Below are positions 1-64,000 of a stretch of DNA of 64,000 bases, piece by piece; within the stretch, counting starts at the first letter, position 1; each line of letters opens with the position of its first letter. The translations under genes were made by a program, and so were the position numbers. The DNA is from Sulfolobales archaeon HS-7 (lineage in GTDB: Archaea > Thermoproteota > Thermoprotei_A > Sulfolobales > Sulfolobaceae), in assembly GCA_019704295.1 (NCBI GenBank), contig AP024596.1:288001-352000 (forward strand). Direction: 5' to 3'. Below the pieces are notes generated by a model. The model did no database searches. It was given only the letters and a program-made list of their open reading frames with translations, and was not told the DNA's origin.

Positions 1-174
1 GCTATACAGTCGGGATGAAGGGGGTCTGCGTCCTCGTGATATTCTATGCCCCTCCTGCTCCTCAATCGATATTACCTACTCTCCCCTCAACATCATCGTC
101 TCCACAACCTAAACCCGTAAACTACTTCTTTATCCTTCTCCTCATCCCCCCGATATACTTCATTATAAGGGGGT

Positions 175-205
175 TACTCAAAAAAGAGTAGATACTCTTT
201 TAAAT
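175..205 (+). promoter_or_regulatory. Palindromic operator overlapping the TATA region of the rib operon
   Basis: TACTC-N6-GAGTA at 175-190 and the perfect inverted repeat AAAAGAGTA-GA-TACTCTTTT at 182-201 abut TTTTAAAT (198-205), about 25-30 bp upstream of the ribB ATG at 228. Confidence 0.55.
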
Positions 206-227
206 TATTACAAAATACTCTATCAAG

Positions 228-899
228 ATGGAAATCAGCCTTGAGAATATAAAGGACAACTTAATCAAAGGTCTGCCCATTTTGCTCTACGACTTTGACG
301 ACAGGGAGTCGGAGGTTGACATGGTGTTTTACGGAGGAAGCGTATCGTGGAAGTCGATATACACCCTTAGAAGGGAAGCGGGAGGACTCATATGCTACGT
401 TACCGGATTGGAGGAGGGTAAATCTTTGGGATTAACTCTGCTTACCGAGGAGTGGAGTAACGATAGCAGGTACTTAAAACTTGTGAAGAAACCAGTGTAC
501 GGGGATTTACCCGCCTTCAGTATCTGGGTAAATCACATTACTACTAGGACGGGAATATCCGATGAGGATAGGGCGAGAACGGTGAGAGCACTTCATGATA
601 TCGTTGTAATGATGAAAAGTGACGTAGAGAGGTCCAGGGAGAAGTTTTGGGACGAATTCATGGCTCCGGGCCACGTGCCCATTCTGCTATCCCGTGGGAT
701 AAGGAATAGAAGGGGACACACGGAATTGGTAACTGCCTTAGCTGACGTATTGGGATTACCTAGATCCATGGTTATTGCGGAAATGCTGGACAAGAGGAGA
801 AGTCTTTCCCTTGAAGACGCGGTAAAGTACGCAAAGGTTAACGATTTCCCCATAATCAGGGGGAAAGAGCTTTTAGAGGTGATTAAAATTGTCGCGTAA
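228..899 (+). CDS. ribB: 3,4-dihydroxy-2-butanone-4-phosphate synthase
   Basis: DFDDRESEVD, GGLIC, TGISDEDRART, PGHV and RRGHTE motifs; first gene of the rib operon. Confidence 0.95.
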   Translation: MEISLENIKDNLIKGLPILLYDFDDRESEVDMVFYGGSVSWKSIYTLRREAGGLICYVTGLEEGKSLGLTLLTEEWSNDSRYLKLVKKPVYGDLPAFSIWVNHITTRTGISDEDRARTVRALHDIVVMMKSDVERSREKFWDEFMAPGHVPILLSRGIRNRRGHTELVTALADVLGLPRSMVIAEMLDKRRSLSLEDAVKYAKVNDFPIIRGKELLEVIKIVA

Positions 900-1356
900 A
901 TACGGGGTAGCTGATACGACCTTTAGCAGAGTAGATATGGGTTCAATAGCGGATAAAGTGATAAGAATGGAGGACGACGAGGGAGAGGTAACTAGGTATA
1001 CCGTACCGGGAATAAAAGATCTTCCCGTTGCCGCAAAGAGGTTACTTGACGCAGGGTGTGATGGGGTGATCACCCTAGGATGGGTGGGCAGAACGCAACT
1101 TGATAAGTACAGTTATTTGTCATCCAGTATAGGGCTAATCATGGTACAAATCTTAACCTCTAAGCACGTAATCGACGTAACTGTTCATGAGGACGAGGCT
1201 GACAACGACCAGGAACTTAAGAGGATAGCTGTAGATAGGGCTACCAAGCACGCAAGGAACCTTGTCTACCTGGTTAGGGACGGAAAGGACGCCCTAAGAA
1301 AATACGCAGGTACAGGACTCAGGCAGGGATACGCAAACGCGGGGACTATAGAATGA
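889..1356 (+). CDS. ribC: Archaeal (pentameric) riboflavin synthase
   Basis: [34 protein letters not shown] and GLRQG signature segments. Confidence 0.95.
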
Positions 1357-1808
1357 GAGTTACCTTAGGTTTAGTCGTAGCGGAGTTCAATTACGAGATA
1401 ACCTATCTTATGCTGCAAAGGGCCTTAGAACACGCGAAGTTCCTAGATGCCGAGGTTAAGGTCGTCATGAAGGTACCGGGGACTTACGATACCCCCTTAG
1501 CGGTGAAAAAGGTAATAGAGAGGTTCAACCCCGATGCTGTAGCGGTTTTAGGAGCGGTAATTAAGGGAGAAACGAAGCACGATGACCTAGTGGCGAATCA
1601 AGCATCTAGGATGTTGATGGATATATCCGTAGAAAAGGGAGTTCCTGTAACTATGGGGATAATAGGTCCTGGCGCATCTAGGGAACAGGCTATGGAACGT
1701 ATAGAGGAGTACTCTACGAGGGCTATAGAGGCGGCAATAAAACTCGCGTTGAGGTACAAAAAGATGTCGGAGACGAAATACGAGGGCAATACGGTGTTCA
1801 TAGAGTGA
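1353..1808 (+). CDS. ribH: 6,7-dimethyl-8-ribityllumazine synthase
   Basis: [14 protein letters not shown] and [11 protein letters not shown] motifs; ATGA overlap with ribC. Confidence 0.95.
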
Positions 1809-2479
1809 AAGTCCTTTTCATCAGGATGATAAACTACAGGGAATGGACGGAAATGCAGGGATATGACAGGGAGGGAAAACTTCAATACTTACAGCACAGG
1901 CTCTCTTCCCTGCTCTCGAAGGAAATATATAATATAGGGGGTTTCTATCTCCCCCTTAGGTTCGATTCCTCCCTTGCAGTAATTTCAAACGTTAATGAGA
2001 AAGAGGTACAAAATATTAGGAAGAGGCTAGATTTCTACTTCCCTGTGGAGACGGTGACGTGTATTGGAGTTGATGAGAACCCGTACGACGCTCAGATCAA
2101 GGCATCAAGATGTGAATCACCCGATGAAAACGATGACTCTGAGGTCGTAGCAGTGCATTTCGACCTGAATAACTTTTCCGGAAGGGAATTAACGTCCTCG
2201 GTGTACGACACTTTCCTGGAGGTAACTAAAGTTTACCTCAAGGTAACGGAGGAGATCATTAAATTGAGGGGTATTGCAACTTACCTAGGTGGAGATAACG
2301 TTCTAAGCTTTATTTCTCCTCAAAGGATAGAAGACGTCCAGGGAATTTTAGATAGAATTCCTCACCTAAAGGCTGGAATAGGAAGAGGAAGGACGGCTAG
2401 AGAGGCAATAAAGAACGCTGCAAAGGGATTGAAGATCATCAGGGAGAATAGGAACCTGAATCAAATGCTCGTGGGATAG
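1805..2479 (+). CDS. gch3: GTP cyclohydrolase III (IIa)
   Basis: [29 protein letters not shown] and LKAGIGRG motifs; operon context. Confidence 0.9.
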
Positions 2480-2482
2480 CGT

Positions 2483-3562
2483 TTGATACTTAATGTAGAT
2501 GGCGTTTTACTAGGTAACGAATTGCTCTTGAAAAGGAAAGTTAACGTTGAGATCGTTGATGGAAAGATCACTCACATAGGTAATGGTTTCGACAGTAACG
2601 GAAGAACTTACAGGGGAATAGTCATTCCTCCTCTGGTTAATGCCCACGTTCACGCCGGTGATTTCGCCTTCCCTGAATATTACACTGAAATGACCATAAG
2701 GGAATTAGTAGGGGATCCAGATAGCGTAAAGTACAAACTCCTTCAAAGTGCAGGGGAGAGGGTTGTCGAATTCATTCAGGAATTCCTCGATAATTCGATG
2801 AAATACGGGGTTCTAGGAGTAATCGATTTCAGGGAACAAGGGACGGTTGGTTTGGAACTGGCGAGGAGGGTTAAAAGTAAGGGGAAATACCTTTTCCTTT
2901 CTAGGATTGAGGAGGGAGAAAGAGTTCAAGACGTAGTTGATGCACATGGCGTCGGGATATCTACGGCCTTCTCATATGGAAGGGAAACACTAGTGAGGTT
3001 AAGGGATGTCTTCTCTAGAAAGATCAGGGCTGTACACATAAGCGAAACGAAAAGGCTCTGGTTACTTAATGATCTCGAGTATGCCCTACAAGTGTTCGAA
3101 CCTAATCTAATAATTCACGGGACCTACCTCGGTAAGGATGAAATTTTAACCCTAAGGGAGAGACGGACTCCTATAGTTACCTGCCCGAGAAGCAATCTAT
3201 GGTTCAGAGTGGGCATTCCGAATATGGAAGACCTCTTTGAAGGTTTCAAAGTTCTTATAGGTACTGATAATGGAGGATGGTTGAGCCCAAATTTATGGAG
3301 GGATATGGAATTAGCCTTACTTTTGAGAAAGAGGAGGGGAGAGGAAACTTCCAAGGAGATCCTAAAAGCGGCGACGGTAAATGCCTATGATCTAGTTAAT
3401 TTCTCCCCTGTGGACGAGGGAGGAGAAGCTACGTTCGTGATAGTTAACGATACACTTAACGGAATAGATAGGGCTAAGGACGTTTACACTGCTTTAGTGA
3501 AGAGGGGGGAATCGGTTATGTCGGTTTTCATTAAAGGAGAGGAAACCTTTCGTTCAACATAA
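2483..3562 (+). CDS. Metal-dependent amidohydrolase (deaminase-like TIM barrel)
   Basis: NAHVH, HISE, IHG, CPRSN and GTDN metal-binding motifs; starts 3 bp after the gch3 stop. Confidence 0.85.
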   Translation: MILNVDGVLLGNELLLKRKVNVEIVDGKITHIGNGFDSNGRTYRGIVIPPLVNAHVHAGDFAFPEYYTEMTIRELVGDPDSVKYKLLQSAGERVVEFIQEFLDNSMKYGVLGVIDFREQGTVGLELARRVKSKGKYLFLSRIEEGERVQDVVDAHGVGISTAFSYGRETLVRLRDVFSRKIRAVHISETKRLWLLNDLEYALQVFEPNLIIHGTYLGKDEILTLRERRTPIVTCPRSNLWFRVGIPNMEDLFEGFKVLIGTDNGGWLSPNLWRDMELALLLRKRRGEETSKEILKAATVNAYDLVNFSPVDEGGEATFVIVNDTLNGIDRAKDVYTALVKRGESVMSVFIKGEETFRST

Positions 3563-4808
3563 CGTGAGAGTACTGGGCGTAGGCTCTTTTGTTGAGGACT
3601 CCGTCCTGACCTTCAGCAATTCCCCTGCCGTGGTCGTTCCTCATTACTAGTTCCTCCTTAACGTAATCCACAGACGACACGTGAAACTCGTGGCCGTTTA
3701 CCGTCTTACCAATCACTGCTAGGGGGTTCCTTTTAACTGCTCTCAGCACGGTATAGCCTATCGTAAGGCGAGAGTCCATGGAAATACCCATGTCAAAGAC
3801 TCCCACCATCGAATACTTCCTGTTATTCCTTATGTAGTTTGAAAGGTACATCATCCCTCCGCACTCGGCGTACACTAGTTTCTCGTTGTCAACTAATTTC
3901 CTCAGCCATGATTTAGTCTCCTGGTTTTTCTCGAGTTGTTCGGCGAAGAGTTCTGGATAACCTCCGCCTAGGTAAACCCCATCTACTTCGTCGATCCGCT
4001 CGTTATTGAGAGGGCTGAATGGAACGAGATCGAATTTTGATCTCAGAGTGTCTATGTTTTGGGTGTAGTAGAATGAGAAGGCATTGTCATAAGCTATGGC
4101 TATCCTTCCCTTGTTTGTTTTAGCGCTTTTACTCCTTACTCTAATTTTTAGAGGAGGAGCTTCGGAGGCTATCTTCTCTAGCACATCGAAATCAATTGTC
4201 CTTTCCAGCACCTCTGATGCGCGTTTTATCTTTTCTAAGGGTACCTCATTTGCAGTAAATAATCCGAGATGTCTACTCTCGATTTTGAAAGAAGGATCGT
4301 AGGGCAAATAGCCAAGGAACTTCACTCTATTGAGGAAACGCGAGCACTCTATTACGTGACCTTCCGATACCACTTTGTTGAAAATTACCCCTTTAACAAG
4401 ACCCGAACTTACAAGGCGTAATCCCTCAGCTAGCTTACCACCTGTGGACGACATTGCGTAACAATCTATTACCAATACTATGGGGGTCTTCGTTAACTTG
4501 GCTATTTCAAATGTGGAAAATTTACCCATTAAGCCGTCGAACATTCCCATAACCCCCTCGATTACGCTGAAGTCAAATCCTCTTAAATAGTTAACTAAAC
4601 TTCTCAATACTCCATCCTTACCCATGAGGTGTAAATCTAAGTTGACTGAGGGCGAACCAGTCGCCTTCAAGTGAAACCCTGGGTCGATAAAATCGGGACC
4701 TATTTTAAATCCCCTGACTCTCTTGTTTTTCGATAATGCCATCATTATCCCTGAGGCTATTAGCGTCTTACCTGAGTCGCTCCTATCGGAAGCAATTATA
4801 AGCCTCAT
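3531..4808 (-). CDS. cbiA: Cobyrinate a,c-diamide synthase
   Basis: SDSGKT P-loop, KIGPDFIDP, IEGVMG, SRHLGL, GGGYPEL, AECGG and GHEFH glutaminase motifs. Confidence 0.95.
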   Translation of the reverse strand: MRLIIASDRSDSGKTLIASGIMMALSKNKRVRGFKIGPDFIDPGFHLKATGSPSVNLDLHLMGKDGVLRSLVNYLRGFDFSVIEGVMGMFDGLMGKFSTFEIAKLTKTPIVLVIDCYAMSSTGGKLAEGLRLVSSGLVKGVIFNKVVSEGHVIECSRFLNRVKFLGYLPYDPSFKIESRHLGLFTANEVPLEKIKRASEVLERTIDFDVLEKIASEAPPLKIRVRSKSAKTNKGRIAIAYDNAFSFYYTQNIDTLRSKFDLVPFSPLNNERIDEVDGVYLGGGYPELFAEQLEKNQETKSWLRKLVDNEKLVYAECGGMMYLSNYIRNNRKYSMVGVFDMGISMDSRLTIGYTVLRAVKRNPLAVIGKTVNGHEFHVSSVDYVKEELVMRNDHGRGIAEGQDGVLNKRAYAQYSHVMLNERFPLL

Positions 4809-4984
4809 CTGGAGATGTTTACTTTTATCGAAATTAAGGATAACCTTATACTATTCATTGCAAGGACTCCATACTAGGAATTTAACGGCACTTCCTACGT
4901 GTTAACTACCCCTTATTGACTTAGTACCCTTACTTAACGATTCCCTGCTTCCTTATGAACCCCAAAAAAGTTAAATCTAGTCCT

Positions 4985-5080
4985 TGTATAGGGAATTACG
5001 TAAGATCTCACGGACGCAATTCCCCAGACCCTTGGGTACGACGTGCCCAAGGTCTAAGACGCGTTGCTTTTTTTCCCTAA
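4985..5080. ncRNA. Candidate structured RNA (two adjacent GC-rich hairpins plus a T7 tract)
   Basis: GGGAATTACGT/ACGCAATTCCC (4991-5024) and AGACCCTTGGGTAC/GTGCCCAAGGTCT (5026-5055), followed by TTTTTTT at 5068-5074. Confidence 0.3.
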
Positions 5081-5152
5081 AAACTACAAAGGGAACTCCG
5101 AACGTTCTTTTACTCCTTACCCAGTAGAATTGGACATTAGCACCCCCTAAGA

Positions 5153-5998
5153 ATGAGTTTTCCCAAGGTCGGCAAACTATATTTATCAGAGGTGAGTAAT
5201 TACTTTGACCCACATGGAATTTACTATCTAGGACCTGAGGGGAGTTTCTCACATCAGGCAGTTTCAGCATTAAGCGGCTTGAAGGTTCCGGTGAAGACAA
5301 TATCTGAGGTATTTGATAAAATATCCAACAGCACTATGGGCCTGGTGCCAGTTGAAAACAGCCTAGAGGGCCCCGTGAATGAGACTTTAGATAACCTCTT
5401 TACAAGAGATGGTATTTACGTTAACGCCTCGCTCGAAATCGAAGTTAACCTTGTTCTTGCCGCGAATCAAGACCTAAGTGTTATCAAAAGGATCTACTCT
5501 CATCCTCATGCGATCGCTGAGGCGGGGAAAAGACTTAAGGAATTAGGAGACTTCGAGATAGTACAGGTAGAAAGTACGTCAAAAGCTGCCAAGTTGGCAT
5601 CAGTAGAGGTCAACGCAGCTGCTCTATGTTCGGAATTCGCCGCTAGACTCTACGGTTTAAATATCTTAGAGCGCAATTTAACGGATAGAGGGAACGTGAC
5701 CAGGTTTTTCGTTGTTTCAAATAGGTTAACCACCTCTGGAGAAAGGACCGTTCTGTTCTTTACGGTTCCCGACGTTCCTGGGTCGCTGTACAATGTCCTT
5801 AGGGAGTTCTACAAGAGGAGAGTAAACGTAAAAATGATATATTCCCGTCCTCTAAGACGATTAATTTGGAATTATTACTTTTACCTTGAGTTCGAGGGTA
5901 GCATTGACGAATTTACACCGCTTATTGACGATCTGAAAAAAGTAACCCAGGAAGTTAAGGTTAAGGGAAGCTACACTACGATTTTAAGCCCTAGTTAG
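5153..5998 (+). CDS. pheA: Prephenate dehydratase with ACT domain
   Basis: YLGPEGSFS, PVENSLEG, YSHPHA and NVTRF motifs; ACT domain DVPGSL..SRP; true start may be slightly downstream. Confidence 0.92.
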   Translation: MSFPKVGKLYLSEVSNYFDPHGIYYLGPEGSFSHQAVSALSGLKVPVKTISEVFDKISNSTMGLVPVENSLEGPVNETLDNLFTRDGIYVNASLEIEVNLVLAANQDLSVIKRIYSHPHAIAEAGKRLKELGDFEIVQVESTSKAAKLASVEVNAAALCSEFAARLYGLNILERNLTDRGNVTRFFVVSNRLTTSGERTVLFFTVPDVPGSLYNVLREFYKRRVNVKMIYSRPLRRLIWNYYFYLEFEGSIDEFTPLIDDLKKVTQEVKVKGSYTTILSPS

Positions 5999-7219
5999 AC
6001 TAACGTTATCGATTTTCGCGAAGGGATATCTCCCGGGAAGTGGTGCGTCCCACCACGATACTACGTAACTCTCTCTAGAGAGTTCGATCACGTTTTTGAC
6101 GATGTTTCCTAGTTTATCCGCTATTCTCACTCTTCCAACAAAACCCTCCGGTTTCCCATTCCTGAAGAGTATCGTAGCGTCTCTAGTAACCGTTGAGAAT
6201 TGCCCCTCCGCCATGTTCTGAAATCTCGTGTACCAATTGTTATTAACATAAATGAAATTCCCGTCCATCATATCGTGAAACTTACTGGTCCCAGTGTCAA
6301 TTTCCAAGGCTAGACTCCTCGGGTAAATCCATCCCGCGTTACCTGTGCTTTTGGCGTTGAATACCTTCGCCGTTTCGTTATTTAGGAGGTGGGTGTTGAA
6401 CTTTCCTTGGTAAATTATCTCCTTTCTGAAAGTCCTTTCTCCCTCATCGTCGAATTCCCAGTTCCCGATCTGTTCATCGTCAGGAATATCTCTAAGAGTG
6501 AACACATCAGACGCTACCTCATCCCCTTTCTTTGAATCAGAAAAGATCGAGTTTCCTGTCATTGCTGAGAAACCTGAAGCCATTCCTGACGCATACATCA
6601 TGAGGTTGGCCATAACCAGGGGGGACAGAACTACAGTGTACTTTCCGTCGTTTACATCAGCTCTCCTGTCAGAGAGCTTTAATAACTCATTCGCAGTTTC
6701 CACACAGTCCCTTAGCTTATCCTGTTCAAACCTATTCGACGTATGAGCCCATTGGGCACTGAATTCCCCTCTCTTCACCCTGAAATATGCGTTAATCCAT
6801 CCCTTCTTTTCAGCGCTTTTGAGACCCTTAGAGGTGTTTAAATTTCTGTTAACGATCGTGACGGTAATCGTCCCGTAAATGGGGTTCTTGCCCTCCAGAA
6901 GGGGAGGTATCGCTGATACGTCCTGATAAAGTTCCTCTAGGGTTGGATGAACTTTGTTCTGAGAGTACTCCCCCGAGGTATCCGAGATAATTGGGGAGAT
7001 CTGGGACTCAGGCAAGATATTAACGATTTCCGCAAGCTTCCTCTGATCTAGAGTTTTCTCCCTACCTACGTAGTACTTGTTCCCTTTTTTAAGCATGACT
7101 TCGTAGCCTTTGTCACTAAACCTCTGGACGTTCTCGATTTTGCTTTCAACTACCTTTATGACAAGGGTTTTAGTTTGGTACTCTATAGTTGCGTATTCGT
7201 CAAAACCCGTAAACTCCAT
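5984..7219 (-). CDS. pmbA: TldE/PmbA family protein
   Basis: FDDEG and STGNAG motifs, no HExxxH; directly downstream of tldD. Confidence 0.85.
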   Translation of the reverse strand: MEFTGFDEYATIEYQTKTLVIKVVESKIENVQRFSDKGYEVMLKKGNKYYVGREKTLDQRKLAEIVNILPESQISPIISDTSGEYSQNKVHPTLEELYQDVSAIPPLLEGKNPIYGTITVTIVNRNLNTSKGLKSAEKKGWINAYFRVKRGEFSAQWAHTSNRFEQDKLRDCVETANELLKLSDRRADVNDGKYTVVLSPLVMANLMMYASGMASGFSAMTGNSIFSDSKKGDEVASDVFTLRDIPDDEQIGNWEFDDEGERTFRKEIIYQGKFNTHLLNNETAKVFNAKSTGNAGWIYPRSLALEIDTGTSKFHDMMDGNFIYVNNNWYTRFQNMAEGQFSTVTRDATILFRNGKPEGFVGRVRIADKLGNIVKNVIELSRESYVVSWWDAPLPGRYPFAKIDNVSLTRA

Positions 7220-7220
7220 T

Positions 7221-8600
7221 TCACATCACCTTGACGTTAACGTTCCTCAACCTCATGTTTGGTCCACCCAACCAAACCGGAACGCCCTGTTCTGGATCTC
7301 CTTTTCCACACATCCCCGGTTTAAAGTCCAGATTTCTATCTACCCCGTCTACAGACTTCAGAAAGTAAGTAGTTGTTCCCTCTAGGACGGGGAAAAGAAG
7401 TGGTTCCCCTATTTCCCCGTTGTTGATCGCGTAAGCTTCCAATGCGATGTACCTTTGACCTAACCTCATATCGTCAATATTCCACTCCATGTAGTTCTTG
7501 AAGTATATTCCCTCGCGGACGTCTTCAACGAGCTCCTCAAAGGACATTTCCCCTGGAACAAAGTATGTGTTCGACATCCTGATCAATGGCTCCCTATCGA
7601 ATCTGGACGATCTTGCAGATCCGTTACTTCCCCTACCCGTCCTAAATCCGGTAAACCTGTCTTGAAGCATCTCGTTGACTTTCCCAGAGACAATAAGCTT
7701 CTTTTCACGAGCAGAGACTCCCTGGTCGTCAATGAGGTAGAACCCGGAGCTTGTTGGGATCGTAGGGTTGTCGGAGAGGTTTACCACGTTACTTCCTACC
7801 TGGTCTTCCTTAAACTCGGTGAGGTAACTGGAACCCGCCTGAGCGAACTCTCTTCCAAGGATCCTATCCATCTCAAACGGGTGGCCCACTGACTCGTGTG
7901 CCATAATCCCGCTCAGGATCGGACTGAGAATTACGTCTTTCTTACCTGGGGTTACCCCCTTTCCTGAGTGCATCACCCTATCGATTGACCTCAAGTTCTC
8001 CTCAATCTTCTCCTGGAGATTTCTCTGGATTAACCACTCTAGTCCTCCACTCCCTCCCTCTTCAAACCATGCGGTAACTGTCCTTCCGTTACCCTCCAAA
8101 ACTATATTGTAAGTTATCAGAACGCGGGGAACTCTTCCCATTATAACGTCAGAATCGCTAATCATGATCTCCTTTGTTTCTACGCTTTCAACGTAAGAGA
8201 AAACGAGACTCTTTACTTTTCCTTTTATTTCAGTCTTCATTACGTTGGATAAAACGTCATTCAGGTAGGATATCTTTGAATCAATAGACATAGAGGAAAG
8301 TTTCACCTTTTCCTCCGATTCGTATTTCGCTGACTTTACGGGTTCCTCTGATACACCGGCCTCCCAGCCTGTTAAGGACTCCCCCACGGGTTTTATTTCC
8401 GTTGAATTCGGGGAGGCGTAAAATTGAAGGACTCCATTATTGAATGTCCTGACTGAAAACCCTTCCTCTTCCGAATTGTAAATTCCGGCGAACTTTCCGT
8501 TAAGGTATCTCATACCCTTGGTAATTACGCTGTGATATCTCACTTCCTTATATCTTGAAGGAAACAATTCAGATATTTTTCTTAACTCATCTTCATACAT
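7221..8600 (-). CDS. tldD: TldD family metalloprotease
   Basis: HESVGHPFE zinc motif, RMSNTY, C-terminal GMCGK. Confidence 0.92.
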   Translation of the reverse strand: MYEDELRKISELFPSRYKEVRYHSVITKGMRYLNGKFAGIYNSEEEGFSVRTFNNGVLQFYASPNSTEIKPVGESLTGWEAGVSEEPVKSAKYESEEKVKLSSMSIDSKISYLNDVLSNVMKTEIKGKVKSLVFSYVESVETKEIMISDSDVIMGRVPRVLITYNIVLEGNGRTVTAWFEEGGSGGLEWLIQRNLQEKIEENLRSIDRVMHSGKGVTPGKKDVILSPILSGIMAHESVGHPFEMDRILGREFAQAGSSYLTEFKEDQVGSNVVNLSDNPTIPTSSGFYLIDDQGVSAREKKLIVSGKVNEMLQDRFTGFRTGRGSNGSARSSRFDREPLIRMSNTYFVPGEMSFEELVEDVREGIYFKNYMEWNIDDMRLGQRYIALEAYAINNGEIGEPLLFPVLEGTTTYFLKSVDGVDRNLDFKPGMCGKGDPEQGVPVWLGGPNMRLRNVNVKVM

Positions 8601-8752
8601 TGTCTAAACTATTACTTTCGATCTAAAAACGTTACTTAGTAATATACAAGTATTCCAAATTCATCGCGTCCGTGTGGAGAAGATTCATGAAGTTATTAGG
8701 AAGATCAAGAAAATTAACTATCTAGCCTGTAAACTTACATTGCGATACGGAA

Positions 8753-8900
8753 GAACTCGCCGGCCCTAAACCGGGCTTCCTGCTTCTCAGCTTCGCCTTG
8801 CGAGTATCGAAGTAGCAGTAGAGGGCGGAGCACCGCAGGCACTAAAGGTCCCATTAATCTATTTAAGATGTTCAGGAAAACGTTGTAACTAAAGTGGGTT
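8753..8900 (-). mobile_element. IS200/IS605-type tnpB 3' remnant with omega-RNA/right-end region
   Basis: Minus strand reads SYNVFLNILNR..GPLVPAVLRPL, like the TnpB C-terminal D-x-NA-x-LNI..PVE-x-RP segment, then GGCGAAGCTGAGAAGCAGGAAGCCCGGTTTAGGGCCGG, typical of Sulfolobales tnpB ends. Confidence 0.65.
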
Positions 8901-9064
8901 ACTCAACTGTATCGGGGAGAGAGAAGACTCAACTGGAAAAGGTAAGGCCTTCCCCTATGTGACAATGTTTAATATACAATAAATGTTAGTTTAAAAAACA
9001 AAATTTTTAGATATGGGAAAAACATATGAAAGCTCAATAGAAAAGTTCTTTCTTAGCCTTGATT

Positions 9065-9202
9065 ATCGAAAATTAAGTGATCACTTGTGATTTAATAAAC
9101 TGATTTTGTATCATCGTTCTTTTCGTAATTAAAAGAGTTTAATTCTAGATAAAGTTGCTCTATAACTAGTTGTAATATAGTCGTTTACATTAACAACGCA
9201 TT
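9065..9202 (+). repeat. Degenerate direct repeat, left copy (partner 21731-21849)
   Basis: Shared blocks in the same order: ATCGAAAATT, AATAAAYTRATT, exact TTTAATTCTAGATAAA (9138-9153 = 21784-21799), TATAACT, ACATTAA, CATT. Confidence 0.55.
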
Positions 9203-9311
9203 AGACACCCCCATAGATCTTCTGCTCCCTCTGAATCCCTTACCAAGATAAGGCAGCCTTACATCTAGATGGAGAAGGGTTAATATATTACTTTAGTGAA
9301 ATTATTTCAAT

Positions 9312-10982
9312 ATGATCGGGACTTCGCTTCACAAAGATAAATTAGTTTTTAAAGTATATGCCCCCTATATTAAAAAGCTACAACTAAATTTATTGAATGT
9401 TGGGAAATACGAGGCGGAAAAAGATGACAATGGGAATTTTACAATCTCTGTGGATAATGTGTCTGAAGGCCAAGAGTACAACCTGGTTTTAGATAATAAT
9501 CAAATTACTCCAGATCCTTTATCCAGATATCAACCCTATGGAGTACACGGTAATTCAACAGTAATAAATACGGACTTTGACATACCAGAAATAAATCGAC
9601 TAAGGGTTGAAGACCTAATAATCTATGAAATACACGTGGGGACTTTTTCTAGTAGAGGCGACTTTAGAGGCATAATAGAAAAATTGGACTACCTGAAGGA
9701 CTTAGGAGTTACCGCAATTGAGATAATGCCGATTGCCCAGTTCCCAGGTGAAAGGGATTGGGGTTACGACGGTACTTATCTTTTTGCTGTCCAAAATACA
9801 TATGGCGGTCCTAAAGGCCTTGCTGAGCTTGTTAAAGAAGCACATAAAAGAAATCTAGGAGTAATTTTGGACGTAGTATACAACCACGTCGGGCCTGAAG
9901 GAAACTACCTTATTAAACTAGGACCTTACTTCTCCGAAAAATACCGTACCCCTTGGGGTTTAACCTTTAATTTCGATGATAGAGGGAGTGACGAGGTAAG
10001 GAAGCTAGTAATTGATAATGTCAAGTATTGGTTAGATGTGTTTAAGGTGGACGGACTGAGGCTTGATGCGGTGCACGCTATTTTTGACATGTCCCCTAAA
10101 CATATTCTCCAAGAAATTGCTGAGACCGTTCATAATAGGAACAAGATTGTTATTGCTGAAAGCGACTTAAATGATCCAAAAATAGTTAGAGAGGATTGCG
10201 GTTACGGAATTGATATGCAGTGGGTCGACGACTTCCATCACTCTGTCCACGCGTATGTTACGAAAGAGAGATCAGGTTACTATTCTGATTTTGGGACAAT
10301 TAAAGAGGTAGAGAAGAGTTTCAAGGATGTGTTTGTCTATAACGGAAAATTCTCGAAGTATAGGGGGAAAACACACGGTGCACCAGTAGGTGACCTTCCT
10401 AGGTGTAAATTTACAGTGTACATTCAGAATCACGATCAAGTGGGTAATAGAGGAGATGGTGAAAGGCTCTCTGTACTTGTAGATAAGGAATCTTACCTGA
10501 TTGCCTCCGCGTTATACATTCTTTCCCCTTACATACCAATGCTATTTATGGGTGAAGAGTACTTTGAAGCTAATCCCTTCCTGTTCTTTTCGGACTTTTC
10601 AGACCCACAACTAATTAAAGGAGTTAGAGAAGGAAGGCTCAAAGAAAACGGTCAAACAACTGACCCCCAATCGCCTGAAGCCTTTCAAAAATCAAAATTA
10701 TCATGGAATATTGATAAAGATGTATTACATTTTTATAAGAAACTGATAGAAATAAGAAGAAATTATTTAATTAAATGTAAGAAACCCGATTACGTGGAAT
10801 CGGGAACAGACTGGATAACTATCAAAATACCTAATTTACTTATCATCGCTTCATTCCGTGATAATTCCATAGAAGCCAGAGAAGACGGAAGCCTGCTATT
10901 AGGTATTAATTTTCCGGAAAGGATTCAAACACATGGTCAGATAAAAATTTGTAAAGGAATAGGAGTATATCAAACTGCATGA
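9312..10982 (+). CDS. treZ: Malto-oligosyltrehalose trehalohydrolase (GH13)
   Basis: [23 protein letters not shown] and QNHDQVGN motifs. Confidence 0.95.
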
Positions 10983-13111
10983 GGAATAGAGATAGACCCC
11001 TAAGACCAGGCGAGCCTTACCCAATCGGATCTACATGGATTGAAGAAGAAGACGGCACTAACTTTGTTATTTTCTCAGAAAGTGCAACGAAAGTTGAGCT
11101 ACTATTGTACTCAAACGTAAGACAGGACGAACCGAAGGAGGTAATTGAGGTTACGCAGAGGACCGGTGACCTATGGCACGTATTTGTCCCTGGAATAAGA
11201 CCCAGGCAGCTCTACGCCTATAGAGTTTACGGACCTTATAAACCCGAAGAAGGCCTAAGGTTTAATCCCAATAAGGTGCTGATAGACCCTTACGCTAAGG
11301 CGATTAACGGAACATTGACATGGGACGACGCAGTATTCGGTTATAAGATAGGTGATCAAAACCAAGACCTATCTTTTGACGAACGAAAAGATGATAAATT
11401 TATACCGAAAAGTGTGGTAATAGACCCTTATTTTAACTGGAAAGATCAGCATTTCTTTATGAAGGAAAAAGTACCTTGGAGTGACACAATCATCTATGAA
11501 CTTCACGTTAAGGGGTTTACAAAGCTTAGACGAGACCTCCCTGAGAATATAAGGGGGACATTCCAAGGACTATCCTCTGACACGATGCTCGACTATCTTA
11601 AGGATCTCGGAATAACTACCGTGGAATTAATGCCAATTCAACAATTTGTAGACGAAAGGTTCTTGGTGGAAAAAGGACTTAAAAATTACTGGGGATACAA
11701 CCCTATTAATTACTTCTCTCCAGAATGTCGTTATTCTAGTAGTGGATGCCTAGGCGAACAGGTTTATGAGTTTAAGAAAATGGTAAATAAACTTCATGAG
11801 GCTGGAATTGAGGTTATAATAGACGTAGTTTATAACCATACAGCTGAAGGGAACCACTTAGGGGCAACATTAAGCTTCAAAGGGATAGACAATAGAGCGT
11901 ATTATTTATTAGACACCAAAAATCCTAGGTATTACCTCGATTTCACAGGGACAGGGAACACCCTTAACTTGTCACACCCTAGAGTTCTCCAGATGATCCT
12001 TGATAGTTTAAGGTATTGGGTATTAGACATGCATATAGACGGATTTAGGTTCGACCTAGCCTCAGCATTAGCACGTCAGCTATACAGCGTGAACATGTTA
12101 TCGACATTTTTCGTAGCAATTCAGCAAGACCCAGTCCTATCGCAAGTTAAATTGATCGCAGAGCCTTGGGATGTAGGACCGGGGGGCTATCAAGTAGGTA
12201 ATTTCCCCTATTTATGGGCAGAATGGAACGGAAAGTATAGGGACGATATTAGGAGGTTTTGGAGAGGGGATGCAACACCCTTCGAAGAATTAGCAGACAG
12301 GTTATTAGGATCACCGGACCTTTACGCTGGGAATAATAAGACACCGTTCGCAAGTATAAACTACATTACTTCCCACGATGGGTTTACGTTAACGGACTTA
12401 GTCAGCTATAATCAAAAACATAATGAAGCCAACCTACTCAATAACGAAGATGGGATGAATGAAAACTATAGTTGGAATTGCGGATTTGAGGGCGAAACTC
12501 AAGATCCGAACGTGATGATGTGTAGAGAAAAACAGAAAAGAAATCTTCTGATAACGCTCCTCACGAACCAAGGTATACCGATGATTTTAGGAGGAGACGA
12601 AATAGGAAGAACGCAAAAAGGAAACAATAATGCGTTCTGCCAGGATAACGAGATAAGCTGGTTCGACTGGAATTTAGATGATAGAAAATTAAAATTCCAC
12701 AATTTTGTTAGAGAACTTATATACTTCTATAGAGCACATCCTATATTTAGAAGAGCGAGGTACTTTCAAGGTAGAAAACTTTTCGGACTCCCTATGAAAG
12801 ACGTAACTTGGCTAAAGCCAGACGGAACAGAGGTAGATGAGGCTACATGGAAATCAACTACTAACTTTATTGCTTACATGTTGGAAGGAAGCGCAATGGA
12901 TGAGATAAACAAATATGGAGAGAGAATAGCAGATGATACTTTCTTAATAATACTTAATGGGGGAAATAATATTAAGTTCAAATTCCCCCACGGTAAATGG
13001 GAACTAGTATTACACCCTTACCTAGACGATAGAAAGGAGATAGTTGAAGGAGGGACGGAAAAAGAGATCGATGGAAAAACTGCTTTAATCTACAGAAGAG
13101 TGGAAGCATGA
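10979..13111 (+). CDS. treX: Glycogen debranching enzyme / isoamylase (GH13)
   Basis: NYWGYNP, GFRFDLA, AEPWD, SHDGF and [10 protein letters not shown] motifs. Confidence 0.96.
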
Positions 13112-15282
13112 AACTTTTATCTACCTACAGAGTTCAGTTGAATAAAGGCTTTAATTTTGATAATTTAATAGAATATCTAGATTATTTCGCAGAACTAGGT
13201 ATCTCACACCTTTACCTATCCCCAGTCTTTCAGGCCAGACCTGGAAGTAATCACGGCTATGATATAACCGATCACTCAAAAATAAACCCAGAACTCGGTG
13301 GGGAAGACAAATATAGAGAGTTAATCAGGAAAGCAAAAGAGAAAGACCTTGGTATAATTCAGGATATAGTACCTAATCATACAGCGGTTCATTCAGATAA
13401 TTGGAGATTAATGGACGTTTTAAAGAACGGCAAGAAAAGCAAATACTACAAGTTCTTTGACTTTTACCAAGAGGAAAATAAAATAAGGTTACCGATACTT
13501 GAGGACAACCTTGATAAGGTAATTTCACGTGATCTTATAAAAATAATAAAAGATAAGGAGGGCAATTACTTCTTAAAATATCATGATTGGAGACTACCAC
13601 TTTCGCGGATAGGATACGACATAAGAGAAACGCTTAGAGACCAGTTTTATGAACTATCGTACTGGAAAGAACCGCCCTCTTACAGAAGATTTTTTGATGT
13701 AAATGAGTTAATAGCAATAAACCAAGAAATTGATTTTGTTTTTGAGGAAACACATAAGAAAATCCTTGAATTCGATATAGACGGATTCAGAATAGACCAT
13801 GTCGATGGTTTATATAATCCGGAAAATTACGTAAAAAAGCTTAAAGAAAAATCTAAGAATAAAATAATTTTAGTAGAAAAAATATTGTCATTTGACGAAA
13901 AATTATTCAACGGACCGGATGGTACTACTGGATATGATTTTCAAAATTTCTCTAATCTATTATACACCTTTAATGAAGAAGAGATGTCAAGAATTTACTA
14001 TGACTTTATAGCTATTGATTCTGGCTATGATATAAATGAAGCGATAAAAGAGACTAAGAAATTTGTCATTGAAGAACTATTCAATTACGAGGTATCACGA
14101 CTTTCCAGGTTATTAGGCGTTAGTATCGAAACATTGAAAAATTACCTGATCTGCTTGCCTTTTTATAGAACATATAATAACGAGGTAAATAAAGAATGCG
14201 ATAAGGGAGAAGAGATATTAAAAGCGGCTAGAGAAAGGCCAGAAATATACGCTAAACTCCAACAGTTCATGCCAGCAGTTTTTGCAAAGTCGTATGAGGA
14301 TACTTTCCTATATAGATATAACAGGCTAATTTCGCTCAATGAGGTCGGTAGTAATTTAGCCTATTATCACTTTGACTGTAATAAATTCCATGAATTTAAT
14401 AGCTCTCGTGTATCAACATTATCGTTAAATACTACAAGCACCCACGACAGTAAATTTAGCGAAGATGTGAGAATGAAAATAAGTGCAATCAGCGAAAAAC
14501 CAGAAGAATGGTGGAAAAAAGTAAAAGAGTGGCACGGGATCTTAAATCCAAAAGTGGATAAAAATACAGAATATAGGTTTTACCAAGTATTGTTAGGTAG
14601 CTATTATGAGGGATTTACAACAGATTATAAAGAACGGTTAACTTCGTATATGATTAAGAGTGTAAGAGAGGCCAAACAACATACATCATGGCTAAAAGTA
14701 AACCAAGAATATGAAAATAAAGTAGTAGAACTTGTTGATGAAACGTTTGATAATGAAGAATTCCGAAAGTCTTTTCTCGAATATGAAACTAAAATCAGGA
14801 AATTAGGTATGATTAAATCTTTATCTCTCGTTGCATTAAAGATGCTATCCCCGGGTGTACCAGACTTTTATCAAGGCACTGAGACATGGAGATATCTATT
14901 AACAGATCCGGATAATAGGAGGAGTGTTGACTTTGATAAATTAAATAGGCTTCTAAAAAATTCTAAAAAATATGACAGCCTAATGTTGAGTAACATGGAG
15001 GATGGGAGAATAAAGGTCTACACTACGTATAAGTTACTTCGTTTGCGGCGATTATATAACGAAACAATAATTAACGGGAGTTACGAACCGCTGAAATTGC
15101 CAAAAGGCCTATGCGGATTTACTAGAGGAGGGAGAATATTAGTTATTGTAAAGACGTTAGGAAGTCTAGGAGAACATACTATGGACGTAGATGGGGGATA
15201 CATTGACATTCTTACTGAAGAGGAGATAACGAACGAAGTAAATGTGACGGACTTGCCCAGAGTCCTAATTAAGGAAAAGTAA
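13108..15282 (+). CDS. treY: Malto-oligosyltrehalose synthase
   Basis: STYRVQ, DIVPNH, YRRFFDVN, RIDHVDG, VEKIL, STHD and DPDNRR motifs. Confidence 0.96.
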   Translation: MKLLSTYRVQLNKGFNFDNLIEYLDYFAELGISHLYLSPVFQARPGSNHGYDITDHSKINPELGGEDKYRELIRKAKEKDLGIIQDIVPNHTAVHSDNWRLMDVLKNGKKSKYYKFFDFYQEENKIRLPILEDNLDKVISRDLIKIIKDKEGNYFLKYHDWRLPLSRIGYDIRETLRDQFYELSYWKEPPSYRRFFDVNELIAINQEIDFVFEETHKKILEFDIDGFRIDHVDGLYNPENYVKKLKEKSKNKIILVEKILSFDEKLFNGPDGTTGYDFQNFSNLLYTFNEEEMSRIYYDFIAIDSGYDINEAIKETKKFVIEELFNYEVSRLSRLLGVSIETLKNYLICLPFYRTYNNEVNKECDKGEEILKAARERPEIYAKLQQFMPAVFAKSYEDTFLYRYNRLISLNEVGSNLAYYHFDCNKFHEFNSSRVSTLSLNTTSTHDSKFSEDVRMKISAISEKPEEWWKKVKEWHGILNPKVDKNTEYRFYQVLLGSYYEGFTTDYKERLTSYMIKSVREAKQHTSWLKVNQEYENKVVELVDETFDNEEFRKSFLEYETKIRKLGMIKSLSLVALKMLSPGVPDFYQGTETWRYLLTDPDNRRSVDFDKLNRLLKNSKKYDSLMLSNMEDGRIKVYTTYKLLRLRRLYNETIINGSYEPLKLPKGLCGFTRGGRILVIVKTLGSLGEHTMDVDGGYIDILTEEEITNEVNVTDLPRVLIKEK

Positions 15283-15518
15283 ATATGCGAAGGACTTGGT
15301 TTTCAAGCGCTGTAGAAAATTTCAGATTCTACATCAAAACAAAAGGGATTGTTAGCTAAATAACTAGATAAACTAAAAAGTTGTAAAAAACGTTTGCCTG
15401 TATAGATCCATTCGATTACGAGAAGAATAATGATATAAAACCAGTTCTTAAGTGTAGTCGCATCTGAACTCAATCTTTCAAAAATTAATTTTAAAAACGA
15501 GATTTTCAGTGTGACTAC

Positions 15519-16713
15519 GGGTGATTCACGTGTCCATTGTGAATTGTGATATTCCTCGCTAAATTAGAATAGTTCAGCATATAATAACCCAGATATATGT
15601 AAAATAGCGAGAGGAATAGGGATGGCTGTAATATTATTGCAGATGTAAGAAAAGATGTTGAAGTGTTATACGTAATGGCAATAGCTCGCGCGATTTGTAA
15701 AATCCTCCAAGGGGAATAAATAGATCGAAACGCCTCCTCTGCACAAGGGAGTTGAAGGACTCCACGAGGTTGTTACCCTTGAGTCACTCCCGTTCCTGTG
15801 GCGAAGAGATATTCGAGTACACTGTACTTGTCAGCTATAGATTTTCCCTCCTCAGCTGAGGAGCCCGTTCAACTCCTCCCTTCCCCCCCCCCTTTTCATT
15901 CTCCGCCTCTAATTGACTATGCATTATTGCCTCCTAACCCTCATGTTAGAAACGCGGATGACTTTGTACAAGGCAGTGAAGTCATTCGCTACGATCAACT
16001 CCACGTTACACTTCCTCCAGAGGCGAACGAGGAAGCTCCAATAGCTTCTCTTGGCCTTTTCCTTAACGAGTACTACGTCAAGTATTGCCCTCCTTTTCTG
16101 GGGAGTTACCCCTGTTGCGATTAGGAACACTCCCTTTTCCCCATGAGTTGACTTGGTGTTTTTCTTATCTACGTATTTGAAGTTGCTCCTTTCGTTCAGG
16201 TTTGGCATCGGAAGCTAGACGTTCAATTTCCCGCCAATGCACGAATATGAGAAGGAACGTGAGAACTGCCTCGCTCTCTCGCTCTAGTTCCTCCTCCACA
16301 CGCGTCTTGACTCTCTTGTCCTCCTTACACAAGACAGGTAGTTTCATGCTTATGCGTAAAATTTTGTAGATCTTTCTCCTGCCCTTCGTCAAGAGCACGA
16401 AGCTCTTAAGAAAGCGGAAACTAGAGTACCTCTTCTCTTAACCTCCTTTCCCCTAGTTGGGACTTATCTCCTCCGCTTCCTCAAGGGCTTTCCTCTTGAA
16501 CTCCTCGACTGATTTTTTAATAATAGATTCTGTGGAAGCATTTGCGGGACGACCTAGAAAATAATACCATATTCGGTTATACTTGGTAATTCAAGTTATT
16601 CCATGGTATTATTTCCGGCTCATCCCTTATTTAGTATTACTGAACCAGCGATGAATTAGTTGATCTCAAACTAATAAAATATAGTGAATTCATAATAAAT
16701 GGGTGAATGGCCC
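15519..16713 (-). mobile_element. Decayed IS256-family (ISC1250-like) insertion sequence, about 1.2 kb, frameshifted transposase
   Basis: Minus-strand fragments SVEEFKRKALEEAEEISP, LIATGVTP, LIVANDFTAL, NNLVESFNSL and QIARAIA; imperfect terminal inverted repeats GGGTGATTCACGTGTCCATTGTGAATT (from 15519) and AATTCATAATAAATGGGTGAATGGCCC (to 16713); TGACTA occurs in both flanks. Confidence 0.7.
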
Positions 16714-16884
16714 ATTTGACTAGGTCACTAATAGTAATTTCGCTTGGCATAATATATTTATAGGGCTATTTTTATAAAAATCTAATGATATATGATAACA
16801 TATAGATTTCTTTAAGATGGCAGATTAGTTTTACTCTTCTATATACAAAATGTTTAATATAAGTATATGTGTTAAAAAAATATA

Positions 16885-17664
16885 ATGGATTTGATATCGT
16901 GCGTAACGGATCTTATTAATATCATTATTGGTGCCTGTATTGCATATAGCGGTACCTATCTTGCATATTACCTCGAGAACAGAAGATTTCCTACATTATC
17001 CTTTGATGGATTAATATTTAATCGTTTTTCTGAATCTATAAGAGTCTTACTTAAAGTTAGAAATAATGATGGGTTCTTTAATGTGACTAACGCAATTTGC
17101 CAGATATCTGTTAAAATATCTCGAAAGGGCAATAATAATGATATATCCAAATATATTGTAGAGTGCCCTAAGAAGAGTGACAACAATAGGAATAAGGCAT
17201 GGATTCCATTGGTAAACACCAGAGATAGATACAGAGAGGTTGAAGGTGAACCGGTTTCCTGGAATGTATGGTTAGATAACAGTGAGGGAATTGAGAACAT
17301 GAGGTTTAAATACCTGGGGTTAGTTCCGTCTAAGGGTTTTAATATGGCGGTACTTATGGATATCTACAAGACCAAAAAAGACGAATATCTCTTGAGGATA
17401 AATAGCGAGTACGGACCCGAGGATAAGCCCAAACTTATTCTAAAGTTGCCGATAAAAGATGAGGAGTTAGATAACATAACAGTTAATATTCAAGTTACCG
17501 GTGATAAAGTTAGGAAGTTTATTGAAGGAAATATAATCGTAAAGCCTGTAGTTAATGATAATCATAAGGATTTCCAGATAGAGTTTAAACACGATCATAA
17601 GAGTGAAATCAAAAACTTTTCAGATCTTTTTAATTCAAATATTGGCGAAATAGATTGTGATTAG
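16885..17664 (+). CDS. Hypothetical protein with N-terminal membrane anchor
   Basis: 259-aa AT-rich ORF with hydrophobic N-terminus LINIIIGACIAYSGTYLAYYL and TTTAATATAA about 25-30 bp upstream; no family recognised. Confidence 0.7.
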   Translation: MDLISCVTDLINIIIGACIAYSGTYLAYYLENRRFPTLSFDGLIFNRFSESIRVLLKVRNNDGFFNVTNAICQISVKISRKGNNNDISKYIVECPKKSDNNRNKAWIPLVNTRDRYREVEGEPVSWNVWLDNSEGIENMRFKYLGLVPSKGFNMAVLMDIYKTKKDEYLLRINSEYGPEDKPKLILKLPIKDEELDNITVNIQVTGDKVRKFIEGNIIVKPVVNDNHKDFQIEFKHDHKSEIKNFSDLFNSNIGEIDCD

Positions 17665-17744
17665 ATTTTATTATATTTTTTATGATTCGGATTTTATCCC
17701 ACTGACTAAACTTTTTACTCTAACATTTTTGCAGAAAGAATGGA

Positions 17745-17993
17745 CAGCTCACACGTTTATTGCGAATTCAGTTTATTTAGAAAAATCAAATGAATTTTAT
17801 TGAATTCGATCGTATGGACTAGTAGGGATTCGCACTTAACAATTTCCTTTATTTAATCAAATCTTTGTCATTACTACAATTCGCAATGGAAACCTGAATC
17901 ACCCGTACTTGGTATATATCTGGATTATTATACACCGAACTATTCTAATTTGACGAAGAATGTTACAATTCGCAATGAACGCGTGAACGGTCC
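17745..17993 (+). repeat. Two tandem orphan IS256-like ends / MITE fragments
   Basis: 17745-17904 aligns with the reverse complement of 20895-21055; 17913-17993 aligns with the reverse complement of 15519-15600; both end in TACAATTCGCAATG-N5-TGAA-N4-CC. Confidence 0.75.
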
Positions 17994-18189
17994 TGGTTTT
18001 AAAGCAAATAATATTTACTGCGAAGAACCAGTTACGCGTGTTGGATATCCACGCTCTATCTACGAGGATAGATATCTTGCTGCACTTCGCTGGAACTTCA
18101 TGGCAGTCTTAAGCTAGCGACGTACTCTTTTTCATCTTGACTTCGTTAAAAAGAGCGTATATGGCCGACTTTTGTTATCTCACGTAAGT

Positions 18190-18564
18190 TTATCCTACGT
18201 GGCTAACGCATTCTACACTATATTTCTCGCAGAGCCTGAGGTCGTCTCTCAGTATTACTCCTTTACCCTTAACGTCCCATATTATAGGGTTGTTCTTCTT
18301 TACAGCCCTGTCGAACTCCTCCTCCGTTAACGGTATTACCTCAAAGCCCGGAGGCAAGTCTAGCTCTAACAGCCTTTCTAATGCATTCCCATGGAACTCC
18401 CCTATCAAGAGGACGTCAACATCACTCCATACGTTAAAGTCCCCTCTCGCGTAAGAACCGATCAGAAAAGCCGAGTACTTTCCCTTCAAAGAGTTAACGT
18501 AAGTCCTTGCCTTTTCAATTACTTCCCTCCTATTTCTTTCTCTTTCTGCAATAATGTCCTCCAA
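18190..18564 (-). CDS. Minimal nucleotidyltransferase (MNT) antitoxin
   Basis: GSYARGDFNVWSDVD polymerase-beta motif; 124 aa; overlaps the HEPN gene. Confidence 0.92.
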   Translation of the reverse strand: MEDIIAERERNRREVIEKARTYVNSLKGKYSAFLIGSYARGDFNVWSDVDVLLIGEFHGNALERLLELDLPPGFEVIPLTEEEFDRAVKKNNPIIWDVKGKGVILRDDLRLCEKYSVECVSHVG

Positions 18565-18935
18565 AGCTCCTCTACGTACTTTATTACCTCTTCGGCATAT
18601 TTAATCGCTTCCTCAGCTTCTCTCCTAGTGTAGTAGTACTGTGGGGCTTCGCTCTGCCATACATCAGGATACCTAGTAGGGATGTAGAGCTTGTCCAGAT
18701 ATTTAGCCATATCAATCAAGTCCTCCGGAGCGTTTAGCAAGGTCAACAAGTTAGAAACCGTATGTCCCGTTCTAGGTTGCCCTATACCATAAAAATATGC
18801 TTTAACAGCCAGCTCCGCAGACTGTTGAGCCTTAAAGCAGGCCCAGTTATAAAACCCTCCCTCAAGGTCATGCTTAGCACTGTCTATGGTGAGTTTTGCA
18901 GACTTAAACCATCGGTCAAACTCGTCGGCGTCCAA
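18519..18935 (-). CDS. HEPN domain protein
   Basis: ACFKAQQSAELAVKA, GH and YIPTRYPD motifs typical of archaeal HEPN proteins. Confidence 0.92.
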   Translation of the reverse strand: MDADEFDRWFKSAKLTIDSAKHDLEGGFYNWACFKAQQSAELAVKAYFYGIGQPRTGHTVSNLLTLLNAPEDLIDMAKYLDKLYIPTRYPDVWQSEAPQYYYTRREAEEAIKYAEEVIKYVEELWRTLLQKEKEIGGK

Positions 18936-19615
18936 TATCGAAAAACTGTATATCAGAAAATTAAAATCCTTTTCTGAGCTTTACATCGTCCTCTTTTATA
19001 GCGTTTAATCTTTAGATCTACTTCCTCTAAATCTGATATATGCGAATTTTCTGAGCTCCTTAACCCCTAAACGGTAGACCCAAAATAGTTTCTCCTTATA
19101 ATATTTAAATAACTATTATTGGGCAAGGAATGAGGAAAATGACCTGTTGTGAGAAGTACGCATTTCCTCGCCTGTAATTCAACTTGATAGTGCAAGTTCT
19201 CCAAGTTTACCCTATCATGATAAATCCCCTTTTCGTCATTTTAAGGAAAGAAAGCGAGTGGGTAAGTGTTGATCCGAATCGCTTCTGCAAGGGACTCCTC
19301 GCAGGAGACAGGTGTTTATATCGATTTCTGCCGCGAGAGATTAAGCGAGGGTATTGGAGGGAAAGCTAGAAAATTCGCTTCGGAGGATCTCGAGAGGCGA
19401 ATAGATGGTAAATCGTGTGAATTACCAGAAGAGGGGTTTTACAGGAAGGATAAACGCACGTAATGCGAGAAAGTTGAGCCGGTTGAGCCACTCTGGGTTG
19501 AGCGAATGTTGCTAAGCTCGTCATAAACAAGTCGTCTCAAGAGAAAACAACAGCCGCGATTTTTATAACTTGAGGATTTACGCTCTATTCCCAATTCAAG
19601 GCGCTATATGCTTCA

Positions 19616-19652
19616 CCTCTAACACGGCTATGGGAAAGGGAAGTCTAGTACT
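19616..19652 (-). repeat. Short copy of an unclassified IS-like 3' end
   Basis: Minus strand VLDFPFP* followed by CCGTGTTAGAGG, matching the ends at 21704-21715 and 40373-40384. Confidence 0.55.
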
Positions 19653-19877
19653 GTATCTAAATCAACGTTTTATTTCTTAACGTTTTTGCTCTTTGCAAAC
19701 ATGCACTTCTTAAGACAGAACCATTGTAAGGCCTCGCTATTCTCATCTCTAACATTACATGTTTTTTGTGGAAGTGTCACCCAAGCGAGTTAAGCCTGGA
19801 AATTCGCTGGGTTCAAGAGGATGGAATCCGCTTCTGAGTAATCTCTCGTCAAGCTATGATAACTTGCGTAGAAAACA

Positions 19878-20152
19878 TTAAAGCAACCGCTCAGGAAATA
19901 GAAGGATGACCAACGACCGGAACTCCTCCTTTTTCACAACGCCCTTGAATACCGTGTACAAGGTGTAGAGGGCCATGATTAACGCGTAGACCAGCTCGCG
20001 GAACTCAAACTTAGTTGAACTAGCGAAGGGGAGACCTTGACCTTCCTATAAAGGGTCTATATGGAACATCTCACTCTGTTGTACGGAATGAACACACTCT
20101 TCCTCTGTCGATTAAGGTTGGTGGCCCTAGCTAAGCGCACAACTTTCCTCTT
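19878..20152 (-). pseudogene. ISH3-family transposase C-terminal remnant
   Basis: Minus strand ARATNLN...YNRVR..I*TLYRKVK, frameshift, then LPFASSTKFEFRELVYALIMALYTLY..KEEFR, resembling Sulfolobales ISH3 transposase ends. Confidence 0.7.
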
Positions 20153-20197
20153 ATTTTTCAGATTATCTGCTTATTATGGGGGTAATTTACGCCTCCT

Positions 20198-20342
20198 TTG
20201 CGAACTCAGTTTATTTCAACCATTGTAACAAATTCAATTCAACTCTACCGCAATCACCGAGTAGGGATTTACTCTCAATAATTTACTCTATTTTATATGT
20301 TTTCTCATAAATTACAATTCGCAATTAATGCGTGAATGGTCC
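20198..20342 (+). repeat. Orphan IS256-like end / MITE fragment
   Basis: TTGCGAACTCAGTTTATTT, AGTAGGGATT and ATTACAATTCGCAAT..GTGAATGGTCC are collinear with 17760-17904. Confidence 0.7.
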
Positions 20343-20396
20343 TACGCTCATTGATATCCGTAAAAGATTTAACTGTCTTCAAATAGAATCTCAACT

Positions 20397-20750
20397 ATGA
20401 GCATTCCTCTAACTCCCTCGGAGATAAAAAAATCAATAGCAATGCGCCTACATAAATATATAAAGGAGATCTTTGTAACAGCACCAGAAGAAATAATAAT
20501 TAATAATTTTAGGGAAACTGAATTACTTGATACTCCCTTTGAAAGAGGAATTGAAGGATTAAGTTTTGATGGTGAAATATTATTTCCGTTAATAAACGGT
20601 AAAAATATTAAATTAAGAGTGGCTATCACTGGATTCATAAGCGATAAGGTGATTCGACTAGGATTTTCAAACTTTGGAGTAGATTTTGTGCTAAATGAAA
20701 AAGGAGATGTAAGTGAGATTTATCCCGAAGGCGAGTATGGAGATATTTGA
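20397..20750 (+). CDS. Hypothetical protein
   Basis: 117-aa AT-rich ORF between two repeat copies; no family recognised. Confidence 0.6.
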   Translation: MSIPLTPSEIKKSIAMRLHKYIKEIFVTAPEEIIINNFRETELLDTPFERGIEGLSFDGEILFPLINGKNIKLRVAITGFISDKVIRLGFSNFGVDFVLNEKGDVSEIYPEGEYGDI

Positions 20751-20894
20751 ATTGAATATTTAAATCTCAGACATTGTTTATATATTTTCTGAATTCTTTA
20801 CGGCAAATACATCTGCTTTCGACTATATTCAGTGTTTGAGATTATTACAATTGGTATAAGTTTGGGGAAATTGGAGTGTTGAGAAGGGAACTGA

Positions 20895-21131
20895 GGGCAA
20901 TTCAGGTTCCCATTGCGAATTGTAATTATTTTTAATGGGGATTAAATAAAGGAAATCATTAGGTGCGAATCTCTACTTAGTCCATATGATTAGATTCAAT
21001 CAAATTCATTCAATTCTTCTCAATAAACTAAACCAATAAAGAATAAGTGAGCGGCGTGATGCGGTAATATTAATTAAATTCATCACAGTTCTTTGAATAA
21101 ACTAAATTAGTAAAGGATCCATGAATGGCCT
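20895..21131. mobile_element. Putative 237-bp MITE with IS256-like termini
   Basis: Starts GGGCAATTCAGGTTCCCATTGCGAATTGTAAT and ends ATCCATGAATGGCCT (compare the IS end GTGAATGGCCC); non-coding; homologous to 17745-17904 in inverted orientation. Confidence 0.5.
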
Positions 21132-21559
21132 GACTTAAACTTCATAATTTATGATTAGAGAATGTACTTTTAGGCGTACTTAGCAGGCATGTAACAAGTC
21201 ATTAAGTTTTCATTGAATCTAAGGCATATTAGTATATTCTAAATGGTCAATTATTTACCTGTACGTTAACAAAACTCAGTACGTATTAATATTGAATGAA
21301 CAATAAATGTAATTCACCTTATAAACTAAATTTTTATTGAATAGAGTATCGCAGAACATAATTGGAGGGGTAATACTTAAGCGGGATTACGCGTAGGTTA
21401 TATTTTGGTCATGATTTAATATCACGTAATACTCCAGCAGGACTTAGGTCGGAAGAGTAAATATCTTTTGTAAGGAATTTCTAAGTGAGTTAAAGGATGT
21501 ATTTAGCAGGGATTTCAAGAGCCTCAAGTTTTCCAAGTACAAACCTTTGACTTTCTCCC

Positions 21560-21715
21560 ACGGGGAAAACGCGTACCACTAATGATGAATACAGCAAGTC
21601 CCTACAATGGTTAAGTCTAAAGAGATCCAAGTTGGTCAAGGCTAAGAACGTCAAGGATTACGAGGTGGACGTAAGTAGCATTTTGAATTCGCTGTTCCCA
21701 TAACTGTGTTAGAGG
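21560..21715 (+). mobile_element. Unclassified IS-like 3' remnant
   Basis: Encodes TGKTRTT..YSKSLQ..KNVKDYEVDVSSILNSLFP* then CTGTGTTAGAGG; homologous to 40230-40384. Confidence 0.6.
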
Positions 21716-21730
21716 CAAAGCATATAATGC

Positions 21731-21849
21731 ATCGAAAATTTCGAAATTATCCTCAGATATATTCAATAAATTAATTGAATAAATTTAATTCTAGATAAAC
21801 GTGTTTTATAACTTTTAGTTTATTTAGTTATTCACATTAATTACACATT
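21731..21849 (+). repeat. Degenerate direct repeat, right copy (partner 9065-9202)
   Basis: Exact 16-mer TTTAATTCTAGATAAA plus collinear flanking blocks. Confidence 0.55.
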
Positions 21850-22025
21850 GAAAATTGTCGCGAGGACTCCTGAAACTAGGTTCGGTAGCTTACGGAAGGG
21901 AGGTTCTCATCGTATACCGCAATTCTGTGAATAATGCTCTTTTACCCGAGGTCTAAGATGAGTTAAGGTTTTCGTGCCTAAACATTTCCATGAAGGACAT
22001 CACTGACTCACGCTTCCCCTCCAAG

Positions 22026-23660
22026 TTAAGGTGCTTGTTTATATAGAACTCCTGCCCAGTATCCCCTTCCAATAGCCTTTCCTATCGTTGGCTGATCTCT
22101 CCTCCTTTCGCTTATGATTACGTCCGCATCCACTTTCTGCGAAATTACCTTTACTCCGATTTTTGAATATTCCGATGTCAACAAATGTCTTCTGGTTTGA
22201 TCTAATTCCCTCAAGCTGTTTTCGGTAATGTACACATCGTTCCTCTCGCTCCACACAAAGGCATAGTCCTGATAGGCGTAGACGTTAGAGTCAATTAGAA
22301 TTCTCTTACCTGAGTACTCTACGAAGGGCGGGGATTTAGGAGAGGACGTCATATCTAGGCTGTTTTCGGTAACATCTCTCTTACTGTTGAGGTGAACTAT
22401 TACCCCTAACCTTTCGATCTCCGCTTTATAGTAATCAATAAGTTCGTGGAATTCCCTCTTTTTCCAAGGATCCATGAAGAACCTAAACTCCCCTCCTAGG
22501 TCGTCCTCCATTTCATAGAGGGATACCGAGAATCCCCTTTTCGCTAGTGTTATAGACGCCTCAAGACCCGCTATACCGCCGCCGATCACATCAACCTCTC
22601 CTCTTCCTGAAGGTAGCGGGATGGATTCCCATCCAAGTCTAGGGTTAACATCACATCCCACTTCTCTGAAGAGGAACCCCCTGCACAGCTGATTACATCT
22701 TATGCATGGTCTCACGGGTAGGTTAAACCTCACCTTCCTTACCCAATCTGGTTCCGCAAGGAGCTGTCTGCCGATAACTACAGCGTCCGCAAGTTCAAGG
22801 ACTTTCTCAGCGTCTTTTTCCGTTTTAACCGAGCCCACTACGAACAAGGGAATTCCCGGTCTTCCGAACTTCTTAACCTCCTCAAGAAATGCAGGTTCTC
22901 TGTAGTAAAACGGCATTGACGAACCGAGAGGACCGTCTCTCCCCGCTGAAAGGTGGACGTAATCGAGATCCAGCCTGTCGACGATCTTCCTCGCCATCTC
23001 CGGGGTTATCCCGTCGTCAAATTCAGTTACGCTTAACCTCATTCCCAGTGGTAGGGACACGACCTCTCTAATTCTCTTAATGAGTTCTTGAACGAATACC
23101 ACACCGTCGGAGTATTTATCCCTCCTCTTATTGGTAACCGGACTTAGGAATTGAGCTATCAAATACCCGTGAGCTCCATGGAGCTCTATACCGTCAAAGC
23201 CTGCTGACTGAGCCCTCCTTGAAGCCTGAGCGAAGTCCTCGATAACCCTGTCTATGTCTTCCTTAGTCATTTCCCTAACTTCGTCCATAAGCTTTATTGG
23301 TGAGGGGGCAATTGGCGTTGAATTAATCAGTGGTCTTCTCGTCTTCCTCCCTACGTGAACGAGTTGAGTGAAGATCCTAGTTCCTGCGTCGTGAACTGCC
23401 TTAGTTAGCCTATAGAACTTAGGGACTAAGGTATCATCATACAATCCTAGTTGATTTGCAGAACCTCGGGAATCGACGCTGTTCACGTAAGTGTACTCGG
23501 TTATGAGAAGTCCTACATCACTTCTCTCTCTAAAATAGGAGATTAAGGAGTCAGAGGGATACCCCTGCGGAGTACCTAGGTTAGTTATCATAGGGGACAT
23601 TACTACCCTATTCTTTAGTGTTATCCCCCCTACGTTAAGGGTTTGGAATAACAAACTCAT
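22026..23660 (-). CDS. NADH:flavin oxidoreductase (old yellow enzyme / dienoyl-CoA reductase-like, with Fe-S motif)
   Basis: LKNRVVMSPM, ELHGAHGYLIAQFLSP, CIRCNQLC..C Fe-S motif and GGGIAG. Confidence 0.9.
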   Translation of the reverse strand: MSLLFQTLNVGGITLKNRVVMSPMITNLGTPQGYPSDSLISYFRERSDVGLLITEYTYVNSVDSRGSANQLGLYDDTLVPKFYRLTKAVHDAGTRIFTQLVHVGRKTRRPLINSTPIAPSPIKLMDEVREMTKEDIDRVIEDFAQASRRAQSAGFDGIELHGAHGYLIAQFLSPVTNKRRDKYSDGVVFVQELIKRIREVVSLPLGMRLSVTEFDDGITPEMARKIVDRLDLDYVHLSAGRDGPLGSSMPFYYREPAFLEEVKKFGRPGIPLFVVGSVKTEKDAEKVLELADAVVIGRQLLAEPDWVRKVRFNLPVRPCIRCNQLCRGFLFREVGCDVNPRLGWESIPLPSGRGEVDVIGGGIAGLEASITLAKRGFSVSLYEMEDDLGGEFRFFMDPWKKREFHELIDYYKAEIERLGVIVHLNSKRDVTENSLDMTSSPKSPPFVEYSGKRILIDSNVYAYQDYAFVWSERNDVYITENSLRELDQTRRHLLTSEYSKIGVKVISQKVDADVIISERRRDQPTIGKAIGRGYWAGVLYKQAP

Positions 23661-23706
23661 TTCACAGTGCTTCTAGCTCAAAGTTAAAAGGTTTAGGACT
23701 TGTAAT

Positions 23707-25296
23707 TCAACTGGTCATTTTCCTGAGTTCCTTCTTATCTATTTTATTGGTAGAAGTCAGTGGAAGGCTTTGGACGAATATAAAGTCGTCAGGAATCCAC
23801 CACTTCTGGATCTTCCCCTGTTCAGCGAGGTTCTGTAGGAAATTCCTTAAATCCTCCTTAGAAATTGACCCCTTTGGCACGATAAACGCTACAGGTCTCT
23901 CCCCCCACTTCTCATCCTTCTTCCCTATTACAGCTACCTGCCCGACAGACGGATGTGAGGAAATCGCGCTCTCTAAGAGGATTGATGGTATGAACTCTCC
24001 TCCGCTTTTTATAGCGTCCTTCTCCCTATCGACTATATGCAGGTAACCGTACTTATCGAGGAAGCCTAGATCTCCTGTGTGTAGCCATCCCCCTGCCCAT
24101 AACCTCTCGGTCTTCTCCGGATCCTTAAAGTACTCCGTTGCAGTCCAAGGTGCCCTGACTACTATTTCTCCTATTTCCCCTGTCTTCTCAGGTTCCATTG
24201 AGGAGTTAACGATTTTTAATTCAACGAATGGTAGCGGAGTACCTGCAGTTATCTGTTCGGCAAATCTCACCTTTTCCTCCTCATTAATTACCTGGGCGTT
24301 ATAAGTACCTAAAGTAAGTACCGGACAGGTTTCAGACAGTCCGTATCCGCCAATTACAGTTATGCCCATTTGTTTTGCCGTATTTGCTAAACCCTCAGGC
24401 AAGGCCGAACCTCCTATCACTACCTTCCATTTCTTTAGGTGGTTAACGTATTTACCCACTTCCTCGTGCGAGAGAATCATGTAGAGTATCGTAGGTACCA
24501 TAGCTGAGTAGGTTACATTGTATTTGCCTATTAATTCGAGTTCCGCTTTAGGGTCGTACCTACCGGGGAGAACATATGCTGAACCCGTCATCATGAAGAT
24601 ATATGGATGTCCCCAGGAGTGGACGTGAAACATCGGAACTAAAATCATGTAAACGTCGTTATTGTTTAAGTTTAACGGGGGTCGAGTTCCCGCAAGGGCT
24701 ACCGCTTCAGCGTGGTAAATTAGCTGTTTGTGAGTAAACCAGACGCCCTTAGGTTCCCCTGTAGTTCCTGAGGTGTAAAATATCGTTGCCATATCGTTCT
24801 CAGACACGTCAGGACTGTTAAGGGGTTCCTCGTTAAGGAGTTCCCAGAAATTAGTTGGATTAAGTGGACTCTTTGGAGTTTCCTTACTCTCACTGTAGGC
24901 TATGAGTCCTACGGACTTTAGGTAATCCTTACCCTTTTCTAGGAGTGGGAGGAACTCATCCCTCACGATGATCCATCTGTCTTCGGCGTGTAGCATCGTT
25001 TTCAGTATTAATTCCGGAGGATAACGGATGTTTACCGTGTGTAGAACGCCTCCCGACAATGGTACTCCATAATAACTTAGGAGATATACGTCCGTATCCC
25101 AGTCAATTACCGCCACTCTGTCTCCCCTCTTTACCCCGAGTTTTCTTAAGCTATTAGCCAACGCTAATGCCTTCTCCCTGAATTCCGAGAAGGTGTATTC
25201 CCTTAGATCTCGGTAATAGATCTTCTGAGATGGGAAGGTCTCTGCACCTGTATTCAGGACCTTTTCCAATGTTAATTCGAATTTAAAAGCTCGCAT
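23707..25296 (-). CDS. Medium/long-chain fatty-acid--CoA ligase
   Basis: YTSGTTGEPKG, GYGLSET, HTGD and DREKDAIKSGGE AMP-binding motifs. Confidence 0.93.
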   Translation of the reverse strand: MRAFKFELTLEKVLNTGAETFPSQKIYYRDLREYTFSEFREKALALANSLRKLGVKRGDRVAVIDWDTDVYLLSYYGVPLSGGVLHTVNIRYPPELILKTMLHAEDRWIIVRDEFLPLLEKGKDYLKSVGLIAYSESKETPKSPLNPTNFWELLNEEPLNSPDVSENDMATIFYTSGTTGEPKGVWFTHKQLIYHAEAVALAGTRPPLNLNNNDVYMILVPMFHVHSWGHPYIFMMTGSAYVLPGRYDPKAELELIGKYNVTYSAMVPTILYMILSHEEVGKYVNHLKKWKVVIGGSALPEGLANTAKQMGITVIGGYGLSETCPVLTLGTYNAQVINEEEKVRFAEQITAGTPLPFVELKIVNSSMEPEKTGEIGEIVVRAPWTATEYFKDPEKTERLWAGGWLHTGDLGFLDKYGYLHIVDREKDAIKSGGEFIPSILLESAISSHPSVGQVAVIGKKDEKWGERPVAFIVPKGSISKEDLRNFLQNLAEQGKIQKWWIPDDFIFVQSLPLTSTNKIDKKELRKMTS

Positions 25297-25394
25297 AAAG
25301 CCTTAGTCGAGTCTAATATTAAAAAATTTCCTAACTATATATAAAAATTTTCGTTGTCAAGGAAGTTTTTTAAGTGCTTAAGAGATATATCTTC

Positions 25395-26594
25395 ATGGTA
25401 GCACCGTTTAGGGATTCGGAGACGTTTAGCGTAACGGTCTCCGAGGACCATGAATTATTTAGAAGGAGCGTAAGGGAATTTCTGGAAAGAGACGTAATGC
25501 CATACGTGGAGAAAGGGGAAAGAGAGGGAACAATACCGGAAGAAGTCCTACAGTCGATAAATCAGATGGGCCTAACGGGCATTTCAATACCTAAAGAATA
25601 CGGAGGTCAGGGAGGGGACATGCTCTCAACTGTAATACTTACTGAGGAAATAACTAGGGTATGGCCTTCTCTAGCGGCTAGACTCGGAATAGTATCGCTA
25701 TTTTCCATTCCTATACTTTTACACGGTACGGAGGAGCAGAAGAAAAGGTACATCCCCCCAGTTGCAAAGGGAGAGAAGACTCCTGCTTTAGCGAACACAG
25801 AACCAACCGGAGGTTCAGACGTTGCCGGTATGAAATCCCTAGCAAAGAGGATAAACGATCATTACGTAATCAACGGCAGGAAGATATTCATAACTAACGG
25901 AGGAATAGCGGATTATTACGTGGTTACAGCCAGGACTTCGCCTCCAGGAGATAAAAGGTGGAAGGGAATATCTATGTTTATAGTAGAAAGGGAAATGCCG
26001 GGCGTCAAGGTTGTGGGGAGAATTGAAACCATGGGGTTAAAGTCGTCAAACACTGCGGAATTAGCCTTCGAAGAGGTAAAAGTTCCGGCTGAGAACTTAA
26101 TTGGAGAAGAGGGAATGGGATTTATGTACGCAATGGAGACATTCGATGGGAGTAGGCCGGGAGTTGCAGCGCAGGGGCTTGGGGTTGCTCAGGCAGCAGT
26201 TGAGAAAATGGCAAGTTACGCCATACAGAGAAGTGCCTTCGATGCCCCACTCATATCTTACCAAATGGTACAGGAGAAAATTGCGGAGTCTTTAACCGAG
26301 ATATCAGCGGCTAGACTTCTAACTTACTGGGCTGCCACACTCCATGATAAGGGACGAAAGGACGAGGCGATCATTGCCTCCTCTATGGCTAAATATTTCG
26401 CAACTGAGGTGGCAGAGAAAATCGTATTGAGAGCTATATCAATACACGGCGGATATGGGGTTACAACTTCTACAGGTGTGGAAAGACTCCTACGAGACAT
26501 TGAAATTATGAAGATCTACGAAGGGGCTAACGATATTCAAAAACTAGTAATAATTAGGGAGACTGCAAGGAGACTTCTTGGAATAAAAATGTGA
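25395..26594 (+). CDS. Acyl-CoA dehydrogenase
   Basis: [23 protein letters not shown] and IYEGANDIQ motifs; the ATG at 25395 is preferred over the GTG at 25374. Confidence 0.93.
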
Positions 26595-28040
26595 TCAGAG
26601 TTCTAGTGAGATTAGTTTAGACTCAGTCATGCCAAGAATGGTGTTCCTCACACCTTCCTTATTTCCAAGTCCGCTCATTTTAACGCCACCGAACGGGAGT
26701 GCATCCCATCGAAGCCTAGTGGAGTTGTTAATCATTACTGCTCCGAACTCCATCTCCTGAGCTACTCTTAAACCTCTCCTTACATCAGCCGTAAACATCG
26801 ACGATTGTAACCCGTAGTGAGTGGAATTGGCGATTTCGACTGCCTCCTCCTCAGTGCTGAATTTCGCAATGGGGGCTATGGGTCCAAAAACCTCCTCCTT
26901 CATGGAGGAAAGTGAAAGGTCAGCGTTTACAATAATCGAGAGTGGGAAATAATACCCCTTTGAAGGTGGATTCTGCAGCCTCAATATCGTCTTTCCCTTC
27001 TCCTCCGCGTCCGTAACGAATTTCCTCATGCTCTCCACTGCGTCCTTGGAGATCAGAGGACCAACGTCTGTTTCCTCAGAAAGGGCGTCTCCAACTCTAA
27101 ATTTAGCAACCTCTGTTCTGTAAAGCTCTACGAACTTGTCGTAAATCTTCTCATGTACAATAATCCTCTTTCCCGCATTGCAGTTCTGTCCCGCATACTC
27201 GAACCTAGCCTTGGCGATTATAGGAACGGCTTTCGAGAGATCTGCGTCGTCAAATACAATAACTGGATCTGAACCGCCCATTTCCATCATTATTTTCTTT
27301 CCTGTTAGAACGGCCTTTGACGCTATCTCAGTTCCCGTCACTGTGGAACCTGTAAAGGTTATTCCTGCGACTCTCATGTCCTTGATCAACGGCTCCGCTA
27401 CCACCTTGGAGGGTCCTACGAGCACGCTTAGAACTCCCTTTGGTAGTCCTGCCTCGTACAGTATTTTACCCATCTCAATTGCTGAAAGGGGAGTAAGCGT
27501 TGATGGCTTAACTATAATTGTATTTCCAGCCATAATATTGGGGGCGACTTTATGAGCGAAACTGTTTGCAGGGAAATTAAACGGAAGTATGGCTAACACT
27601 ACTCCTATAGGTTCCCTAACCTCCATGACTATTCTGTTTTCGTTACCAGGGGGATACTCATAAGCGTCGACCCTGTGAACTTTCCCCTCAAGGACGAACC
27701 TGGTCTCTTCGGCAGCTATCCTAAACACAGAGATGGCCCTTAAAATCTCTACACGAGAGTCCTTTATCGGTTTCCCGGCCTCCATGGCAAGAACTCTGGC
27801 TAAATGTTCCCTTTTTTCCTCAATGATCTTAACTGCGTTTAGTAAAATCTTTGCCCTATCCTTTAATGACGTTCGCTTGAACTTGTGAAATGCCGAAATT
27901 GCCTCCTCTAGTGCCTTCTCCGCCACAGATTCGGAAGTAATTGAGGAAACCTTCTCGAAGGGTTCCCCTGATGACGGATTAACCACCTCTAAGTAGTTGG
28001 TGTCCTGAACCTCTTCTCCTGCTAAAATGTATCCTTTCAT
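26595..28040 (-). CDS. NAD(P)-dependent aldehyde dehydrogenase
   Basis: PFNFP, FTGS, MEMGG, GQNC and EEVFGP motifs. Confidence 0.94.
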   Translation of the reverse strand: MKGYILAGEEVQDTNYLEVVNPSSGEPFEKVSSITSESVAEKALEEAISAFHKFKRTSLKDRAKILLNAVKIIEEKREHLARVLAMEAGKPIKDSRVEILRAISVFRIAAEETRFVLEGKVHRVDAYEYPPGNENRIVMEVREPIGVVLAILPFNFPANSFAHKVAPNIMAGNTIIVKPSTLTPLSAIEMGKILYEAGLPKGVLSVLVGPSKVVAEPLIKDMRVAGITFTGSTVTGTEIASKAVLTGKKIMMEMGGSDPVIVFDDADLSKAVPIIAKARFEYAGQNCNAGKRIIVHEKIYDKFVELYRTEVAKFRVGDALSEETDVGPLISKDAVESMRKFVTDAEEKGKTILRLQNPPSKGYYFPLSIIVNADLSLSSMKEEVFGPIAPIAKFSTEEEAVEIANSTHYGLQSSMFTADVRRGLRVAQEMEFGAVMINNSTRLRWDALPFGGVKMSGLGNKEGVRNTILGMTESKLISLEL

Positions 28041-28159
28041 AATGTACCTCTTATCCTAGGGAATATAATTTTACTGCAGACAGAGTTGTAGAACCTATCC
28101 GTACAATACCAGGTACCTGCGCTTTCCACACTAAAACTTAGTTATTTTTTAGCTTGTGA

Positions 28160-28921
28160 TCACCTTCCCTTAAATACAGGTTCTCTTTTCTCAAGAAAAG
28201 CCCTTAGCCCTTCCTTAAAGTCCTCTGTCCGACTTAAGTAATCCTGTAATAACGCCTCGTACTCCAAGAACTCCTCGAAATCTCTAAAAGCCGTCTGATT
28301 TATCATTCTCTTAGCTGCGATAAAGGCCCTTGCTGGTCCGGAAGATATCCTTTTGGCAAGCGCTAAAGCCTCACTAACGGGATCGTCAACTACCTTACCT
28401 AAGCCCCCCCTTTCCAATTCCTCATCGCTTATTTCGCCTCCCTCAAGAACATACTTGGTGAATTTGGGACCACCTAACTTGTAGAGAATATATGCCGCCC
28501 CAGAATCTGGCGCCAATCCCAATTTCTGAAATGCCGTAGAGAACTTGGTTCCCCTTTTGATCAATACGTAATCTGAGACTAGGGCAAAGCTTATGCATGC
28601 ACCTGCAGTTATTCCGTTAACAGCTGCAATGTAAATCTTGTCGCTGTACCTGATTAACTTCACTATTTTATGAAAGGTCTTTCTAAGGTCTTCTGCAATA
28701 TCCTGTGCCATCTCCCTTACGTCGGCACCCACGCAGAAAGCCCTTCCCTCACCAGTTAGGATCACCGCGGGAACTTCGCTTCTATTTGACCTTTCCAGTG
28801 CGTCTATTAGCTCAGTTCTCATTTGAAGATTCAGCGCATTAAGCTTCTCCTGTCTGTTCATCCTTATGAGTATTGCCCCTTCCTTTTCTTCAGTTGTGAC
28901 GAACAAGGAATTCACCCCCAT
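28160..28921 (-). CDS. Enoyl-CoA hydratase/isomerase
   Basis: KLNAL, GRAFCVGAD, AAVNG, GLAPDSG and AFLEKREPVFKG motifs. Confidence 0.92.
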   Translation of the reverse strand: MGVNSLFVTTEEKEGAILIRMNRQEKLNALNLQMRTELIDALERSNRSEVPAVILTGEGRAFCVGADVREMAQDIAEDLRKTFHKIVKLIRYSDKIYIAAVNGITAGACISFALVSDYVLIKRGTKFSTAFQKLGLAPDSGAAYILYKLGGPKFTKYVLEGGEISDEELERGGLGKVVDDPVSEALALAKRISSGPARAFIAAKRMINQTAFRDFEEFLEYEALLQDYLSRTEDFKEGLRAFLEKREPVFKGR

Positions 28922-29445
28922 GGTTCAAATTCGTAGGTAAGATAACCCTCTGGGTCCCTTTCAACTACATTTAGCTTTACCCTCTCCCCCACTTTAGGTT
29001 GATCTTTACCTCTGTACCATGCCGTTACGTTAACGCCGTTACTCATTCTCGCCACTACTACGTAATAGTCAGGGTAATGTGAGAACGATACGGGCTTTAC
29101 GAATATCTTAGTAAATGCCACTACCTCCCCTTCAGCGGGCATTTCAATCCACTCAAGATCGGAAGACCTACACTTGGAACAGTCGGCTTGAGGGGGGAAG
29201 TAAATCGCACCGCATTTAGGACATTTAGTTGCCATAACCTTCCCCTTACCCAGGCCCTCATAGAACTTGTAAATTTTCTTTACTGGAATCTGATATCGGA
29301 GGTCTAATTCCCTTACGTCCACCCATAAGGGAGAACCGTTTTTATCCGTTATTATTGGAAGTTTGGTGATCTTAACGAGCTGATCAAGTTGGGTTAGGGA
29401 TTTGTCGATTTCCTCCTGAATCCTTCTCCTGGTGTCGGTTATCAA
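28912..29445 (-). CDS. DUF35 Zn-ribbon/OB-fold protein (thiolase partner)
   Basis: CPKCG..FPP..CSKC followed by an OB fold; overlaps the thiolase stop. Confidence 0.9.
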   Translation of the reverse strand: MITDTRRRIQEEIDKSLTQLDQLVKITKLPIITDKNGSPLWVDVRELDLRYQIPVKKIYKFYEGLGKGKVMATKCPKCGAIYFPPQADCSKCRSSDLEWIEMPAEGEVVAFTKIFVKPVSFSHYPDYYVVVARMSNGVNVTAWYRGKDQPKVGERVKLNVVERDPEGYLTYEFEPWG

Positions 29446-30659
29446 TTTCCTGGCCTCCTTGTAGAGTATATCGTTACGTAGGCGTAATGACCAGTTCCTC
29501 CTACATTATGAGATAATGCCCTTCCGTTCCTAATGGTAGCCTGAGTACCTTTAGGAGCTCTCCCCAGTAATTGCCTTGCCATGGAGACGGCCATGCTGAC
29601 GCCAGTAGCTCCTATCGGATGTCCTTTCGCCTTTAACCCTCCGTCAACATTTACGGGTATTTTACCCCCTATCTTCGTCTGACCTTCCCTAATTAGCTTA
29701 ACGCCTTCTCCCCTGTTCGCGAACCCCAGATCCTCGTACGCGAGTATTTCCGCTATAGTAAAACAGTCGTGAACATCTGCTACGTCCATGGACTTCCAAG
29801 GTTCTGAGTCATCGATCTTCGCCCTCTTGTACGCCTCTTTGGCCGCAATCCTAGCGGCTTCAATTGAGGTAAAGTCGTCTCTCCTGCTTAAGTTTGCAGA
29901 ACCTGACGCAGCAGCCTGAGCTTCTATCCATATCGGACTATCCGTATATTTCTTAACTACCTCTTCGGACGCTAAAACCACGGCTGCTGCACCATCGGTA
30001 ATTGGTGAAGAGTCCAGAAGCTTTAAGGGATAAGCGACCATCCGGGACTTAAGGTATTCCTCCATTGTAATCTCCTTTCCGTAAAACTGTGCGTAGGGGT
30101 TCATTGATCCATAATGATGATTTTTGATTGCAACTAAACCTAGATCTTCCTCCTTTGCACCGTACTTAGCCATATACGCTGTGGCGTAAAGCGCGTAATA
30201 ACCAGGAAAAGTAAGACCTGAGTTCTCAAACTCCCAGAAGTAGTTTCCCGCTCTTCCTATTAATTCAACTACAGTAGGGTTTGGGGATTGATGCATTTGT
30301 TCCACACCTATAGCTATGGCAATGTCAACCTCTCCCGATTTTATTGCCAAATAGGCGTCCCTCAATGCGGCGCTCCCTGTGGCACACGCAGCCTCAACCC
30401 TCATAGTGCCCTTTGGGTTAAGACCGCAGTATTCGCCAACGACTATTGCTGGAAGATTTTCGGAACTCCATGCCCCCGCATTTCCTACTGTAAAGAATTC
30501 CACGTCTTTTTGTTCAACACCAGATTCCTCTAAAGCCTGAGATACTGCTTCCCACGCAAGTTCCTGCATGTTTACGTCTGTTCTAACTCCAAACTTTGAG
30601 TGCCCTGTACCTATAATTGCTACATTTCTAGTCATAATTAAATATCGAATAGGCGACAT
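29442..30659 (-). CDS. Acetyl-CoA C-acyltransferase (SCP2-type thiolase, catalytic motifs intact)
   Basis: EAACATG, HDCF, GHPIGATG and HNVGG motifs; start may be at MTRNV. Confidence 0.93.
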   Translation of the reverse strand: MSPIRYLIMTRNVAIIGTGHSKFGVRTDVNMQELAWEAVSQALEESGVEQKDVEFFTVGNAGAWSSENLPAIVVGEYCGLNPKGTMRVEAACATGSAALRDAYLAIKSGEVDIAIAIGVEQMHQSPNPTVVELIGRAGNYFWEFENSGLTFPGYYALYATAYMAKYGAKEEDLGLVAIKNHHYGSMNPYAQFYGKEITMEEYLKSRMVAYPLKLLDSSPITDGAAAVVLASEEVVKKYTDSPIWIEAQAAASGSANLSRRDDFTSIEAARIAAKEAYKRAKIDDSEPWKSMDVADVHDCFTIAEILAYEDLGFANRGEGVKLIREGQTKIGGKIPVNVDGGLKAKGHPIGATGVSMAVSMARQLLGRAPKGTQATIRNGRALSHNVGGTGHYAYVTIYSTRRPGN

Positions 30660-31070
30660 TTAACGCTATTCCGCTGCACTGACACCTTCATTCCGAGTTA
30701 GGCTTTTCCCCTAATTTTACGTAACTGTCATTGTCAGTCGTAATATGTCCTTGCCTAACTTAAAATCCCTCGATTAGACGTTACCTGAACCCTAAAACAG
30801 TGAAGATGCTATATTCCTTAAGGGTTTCACGCGGTTATAATGAAAGACTTTTTAATCCTACAAATTTGCTAATCCTACAAATTTGCCAAGGTGAGTTTAA
30901 CTCTAACGTAACTTCCTAAAACCTTGAAGTTAATCACCTAGTATCAGTTCATCTAATTTTAGAGTTATGAAATCCGGACGGTTGGAGGATAAGGAGTCTA
31001 AGGACTTGTTAAGGGAATGAACGAGGGTAAAATCCTTCTTCTATTGAAAAAATATTAGTGAGGAGGGGTT

Positions 31071-31733
31071 TCATCTCCCCCTAAAGGACAGACGCAATAT
31101 GAATGCAAACCAACTCGCTATCTCCTTAATACCGAGTTTGCTTTTCCCCACTTTTCTATCAACGAAAATTATTGGATACTCCTTTATAACAAGTCCCCCC
31201 TTTTTTACGTAAAAGACGCTGCAAATTTGGAACTCATACCCGTTTGCCGACAGACAATTTATAGCCGCTTCCGCCGCCTTTCTTCCATAGACCCTAAAGT
31301 TTGATGTATTATCCTTTACTCCAGTTTGAAGGAGAATTCTCGCAAGGGCGTTTGCCCCGAAACTTATTACCCTTCTCGAGAGGGGCCACGCGCGAACTCC
31401 TCCTCCCTTGACGTACCGTGAACCTATAACTAAATCGGCATCGATTGAAAACATCTCTTTCAAATAAACGGGGTCGTGAGAAAGGTCTGCGTCCATTGTA
31501 GCTATCTTAGTACATTCCTCCTCTAACCCCCTTTTCATCCCATCCCTTAATGCCCCTCCTAAACCCCTTTCGTTCCTTAGGATGAGTTCCGCGCCTAGTG
31601 ATTTCGCCAGTGAGCCCGTTCCGTCGGGACTATTATCATCAACGACTATAACGTGTGCTATTTCCTTCACTTTGCTAAGGAGTTTCTCAATATTTTCCCT
31701 CTCATTATATGTGGGTATTACTATGCAGTTCAA
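31071..31733 (-). CDS. Polyprenol-monophosphomannose synthase-like GT2 glycosyltransferase
   Basis: IPTYNE, VDDNSPDGT, MDADLSH, GSRY and GKSKL motifs. Confidence 0.9.
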   Translation of the reverse strand: MNCIVIPTYNERENIEKLLSKVKEIAHVIVVDDNSPDGTGSLAKSLGAELILRNERGLGGALRDGMKRGLEEECTKIATMDADLSHDPVYLKEMFSIDADLVIGSRYVKGGGVRAWPLSRRVISFGANALARILLQTGVKDNTSNFRVYGRKAAEAAINCLSANGYEFQICSVFYVKKGGLVIKEYPIIFVDRKVGKSKLGIKEIASWFAFILRLSFRGR

Positions 31734-32053
31734 TTTCCGTTAATGGGTTTAGTCCTCTTCTATATTTTAACTTTTATTCCGATTTAGTGTGAGCGAAAAG
31801 TAATAGTCTACAGCACCTTCGTGAAGTTTAAAAGGATTACTCACAGCCGGTTTCAACACCTTTAACAGAACTACCAATAATCATTTCACGGAAGTAAACC
31901 ATGACTTGCCATTTCATCACGACCATTCTGGTAGGCATTGGTACCTATATTTTAGGAAAGTGTCAGAACGTCATGCCAAACTTTATTTTCCTATATATAC
32001 TTCCCTTCGCTCTTTAAAAATAATATATAAATCTTACCCCCAAAGAAAGTCAT

Positions 32054-32281
32054 ATGGAACTTGATCTTGAGGGATTACCACCATCTGTAAAACTGGTGTT
32101 AAAGGTTTTGGAGGAAATGGGAGAGGCTAAATTCTCAGAATTAATGTATGAGACTAAGCTACCGCAGAGGACGCTCAGGGAGGCAATAAAGATCCTAAGG
32201 GAGAGAGATATGATAGAGATAAGGCCTTGTCTAGAGGACATGAGAAAAAGAATTTACTGTATAAAGCTTAACGAGGGTTAG
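32054..32281 (+). CDS. Small winged-helix transcriptional regulator
   Basis: LPPSVKLV..ETKLPQRTLREAIKIL..DMRKRIY; 75 aa. Confidence 0.8.
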   Translation: MELDLEGLPPSVKLVLKVLEEMGEAKFSELMYETKLPQRTLREAIKILRERDMIEIRPCLEDMRKRIYCIKLNEG

Positions 32282-33294
32282 AATATAGGAATTACGTCCT
32301 CCTCTTTTATATCAAAAACCTCCTCTCCGCTAATCCCGATTTCAGGAATAGCGGGCATCTTTATTCCGTAGTGAGCTAGAGAGGCCCCAACTCTGACGAC
32401 TGCCTCCTTCCAAGCTCTCTCCTTCTCTTCAATTGTAGGTATTTCAAAACCGGCACCCCTAGCGATATTCTCCATTCTCTCGTTAACCTCATTAAACCAT
32501 GGAGGGAGTTTCCAAAAGTCCTTAGGAGGCCTATAAGTTATTAGGGAAAGAAAGACGAATCCAGCTCTTATTTGCTTAGTAACTAACTTCTTTTCCTCAT
32601 CCGTCATCTTAGGGGCTTTGTCCGTCATTATAAGGTGAGTGAAGGCATAGTGCCTGGTCTCATCAACAGCTGTATTCTTAAACGCCTCCTTGAAAGGTTG
32701 TATTCTAGTGTCCTTTCCCATCGTTGTAAACACGGTAGTCGCAGCGGCCTCTCCCATCATAAATGAGGTGAACAACACATCTATTGTGTACTTCTTGTAG
32801 GAATCGAGGTAGGCCTTCCAATACCTAGAACCGTTGTACCATGTCCACAAAACGTTTAACCTGGCTTTTGCCTCAAGTTCGTCCTGGGGTTTGAAATTAG
32901 GAAATTCGGGGAAAACTGAGTTTATAGCGTATCCGCAAACTAGGTTGTGCCTGTTTTCATCCCAAGTAATGGTGGACACTAATGACCTCACCGCAGTAGG
33001 AAGGTGATTTTCAAAGGATTTAACTAGAGCGTATGCGAAAACCGGAGTCGCATTATCAAAGTTCGAGAGAAGTGCCCACCAATAGGCTATAGCTAACCTT
33101 TCCTTTCTGTCAAGACCTGACGCTATTTCCCTCACTTTATCCCAGTCTATCTTGTCTTCATCCCATTGCTCTGCCTTGGCCCTTCTATACAACTTCCAGG
33201 CCCTTTCGTTATCGAAATCCCATTTAGGAGGGTAAACGTTATTCTCTGGAAAAGGCGGTTCGTTTGAGAAGTCAAACGATGACATAAAGACCAC
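32278..33294 (-). CDS. Ferritin-like di-metal carboxylate protein
   Basis: Two D-E-x-x-H motifs (DENRH, DETRH) and an intervening GEAAA; N-terminal LY..AK..QW..IDW as in R2/AurF-like proteins. Confidence 0.75.
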   Translation of the reverse strand: MVFMSSFDFSNEPPFPENNVYPPKWDFDNERAWKLYRRAKAEQWDEDKIDWDKVREIASGLDRKERLAIAYWWALLSNFDNATPVFAYALVKSFENHLPTAVRSLVSTITWDENRHNLVCGYAINSVFPEFPNFKPQDELEAKARLNVLWTWYNGSRYWKAYLDSYKKYTIDVLFTSFMMGEAAATTVFTTMGKDTRIQPFKEAFKNTAVDETRHYAFTHLIMTDKAPKMTDEEKKLVTKQIRAGFVFLSLITYRPPKDFWKLPPWFNEVNERMENIARGAGFEIPTIEEKERAWKEAVVRVGASLAHYGIKMPAIPEIGISGEEVFDIKEEDVIPIF

Positions 33295-33464
33295 GTGTAC
33301 TATATTGGTAGCCTGCTATTTAATCTTATTTGATATTTTCAACTTAATATCATTCTAGAGTATAAAGAATATTTTTGTAATTGAGATTATATTTCTGTGA
33401 GGGTAGTTAGTGATGTTCCAAAATTTCAAGTTCATAATTTATACTGGGAATTAGTATAGGTGTT

Positions 33465-34277
33465 ATGGAGTATAGGCCCCTCTGTAAGAAATGTGATAAA
33501 GTATCTGTGGTAGGTATGGGAACCTATTACGATCCCTTATGGATCGTTTTATCTAGATTTAACGTATTCAGAGGCGCGGAGGAGAAGGTAAAGGCAATTA
33601 AAGCGGGTATAGAACACGGGATAAACTTCATAGATACCGCAGAGTTATACGGTTCAGAGCACCTGGTTAGAGAGGCAATAAAGGAGTATAAAAGGGATCA
33701 ACTCTTCATAGCTACAAAGGTTTGGAGAAGTCATCTCAAAAGGGAACAGGTGTTAAAGGCGATTGATGGCAGTCTAAGGAGGTTGGGCCTAACTTACGTT
33801 GACCTATACCAGATTCACTTCCCTAGCTATACAGTCCCGATAGAGGAGACAATACATGCGATGGAGGACCTTGTCGATAAGGGTAAGGTACGTTACATCG
33901 GTATAAGCAACTTCTCTCTTGAAAAAATGAAAAAGGCCGTCGAATCATTTAGGAAGTACGAATTGGCATCGACCCAAATGAATTACAGTCTAGCTAACAG
34001 GGAGATCGAGAGGGATATAATCCCCTTTTGTAGAGAGAACGGAATAGGTGTAATAGCCTACTACCCACTAGGTCACGGGAAGTTAATACGGAACAGGGAG
34101 GTCAATGACGTTGCAAAGAGATTAGGGAAGACGCCAGCTCAGGTCGTCCTTAACTGGGTGATAAACAAAGGGGCTTTTCCCATACCCAGAGCGTCTAGGG
34201 AAAGTCACGTAATAGACAACGTGTTAAGCGCTGGTTGGGAACTTTCACCCGAGGATATAAGGCAGCTGGAGTCGTGA
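33465..34277 (+). CDS. Aldo/keto reductase
   Basis: IDTAELYG, IATK, DLYQIHFP, IGISNF, YYPLGHG and PIPRAS motifs. Confidence 0.94.
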   Translation: MEYRPLCKKCDKVSVVGMGTYYDPLWIVLSRFNVFRGAEEKVKAIKAGIEHGINFIDTAELYGSEHLVREAIKEYKRDQLFIATKVWRSHLKREQVLKAIDGSLRRLGLTYVDLYQIHFPSYTVPIEETIHAMEDLVDKGKVRYIGISNFSLEKMKKAVESFRKYELASTQMNYSLANREIERDIIPFCRENGIGVIAYYPLGHGKLIRNREVNDVAKRLGKTPAQVVLNWVINKGAFPIPRASRESHVIDNVLSAGWELSPEDIRQLES

Positions 34278-34420
34278 TGAGTGTAATTCAGAGGTCTTTT
34301 GTGAACTCTAGTTCGCGAATAACATATAGCGAAGTAGACCGATGAATAAATTCTTACCTAGTAGAGACCGTGTATTCAAATTTTTATGAACCCAGAAACC
34401 CCTGTAATTTTCTCAATTGT

Positions 34421-37012
34421 CTATTTGAAGAAGCTATCCAGTGTTACTTGATTATCATCTATCCTCTTATTGCATATTTGAAGTAGATATTCTTTACTTG
34501 CTTTCTTCTCCTCATCGTCTGGACCGTGCACGGAGAGTATTTCGGCTATATTACATAATTCCTGTGGTGAAAATGTGAAAATTGTTGAGGTAATCTCTTT
34601 CTCGACTCCCTTCTTTCCCTCTTCTTCGAAACGTCTGAGTAAGTAATGATAAGCGTCTATAATTATCCTTTCTTTGTTTCCAAACCTGACCCTGTTCTTA
34701 AAGTTCAGTAACTCAATATCCGATTTCTCTTTACCAGAGGATCTCTTTATAATTCCTTCTTTCTCTAAGTACTCAACACTCAAATCTGGGAAACCCCTTG
34801 TAAGGTTAATTAGCTCGTCACTTGAAATAACTACTTTTATACCTTTACTATCCTTTCTAATATATATGTCAGATACCCTGGTGAAAAGGTAAAGTTTAGT
34901 CACCGAATCCATGGCAGAAATGTTTTTATTTGTCATAAAGTTGACAATTTTAACTGGAGCAACCTCATAGACCATCTCTATGACGCTATCAAATGGTTTC
35001 ACATCCTTTCTCTTCGCCAAAAGATTAGAGTACTGAGTCGCAACGCTAAGTGATGCCCCTATACCTGCTAGCATGATATCAGCCCCTTTATACCCCTTTT
35101 CAATAGCTCTCTTTATAGAGGTAGTAATCGCTCTCTCAATATCGCTTTTAAGGTCTTCGACGAAAGCTTGTCTGTCCTCCTTCCGCTTCCTCAATACCAT
35201 TACAACTGATGTCTGCATAGCTACCTTTCCACGACTTACGGAGGAGCTCTCTTGCTCTGTATGAACAGGTATCGTATTGGAAATCGTGAAACCGGATTCC
35301 ACTATAGCTTGAAGCACTGAGATCCAGAACTCTGGCCTTTTATGAGCATAGAACATTGCAATAATCCCATCGTCTTTAAGCACTCTTTTCATGAAGTTTA
35401 GAACGGTTTTAAATTTCATTTCAAAAAAATTCCTATTTCTCCCTGGTCCTACGCTCATCTCCTCCATTGATCTTTCTCTCCATAATGACGAAAAATGGAA
35501 ATTTTCCGGATACACGTCTTCAAGGACAGGTTTCATTAGTGCGTAGAAGAAATCCGAGATCTCGGCGTATTGCACGTCGTCATAGTAGGGGGGATCTGTC
35601 ACGATAAGGTCAATTGAACCATCTGAGATTGGTAGATCTTCTGCACTTTTCATCAAAAGAGTGTAATTTGGGTTATCTTTGACTCTCTCTTGTATGAATG
35701 CACATGCCTCAACAATATCACAAAACATAGACCAAAGCGAACCTGAGAAAAGGGAGAAAGGGTTGACTTCAACGACATTCCACGTCATTGCGGGTCTTCT
35801 GAATGCCATAGTGTCCCCTACAACGACGTAGGATGAATGCCAGTGGGTTAAGAACGAATTATGATCTCCATGTTTGCTCACTAAAAATGAGAGATATAGT
35901 CTAAGCATCGCTTCTTCTTTAGGTACTTGTTTTCTAATTTCCTCTATAAGCTCGGAAAGAACCTTTAGCTGACGTTTATTAAACATTTCTGCATAGTTAC
36001 GAAAACCATATCTTGATGCACTTACCACTTTATCCTGTATTACCTCTACGTTTATAGGAGATTCAGAAACTTGAGGGAGATTGGAATCTTCTGGTCTAGC
36101 TAAATGAAATTCCTTGTCCTCGGTCATTATGATCAAGAGTCTTGCCCTGTTAGGTTCTTTACTGATTTTACTTACTAATTCTTTCTCTGGAATTGAATAG
36201 TTGCACCTAGGGCACATTACTTCCTTGTTAGATGCTTTCGTAGGAGAAGCTTTAGTCTCACCTTCTTCAATTTCTACGATGTAATCGTCTCCTTTATATT
36301 CTATTGAGAGGTAAAGCTTCTCTTTCGACTTTACCTTCTTCAAATACCAACTAGATGTAATGGGAATTTTAGCTCCACAATTAGGACAGTCCGTCTCTCT
36401 AAACCATAAATACGCAGCCACTCTTTTACCATTAAAATCTGGGAACAGCTTTTCGTTCTTTTGTTTAACGCCTAAAATGATCTTGCATCCTAAGTCGACA
36501 AGCTTTCCTAACTTCGATTTATCCTCCTTTGTACAGACATCTTCCATGTCAACGGTAAATCCTCTTTTATACTTCTTAGAGATTCTTTCCCATTCCTTAA
36601 CATTTACTAGCTCCTCTCTTATATCAAGAGCCTTTAACAAGGCCCACGCCACAGGGTTATAGTCGTTTGCGATGACTTTTAGACCAAGTCTTAAGCCTTC
36701 AAATGGTATTGACCCTCCACCAGCGAATGGATCCAAGAGAGTAAGATTTTCAAATCTTTTTATAACATCCTTAGGAATAGGATTTTCTACTGTAGCTTCG
36801 TTTCCTTTTATCATTAGTCTGATAAACTCCTCATCATTGTCCAGAATCGAGCCTAAGATCATAGCCCTGGAAACTACTAAAGGTTTCCTCGCCCACCAAA
36901 AATTTAGTTCACTAATAGGATATCTCCCCCCTGTCTTTTCCCTTCTTGCTTCTTCATTTATCTTCTCTAGCTCAGGTAATCCCCTTTCTATTAGCTTTCC
37001 TCCTTCGGGCAC
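34421..37012 (-). CDS. DUF1156 adenine-specific DNA methyltransferase with Zn ribbons
   Basis: WWARKPL, DPFAGGGSIP (motif I), CPNCG and CPRC, TDPPYYD (motif IV), YAEISDFFY. Confidence 0.92.
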   Translation of the reverse strand: MPEGGKLIERGLPELEKINEEARREKTGGRYPISELNFWWARKPLVVSRAMILGSILDNDEEFIRLMIKGNEATVENPIPKDVIKRFENLTLLDPFAGGGSIPFEGLRLGLKVIANDYNPVAWALLKALDIREELVNVKEWERISKKYKRGFTVDMEDVCTKEDKSKLGKLVDLGCKIILGVKQKNEKLFPDFNGKRVAAYLWFRETDCPNCGAKIPITSSWYLKKVKSKEKLYLSIEYKGDDYIVEIEEGETKASPTKASNKEVMCPRCNYSIPEKELVSKISKEPNRARLLIIMTEDKEFHLARPEDSNLPQVSESPINVEVIQDKVVSASRYGFRNYAEMFNKRQLKVLSELIEEIRKQVPKEEAMLRLYLSFLVSKHGDHNSFLTHWHSSYVVVGDTMAFRRPAMTWNVVEVNPFSLFSGSLWSMFCDIVEACAFIQERVKDNPNYTLLMKSAEDLPISDGSIDLIVTDPPYYDDVQYAEISDFFYALMKPVLEDVYPENFHFSSLWRERSMEEMSVGPGRNRNFFEMKFKTVLNFMKRVLKDDGIIAMFYAHKRPEFWISVLQAIVESGFTISNTIPVHTEQESSSVSRGKVAMQTSVVMVLRKRKEDRQAFVEDLKSDIERAITTSIKRAIEKGYKGADIMLAGIGASLSVATQYSNLLAKRKDVKPFDSVIEMVYEVAPVKIVNFMTNKNISAMDSVTKLYLFTRVSDIYIRKDSKGIKVVISSDELINLTRGFPDLSVEYLEKEGIIKRSSGKEKSDIELLNFKNRVRFGNKERIIIDAYHYLLRRFEEEGKKGVEKEITSTIFTFSPQELCNIAEILSVHGPDDEEKKASKEYLLQICNKRIDDNQVTLDSFFK

Positions 37013-37047
37013 AGTTAAAGATAAATCAAGAGAGATTATTATTATTT
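37013..37047. promoter_or_regulatory. Compact bidirectional promoter region
   Basis: Only 35 AT-rich bp between the divergent GTG (37012) and ATG (37048). Confidence 0.45.
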
Positions 37048-40000
37048 ATGGAAATGAAGGCAGTATGGGAAGCCAATAAACCCTCTCAGGACATACTCTC
37101 AAGCTCTCTTTCCGAAGATCAATTTGGAATAGAAATAAGTAATGTCGTACGTGGAAAAGCTCCAAAAGTCTACCTAGATCCCTTCGAGTTCTTTAGGAGG
37201 ACGTACTTTACCAAATCACTATCAAGGATACTTAAGGACGCGATACTCACAGTGACTAATGGCACCGGTACTCCTATTTACGCTGTTTTGACAAGTTTCG
37301 GGGGAGGGAAGACTCACATACTTATAGCTCTTTACCACTTCTTTAAGGCTAATAAAAAGCAGGAGCTATTGTCTATCTCCTCAATTTCGTCTTTACTTGA
37401 TGATATCAAAACAGGTAACGTGACAATGAATATCCCTGAGGTTAACGTGGTTGTCATTGACGGATTGAATTTAGAAAAAGATGATAACCTCTTTCAATAC
37501 CTATCCAGATCACTCAAATCGGACGTTGATCTTAGCGATCCTACTGAACAGAAAATGTCCTTTATGCTGGAAAAAGCTGCTCCCACAGTAATTTTGATAG
37601 ATGAGATCGGGGAATATATTAGGAAGCTCGACACCTATCAGAGAACGAACAAAATCCAGGAGGTTTTGCTCTTTTTCAGATTACTGACTTCGGCTATCAC
37701 AAGTAGAACAAGAACGTTTCTCCTAGTCACGTTGACCGATGAGACTTTACCTCCAGAGCTCAGGAGTTACATCAGTGATATCGCTAAAATCCTCTCGCGT
37801 TACGTTAACCCACTAGAACCTACAACCCGAGAGGAGGTAGTAGAGATCATCAAAGCAAGGCTTTTCGAGTACATCGATAAAAACAACGGTGATAAAGTTT
37901 CCTCGTTTTTCTCATCTTATTATACTAAGTTCAAAGACTACTATCCTGCAGAGGCGTCAGAATATTACTATAAAATGATAAAATACTATCCGTTTCATCC
38001 TACTTTAATAGATACATTGTATGGAAGGATATCAACAATTCCCGGCTTCCAAAAGACCCGACATACACTTAGGTTTCTAGCTTACGTTGTAAGGGAAGTG
38101 TGGAAAAAGAAGGAAAAAGATGCGTATTTAATAGGATTAGATTCGGTTGACCTGAGCAATTCGGATATTCTGAATAGTCTTTTAAACAACATAGGAAGAG
38201 ATGCGCTTTCAACTGTTGCAAAGTTCGACATCGAGTCTGACAAAGGGGGGAAAGCCAAAGGAATGGGCTTAGATCACTTGCTTACAGCTAGGGTGATCTT
38301 CATGGGATCTATCATAGGTACAGACCAACCCCTAGATAGGAACGCATTTAGAAAAAGCGACATCCTTTTAGGTCTGACTAACGTAATTCAAAAGGTTAAC
38401 CCAGGGTGGATTGACACAGTTCTAAAAGACCTTACAGACAAGCTCTGGTATATCTATACGGACAATGTAGATAGATATTGGTTTGCTACAACGCCCAACA
38501 TAAACAAGGCTATAGAGGATACGAAAGCTAATGTTAAGTCTGAACGGGTGGACAAAATAAGGGAATATCTGGAGGAGTTTCAGAGAGATTTCAAGAGAGA
38601 ATTTGAGGGATTCGAAGTCAGAGTAGACACTGATTTAGAGGACCTAGATGATCCGAAATTACGTTTAATCATTATAGACCCCTCCGTAGAGGGCTCCAGC
38701 CTAACGATAAGTTACGAGGGAGGTGACATAGAACCCCCTCAGAAATTGCTAAGTTATTTTAACGTGAGGTCTTATAAGAACACTGTAATATTTATTGTTC
38801 CTAGTAGAGTCTATTTCGAGAAAGCTCTAGATGAAGCGGCTACAATAGTTGCGTTAGAGAGATTAGAAAGTCTGGAGTCAATGAATCAGTACAGTAAGGA
38901 GTTGAAACAGAAGAAAGCGGATTACGACGCGAGATTAAGGTTCTCCCTAGTTAATGCCTTCAGTTTTATTTTTTACCCAGTTTCAAAGGAGGGCTGTAGA
39001 TTAGAAGGTGAAAAAATACAGCCCGACGTTTATACCAAGGACGTTTCCTTAACTTCAGAGAAATTAGCTAAAAAGGCGATGGAAACTTTAGAGAGCAAAA
39101 CTAAGGTCATAAGGAAGTCAGACGATGTAACTGATGAATATCTCAAATACATATTTAGTTTAAAATCTGAACGTATAGCTGTAAAGGAATTTCTGGATAA
39201 TCTGAAGAGAAGGTGCGACGCACCAATAATTCCCGATGGAACGACCCAAATTGACTTAATTAAGAGAGCGGTATCTAAAGGATACGTAAGTTATAAGTCT
39301 GCTGATGGGCTCCTTACTAACTTAAAGGAAATATCTAAGGAGATAGGGAAGAGAGACGGTATTAACGTAGATGTAATACAGCTCATTGCGGAAGGCTCCA
39401 AACTTGGATTGGAAATAGCTAAAAAAATGAAACAAAAATTCGATAACGAAGCTATTGAGGTTAAAGATGACGGGTTCCTAATAAACAATGAAGAAGTGAT
39501 CAATGAGGTTAAGACGTATTTGCCGCCTTTAATTGAAGAGATCGAGAAGAAAAAAATTCACCAAACTCCCGACGTTAACAAAATCGAAAGCCAATCCGTT
39601 TCCCCACAAGATATTTTCAAGCAGGAGAGAAGGGAGGAGATATCATTAGACGACTTAGACAATATAATAAGTGAAGGTTTCAAAGTCGAAATAAGAAACG
39701 TCGTAGTTACCATTAACAATTATCAAGATTTCTCTGGTTCAGTATCCAGTCTTGGTCTTATAATATCTGGTATTAAAGTACATGACCCTAAAATTAGCAT
39801 AAGTGTTACACAGACTTCCAGGGATTCGCAGCGTAAACTCTCCCTAGAGTTAAACACTGATTTAGAAAATTTTCAAAGAATAATTCAATTTTCAAGAGAT
39901 ATTGTAAATAACTCATTTAGAAACGGATTAGTTAACCTAAATTTTAGGCTTGGTATAGAATTGACAGAATATAAGATAAAACAAAATGATGATTTCATAA

Positions 40001-40074
40001 AAAATCTGAAAGGGCTGAAGCCGAAAGAACAGGAAGGAATTCACGTGAAACTAAATGTGATCGTAACGAAATGA
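37048..40074 (+). CDS. DUF499 AAA+-type ATPase
   Basis: YLDPFEFFRRTY, Walker A TSFGGGKTH, Walker B ILIDE, YPFHP, FQKTRHTLR; start moved from 36946 to ATG 37048 (or 37054). Confidence 0.9.
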   Translation: MEMKAVWEANKPSQDILSSSLSEDQFGIEISNVVRGKAPKVYLDPFEFFRRTYFTKSLSRILKDAILTVTNGTGTPIYAVLTSFGGGKTHILIALYHFFKANKKQELLSISSISSLLDDIKTGNVTMNIPEVNVVVIDGLNLEKDDNLFQYLSRSLKSDVDLSDPTEQKMSFMLEKAAPTVILIDEIGEYIRKLDTYQRTNKIQEVLLFFRLLTSAITSRTRTFLLVTLTDETLPPELRSYISDIAKILSRYVNPLEPTTREEVVEIIKARLFEYIDKNNGDKVSSFFSSYYTKFKDYYPAEASEYYYKMIKYYPFHPTLIDTLYGRISTIPGFQKTRHTLRFLAYVVREVWKKKEKDAYLIGLDSVDLSNSDILNSLLNNIGRDALSTVAKFDIESDKGGKAKGMGLDHLLTARVIFMGSIIGTDQPLDRNAFRKSDILLGLTNVIQKVNPGWIDTVLKDLTDKLWYIYTDNVDRYWFATTPNINKAIEDTKANVKSERVDKIREYLEEFQRDFKREFEGFEVRVDTDLEDLDDPKLRLIIIDPSVEGSSLTISYEGGDIEPPQKLLSYFNVRSYKNTVIFIVPSRVYFEKALDEAATIVALERLESLESMNQYSKELKQKKADYDARLRFSLVNAFSFIFYPVSKEGCRLEGEKIQPDVYTKDVSLTSEKLAKKAMETLESKTKVIRKSDDVTDEYLKYIFSLKSERIAVKEFLDNLKRRCDAPIIPDGTTQIDLIKRAVSKGYVSYKSADGLLTNLKEISKEIGKRDGINVDVIQLIAEGSKLGLEIAKKMKQKFDNEAIEVKDDGFLINNEEVINEVKTYLPPLIEEIEKKKIHQTPDVNKIESQSVSPQDIFKQERREEISLDDLDNIISEGFKVEIRNVVVTINNYQDFSGSVSSLGLIISGIKVHDPKISISVTQTSRDSQRKLSLELNTDLENFQRIIQFSRDIVNNSFRNGLVNLNFRLGIELTEYKIKQNDDFIKNLKGLKPKEQEGIHVKLNVIVTK

Positions 40075-40229
40075 ACTCCTACTTTTTAAGGAAAATTACT
40101 AATTTATATATAACGTTAATAAAACTAAAATTCTCTCGGTCATAAGAGAAGGACCGTGAGCTAAAACGTTCTCTTATTACAGATCATTTCCTAACTACTA
40201 TAATCTATGAAAATGGTAAGGAGCCTTCC

Positions 40230-40384
40230 GCGGGGAAGACGCGCGCCACCAGCGCAAGGATTAGTAAGTCCATACAAAGGCTTAATCCTAAGAGGTTCAA
40301 GTTACTCAAGATAGGAACGTCAAGGACTATAACGTTGACGCAAGTGACGTTCTGGACTTGCCATTCTCATAGCTGTGTTAGAGG
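40230..40384 (+). mobile_element. Unclassified IS-like 3' remnant inside the defence locus
   Basis: AGKTRAT..SKSIQRLNPKRFKLLK, frameshift, NVKDYNVDASDVLDLPFS* then CTGTGTTAGAGG; homologous to 21560-21715. Confidence 0.6.
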
Positions 40385-40542
40385 CCAAGTAGGTAAAGCC
40401 TCTATGAAGAATGCTCAGGATTACCTAGGGTGAGTCTCTCTTGATTATACATCCAGAGCGGAAGTTCAGCTCTTTAACCCTTGTGATGATAATATTTTCA
40501 TGCCCACTCTCTTATATATGCTGATCTCAACTAGGTGAGAAG

Positions 40543-40887
40543 ATGGCTCTTAAAGAGGTATATGACGTATTTGAAATCAGTGTAAACAAAAAGAATGTGT
40601 GTCTCTATTTCAAGGGGGAAAATGTTAAAGTAAAGTACTCGTGTTGTTCTAGGGATTACATGAAGTACATAAATATCCTAGAAGAGAGGAAAGTAATCCC
40701 TGAAGCAGAGTTTAGAAAAGTTGCTAGACTTTTCATCTTGATGAAAGTATTGCCTTACACCAAATCCAAATACAAAGCGGTCGACATAGTTAGATCATTA
40801 CCCGATATGGAGGTATCCTTCTGGTTTTCCAAGTTCTCAGCATTAGGAAATAGGGCAGTGTCTTCCTTCATGAAACTCTACCTCTGA
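40543..40887 (+). CDS. Small defence-associated protein (DUF3780/DUF7680-like)
   Basis: C-terminal VRSLPDMEVSFWFSKF....RAVSSFMKLY resembles the E-x-x-(Y/F)-W-(Y/F)-x-K...A-x-x-x-L pattern of small proteins in DUF499 loci; gene context. Confidence 0.6.
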   Translation: MALKEVYDVFEISVNKKNVCLYFKGENVKVKYSCCSRDYMKYINILEERKVIPEAEFRKVARLFILMKVLPYTKSKYKAVDIVRSLPDMEVSFWFSKFSALGNRAVSSFMKLYL

Positions 40888-40888
40888 T

Positions 40889-43800
40889 TTAAAAACTCTC
40901 ACTGGTAACGTGATTTGACTGTAGGTATTTCAGGAGATCCGTGTAGGGAATTTCCACCTTCCTCTGAGTTTTCATGTATTTTTGCTGATATAGGAACTCC
41001 CTGAGGGATGCAGCCGGGTTCTTGACCTCCCAGACTTTCTTGCTCGCCAGATCTGCTATGTATAAATAAAAGTGCTCCCTCATATCCCCCCCATAGCCGT
41101 GGAGTTTTGCCTTAGTAAACCTACCCCTATAAGTCCTATTATTGGGGTCCATCGCCATTAACTCAACGGGGGTTATATTGATCTTGCTCCAATTTCCTTG
41201 GACAGTCTTGACCTCAATGTATTTGACCTCGTCATTACATATACTTAAAAAGTCAAACCCTGCAGTGAAAACATCCCTCATGTCAATTACGTCACATCCC
41301 TTATTTTGCTCTAACCTATTCACGATCTCCTCTCCCTCTGAACCCTGATTTAAGAACTCCTTCATGGAGTTCACGTCCGCGTTTCCAGTTATGTCTGAGA
41401 ACCCTTCGGGTAACAGTCTAATCCCTGCTATGAGTTTTGAATCTGTATATATTTGGGCATAGTTGAAGAGGTCTGCTACGGTGCTTTTTCTACTAAATAG
41501 TTCATCTAAATTATCTGTCATTGAAGATCGTCTCTTTTCAATGTTAGCGATTTCCTGATCAATCACGTCAGTTACTTCCTGAAATATCTGATTCTTTCTA
41601 TATTCAATTTCTGTCTTAATCTGTTCCTCAACTTCCCTTATCTTTTTCTTAACTTCAGGTTCATCAGCTATAACTAGAAATTCCGATCCACACTCATCTA
41701 TGACAGCAGTAAGGGAATTGATGAATGAAGTCTCTACTCTCTTCACCTTTTTATTGACCTCATCGTATAATATTGCTATAAGCTTCTCCTTCTCAAGCTT
41801 CTTCTTGTAGAACATCCCTTCCGTGACTCTTCCGTTTACGGGAACCTCATCAGATTCACCCTTTACTTCAAAAAGTAGAAGCCAACCCATGAAACGCTTA
41901 TTTTCGGCAGTAAATGAAATAGGGTATGAAGATGGCTTCAAAAGGTCTATAAGAGCTCTAACCAGAGGATGAGTCGGGTATATATAGTTGCACTCCTTTA
42001 CCCTTTTACATTCATCAAAGCGAAAAGAAGCATTACTTACAATTAGATTTTCAGCATCTTTCACGCCTTTAGGAGGCCTTATGTCGTAAAGGAGTGGGTT
42101 TATCCTACTCCGAATTGGGGGGACTCCATAAGCTTTCAAGGTTTCTGTTACAAACATTTCCACTTCCTCCTCCGTCACTTCTTCCTTTTCATCGCATGAA
42201 GGGTCCAAATTACTAAAACTGTAAGACAAGTTATATTCGTTCCATTCCTTAGCTGTTCTTTCGGCTTTTCTTAACAGCGAGTCGATCTTTTTCTCTATCT
42301 CTTGATTCCTAAAGGTTTCGTCTGGGTTTTTTACAGTTGTTTCCCTTATAACCTTCTCTATGTCTTTGTCCGAAACTGCCACTCCAAGGTAATCGTAGAC
42401 TTTTCCTAATGTGTCCTTAATGATATCCAATTTGTTCATGAGTATTTCGAGAACATGAGAGTCTATGGTCTCCTCTGTGTAAACGTTATACGTCAACACC
42501 TTTTTCTTCTGTCCGTATCTGTGAACCCTTCCTATCCTCTGGTCAAGTCTGGTCGGATTCCAGGGAAGATCATAGTTTATTACTACGTTGGCCACTTGCA
42601 AATTCAGCCCTTCGGAGGCGACGTTAGTCGCAATTAAGACGTCCTTTCCCTCAATGAAATCTGTTTCAGCTCTCTTTCTCTCCTCAACTCCCATCTTTCC
42701 GTGTACGATGGACACTCTAAACTTGTCTTTCCATCTCTCATTCAGGTAAAATAGTGTGTCTCTAAACTCCGTAAAAACTATGACCTTATCTCCACGACTT
42801 ACGTGTTCCTCTATTACCTTTTCAACCTTTTCAAGCTTGGAGTCCTTGGCAATTCTACCTCCTTCGTCGATCAAGTCATCTAACCTGGATATCTCACGTG
42901 ACAGTTCTTCCTTGTTTCTACTCAAAGTGACTTCCTGGACTATACGTCTTTCGTCTATCCCTTTTTGGTGTTGATCGGAAGGATTTTGACCTTTATTAAC
43001 TATTTCTCCTAGCTTATTCCTTCTCTTCTTCAGGGTCTGCAAAAGGGAATTGAGGGAGGAGGAGGCCCTTTTTTGAATTACCATTGCTACTAAAGCATAA
43101 GCCTTAGACTTTCGTCTGTCGCTCTCTCTCATCGAGGCCATGTAGTAATCTCTTATATATTCATTAACTTTATCGAAGAAGTTCCTCTCTTGATCACTTA
43201 GAGTAACCTTTATGATCTTAGATTCTCTATCCGGTATAAGCCTATTATCATTGAAGTCTCTTACCTCTTCCCTCAACCTCCTGATCATAATTTCGTTTAA
43301 CACCACGTTTACGTTTGACTCAGTAACAAATGGATCGATCAATCGCAACCTATGAATGAAATCCTTGGTCTTTCCATGATGAGGGGTGGCGGTAAGTAGT
43401 ACTATGTTAAGAAATGGATCGCTAAGCAAAAGTCTTTCCGCCCCAGCGTACCTCTTTGTTCTACTGATTTTTTCCCTCTCTTCCCGTACTGTGAGATTAT
43501 GCGCCTCGTCTATTATTATCAGATCCCATTTCCCTTTCAACAAGGACTCTACTGCTTTTTTCTTGCCCAAGAGCCCCATGGAAAGGATAAAGTTTCCTGG
43601 ATGTTGATTAGGCGATAAGTCAGATGCCTCTTTAGTGCTTGATATTATTTTAAAGTCCAGATTAAACTTCTCCTTCATCTCTCTTTGCCACTGGAATAGA
43701 AGGGATTTTGGACAGATTACAAGGACGTTATTGGCTCTCTCCCTACTCTTTAGTTCTTTTATTAACATACCCATCATGATAGTCTTTCCAAGTCCGACAT

Positions 43801-43984
43801 CATCGGCAACTAGAAATCTTATAGGGTCGTGTCTGAGCATGTTTTGAACGGCGATCAACTGATGCGGAAGAGGATCGACCTTAGAAGGAACTGAAGTAGT
43901 GCAAGCCTCTTCGAAGGCAAAATGATGCAATCTTATTGCCTCAACTCTAAGGTAATTCAGAAGGGCCTCGCTTTCCCTATTCAT
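40889..43984 (-). CDS. SNF2-family helicase fused to a C-terminal PD-(D/E)XK (DUF3883-like) nuclease
   Basis: ADDVGLGKT, DEAH, TATPH, SEGLNLQ and QRIGRVHR motifs; C-terminal GFDFLS...YIEVKT. Confidence 0.92.
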   Translation of the reverse strand: MNRESEALLNYLRVEAIRLHHFAFEEACTTSVPSKVDPLPHQLIAVQNMLRHDPIRFLVADDVGLGKTIMMGMLIKELKSRERANNVLVICPKSLLFQWQREMKEKFNLDFKIISSTKEASDLSPNQHPGNFILSMGLLGKKKAVESLLKGKWDLIIIDEAHNLTVREEREKISRTKRYAGAERLLLSDPFLNIVLLTATPHHGKTKDFIHRLRLIDPFVTESNVNVVLNEIMIRRLREEVRDFNDNRLIPDRESKIIKVTLSDQERNFFDKVNEYIRDYYMASMRESDRRKSKAYALVAMVIQKRASSSLNSLLQTLKKRRNKLGEIVNKGQNPSDQHQKGIDERRIVQEVTLSRNKEELSREISRLDDLIDEGGRIAKDSKLEKVEKVIEEHVSRGDKVIVFTEFRDTLFYLNERWKDKFRVSIVHGKMGVEERKRAETDFIEGKDVLIATNVASEGLNLQVANVVINYDLPWNPTRLDQRIGRVHRYGQKKKVLTYNVYTEETIDSHVLEILMNKLDIIKDTLGKVYDYLGVAVSDKDIEKVIRETTVKNPDETFRNQEIEKKIDSLLRKAERTAKEWNEYNLSYSFSNLDPSCDEKEEVTEEEVEMFVTETLKAYGVPPIRSRINPLLYDIRPPKGVKDAENLIVSNASFRFDECKRVKECNYIYPTHPLVRALIDLLKPSSYPISFTAENKRFMGWLLLFEVKGESDEVPVNGRVTEGMFYKKKLEKEKLIAILYDEVNKKVKRVETSFINSLTAVIDECGSEFLVIADEPEVKKKIREVEEQIKTEIEYRKNQIFQEVTDVIDQEIANIEKRRSSMTDNLDELFSRKSTVADLFNYAQIYTDSKLIAGIRLLPEGFSDITGNADVNSMKEFLNQGSEGEEIVNRLEQNKGCDVIDMRDVFTAGFDFLSICNDEVKYIEVKTVQGNWSKINITPVELMAMDPNNRTYRGRFTKAKLHGYGGDMREHFYLYIADLASKKVWEVKNPAASLREFLYQQKYMKTQRKVEIPYTDLLKYLQSNHVTSESF

Positions 43985-44289
43985 AACAAGAGATTCATTT
44001 GAGGATTTTTATGGTTTTCTTACAGTTTTATTTCAGCTTTAAATACGAACAAAAGATCACAGATATCTGAAAAAGCTTTCCCTATTGTTAGGGAAAAATG
44101 GGAAGATTTACGTTAGTGACGAAGCGGAATCCGTGTAATTCTGCTAACAGGGGAATTGGAATAACGTAATTCGGATTTTTTGTATATTCATGAACATATT
44201 TCACGTAAACCTTACAATAGTAAATAAAATACGAAGCTTTCAGAATTAAAAAAGACAAGGTTATATTAATGAAAGTAAAAAGTTGATCG

Positions 44290-44896
44290 TGCAGACCACC
44301 AATTTCTCTACTTGTAAGTCTCTTTTTTTACGCCTCTTACAGACGTAGCACACAAGGTAAAGCGGTTTTGAAAGTGATGAAAGGTGACAAGTTAGGAGAT
44401 ATGAGCAGGCAAATGAGGGTCGAGTCATTATCTAGAATAAGGTATCCTTATCGATGAGGAGTCCTATCTCAGGGGAGCTGATGCGCTTTCTCTATGACAT
44501 TATGAGAGCTGGAAAAGTCCTCCCACAGAAACGAAGGTTGTGTCTGACAAGGTAATTATACTAGATAGTGAAAGGGTAATCGCAGGGACTTTTATCGAGA
44601 TTTTCCTTTCCTCGGACTTAAGGACGGCAAACTCCGCTTACTTTATCGCCAACTCCTGAGGATAGGTCCTGACATTAGGGGTCGCTCTTTCCTTGTCATG
44701 ATATACCTATACGGAGTAAGGTAATCAACGACCCTGCAAGGAGATTAGGGGAGCCGCCTGCTCAGGTTGCCATTAACTGTGCATTCAGTGAGAGTTCCCC
44801 CATACCTAAGGCGTCTAAGGAAGTCACTTCATAGATAACGCGTTAAGCGTGGATCGTGAACTTTCGCGTCACGACGTAAGGTTACCGAATCATTAT
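44290..44896 (+). pseudogene. Decayed copy of the aldo/keto reductase gene (33465-34277)
   Basis: 44709-44896 aligns with 34086-34278, e.g. GCAAGGAGATTAGGGGAGCCGCCTGCTCAGGT vs GCAAAGAGATTAGGGAAGACGCCAGCTCAGGT and CCCATACCTAAGGCGTCTAAGG vs CCCATACCCAGAGCGTCTAGGG; similarity upstream of 44709 is weak, so the left boundary is uncertain. Confidence 0.75.
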
Positions 44897-44960
44897 CGTG
44901 TTTCGTTAAACCGATTGTTACTAATATTTAATAGTTATCGGGACGAGTTGAATCTGTGTT

Positions 44961-45755
44961 ATGGAAACTGAGAACGTAATAAGAGATCTTGCACAAAGGT
45001 TCGTGAAGGAGGATCCGGCGAGGGCTATTGCAGAGGCAACGAGGACGAGGTATCTCTTTCTCGATTTTTTGGACTCGCTCAGAGGGAGGATCAAAGAACT
45101 TGATAAGTTAAGGTTTGAGATTCTCCTGGACGCTATAAAAGACGACGTAGAGTATCAGGACGTACTTGCTGAGGCGATCTCGTGGGAAATTAACCGAGTT
45201 GACGACAAAGACGCGTTAAATATTATAAACATAATTTCGCCTCTTCCATATCTTTTTCGAAGAGTTTGGTGTAATCTGGGAGAAAACTACTTTTCTAGAA
45301 GGGTCTACCTCATGGCACTAAAAATGAGTGCTTCACGATATCTGGGCTGGGGAGCAGGTAAGGGGTTCGTGAATTACGACAACGACGGTCTCCTGAAAAC
45401 TGTAGAAGTGGATAACGAATTTGCTGTAGGATTTGGGATTGGGACGGGTTTAAGTGTAGAGCTCCTGACCGATGAGAAATTAAGGAAAATACTCCAAATA
45501 AGAAATGAGACTTTGCATGTGACCTTCGCCTCGACTATAGTGTTGAGGGCTAACCACATCCCCTTTTCAACACTTATGAGTCTCATCTCACTTTCCAATT
45601 CGTACGAGAACTTCGGCAGAAGCTTTGGACTCCTCCTTTCTTTATACTACCCTCATCTTAAAAAGGACATAAAGGAAAAACTAGACATGTACTGCAGATT
45701 CAATAGTGGAAATCCCTTTTTGGAGGGATTTACTGACGTCCTGTTGAAGGATTAG
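44961..45755 (+). CDS. Hypothetical protein, probably helical repeat
   Basis: 264 aa with recurring F/L-x-x-G-F-G-like segments (LGWGAG, FAVGFG, FGRSFG, FLEGF). Confidence 0.7.
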   Translation: METENVIRDLAQRFVKEDPARAIAEATRTRYLFLDFLDSLRGRIKELDKLRFEILLDAIKDDVEYQDVLAEAISWEINRVDDKDALNIINIISPLPYLFRRVWCNLGENYFSRRVYLMALKMSASRYLGWGAGKGFVNYDNDGLLKTVEVDNEFAVGFGIGTGLSVELLTDEKLRKILQIRNETLHVTFASTIVLRANHIPFSTLMSLISLSNSYENFGRSFGLLLSLYYPHLKKDIKEKLDMYCRFNSGNPFLEGFTDVLLKD

Positions 45756-47577
45756 CGGCCCTCTTTATTTCCTCCACAGAATCCGGATTCTCTAGAGAAG
45801 TGGAATCCCCTATTTCCTGACCCAAGTATATCCTTTTTATTAACCTCCTGAGGATCTTGGCATTTCTCGTCTTTGGAAGGGATCTCACGAAAATAACCTC
45901 CTTAGGGGCTAAGGGCTTTCCTATCTTGTCCTCCACGTATTTCCTGATCTCCTCCGGAGTGGAATTCCCCTTACTTACGACGAAGCAGATCGGTACCTCC
46001 CCTTTTACTGGATCTGGAACTCCTATACACGCAGATTCCACCACGTCCACATGGGTATTAACTATTGCCTCTATTTCCCCAGGTCCCAGCCTCTTCCCTG
46101 CCACCTTTATTACGTCGTCGCTCCTACCCGTTATGTAATAGAACTTACCGTCAAATATCGCCATATCTCCGTGGATCCATACGTCTCCCCTCCAATAAGT
46201 TTCAATGTATTTTTGGGGATTTCTCCAAAATCCGCGAGTCATCCCCGGCCAGGGTGCAAGTACGGACAGATAACCTTCCGAACCCCTAACAGGTCTTAAC
46301 TCCTCGTCTAGGACATCGACTTTCATTCCGGGAGAAGGGCCGTTAAATGACGCAGGGGCAATGTCCTTTACTACGTAACACCCCAAGATTCCTCCGGAAA
46401 TTTCCGTACCACCTGAGTAATTTATAAGGGGAGTATTGAGGTTATCCACTATATATCTCCAGGATGACTCGTCAAGTGGTTCCCCTGTTGAACCGACTAT
46501 CCTAGGAGGATTTTGCATACGAGGCTTACCTAAGGACTTCTGCATTCTAATAAGCGTTGGAGATAGACCCAATACTGATACCTTGTGGTAATCCACTACC
46601 TCCCAGAGATCTTTAGGAGTCCCGTCGAATAGGAAAATGGAGGAACCTAGGGTAATAGCGTTGAATATAACCCAAGGCCCCATCATCCATCCGAAATCCG
46701 ACATCCATGTTATCACATCACTTTCCTTTATGTCAAAGTGGAAATACCCATCTGCAGCTGCCTTAATGGGAAATCCCGCATGTACATGTACAGTCCCCTT
46801 TGGTTTTCCCGTCGTTCCTGATGTATATATTACCATAAGTACGTCCTCGGCACTGGTTTCCTCTATGTAATCTCCTCCCGTTTTGTAAACTTCAGAAAGC
46901 TGAGGATTTTCCTTATCTAGTCCTAACCTATCGTGAACTATAATCTTACCCGAAAAAGCCTCCCTTGCGTTATCTATCATTCTTATGATTTTCCCCTTTC
47001 TGATATTTCCGTCTGTGGAAAAGAGAAACTTGGCACCTACATCGTCAAGTCTTACCCTCATTAGCTCAGGTCCGAATCCCGAAAAAAGAGGTACTATAAC
47101 GCCCCCCGCCCTAGCTATACCGAAAACTACGGGGAGCAGATCCTTTGAGTAACTCATGTAAACGCCTACCCTATCTCCCTTCTCCAGCCCGTTCCTTTTC
47201 AACCAAGAAGCCACGGATTTAGCCTTACTCGCCATCTCGGAATAGGATATGGAACCCTTATTTCCCTCTTCGTCCTCCCAGCGCACGTACCCATTAGTGT
47301 CAGGAATGTTTCCGAGGTTGAACTTCCCCCCTATGAACCATTTAGCCCACTGTATCCCCTGTGAAGTATCTAGCACCTTTGAAAAGGGAGAAAACCAAGG
47401 GATCTTAATGCTTTTCGCGAACTCGCCCCAAAAAGCCTCTGTCAGTGAATAGGACAAAAAATCGTCTAGTGATTTGAGGTCGTGAGATTCCATAAAACGC
47501 TTTAGATTTGATTTTCTTACAACTTCCTCATCAGGCGTCCACATCAGGCCTTTCCCACTACAAGAGGCCATTCCCAC
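45730..47577 (-). CDS. AMP-forming acyl-CoA synthetase (acetate-CoA ligase-like)
   Basis: YTSGTTGKPKG, STGEP, SGGTE, HGD, GRSDDVIKVAGKR and PKTRNAKI motifs; true start probably MWTP near 47544. Confidence 0.92.
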   Translation of the reverse strand: MGMASCSGKGLMWTPDEEVVRKSNLKRFMESHDLKSLDDFLSYSLTEAFWGEFAKSIKIPWFSPFSKVLDTSQGIQWAKWFIGGKFNLGNIPDTNGYVRWEDEEGNKGSISYSEMASKAKSVASWLKRNGLEKGDRVGVYMSYSKDLLPVVFGIARAGGVIVPLFSGFGPELMRVRLDDVGAKFLFSTDGNIRKGKIIRMIDNAREAFSGKIIVHDRLGLDKENPQLSEVYKTGGDYIEETSAEDVLMVIYTSGTTGKPKGTVHVHAGFPIKAAADGYFHFDIKESDVITWMSDFGWMMGPWVIFNAITLGSSIFLFDGTPKDLWEVVDYHKVSVLGLSPTLIRMQKSLGKPRMQNPPRIVGSTGEPLDESSWRYIVDNLNTPLINYSGGTEISGGILGCYVVKDIAPASFNGPSPGMKVDVLDEELRPVRGSEGYLSVLAPWPGMTRGFWRNPQKYIETYWRGDVWIHGDMAIFDGKFYYITGRSDDVIKVAGKRLGPGEIEAIVNTHVDVVESACIGVPDPVKGEVPICFVVSKGNSTPEEIRKYVEDKIGKPLAPKEVIFVRSLPKTRNAKILRRLIKRIYLGQEIGDSTSLENPDSVEEIKRAANPSTGRQ

Positions 47578-47963
47578 TTAATTACCTTGACTTTATCACC
47601 CTCCTTGGCGTCTCCTTCAACTCGGACAATTATTCCTCCCTTCGCGTTGAGGAATCTAATTATTCCTACCTTTATCGGCTTTTCCAGTTTGTTTCCGTAA
47701 CTGTCCTCCCTCACCTCAGTCAACAGGTCTAGATAAGGTTCTGTAAGCTCTACGTAATTTCCTTCCGTCATATCCTCAGGACAATAGTCCCGGGGGGGTA
47801 CGTATACCTTACCGCTACTGCACTTAATCCCGTAGAACTTCCCCTCCTTAATTCCTTCAATGAACTTCTTCCCCGCATTCCCTTCATCATATTCATACGC
47901 CTCTACCTCCATATTACCTTTCCAGAAGATCAAGTCCTCTATTCTTCCCTTCTTACTCCACAC
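47544..47963 (-). CDS. DUF35 Zn-ribbon/OB-fold protein
   Basis: YEYDEGNAG..F, KCSSGKVYVPPRDYC. Confidence 0.85.
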   Translation of the reverse strand: MWSKKGRIEDLIFWKGNMEVEAYEYDEGNAGKKFIEGIKEGKFYGIKCSSGKVYVPPRDYCPEDMTEGNYVELTEPYLDLLTEVREDSYGNKLEKPIKVGIIRFLNAKGGIIVRVEGDAKEGDKVKVIKWEWPLVVGKA

Positions 47964-47966
47964 TTT

Positions 47967-48422
47967 TCACACCTCCTTAAAACATTGAATATCCTCTATG
48001 CTTCCTACTCTCTTCTCATTCCACACGGCTTTAACTTTTGCCCCAATGATAGACATGTCCCTAACTTTATCATACGTGGTACAGATCCTATGAAACATTC
48101 CCGGAAACACGTAGTCTCTCTCCGAACCGTACAACTTTATAGTGCCTGAGATGATGGGTTCCTCTAATCTATCCCTTGTCCAGGAAACAAAGGATGCAAT
48201 TGCCGTGTGTACTATCCCCTCGTCCTTTAATTCGACCCATCCGTCCGTTGGCTTAAAGCATTCCTCGCAGTACATCTTAGGTGGGACATAGACCTTTTTG
48301 CACTTATTACACACCGTACCCAAAATCTTCTTCTCCTTAAGGCCATTTAAAAAGACGCTTTGCGCTTGGCCTGCGGAGTAAGAGTATTTAGCCTTTGGAA
48401 CGTATCTTATCATGTATTTCAC
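47967..48422 (-). CDS. DUF35 Zn-ribbon/OB-fold protein
   Basis: YSYSAG, CNKC..YVPP..YCEEC, C-terminal GSIEDI..F. Confidence 0.88.
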   Translation of the reverse strand: MKYMIRYVPKAKYSYSAGQAQSVFLNGLKEKKILGTVCNKCKKVYVPPKMYCEECFKPTDGWVELKDEGIVHTAIASFVSWTRDRLEEPIISGTIKLYGSERDYVFPGMFHRICTTYDKVRDMSIIGAKVKAVWNEKRVGSIEDIQCFKEV

Positions 48423-49624
48423 CTCCTGAGAACCACAACAGTTGAGGCCTGCATGAGATCACCCCATGCCTGAGCTACTCCAGTGTAAACAGGTTTTTTC
48501 ACCTGCATCTTTCCAGCAGTTCCCTTGAGCTGCCAGTACAAACTAATTACCTTCATCAGCCCTGCGGCAGCAATTGGGTTTCCTACACCAAGTAAGCCTC
48601 CACCAGGAGAGCTCGGAAGGTCCCCATCTCTATTAAACACTCCCTCCTTTACCAACTGGGCAGCTTTGCCCTTTGGAGCTAATTGAAGAGCTTCCAGATG
48701 CATTAACTCCTTGTAATCGAATGGATCGTATGGTTCAGCCACGTCTATTTCCTTATTTGGTCTCTCAATTCCCGCCATTTTGTACGCCATCCTCCCCGCA
48801 ATCTCCAAATACCTGTTATAGGATAGATCTCTCCCAGTCCACTCAGTGTTGTCCAAAGTCCAGCCGACACCAGCCACCCACACAGGGGTGTCGGTATACC
48901 TCCTGGCAACGTCCTCCGACACCATAACTACAGCTGCCGCACCGTCACTCACCGGGGATACGTCAAGTCTATTTACGGGCCAAACTAGAACTTCGCTCTT
49001 TATCACGTCGTCTACTGTAATACGACCTCCGAGTTGGGCATAGGGATTATCTGCAGCATTTGCCTTATTCTTCACAGAAACTAAGGCAATGTCCTCCTTA
49101 GGAACTTTGTAAGCGTACATGTACCTATGCATTTCCATAGCGAAGATCCACAAAAGGTTCGGACCTATAGGTGTTTCCAATATGGGATCCCAGATGTATC
49201 TAAACACAGCCTGAGGATGAGGCCTTGCCTGACTCATCTTCTCCTCTGCTATTGCAAGAACCTTATCGCACATACCGCTTGCCACGTGGTAGTATCCTGA
49301 TATGGGCACCATAACTCCGGTTGCGCCTCCTATGAAGACTCTAGTCATTGGTTTATTCATCGCTGGGAAGAGGTACTCGCCCTTTTGATGTACACCATCA
49401 AACGCGTCCGGGGCACTTCCAATTACGACGCAATCTATGTCGTTATATCCTAGACCTGCTTCTTCCAGAGCCTTTATCGATGCTTCCTGTACCAATTCCT
49501 GCGGTGTCTTAAAGTGCCTTCTTGCAAACTTAGTCATTCCTGCTCCAATTATGGCTACTTTCCTCACTTTTCTCACCTCCACATGGATAAGACCATACCT
49601 GTATACGTTGGCACTCCTCTCCAA
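48419..49624 (-). CDS. Thiolase-fold protein lacking the catalytic Cys/His (Ltp3-like)
   Basis: FIGGATG in place of ExAC(A/T)SG, YDPF in place of HDCF, GNPIAAAG in place of GHP; start probably near VRKVAIIG. Confidence 0.85.
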   Translation of the reverse strand: MERSANVYRYGLIHVEVRKVRKVAIIGAGMTKFARRHFKTPQELVQEASIKALEEAGLGYNDIDCVVIGSAPDAFDGVHQKGEYLFPAMNKPMTRVFIGGATGVMVPISGYYHVASGMCDKVLAIAEEKMSQARPHPQAVFRYIWDPILETPIGPNLLWIFAMEMHRYMYAYKVPKEDIALVSVKNKANAADNPYAQLGGRITVDDVIKSEVLVWPVNRLDVSPVSDGAAAVVMVSEDVARRYTDTPVWVAGVGWTLDNTEWTGRDLSYNRYLEIAGRMAYKMAGIERPNKEIDVAEPYDPFDYKELMHLEALQLAPKGKAAQLVKEGVFNRDGDLPSSPGGGLLGVGNPIAAAGLMKVISLYWQLKGTAGKMQVKKPVYTGVAQAWGDLMQASTVVVLRR

Positions 49625-50658
49625 CTACCAACTACCGCTGAGGAGTACCCCTTCCTAAGGTATTCCCTAGCCTCAAGAGCCAGGGTGAGACCTGCTGCCT
49701 CCAAAGGAACGCCTTCCGATAGAAGACCTCCGAACACGTTAGTAGGAGCCGAACCTCCCTCTCCTAACTGACCCTCCCTTAATAGGGCCAAGGGATCTGC
49801 CTTGAAGACGCCTAAGTGCTCTAGTAGTTTAAATGAATACCTATCGTCCACGAAATAGCCGTCAAATTTCCTCTTAGAAATTTGAGAATATGCTCCTCTC
49901 AAATAGCCAGCTTCGCCCAGCTCAGCGTAACCGGGATAGTTAGTTTCAGTAAACGTAGATGCTTCCACCCAAATGGGATCGTCCGTTAAACTCCTTGCGA
50001 TATCCTCTGAGGCTAAAACGACTACAACTGCACCATCTACGAAGTCCGCAATGTCTGGTCTCCTTAAGGGTTCCGCTACTTTCTCGTGAGATAAAATATC
50101 GCTTACGTTAAGGTTAGCCGCATAAGAAGCCCTGGGATTTCCAAATCCGTTCCTTTTCTCAATGGACACGATTTCGGCCATGTCCTCCTCTGTCATTCCG
50201 GTTCTCCTCTGATAAGCCTTGGCCTCGAGTGCGGCTAAAAAGTGAAAGTTGGGTGGGGCCGCAGGTCTAAGGAAAATCGGATCCATGGCGAATTCAACAA
50301 TATCTCCTATTGTGAGTATGTCGCTAGCCTTTGAGTGAGCCTCAACTGCCGTCACCTTAGAGATTCCGGACTTTATGTGCATTATGCCGTGAAGAATACC
50401 CTGTACTCCGTCTCCCGTCACGGTAAAGGTAGGTCTAAGATATCCTCCAATCTGATCCGGTGCGAACTCATCCGCTATGCTAATACCCTCCCAGAAGTCC
50501 TCTTGGGAAGAAATGAAGGTATCTACATCCTTCCTAGGATCTAGGTTAGCCTCGGCATAAGCGCGCGAAGCCGCCTCGAAGACCATCTCCCTGAACGAGA
50601 CCTCAGGAGTAGAAGGGCGAAATCCATACCATCCCATTCCTACTATTGCTACCTTCAA
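49573..50658 (-). CDS. Degenerate thiolase-fold protein (Ltp4-like)
   Basis: VAIVGMG, SFREMVFEAA, DGAVVVVLAS and NVFGGLLSEG; no Cys in the protein and no GHP motif. Confidence 0.82.
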   Translation of the reverse strand: MKVAIVGMGWYGFRPSTPEVSFREMVFEAASRAYAEANLDPRKDVDTFISSQEDFWEGISIADEFAPDQIGGYLRPTFTVTGDGVQGILHGIMHIKSGISKVTAVEAHSKASDILTIGDIVEFAMDPIFLRPAAPPNFHFLAALEAKAYQRRTGMTEEDMAEIVSIEKRNGFGNPRASYAANLNVSDILSHEKVAEPLRRPDIADFVDGAVVVVLASEDIARSLTDDPIWVEASTFTETNYPGYAELGEAGYLRGAYSQISKRKFDGYFVDDRYSFKLLEHLGVFKADPLALLREGQLGEGGSAPTNVFGGLLSEGVPLEAAGLTLALEAREYLRKGYSSAVVGSWRGVPTYTGMVLSMWR

Positions 50659-50799
50659 AGAATCACCGGACTTGTGTAAACCTATAGTTAAAAAAAATTA
50701 ACGTTATTTACAGATCGAGATCAATCATCATAAATCTAAAATGGCAGTTTCTATTGAATATCTCACAAGTTTTATATTCTATTAAAACGAGCATGAATA

Positions 50800-51246
50800 A
50801 TGCCACTTCACAAAAGATACATGAGGAAAATCGAGGTTAAAGTTAATGAACTCATGTCTGCACCTCCCGTTACTGTAGCTCTGGATTCATCTTTAGAAGA
50901 CGCAGTAAGGAAAATGATAGAGGGAAACGTAGGAAGCGTAATGGTAACAGACTCGGATAGAAGACTTAGGGGAATTATTACGGAGAAGGATGTGCTTATC
51001 GCCGTATCAAAAGGACTTTTGAAGAAAGAGGAGACTAAGGTAACCGACATAATGTCGCGTAACGTAATAGCAGTAACTCCCGATGACGTGATATCGGAAG
51101 TAATCGAGAAGATGAGAGCACATAACATACGACACATACCGGTTACCGATTACGAAGGAAGACCAGTCGGGATGATATCGATAAGGGACATTTTAGATTT
51201 TACCACTTCATACCTTAAAGTCCTTTTGTTACCCGAGGAAATTTGA
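50800..51246 (+). CDS. CBS domain pair protein
   Basis: Two CBS repeats (VNELMS..GIITEKD; VTDIMS..GMISIRD). Confidence 0.92.
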   Translation: MPLHKRYMRKIEVKVNELMSAPPVTVALDSSLEDAVRKMIEGNVGSVMVTDSDRRLRGIITEKDVLIAVSKGLLKKEETKVTDIMSRNVIAVTPDDVISEVIEKMRAHNIRHIPVTDYEGRPVGMISIRDILDFTTSYLKVLLLPEEI

Positions 51247-51705
51247 ACTTACACGTCATTACTGTATTTTTCGTAACGTAAACGGTATTAAAGAAATCGT
51301 CATTAGGATAAGTTGTTAGTGAGGTGTACCAAACATGTCCTCCCTGTCAAGCTCTGAGTAACCCCACAAAGTCGGTTGGATGTTTTACTCCTGATACTGC
51401 TTCCCTAAGTTTCAGGAGGTTTTCACGACATTAAATGAGAAGGAATTGAAGGCCTCCAAATCCCGTCGTTCTAACAATCGGTAGCGATAGTTAACGTAAA
51501 GTCTAAGAACTTCTAAACCTTGAAATCTCGCATTTTTATAAAAAGGAACTATACGTCCCGCCAGATGAGTTCGCCATACCTTGAACTTCAATCTCATAAT
51601 CAGAGCCGAGTTTCTCCTCAGTTGTAAATCGAGGAAATAGCATAGCGCGTCTAGTTAACGTAGTGCCGGAAATTCTGTCTAATTATCCATAACTTAAAGT
51701 TACCG

Positions 51706-53520
51706 TTAAGATAAACCTAATTCCTTTAATTTATCTTCTGAAGGTATTCCGTTCTTCCATCCCCTATACGCGTAATATACTGGAAGCATATCATCCAGTT
51801 TACACGTCCCACCTTTGTGCTTTCCTTCTGGAACTGGAACTTCCGTAAATTTCCTTGGAAGATAATCCCTTTTCGATCCGAATTTAATGTTATATATTCT
51901 CTCAGCATTGAAGATCCTCTCGCCGATCTTAAGTAGCTCGTCCTCTGTAACTTCCCATCCAACAACTGCGTTAAGGGCGTCCACGTAATCTTTCATTTCA
52001 AATGCCATATAAGAGAAGGCGCAAACTTGCAACGAGTCTAAAACTGCAACAAGGTCTTGCTTGAATTTTACTGCCTTAGAAATTGTCCGAACATCGTAGT
52101 CGTCTGGTAAAAGTGATCTAATTCCATTGAGTCCCTTGAATGAGTAAATCAGATCGGGATAAACCCATATATGACACGACGAACCGGTGTTTTCCGTAGC
52201 GTTAAGTAAACCCCACGCCGGTTCTACTCGGGGATCGGTATTTTGCATTGTTATTCCCATTACAGATGTGTCCAGTTCCGGTACGTTTATTTCCGTGAGG
52301 AAAGCGGATATTCCCTCCCCTAATATCCAATATTTTCCCTCCCTATTCGCAACCTTTTGAATTATCTCTATCATTCTATCACTATCCCCCCAACGGAGTC
52401 CGTAGGATTCCTCTACGTAACCTTTCTCTGTTGCGTCTGCCAAAGCTGCTAGGATATTCCCTACTTCAATGGGATCCATACCCCATTCGTAGGATAGGTA
52501 GTTCATATAAGCCACTGCCTCCACGTCGTCTACGTAACAGTTAGAACCCAAAGAGCTTATTTGGGCGTAGTCCGGCCCTTCCACCCTAAACTTGTACTTT
52601 TTATAAGTTGCGGTATCCCTTCTACACTGGACAGAACACGCAGTACAAGTTAGCCTTCCAACTAGAATAGTTTGAGACATTGTCTTTCCGCTTAAGTTTA
52701 ACGCATTTTCCATTGAAGTATAGGTGTAGTTCTTTACTGGTAGTGCTTCGTTTAAGAAGAGAGGCTCTACGGCCAAAGGAGTTCCGTAGATTGAGAAACT
52801 CCCTGTCTCGCGGTTAAGAAGAGGGGAATTTCTAATTTTAGTGGTTAATCTTGTGAGAACGTCCTTGAATTTCCCCTTATCTGCCACTTCGACAGGAACG
52901 CTATAGTCCCCTAAAATAGCTACCGCCTTAACTTTCATCTTACCTAGGACGTAACCTGCACCATGTCTCACCCCACTAGACCTCCCTGCGTCATTAACAA
53001 CATTTGCAAATCTAACTAACCTCTCTCCAGCGGGGCCTATTGATATAACCCTGACGTCACCGTGCCTTTGCCTCAAATATGCTAAAGTCTCAGACGCGCA
53101 TTTCCCCCATATCGGCGATGCGTCCTCTACACTTATTTTGCCTTTTTTAATAAAGAGATATATTGGCTTAGGTGAAATTCCCTTTAGGATTATTCCATCA
53201 ACGCCAGTCTTCTTAAGTGAAGTTCCAGCATATCCACCTGTATTCGCGTAGGCTATAGTGTTAGTAAGAGGTGAATGAAATACGAAAGTCAGTCGATTGG
53301 CCAAGGGAATACCAGTTCCCGTAAGAGGTCCTACGAGCATACCGAAAAAAGGTTCATTACTCCTGTTTCGATAATCTGAGAGTAATTTGGTGCCAAGTCC
53401 CCTACCGCCAAGGAAATTGTAAACGTCATCTAAATTAAGGTCAACGAGATCAACCTCACCTGAATTCAAGTTAACTTCTGCTATCTTACCAGTAAATCCC
53501 CCTTTGAAGGCATTATTCAT
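51706..53520 (-). CDS. Aldehyde:ferredoxin oxidoreductase family (W/Mo-pterin)
   Basis: LGGRGLG, SPLT, IGPAGE, KVKAVA, CTACSVQC, GMDPI, GERIFNAER and YY.YRGW motifs. Confidence 0.92.
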   Translation of the reverse strand: MNNAFKGGFTGKIAEVNLNSGEVDLVDLNLDDVYNFLGGRGLGTKLLSDYRNRSNEPFFGMLVGPLTGTGIPLANRLTFVFHSPLTNTIAYANTGGYAGTSLKKTGVDGIILKGISPKPIYLFIKKGKISVEDASPIWGKCASETLAYLRQRHGDVRVISIGPAGERLVRFANVVNDAGRSSGVRHGAGYVLGKMKVKAVAILGDYSVPVEVADKGKFKDVLTRLTTKIRNSPLLNRETGSFSIYGTPLAVEPLFLNEALPVKNYTYTSMENALNLSGKTMSQTILVGRLTCTACSVQCRRDTATYKKYKFRVEGPDYAQISSLGSNCYVDDVEAVAYMNYLSYEWGMDPIEVGNILAALADATEKGYVEESYGLRWGDSDRMIEIIQKVANREGKYWILGEGISAFLTEINVPELDTSVMGITMQNTDPRVEPAWGLLNATENTGSSCHIWVYPDLIYSFKGLNGIRSLLPDDYDVRTISKAVKFKQDLVAVLDSLQVCAFSYMAFEMKDYVDALNAVVGWEVTEDELLKIGERIFNAERIYNIKFGSKRDYLPRKFTEVPVPEGKHKGGTCKLDDMLPVYYAYRGWKNGIPSEDKLKELGLS

Positions 53521-53740
53521 AAGTATTGAAATATAGTAAACTACATAATAAACGCAATAGTTGTTAGTTTGTCGCAGTTTCTTATAATTACAAAATGAGG
53601 CAGGGAAACCCTTTATTTGCCACAGACTTTATACTGTACCGCAATTTCACTGACAACAATGATACTCTAAATCACTGTAATTGCGTATCTTCAATTACCG
53701 AAAACGTCTGGACGTTACTAAAATTTTGGAAGTACCAAAA

Positions 53741-54184
53741 TTATAACAATGCTCCAAGATCCCTTAGAACGGCTATTTCAAAGGAACCTCTTAAATTCAG
53801 GTAAACTTTCTCCTCGGGAGTTAAACTTCTCCTAATTTGCTTTTCAGCGAACTCGTTTAGAGCTTCGAGTAAGTTTGATGCCCTTAGCTCAGGGTTTTTA
53901 CTTACGACAAACATCTGATAAGCGGAGTTTACTAAATAAAACATTTCCTCATCCAAGTCCAACACTACATCGTTGAGAACGGTAAGGAACTCATCACCTA
54001 CTTTTACCATTTTAACCCTAACGAACGGTCTCCACGTCAGAATGTTCTCCTTAACGAAGTTCCAGGAGGGAGGTTCTTCTTTTAACTCCCCGTATGAGGG
54101 GACCCTGGCCACTTTGTACTTCTTCCCTTCTAATTCAATTTCCCCCAATATCCCCAATTCAAGTTTGCCAACCTTCATTGTCAT
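53741..54184 (-). CDS. Hypothetical protein, last gene of the lut-like operon
   Basis: 147-aa ORF with ATGA overlap with the LutB-like gene. Confidence 0.7.
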
Positions 54185-55311
54185 CCCTTGAAGTAAAGTG
54201 ATTTTATGTATTCAATGACTTTAGGTATGTTGATCTTCATAGGACAGACGTTAGCACATGCTCCAGAGTGACAACACAGCAACGCCTGCTCCTTATTACC
54301 ATAAACTACATAGGACCACATGGCGCCCATAGGACCTGAGTAGGGTGGAACACCCCATCCCGATCCCATCGCCTTATACGTTGGGCAGTGGTAATGACAT
54401 CTCCCGCATCGTATGCAGAGTAGAGCTTCTTGGAGAATAGGGTCATGGGACGCCTTGACCCTTCCGTTGTCCAATAGTATGAGGTGAAACTCCTTTGGAC
54501 CGTGAGCTGGACTAACCCTTTTTAGCTCTATATCGGCAGTTGAACTAGGACCAGACGTTACATTAACATAAGTTGGAGGATACAGCCCAGCATATGCTGA
54601 CTGGACAAGTGACTCTAACATAGCGTATTCAAGGTTGGGCAATATCTTTTCAACTCCAGTAATCGATATGTGTATTGGAGGAACTACGCTACTCATCCTT
54701 ATATTTCCCTCATTCTCCACTAAAACTATTGTACCTGTATCCGCAGCTACCGCGTTAGCCCCCGTTATACCTACCTCAGCACTAAGGAACTTCTCCCTTA
54801 AGAAATTCCTTACGAACTTAACTATTTCCTCGTGAGACTCCCCTGGGTCCTCACCTAATCTCTCCTTGATAAGCTCCCTGACCTTTTCCTTAGTCATGTG
54901 AATTGCAGGTCCTATTATATGAGAGGGGGGTTCCTCTGCAAGTTGAATCAGGAATTCGCCCAGATCCGTTTCCCATACTTCCTTTCCCTTTTCCAGAAGG
55001 AATTCCCTTAATCCTGCTTCATATGCTACCATGGATTTGCCCAAGATAATTCTTTTTCTATCACCAATGATCTTTAGAACTATCTCCCTAGCCTCCTCAG
55101 GGGTTGCAACGTAGTATCCGTATCCTCCCGTCCTCTTTACGGATTTTAACGTTTCCTCGACATAGGCCTCTATATTTCCCAGAACCTTTAGTTTACCTTC
55201 CCTCACTTTCCTGGCCATGTCCTCTATGTATTTGTGGGCTTCAAGTACGGAGTAAACCCTCGGAACGTTGTTCTGAATAGCTCTGTTTACTGCAATTTCC
55301 CAGTTACTCAA
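54181..55311 (-). CDS. lutB: LutB/LldF-like LUD-domain Fe-S protein
   Basis: [41 protein letters not shown] and [10 protein letters not shown] motifs. Confidence 0.85.
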
Positions 55312-56188
55312 CGTTGACCACCTCCATGAAGTCCTTAACTTGAACGTGTGCCTTTAGATTTTCATAACAAAACGGACAGAAGACGAGCACATTAGGAGAC
55401 AGCTTCTTAAGACTTTCTGCTCGCATTTTGGCTATCGAATCGCTCACTTTATAGTTAACGGGGGCTATAGGCGAGCCGCAACACATTGAAGTATCCCTCC
55501 CCGTAATCATGGGATCCTCGATCAGATTGATTCCAGAAGATCTCACGATATTCCTTATCGCGTCTCTTAATCCCAAAAACCTAGAGTATAAACAAGAATC
55601 GTGTATGGTAAAAACCCCCGAAGCCTTAAATCCTCCTACCATTTCATAAAAACTCCTTATCTCAATGGCCGTATTATTCATCTCCTTCCCTCTTAAAAGT
55701 GCGTATTGTGTATGGGGATCCACTGTAATAACCCTTTTTACGTTGTACTTCTCAAAAATTGAAAACACTTTCTTAGATACCTCTTTGAACTCATCAATTA
55801 GCCCCATTTCAAGGAGTATGGCTCCGCTATACGGTTCGTCCTCATAAAGATATCCGAATTCTACTCCCGTCTTTCTTAGGATCGTTGCCATTTTCCTTAA
55901 TATTTGCCACGAACGTTCAACTTGGTCTTTTGAGGGAGTAATCACTTTAGATGCGAGACCCTTGAGTTTTTCTATCCCCTTTATCTTCGTTATAAGGGGT
56001 ATCAGCCTATCGTAACTGTGTCCTAGGAGAGCTAATTGATAAGCACAGCCAGTATATAGGATAGTTTCCCCTCCTCTCGGTATATCCTGAGCCCATCCAT
56101 AACATAGTTTTTTATCAACTGGAAATGGCATCAGGGATGTTGACATCTCATCGCTAACCAGTTTCATTGTATGTTTAACGGTATTCAT
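55304..56188 (-). CDS. CCG-domain Fe-S oxidoreductase subunit (LutA-like)
   Basis: YTGC, HDSC, MCCGSP and FCPFC motifs; overlaps the lutB start. Confidence 0.8.
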
Positions 56189-56254
56189 ATATTCTATTTG
56201 ACGCTTACATTTTAAAAGGGTAAATTAATAGGATTGAATCCTATCCGAAGAAGT

Positions 56255-56805
56255 TTATGAGGGATTTCCTTCATCCTCCAGGGGTTCTTTAATCCGCTAA
56301 AACGTCGGTCAAGTAAACTTACCCTCCCCTAACTGGGCTTATTACCTTCGACGGGGAAAACACTTAAGACTAGAGATCAGGATAGCGAGTCCATAGGGGT
56401 TTGCTCTAAAGAGGTCCAAATTGCCTAATATTAGGGACTTCAAGGGGGAGATTCTCATGTAGTGATCTATTCGATAAGTTGTAGTGAAATTCCTAACGTT
56501 TCTTTGAAGTCTACTTTTTCCCCCACGGAAGAATTCTTGCCTCTTGTAATTCAGCTCGTTGAATAACTTATCAGAAACGTGTGCTAGTCTCAGCAATTTC
56601 CTCTGTTATCAACCGTTTGGTAGAAGACGGACTACATTAGTACTCCTACTCTCGAACTCAACTCTGTATACACCCTTTGGTATTGTGGGTGTAGGAGTCA
56701 GCTCACGCTCCTCAATAAGTTGCCCAGGACGACGTGCCATGGGAAGTCGAGTTAAGTTAGTTAAAAGACTTTACCCTGCCTTAAAAAGGCGAGGCTTGTC
56801 GTTCG
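56255..56805 (-). mobile_element. Internally deleted IS605-type tnpB element with left-end hairpin
   Basis: ATG at 56740: MARRPGQLIEE..TNVVRLLPNG*QRKLLRLA..KLFNELNYKRQEFF, a TnpB N-terminus with stops; hairpin GCCTT-AAA-AAGGC at 56778-56790. Confidence 0.7.
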
Positions 56806-56924
56806 TGTATGACCCCCAATGATACTTATTTAAGTATAAAGCCGTTGTCAACAGTTTTAGATAAACCGTGAAGTTTATATAGTTTATATATAAAATATAT
56901 TTTATAAATATTGTTATTAGATGT

Positions 56925-57110
56925 CGATGACCTTTACCGAAAGGTGACAGGACACAAAATGTGCGGGTTTCCCCACATCCATGAGCAGGTGGGGGTTGGG
57001 ATTATCCTGCTAATGGGACGGAGAAGGATGAACCGGGCAACGCCCCGTGACCTCGGTGAAGTTCAAGGGCTGAGGATTGAGATGAAATACTATGAAATCC
57101 TGAAGTCCAA
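56925..57110 (+). mobile_element. tnpB 3' remnant / omega-RNA region
   Basis: MCGFPH..EQVGVGIILLMG..PRDLGEVQGLRI..KYYEI resembles the C-terminal tail of Sulfolobales TnpB. Confidence 0.6.
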
Positions 57111-57159
57111 ATCGCGCTCCGCGTCAGTTGATCCTGCGAGAAATACGACTTGGGTATCC

Positions 57160-58173
57160 TTAATCTTGACTCTTTTCGGGTCTTCTCCTTTTTTCTATAA
57201 CGTAACCTGCGAGCATTCTTATTCCATATTCTTTTGCCCTCTCTACTGCCTCATCTACTGCTGACACCGCTAAAAATAGCCTAATGGGGTTCTCGAATCC
57301 ATACACCTTAGATACTACGTTTGTCTTGATGTTAAACCAGTCCACGTCGTCACCCTCTGCAAACGATTTAACCTCTATAAGATATACTTTGCCGTTCTTC
57401 GCTAGTATGTCTATCTCGTATATCGTTCCCTTAGCTCCAAACTGTCCAGTAGCGTCCTTATACGTAAGTCTGTTAACGTAAGTGAGATCTATTCCCTCTT
57501 CCTCAACTAATTCCTTAAAGAAAAGTCGCATTACTTCCTCGTAGTCTTCTCCCCATCTCTCACCCATCGAATCCATTCTCTTTTTGATTCCATTAACGTC
57601 CTTCTGCACACCGTATATCGCCTCAGCCAACTTAGCTATCTGCTGTTCGGCCTTATTTTGAGCCTCGGCAAGTCCGGCAACTGTATCCTCTAACCTAGTT
57701 AACCTCTCCTCTGTTTTCTTTTGAGCCTCGGCCAACTCGTTGAGTTTCTCCTCTGTTTTCTTTTGAGCCTCGGCAAGTCCGGCAACTGTATCCTCTAACC
57801 TAGTTAACCTCTCCTCTGTTTTCTTTTGAGCCTCGGCAAGTCCGGCAACTGTATCCTCTAACCTAGTTAACCTCTCCTCTGTTTTCTTTTGAGCCTCGGC
57901 AAGTCCGGCAACTGTATCCTCTAACCTAGTTAACCTCTCCTCTGTTTTCTTTTGAGCCTCGGCCAACTGTCCTACTGTCCTTACCACTCCCTCTAGCAGT
58001 AACTTGGTTTCAGTATTTACCCTGATCTGTTCATCTAAGCTTCTCCTTATGTTACTAAGCTCTACCCCCCACTCTATCTCCTTTATCCCTATCGCGTCCC
58101 TAAACTCCTTTCTGAATTCAGGGTCCTCCTTTAGGAGTTTTATTAGGATGTTTTTAATTTCATTAGACGTCAA
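57160..58173 (-). CDS. Coiled-coil heptad-repeat protein with C-terminal PD-(D/E)XK nuclease (DUF3782/paREP-like)
   Basis: LLKEDPEFR N-terminus, LAEAQKKTEE repeats, GERWG...E, EIDILA...LIEVKS. Confidence 0.85.
   Translation of the reverse strand: MTSNEIKNILIKLLKEDPEFRKEFRDAIGIKEIEWGVELSNIRRSLDEQIRVNTETKLLLEGVVRTVGQLAEAQKKTEERLTRLEDTVAGLAEAQKKTEERLTRLEDTVAGLAEAQKKTEERLTRLEDTVAGLAEAQKKTEEKLNELAEAQKKTEERLTRLEDTVAGLAEAQNKAEQQIAKLAEAIYGVQKDVNGIKKRMDSMGERWGEDYEEVMRLFFKELVEEEGIDLTYVNRLTYKDATGQFGAKGTIYEIDILAKNGKVYLIEVKSFAEGDDVDWFNIKTNVVSKVYGFENPIRLFLAVSAVDEAVERAKEYGIRMLAGYVIEKRRRPEKSQD
57658..57967. repeat. Intragenic tandem repeat, 63-bp unit
   Basis: Four identical 63-bp units (starting 57658, 57763, 57826, 57889) and one 42-bp variant (57721-57762). 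Confidence 0.95.
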
Positions 58174-58444
58174 TTATCTTCTGATATAACTCTTTCGTGA
58201 ACCAGCATATAAGAATTGCCAAAAATAAATTTAGAAACCTTTTGGGAATTTTCCAAACTTGCATGGTTAAATTTAACACTGGTCGTTCTTAACGGTCTAT
58301 CAAAAATTTAGTAATAAATTGGCTTGATAACATATCAAAACATTATGAATTCTGATCCCAATGTGAAACCGGAAAAAATCGTGTTAAGCGTACGTTTCGT
58401 GTTCTTACAAAAGATATATCGAAAACCTTTTATTCTATCTTAGT

Positions 58445-59893
58445 GTGCGTGACTATATGAGTTCTAATAACACAGCAATGAAGACATTATTGATCCTTTC
58501 GCTGATGCTAATCCTGATCAATTACGTGGAAACGATGGTTGTTCCAGCATTGCCGAAAATACAGCAGGATTTCGCTACCACAGCCACTACAGTGGGTTGG
58601 GTCACCTCAGCGTATTTAATAGTGGGAGCTATCGCGTCACCAATTTTCGGAAAATTAGCTGACAGGTATGGCAAAAAGAAAATGTATGTGACCGCGGTTA
58701 TGTTTTACATAATAGCAGTGGGATTGGCCGGTATTTCCCCATCGATAGGCTTCCTCATCGGAGCGAGAGCAATTCAGGGTCTTGGGTACGCTGTTTTCCC
58801 CATAGCTATAGCAATTATTACCGACGTTTTTCCGAAGGAGAGAGTAGCCTTCGCGCAGGGTATACTTAGCGGAACGTTAGCAATAGGACCTGCCTTAGGG
58901 TTACTGATAGGTTCCTATGTCGTCCAGGATCTGGGATGGCCTTATGCCTTTCACACAGCCTTCATACTCTCTTTAATAATATTTGTAATTTCCCTAAAGT
59001 ATTTAGAGGAAACTAACGTAAGGACGATGGAGAGAGTAGATTATCAGGGAGCTTTATTAATAGGTATAAGCATGGCATCTGTTCTCATTTACCTAACTGA
59101 TGGTCCTAGCTATGGCTGGGTTACTCTTCAGCAGTTAAGCTTGCTTGTAATATTTGCTATAACGCTTGCTATATTCATAAGGCTAGAACAGAGGAAAGTA
59201 GAGCCTCTCATGAAATTAAGTCTATTCAAAATAAGGAATGTAATGGTTGCTAACGTAGCTGGGATAATCTCAGGAATATCGATGTTCCTTATGTTCATAG
59301 CCATAACATATTACTCCCAGCTACCCAGACCCTTTGGACTAGGACTTTCAATAATTCAAGCGGGTTTACTTATGAGCCCAGTTGCAATAGTTATGGCAGT
59401 CATAGGACCTTTTGTTGGAAGAATGGTCAGTAAAATTGGACCTAAGTTGCCTCTGATCGTGGGTTCTGGTATAGGAATGATAGGGTTTTCGACCTTCATA
59501 TTTAACAGATCCACGCCAACTGCAATAGTGGAGGATACAATACTTTCTGCGGCTGGACTTATCTTCATTATAGTTCCTTTGGTTAACATGATCGCCGTTT
59601 CACTTCCTCCTGAGTCGAGGGGTGTAGGTATAGGAATGAACACGTTAATAAGGACATTGGGAAGTTCGATAGGACCCGTCATAAGTACGACGCTTATGGA
59701 TACGTTTCAAACGAGTTATGTAATGCTTTTTAATAACCAGATAATTCCGGTGGGCGACTTTCCATCTTCAACAGCGTTTGACATAATATTCGCGATCGGA
59801 ACTTTTTCTATGCTATTAACGCTCATTATTTCTCTTTGGACCAAGAACTATAGAGCTGAGGTGAAAGGGGAAACGGTTGCGATAGGCGGATAA
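58445..59893 (+). CDS. MFS transporter (DHA2/EmrB-like, about 14 TM)
   Basis: GKLADRYGKK motif A, RAIQGLG and GPALGLLIG; many hydrophobic helices. Confidence 0.92.
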   Translation: MRDYMSSNNTAMKTLLILSLMLILINYVETMVVPALPKIQQDFATTATTVGWVTSAYLIVGAIASPIFGKLADRYGKKKMYVTAVMFYIIAVGLAGISPSIGFLIGARAIQGLGYAVFPIAIAIITDVFPKERVAFAQGILSGTLAIGPALGLLIGSYVVQDLGWPYAFHTAFILSLIIFVISLKYLEETNVRTMERVDYQGALLIGISMASVLIYLTDGPSYGWVTLQQLSLLVIFAITLAIFIRLEQRKVEPLMKLSLFKIRNVMVANVAGIISGISMFLMFIAITYYSQLPRPFGLGLSIIQAGLLMSPVAIVMAVIGPFVGRMVSKIGPKLPLIVGSGIGMIGFSTFIFNRSTPTAIVEDTILSAAGLIFIIVPLVNMIAVSLPPESRGVGIGMNTLIRTLGSSIGPVISTTLMDTFQTSYVMLFNNQIIPVGDFPSSTAFDIIFAIGTFSMLLTLIISLWTKNYRAEVKGETVAIGG

Positions 59894-59967
59894 TTCCATT
59901 TTCAAGACAATACTTCCCTGAGGTGTAGCAAAAGGGTCTAACTGAGCGGATTATTGAACTTAGATGG

Positions 59968-60897
59968 TTAGTTTTCCCTTTTCAAGACATCGGCGATTAT
60001 CTTAACACCTTTCTCGACGTAGGAGGTGTCCTTTATGCCCAGGGAAATTCTAAAGCCATCATTTAATCCAAAAACAGTGCCAGGTAGAACCAATACTCCC
60101 CTTTCCTTAAGCTTGTACGGTACATCAGAGTCGGCCATAACATAGGCGTAAGGTAGGTGTTCCGTGTGAATAAGGTTAATTCCGTATTTTCTCATAATCC
60201 TTTCATTATTCTCGACTATTTCAAATGCCCTCCTCTTGACTTTCTCAATATTCGTGAAGAAGGTTGAGGCTATCACCTCAACGAACCCTATAGGAGGGGG
60301 AGCTATTAGTTCCTGGACTTTCTCGATTCTCTTAATTATCTCGGGTTCAGCTATAACCCATCCGGCCTTTCTGTCCTTAAAGTTACATATCTTGGTAGTT
60401 GAGCCGATTCGGATTACGTTTTTCAATGGGAACGGCTTATATTCTCCAACGAAGGGAGCAAACGTCTCGTCAACTACTACAAAGCAGTTTAGTTTCGAGC
60501 AATTTTCAGAGAGTTCCTCTAAACTTTCAACAGAATACCCAAGAGGGTTATTAGGGGAACTAAGAGCAATGTTATAACTCAGGTTCTCTGGGTTATCCCC
60601 TTTCCCCCTTATTATATTTGCTCCAACAAGTTCGAGCTGGGCTACTATGGGATCGTATTCAGGAACTGGGACAAAAACCTTACTGCCCTTATCGAAAACT
60701 GCCAGAAAAGATAGGAATAACCCCTCCTGCGCACCGTGAGTTACGACGATTTCGTCTCCTTCTATTTTTAAAAACTCGTAAAGGGGAGTCTTCACTTCTT
60801 CTAACTCCTGGTAGTCCATGGGTTCAATCCCGCTACCTCCTAAGTTTATATCGCAATTGTTTTTCAACCACTCAAAATGAGGAATGTCCCTGATCAT
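59968..60897 (-). CDS. PLP-dependent aminotransferase class I/II
   Basis: THGAQE, SPNNPLG, VDETF, GSTTK and FRISLG motifs. Confidence 0.88.
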   Translation of the reverse strand: MIRDIPHFEWLKNNCDINLGGSGIEPMDYQELEEVKTPLYEFLKIEGDEIVVTHGAQEGLFLSFLAVFDKGSKVFVPVPEYDPIVAQLELVGANIIRGKGDNPENLSYNIALSSPNNPLGYSVESLEELSENCSKLNCFVVVDETFAPFVGEYKPFPLKNVIRIGSTTKICNFKDRKAGWVIAEPEIIKRIEKVQELIAPPPIGFVEVIASTFFTNIEKVKRRAFEIVENNERIMRKYGINLIHTEHLPYAYVMADSDVPYKLKERGVLVLPGTVFGLNDGFRISLGIKDTSYVEKGVKIIADVLKREN

Positions 60898-60949
60898 GTT
60901 TCTATCTATGCTAACTCTAGTTTAAAGGTTTAAATGAGGGAGGTACTAT

Positions 60950-62824
60950 ATGAACCAAAAATTAGCAAAGTCAAGCAGTTCATATTTAAGAGAAGCTATA
61001 TCACAACCAGTAGAGTGGAGGATATGGAATGACGAGGCTTTTGCCGAGGCTAAGAACTTAAACAGGCCGATTCTCGTTGACGTTGGTGCGTCGTGGTGTC
61101 ACTGGTGTCACGTAATGGACAGAGAGACCTACGATAACGAGGACATAGCTAGAATTATTAATGAAAACTTCATCCCAATAAAGGTCGACAGGGACGAGAT
61201 GCCGGACATCGATAGGAAGTTACAAAAGGCGGTGTATGAGATAACTGGCCAAAGTGGCTGGCCTCTGACAGTCTTCATGACGCCTGAGGGTCTGGTTTTC
61301 TTCGGTGGTACTTATTTTCCTCCAGAGGATAAGTTAGGCATTCCAGGAATGAAAAGAGTTCTAACCTCTGTTATTTCGTATTGGAAGGATACCAAAGGGA
61401 ATGTTGAAGGAGTGAAATTCAATCAGTTAAAAAATACCGAAGGTACAGAAATCGATCCTCAGCTAACTACAGAAAGTATTCTCACTTACTTCGATTGGGA
61501 TTTTGGGGGAATTGAAGGGGGAATGAAGTTTCCTCATCCACCTGTCGATTCACTTCTTCTTGCAGAAGCCTACTGGAACAATGACGACTTGGCAAAGAAG
61601 GCCGTTTACCTCACATTAAAAAATATGTATATGGGCGGATTAATGGATCAGGTAGGCGGAGGATTTCACAGATATACTGTAGATAGAGAATGGTGGGTTC
61701 CTCATTTCGAAAAGCTCCTTATAGATAACGCGGAAATTCTGATCACTTACGTTAACGCCTATACTTACTTTCGTGATGAGCAGTTCTTAGATGCAATAAA
61801 TATGAGTATTAGCTTCTTGGACTCTATAAGAGATGACGATGGTCTTGCTTCTAGTGTTGATGCGGACAGTGAGGGAGTTGAGGGCAAATATTATACCTGG
61901 ACCGTTAACGAGGTAAAGGAGATCTTCCCGGAAAATCCTGAAAGAGTAATAAGGCTCTTCTCAATGGATATACCGGGTGGGGAAGTAGAGGGAAGAAAGG
62001 TATTGAAAAGAAAGTATGATAACGAGGAAATCTCTAAGAGGTTCGGAGTAAACCCAACGGTTTTTCTAACGGAAACTAGGAGAAGGATGTTAGCAGAGAG
62101 AATGAAAAGGATCCCTCCAATGATTGATAAAAACAAGTACTCATATCCCAACTTTAGGGCCGTAGAGGCATACCTGTGGGCTGGAGAGCTCCTAGACGTT
62201 AATACAACGTGGGCTCAACAGTTACTCAAAAGAGTAAATAAAATAACGCGGAGGATTAACAGTGGTGGAGAACCGTTATTTGAGGACTTTGCTGCAGCAG
62301 CCTCCTGCATGATAAAGGCGTACGAAATTACTAGTGATGAAGGCCTTTTGGATAAGGCAATTAGCTACGTTGATGAGATTAAGGAAGTAGAATTCCCTCC
62401 AATTGAGGAACAGCCAAGTTTTTCCCCTACAGTCTTGTTAGGCATGATAATTCTAAAGATAAATTCAATAAGACCTGGTACTTTCTCCGAGTCGTTATTA
62501 AATAGAATAACTGGAATGAAAGCTGGAGATCCATTATTCAGTTCTGGTTTAGCCCTTCTAAGGGAGCTGAAAAGGAGAGGGGTTGCGCATATAGTTATAA
62601 CAGGAGATGATGAGAACTCTAGGAAACTACTTAGGAGGGCTGTTTCACTTTACTATCCGTTGAAGGTTGTTGAAAGAGTTAAAGGAGAAAAACATGACAA
62701 CCCGGTTATTAATTCAATGCTAACAAAAACTAAGGGAAATGGGACAGCCTTTGTATGTGTAGGTCATAAATGTTCACCTCCCGTAAGTGACCCTACTCTA
62801 CTTATAGTTAGACCTGAGAGTTAG
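60950..62824 (+). CDS. DUF255 thioredoxin-domain protein (YyaL-like)
   Basis: SSYL..PVEW, WCHWCHVM, KVDRDE.PDID, GWPLTVF, GGFHRY and PHFEK motifs. Confidence 0.92.
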   Translation: MNQKLAKSSSSYLREAISQPVEWRIWNDEAFAEAKNLNRPILVDVGASWCHWCHVMDRETYDNEDIARIINENFIPIKVDRDEMPDIDRKLQKAVYEITGQSGWPLTVFMTPEGLVFFGGTYFPPEDKLGIPGMKRVLTSVISYWKDTKGNVEGVKFNQLKNTEGTEIDPQLTTESILTYFDWDFGGIEGGMKFPHPPVDSLLLAEAYWNNDDLAKKAVYLTLKNMYMGGLMDQVGGGFHRYTVDREWWVPHFEKLLIDNAEILITYVNAYTYFRDEQFLDAINMSISFLDSIRDDDGLASSVDADSEGVEGKYYTWTVNEVKEIFPENPERVIRLFSMDIPGGEVEGRKVLKRKYDNEEISKRFGVNPTVFLTETRRRMLAERMKRIPPMIDKNKYSYPNFRAVEAYLWAGELLDVNTTWAQQLLKRVNKITRRINSGGEPLFEDFAAAASCMIKAYEITSDEGLLDKAISYVDEIKEVEFPPIEEQPSFSPTVLLGMIILKINSIRPGTFSESLLNRITGMKAGDPLFSSGLALLRELKRRGVAHIVITGDDENSRKLLRRAVSLYYPLKVVERVKGEKHDNPVINSMLTKTKGNGTAFVCVGHKCSPPVSDPTLLIVRPES

Positions 62825-62828
62825 TAAG

Positions 62829-64000
62829 TTAGGACATTATTTGTTTTACAACAATGGTCTCAAGTTCTACTCTCTTTTCGTTTAACTTGTCTAGAAGAGC
62901 ACTTTTGAATATCTTCTCGTCTATAGGTTCATCTGTTAAACCTTTTATGCCCTCATAGAGCTTTTCAACGAAGGGTGCGAATTGTGTCGATCTTAGTATG
63001 CTTGAGACCAGTTCGGCATATTCCTTTATAATTACTATTTGATTAGCCTGTTCTTTGTGAGAGCTCATAATCTGTCTAAGATTTTTACCCATTTCCCTAC
63101 TCATTTCATCCACCATTTCTGAGATTACTGGTTCTATTATCTTTTCGTAATCGTCAAGACCACTGGATACAAAACTAGCCGTTTCAGCAATAACGTTTAC
63201 TTTAGACGTGATCGCCTTAGTAATAATGTCAGTTACTATTTTCCTTATCTCCGCTTCTTCCTCTTTCGGAACGGTAAATTTATTTGTAACTTCAAAAACC
63301 TGTATACCTTGCCTTCTACCCAAGTATTCCGTAAGTGTTATGGCATTTATCCCTAGATTCTTGAATTTAATTGCGGCAAATGGACACATAGTTACTATCG
63401 TTTTATAGTTCTCACCTATCGCCTTAGCTATCTTATCTGCTCTTTTTCCCATGCTTTTTTCAAGTTGAGCCCCTGAACATCCCTCTATCTTCTTAACCCT
63501 AAAGCCCTTTTCCCTAAGTCTTCTGACTACTTCGTCAGCATATCCCCTTGCAAAACACGCTAAGTGGAGATTAATCTCCTCGTCTCCCCTAATATCCATC
63601 GATTTAAGCATTAAAACCTCCAGAGGTGTGGTTTGATAATTAACTGGTACTCCAGACATCTTTGAGTAATCCACATACGCTTCCGATAACATCTTATAAT
63701 CTTCTGGAGATATGGTGACAATTTCTTCCGAGTCGATCATCATTTTAGCATTCTGTTTTATTTTGTTGATTACTTCTCCTCCGTTTCCGCTTATGAAGTC
63801 AATGAATCCCGTATCGTACTGAGTGCCTACAATCCTCACTTTAAGTCCAAGTTTCTTAATAACTGCTAAAGACGACATTACTACCCCGCTGTTCTCTAAA
63901 CCTGTTCTTCCGATCCATAGTATTAGCGGAGAGTTTTCATCAATAATATCCTTATATTCCGGAGGGACAAGGTCTATGTTAACAGGAGACTCCTTCGGCA
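62829..64000 (-). CDS. C-terminal part of a CCG-like Fe-S oxidoreductase (5' end outside the window)
   Basis: The frame stays open from 63878 to the window edge; HLAC, GCSG and TMCP remnants of CCG domains. Confidence 0.6.
   Translation of the reverse strand, partial: PKESPVNIDLVPPEYKDIIDENSPLILWIGRTGLENSGVVMSSLAVIKKLGLKVRIVGTQYDTGFIDFISGNGGEVINKIKQNAKMMIDSEEIVTISPEDYKMLSEAYVDYSKMSGVPVNYQTTPLEVLMLKSMDIRGDEEINLHLACFARGYADEVVRRLREKGFRVKKIEGCSGAQLEKSMGKRADKIAKAIGENYKTIVTMCPFAAIKFKNLGINAITLTEYLGRRQGIQVFEVTNKFTVPKEEEAEIRKIVTDIITKAITSKVNVIAETASFVSSGLDDYEKIIEPVISEMVDEMSREMGKNLRQIMSSHKEQANQIVIIKEYAELVSSILRSTQFAPFVEKLYEGIKGLTDEPIDEKIFKSALLDKLNEKRVELETIVVKQIMS

What the first reader, a model, noticed from the sequence alone, without database searches (positions are those of the whole stretch)
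34421..43984. Archaeal four-gene restriction-like defence system (DUF1156 methylase, DUF499 ATPase, small protein, SNF2-nuclease) in a rearranged layout
Seen: an N6-adenine methylase (FAGGG, DPPY, Zn ribbons), a large ATPase (GGGKT, ILIDE, YPFHP), a 114-aa protein and a SNF2 helicase carrying a C-terminal PD-(D/E)XK nuclease. Known: this gene set matches the DUF499-DUF3780-DUF1156-helicase/nuclease 'restriction-like' anti-phage system described in bacteria, which is typically co-oriented and mechanistically poorly understood. Inference: all four frames are intact here but arranged minus, plus, plus, minus, i.e. at least three transcription units. This points to a thermoacidophile variant in which the methylase/ATPase and the helicase-nuclease effector are regulated separately.
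Basis: partly seen in the sequence, partly recalled or inferred. Interest (0 to 1): 0.8.

Follow-up and report, generated by a model that had tools for sequence, protein, structure and literature searches.

The report
Rearranged four-gene Hma/BREX-related defence island
This is an intact copy of an already named methylation-based anti-virus system (Hma / BREX-related, a relative of MANTIS) in a Sulfolobales-type archaeon. Its new points are a small fourth gene from the little-known DUF7680 group and a gene layout scrambled in this genome only.

Summary
All four ORFs, their strands (-,+,+,-) and the cited motifs are present as described. PADLOC names them HmaB (DUF1156 N6-adenine methylase), HmaC (DUF499 AAA+ ATPase) and HmaA (SNF2 helicase with a C-terminal PD-(D/E)xK/NOV_C nuclease). 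[quoted passage not shown]

The 114-aa ORF is a real gene. It folds confidently (pLDDT 92.5). A profile comparison links it to Pfam DUF7680 (95%, E 2e-8), not to Pfam DUF3780. Relatives sit directly after hmaC on the same strand in 48 of 48 loci, with a median 4-nt overlap.

The locus mixes published subtypes. It has a type-1 nuclease position, but no TUDOR domain and an MtsB-position small protein, as in type 2.

The layout is not a conserved "thermoacidophile variant". The closest full-locus relatives are co-oriented operons, 8 of 57 sampled loci have other mixed orientations, and none has this one. A ~180-bp dispersed repeat separates hmaC from the small gene here. The ~10.6-kb island is bracketed by a duplicated aldo-keto-reductase 3' end.

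Earlier scan notes on other genomes already reported the extra small gene and DUF7680 cofactors. Interest is modest.

The parts
34086..34277 (+). 3' end of the intact aldo-keto reductase gene (33465-34277). It forms the left copy of the direct repeat that brackets the island.
   Evidence: Pfam Aldo_ket_red 2e-67. The 71-nt direct repeat 34086-34156 / 44709-44779 is 77% identical.
34421..37012 (-). hmaB: DUF1156-type N6-adenine DNA methyltransferase. It has a target-recognition insert with a four-Cys zinc ribbon between motif I (FAGGG) and motif IV (DPPY).
   Evidence: Family matches are PADLOC HmaB 7e-69, Pfam DUF1156 1e-13 and N6_N4_Mtase 4e-8, and NCBIfam DUF1156_antiphage 6e-61, which is below the equivalog cut-off. 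It is 35% identical end to end to the L072 HmaB.
37013..37047 (.). 35-bp A/T-rich divergent intergenic region between hmaB (GTG 37012) and hmaC (ATG 37048). A TATA-like A/T box lies about 28 nt upstream of each start.
   Evidence: Sequence read. There is no alternative start codon in the first 30 hmaB codons. The promoter reading is inference only.
37048..40074 (+). hmaC: DUF499 ORC/Cdc6-clade AAA+ ATPase (Walker A GGGKT, Walker B ILIDE), the counterpart of MtsA/BrxC.
   Evidence: Family matches are PADLOC HmaC 3e-81 and NCBIfam DUF499_antiphage 6e-45, below cut-off. The closest database relative is P0004 at 54% identity, and other homologues carry PF04465. Pfam DUF499 itself does not hit this copy.
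40224..40404 (.). Dispersed repeat of about 180 bp (MITE-like). It lies inside the 468-bp gap that separates hmaC from the small gene.
   Evidence: There are 24 copies in the 2.15-Mb genome at 69-80% identity. Boundaries come from a multiple alignment. There is no tRNA or Rfam hit.
40543..40887 (+). Small basic protein (114 aa, net charge +9). It is a remote member of the DUF7680 superfamily and occupies the MtsB/DUF3780 position after the ATPase. A GGTGA Shine-Dalgarno motif lies 4 nt before the ATG.
   Evidence: - The AlphaFold2 model has pLDDT 92.5 with four strands and five helices.
- The profile search found 18 family clusters.
- hhalign against DUF7680 gives 95.3%, E 2.3e-8.
- The bridging member L153 passes the Pfam DUF7680 cut-off and hits the family HMM at 4.5e-13.
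- The gene is syntenic in 48 of 48 loci.
40889..43984 (-). hmaA: Swi2/Snf2 helicase with a C-terminal PD-(D/E)xK (NOV_C) nuclease (D911, E924, K926, E941). It has no N-terminal TUDOR and no PLD domain.
   Evidence: Family matches are PADLOC HmaA 7e-109 and Pfam SNF2-rel, Helicase_C and NOV_C. It is 36% identical and colinear end to end with the L072 HmaA. The open frame extends only 8 codons upstream. No TUDOR remnant is found upstream.
43985..44696 (.). Unique non-coding stretch upstream of hmaA, with no ORF longer than 57 aa.
   Evidence: The stretch is single-copy in the genome. tblastx finds nothing in any related locus.
44697..44881 (+). Decayed, frameshifted copy of the aldo-keto reductase 3' end (residues 204-266). 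It forms the right copy of the bracketing direct repeat.
   Evidence: tblastn gives E 5e-11 in two frames at 47-60% amino-acid identity. The 71-nt repeat is 77% identical.

Best explanation
The locus is an intact, horizontally acquired Hma / DUF499-centred BREX-related defence system with four components.

**Proposed mechanism.** This is inferred by homology to MANTIS and to Halomonas HmaA; nothing was tested in this organism.
1. The AAA+ ATPase HmaC, helped by the small basic DUF7680-like protein, loads and activates the DUF1156 methylase HmaB on short specific sites.
2. HmaB marks host DNA by N6-adenine methylation.
3. The same recognition complex on unmodified invader DNA engages HmaA.
4. 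HmaA's SNF2 motor and PD-(D/E)xK nuclease nick or cut that DNA.

**History of this copy.**
- The system sits in a ~10.6-kb island inserted at the 3' end of an aldo-keto reductase gene.
- Relative to its closest sampled relatives, hmaB and hmaA have changed orientation or position.
- A dispersed ~180-bp repeat lies in the 468-bp gap that has replaced the usual overlap between hmaC and the small gene.
- The system must therefore be expressed from at least three transcription units. This state is private to this genome as far as sampled, not a lineage-wide design.
For: **Identity.** PADLOC HmaA, HmaB and HmaC match at 7e-109, 7e-69 and 3e-81. Catalytic motifs are intact. The proteins are colinear end to end with the L072 proteins.

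**Small protein.**
- The model is confident and has the same strand/helix order as a DUF7680 model.
- hhalign gives 95.3%, E 2.3e-8.
- A bridging member exists.
- The gene is always directly after hmaC, with a median gap of -4 nt.
- It is basic, like MtsB.

**Mechanism from the literature.**
- MANTIS needs MtsA, MtsB and MtsC for methylation and all four proteins for restriction.
- The HmaA nuclease residues D, ExK and E are required against phage T4, and their equivalents are conserved here.

**Island.** The bracketing direct repeat is shown.

**Spread.** The family is found in 59 of 401 genomes of the phylum. No close copy was found in 40 same-family genomes, which is consistent with transfer.
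Against: - No experiment exists for any type-1-like or archaeal member beyond HmaA alone.
- In Halomonas, HmaA alone protected against T4, and over-expressing HmaB did not change T4 sensitivity. Dependence on the methylase/ATPase module is therefore unproven for REase-type systems.
- The proteins are only 25-36% identical to any full locus that could be examined.
- The NCBIfam equivalog cut-offs for the MANTIS-type proteins are not reached.
- The link to DUF7680 rests on about 60 C-terminal columns plus topology and synteny. The link to MtsB/DUF3780 itself could not be tested.
- The repeat-containing gap may have reduced expression of the small gene.
Confidence: 0.7

Rival explanations
1. The locus contains two functionally independent modules. 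HmaA works alone as a helicase-nickase, abortive-infection-like defence, as reported for Halomonas. HmaB, HmaC and the small protein form a separate modification or regulatory module. The opposite orientations reflect that independence.
For: - HmaA alone defended against T4, and HmaB did not behave as a classic protective methylase in that assay.
- About 15-20% of hmaA genes lack hmaB or hmaC nearby.
- hmaA here has its own upstream region and the opposite strand.
Against: - The three or four genes co-occur in most sampled loci.
- In the homologous MANTIS system, restriction needs all four proteins and the methylase directs targeting.
- The closest relatives keep hmaA in the same operon.
Confidence: 0.17
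2. The -,+,+,- layout is a selected thermoacidophile variant, in which the methylase/ATPase and the helicase-nuclease effector are deliberately regulated apart.
For: - The observed layout needs at least three transcription units.
- Each gene has an A/T-rich TATA-like box about 25-29 nt upstream (weak evidence in a 60% A+T region).
- A head-to-head hmaB/hmaC arrangement is stably kept in one other clade (L054, L055, L057, L080, L083, L085, L088). Divergent expression is therefore workable.
Against: - No sampled locus has this pattern.
- The nearest relatives L072 and L074 and ten Thermoproteota genome loci are co-oriented.
- Same-family genomes carry only distant systems.
- A mobile repeat sits in the one junction that is overlapping or tight in 44 of 48 other loci. 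That looks like accident, not design.
Confidence: 0.08
3. The locus is a decaying, no longer functional island that has been rearranged, invaded by a repeat, and has lost its operon structure.
For: - The repeat lies between hmaC and the small gene.
- About 700 bp of unique non-coding DNA and a decayed gene fragment lie at the right edge.
- No integrase is present.
- Earlier scan notes describe decayed Hma operons elsewhere.
Against: - All four ORFs are full length and colinear with relatives.
- All catalytic motifs are intact.
- The small protein keeps the family's invariant Trp and folds confidently.
Confidence: 0.05

Closest known systems
Hma system (HmaA/HmaB/HmaC; Payne et al. 2021, PMC8565338; Liu et al. 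2024, PMC11232893), also called Type-1 DUF499-centred BREX-related system (PMC12839542)
   Same: - All three core proteins give their best PADLOC hits to the Hma models.
- The helicase carries the C-terminal NOV_C PD-(D/E)xK nuclease, with the D/ExK/E residues shown to be needed in Halomonas HmaA.
- The family has been reported in about 200 archaeal taxa.
   Different: - The helicase lacks the N-terminal TUDOR domain.
- A conserved small fourth protein follows hmaC, whereas published Hma/type-1 descriptions list three genes.
- The genes are not co-oriented.
- In my HmaC tree the window falls outside the well-supported TUDOR-type clade.
MANTIS (formerly Gao_RL / Gao_29; Type-2 BR system; Shaw et al. 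2026, bioRxiv 10.64898/2026.09.23.753747)
   Same: - It has the same four-part logic: DUF499 ATPase, small basic protein directly after it, DUF1156 methylase, and SNF2 helicase-nuclease.
- The helicase has lost TUDOR.
- It is the only relative with a reconstituted mechanism, so it is the best model for how this locus works.
   Different: - The nuclease here is a C-terminal PD-(D/E)xK, not an N-terminal HKD/PLD.
- The small protein is 114 aa and does not match Pfam DUF3780.
- The NCBIfam equivalog cut-offs are missed by a wide margin.
- Gene order and orientation differ.
- No MtsR repressor is present.
Pfam DUF7680 (PF24728) small proteins
   Same: - They occupy the same position directly after the DUF499 ATPase gene.
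- The predicted strand/helix order is the same (b-b-b-a-b-a-a-a-a).
- The C-terminal ...E..FW...RA..A.R.L motif is shared.
- hhalign gives 95% probability.
- L153 is a member of both profiles.
   Different: - The Pfam model does not detect the window protein.
- The window protein is about 30 residues shorter.
- In my sample, most bona fide DUF7680 genes accompany PLD-type helicases.
- No paper in the held library mentions DUF7680.
Type-3 BREX (BrxC, PglXI, BrxHII)
   Same: The ATPase, the methylase with its nested recognition domain, and the RapA-like SNF2 helicase are homologous. BrxHI/BrxHII is the second-best PADLOC hit for HmaA.
   Different: The island has no PglZ, BrxA, BrxB/F or BrxL.

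Membership tests
Hma / Type-1 BR system | DUF499 ORC/Cdc6-type AAA+ ATPase (HmaC) | tested here: met
   PADLOC HmaC matches at 3e-81 over model positions 171-747. Walker A and Walker B are intact.
Hma / Type-1 BR system | DUF1156 N6-adenine methyltransferase with nested recognition domain (HmaB) | tested here: met
   Pfam DUF1156 matches at 1e-13 and PADLOC HmaB at 7e-69. FAGGG and DPPY are separated by an insert of about 370 residues that carries a Cys4 zinc ribbon.
Hma / Type-1 BR system | Swi2/Snf2 helicase with a C-terminal active PD-(D/E)xK (NOV_C) nuclease (HmaA) | tested here: met
   PADLOC HmaA matches at 7e-109 and Pfam NOV_C at 3e-6 over residues 886-952. D911, E924, K926 and E941 are present.
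Hma / Type-1 BR system | N-terminal TUDOR domain on the helicase | tested here: not met
   - The helicase Q-motif begins at about residue 37.
- Residue 12 aligns to PADLOC model position 79.
- Only 8 codons are open upstream.
- No remnant is found upstream.
- TUDOR-bearing relatives have about 130-140 residues before GxGKT.
Hma / Type-1 BR system | Three-gene core with no dedicated small subunit | tested here: not met
   A conserved small gene follows hmaC here and in the window's whole tree neighbourhood.
MANTIS / Gao_RL / Type-2 BR system | HKD/PLD nuclease fused N-terminally to the SNF2 helicase (MtsD) | tested here: not met
   There is no PLDc hit. The NCBIfam phospholipD_antiphage model aligns only over its helicase part, positions 525-877 of 895. 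Only about 36 residues precede the helicase.
MANTIS / Gao_RL / Type-2 BR system | Standalone small DUF3780 protein (MtsB) encoded after the ATPase | tested here: inconclusive
   - The position, small size, basic charge and the published fold description (four strands plus five helices) all fit.
- Pfam DUF3780 does not match the window ORF.
- No DUF3780 sequence or MtsB structure was available for a direct comparison.
MANTIS / Gao_RL / Type-2 BR system | Loss of the helicase TUDOR domain | tested here: met
   See the TUDOR row above.
Type-3 BR system | Standalone PglZ and inactive-STAND genes in the locus, and a helicase without nuclease | tested here: not met
   The island holds only the four genes described, and the helicase carries a nuclease.
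DUF7680 (PF24728) | Match to the Pfam model at or above 24 bits | tested here: not met
   There is no hit for the window ORF, even at E <= 10. The relationship is visible only by profile-profile comparison (95.3%, E 2.3e-8) and through the bridging member L153.

The most novel reading that the evidence does not exclude
TUDOR-less helicases with a C-terminal PD-(D/E)xK nuclease, paired with a DUF7680-like small protein that is translationally coupled to the DUF499 ATPase, may form a distinct fourth kind of BREX-related system. This kind would be prominent in Thermoproteota and would bridge Hma (type 1) and MANTIS (type 2). It would mean that an MtsB-like co-activator of ATPase-loaded methylation is not type-2-specific, and instead replaces the TUDOR domain wherever that domain is missing. 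This genome's copy has every junction broken by inversion or by the repeat-containing gap. It would then be a natural test of whether coupling and co-transcription are needed.
Probability: 0.35. Interest if true: 0.5.

Novelty: new variant of a known kind. Interest (0 to 1): 0.33.

Why it matters
The system family is known and is now mechanistically understood in one bacterial branch, so the locus itself is not a surprise. Three things are useful.

1. The small ORF that the word-based homologue search returned only as itself is shown to be a genuine, conserved fourth subunit related to DUF7680. This widens the MtsB-type co-factor idea beyond MANTIS, to nuclease-at-the-C-terminus systems and to archaea.
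2. Current detection rules (three-gene Hma, same-strand curation) would mis-describe loci like this one.
3. A cultivable-type Sulfolobales genome with an intact but uncoupled copy could serve for a first archaeal test of the MANTIS model.

Tried and rejected
**Negative searches in the window**
- A tRNA or other attachment site in the window: none.
- Any Rfam family in the window or in the 40.0-40.6 kb gap: none.
- The gap RNA fold is only weakly stable, z = -2.1.
- A TUDOR remnant upstream of hmaA or in the gap: none.
- tblastx of the non-coding pieces against all fetched loci: none.
- Inverted repeats that could mark inversion break-points: only short chance-level pairs.

**Searches on the small protein**
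- The word-based homologue search returned only the protein itself. This was misleading, because tblastn and profile searches later found relatives.
- Pfam at E <= 10, PADLOC and NCBIfam: nothing.
- The ESM Atlas look-alikes were noise.
- PDB sequence profiles: nothing useful.

**Other searches**
- Pfam DUF3780 was not found in 401 genomes of the phylum, and the control rang nowhere, so this is uninformative.
- The single-protein genome scan for HmaC relatives found none.
- The alignment-based genome scan found only two distant loci.
The context of the closest HmaC relatives (P0004 at 54%, P0005, P0006) could not be seen.
- An empty-site comparison was not possible. The 264-aa right-flank gene has no match in 40 same-family genomes.
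Full report
**Observation**

The four ORFs are present as described. They lie at 34421-37012 (-), 36946-40074 (+), 40543-40887 (+) and 40889-43984 (-). The methylase has FAGGG, DPPY and two CxxC pairs. The ATPase has GGGKT, ILIDE and YPFHP. The helicase has GLGKT, DEAH and a C-terminal D...ExK...E nuclease.

Family scans agree:
- Pfam gives DUF1156, N6_N4_Mtase, SNF2-rel, Helicase_C and NOV_C.
- PADLOC names the three large proteins HmaB (7e-69), HmaC (3e-81) and HmaA (7e-109).

The hmaC start is better placed at ATG 37048, where the homologues also begin. This leaves a 35-bp A/T-rich spacer to the divergent hmaB start. The stop codons of the small gene and hmaA are 1 nt apart.

**What is already known**

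- Hma was defined in 2021 as a helicase-methylase-ATPase system found in 26 phyla (PMC8565338).
- In Halomonas meridiana, HmaA alone protected E. coli against T4. Protection needed the helicase and the PD-(D/E)xK nickase residues (PMC11232893).
[quoted passage not shown] They occur in 3592 taxa, including 408 archaeal taxa, and fall into three types (PMC12839542):
  - Type 1: TUDOR-SNF2 helicase with a C-terminal REase, three genes.
  - Type 2: an HKD/PLD-SNF2 helicase plus a standalone DUF3780 protein. This equals Gao_RL.
  - Type 3: PglZ plus an inactive STAND protein.
- A September 2026 preprint dissected type 2 as MANTIS. The ATPase MtsA loads the methylase MtsC. The small dimeric, basic MtsB is needed to trigger hemimethylation of asymmetric 6-bp sites. 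All four proteins are needed for restriction, which works best on inverted site pairs.
- I reached the MANTIS paper through earlier scan notes.

**The small ORF**

A word-based search of 5.8 billion proteins returned only the ORF itself, and no library model hit it. tblastn against related loci then found its C-terminal half in small ORFs directly after hmaC, in six loci. A profile search of 1.84 billion cluster representatives found 18 clusters of 104-137 aa (alignment A3).

With in-box HMMs I separated three groups of small genes that follow hmaC:
- the window-like group;
- a 145-162-aa group in ten Thermoproteota genome loci;
- bona fide Pfam DUF7680, in 24 of 80 metagenome loci.

Profile-profile comparison links all three groups:
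- window group vs DUF7680: 95.3-95.7%, E about 1e-8 to 2e-8;
- window group vs Thermoproteota group: 97.5%, E 8e-12.

One protein, from a Thermoproteota MAG (L153), passes the Pfam DUF7680 cut-off and also hits the window-family HMM at 4.5e-13.

The AlphaFold2 model of the window protein is confident (pLDDT 92.5, pTM 0.85). It has the same element order (three strands, helix, strand, four helices) as a DUF7680 model with pLDDT 91.2. That order also matches the published description of DUF3780, four strands and five helices. No solved structure resembles it. All three groups are strongly basic.

In 48 of 48 loci the small gene lies on the same strand directly after hmaC. The median gap is -4 nt, and 44 of 48 gaps are 60 nt or less.

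The ORF is therefore a real, conserved fourth component. It is related to DUF7680 and stands where MtsB stands. A direct test against DUF3780/MtsB was not possible.

**Which subtype**

The helicase has the type-1 nuclease. It has no TUDOR and no PLD domain: the open frame extends only 8 codons upstream and there is no remnant.

A census of 53 related helicases shows how the N-terminus relates to the small gene:

| Helicase N-terminus (residues before GxGKT) | Loci with a small gene |
|---|---|
| Short (<95) | 14 of 18; 3 of the 4 exceptions look like start-codon or contig-edge artefacts |
| TUDOR-size (95-220) | 5 of 17 |
| Long, PLD-type (>220) | 16 of 18, all DUF7680 |

Related loci are not independent, so these counts are descriptive only.

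A FastTree phylogeny of 98 HmaC proteins gives three groupings:
- a well-supported clade with TUDOR-size helicase N-termini (where a helicase was found) and no small gene (36 rows);
- a PLD/DUF7680 clade (37 rows);
- a weakly joined third set of 25 rows, with short or intermediate helicase N-termini where a helicase was found and, in 20 rows, the other two small-protein groups. The window belongs here.

The window's nearest neighbours are L072, L073 and L074 (support 95). The L072 helicase and methylase are 36% and 35% identical to the window's, end to end. The L072 helicase has the same architecture. The locus thus combines features of published types 1 and 2.

**Layout**

Among 57 related loci in which all three large genes were found, 49 are co-oriented and 8 are mixed. 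None shows the window's pattern.

- Head-to-head hmaB/hmaC occurs in L052 and in one clade of seven PLD-type loci.
- hmaA converging on hmaC-small occurs in the near-identical pair L131 and L149.
- The nearest full-locus relatives are co-oriented A-B-C-small operons.
- The Thermoproteota genome loci are mostly co-oriented B-C-small-A.

The one junction that is tight elsewhere, hmaC to the small gene, is 468 bp here. It contains a ~180-bp repeat present in 24 copies in this 2.15-Mb genome. An earlier scan note calls that repeat an IS110 mini-element. I confirmed only that it is a dispersed repeat.

The small gene keeps a GGTGA ribosome-binding motif and has a TATA-like box about 27 nt upstream. 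It could still be expressed, but that is inference.

The layout is best read as the product of local rearrangement in this lineage, not a conserved regulatory design.

**Acquisition**

The 3' end of the flanking aldo-keto reductase gene (34086-34156) is repeated at 44709-44779, 77% identical over 71 nt. The right copy continues as a frameshifted remnant of residues 204-266 at 44697-44881. The four genes, the repeat and about 700 bp of unique non-coding DNA therefore form one ~10.6-kb insertion.

Forty same-family genomes hold only distant helicase relatives of about 33% identity. The HmaC family is found in 59 of 401 genomes of the phylum. Both fit horizontal acquisition. No integrase or tRNA is present.

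**Mechanism and confidence**

That this is an Hma/BR-family system is close to certain. The proposed mechanism is transferred from MANTIS and from Halomonas HmaA:
1. HmaC plus the small protein load the methylase.
2. The methylase marks self DNA by m6A.
3. HmaA restricts unmodified DNA.

I rate this mechanism at roughly even odds in detail. The main rival is that HmaA acts on its own.

**Verdict**

This is a known kind of system in a new variant. Its value lies in the fourth subunit and in a possible archaeal test bed, not in the gene orientation. Earlier notes of this scan on other genomes had already reported a conserved small fourth gene in an archaeal Hma cassette and DUF7680 cofactors in MANTIS-like operons.

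Noticed in passing
window 40224-40404 and 21555-21733: A dispersed repeat of about 180 bp has 24 copies in the 2.15-Mb genome at 69-80% identity. One copy lies inside the defence locus and another lies 19 kb upstream. An earlier scan note interprets it as a gene-less IS110 mini-element.
   Followed up: partly
window 34086-34277 and 44697-44881: The 3' end of the aldo-keto reductase gene is duplicated as a decayed, frameshifted direct repeat 10.6 kb away. It brackets the whole defence island, which looks like the scar of an insertion that brought its own gene end. No integrase is present.
   Followed up: partly
window 44961-45755 (+): A 264-aa ORF lies just right of the island. It has no Pfam or PADLOC hit and no match in 40 genomes of the same family.
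   Followed up: partly
window 37048-40074: Pfam's DUF499 model (PF04465) does not detect this HmaC at E <= 0.01. The PADLOC and NCBIfam DUF499 models do, and nearly all its homologues carry PF04465. Pfam-only annotation would miss this ATPase.
   Followed up: yes
L067 (G011, same family as the window) 85-8420: Three DUF1156-type methylase genes, two on one strand and one on the other, lie next to a single hmaC-small-hmaA set.
   Followed up: no
L072 11886-14195 and L081 13074-13994: The closest relatives carry further defence-type genes just after the small gene. L072 has an OLD-family AAA_21/TOPRIM protein and L081 has a HEPN protein. This fits the published embedding and hot-spot behaviour of Hma loci.
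   Followed up: no
L050, L051 (G025, G288, same order): hmaB-hmaC pairs with no helicase match within about 8 kb and no small gene. They form their own long branch in the HmaC tree.
   Followed up: no
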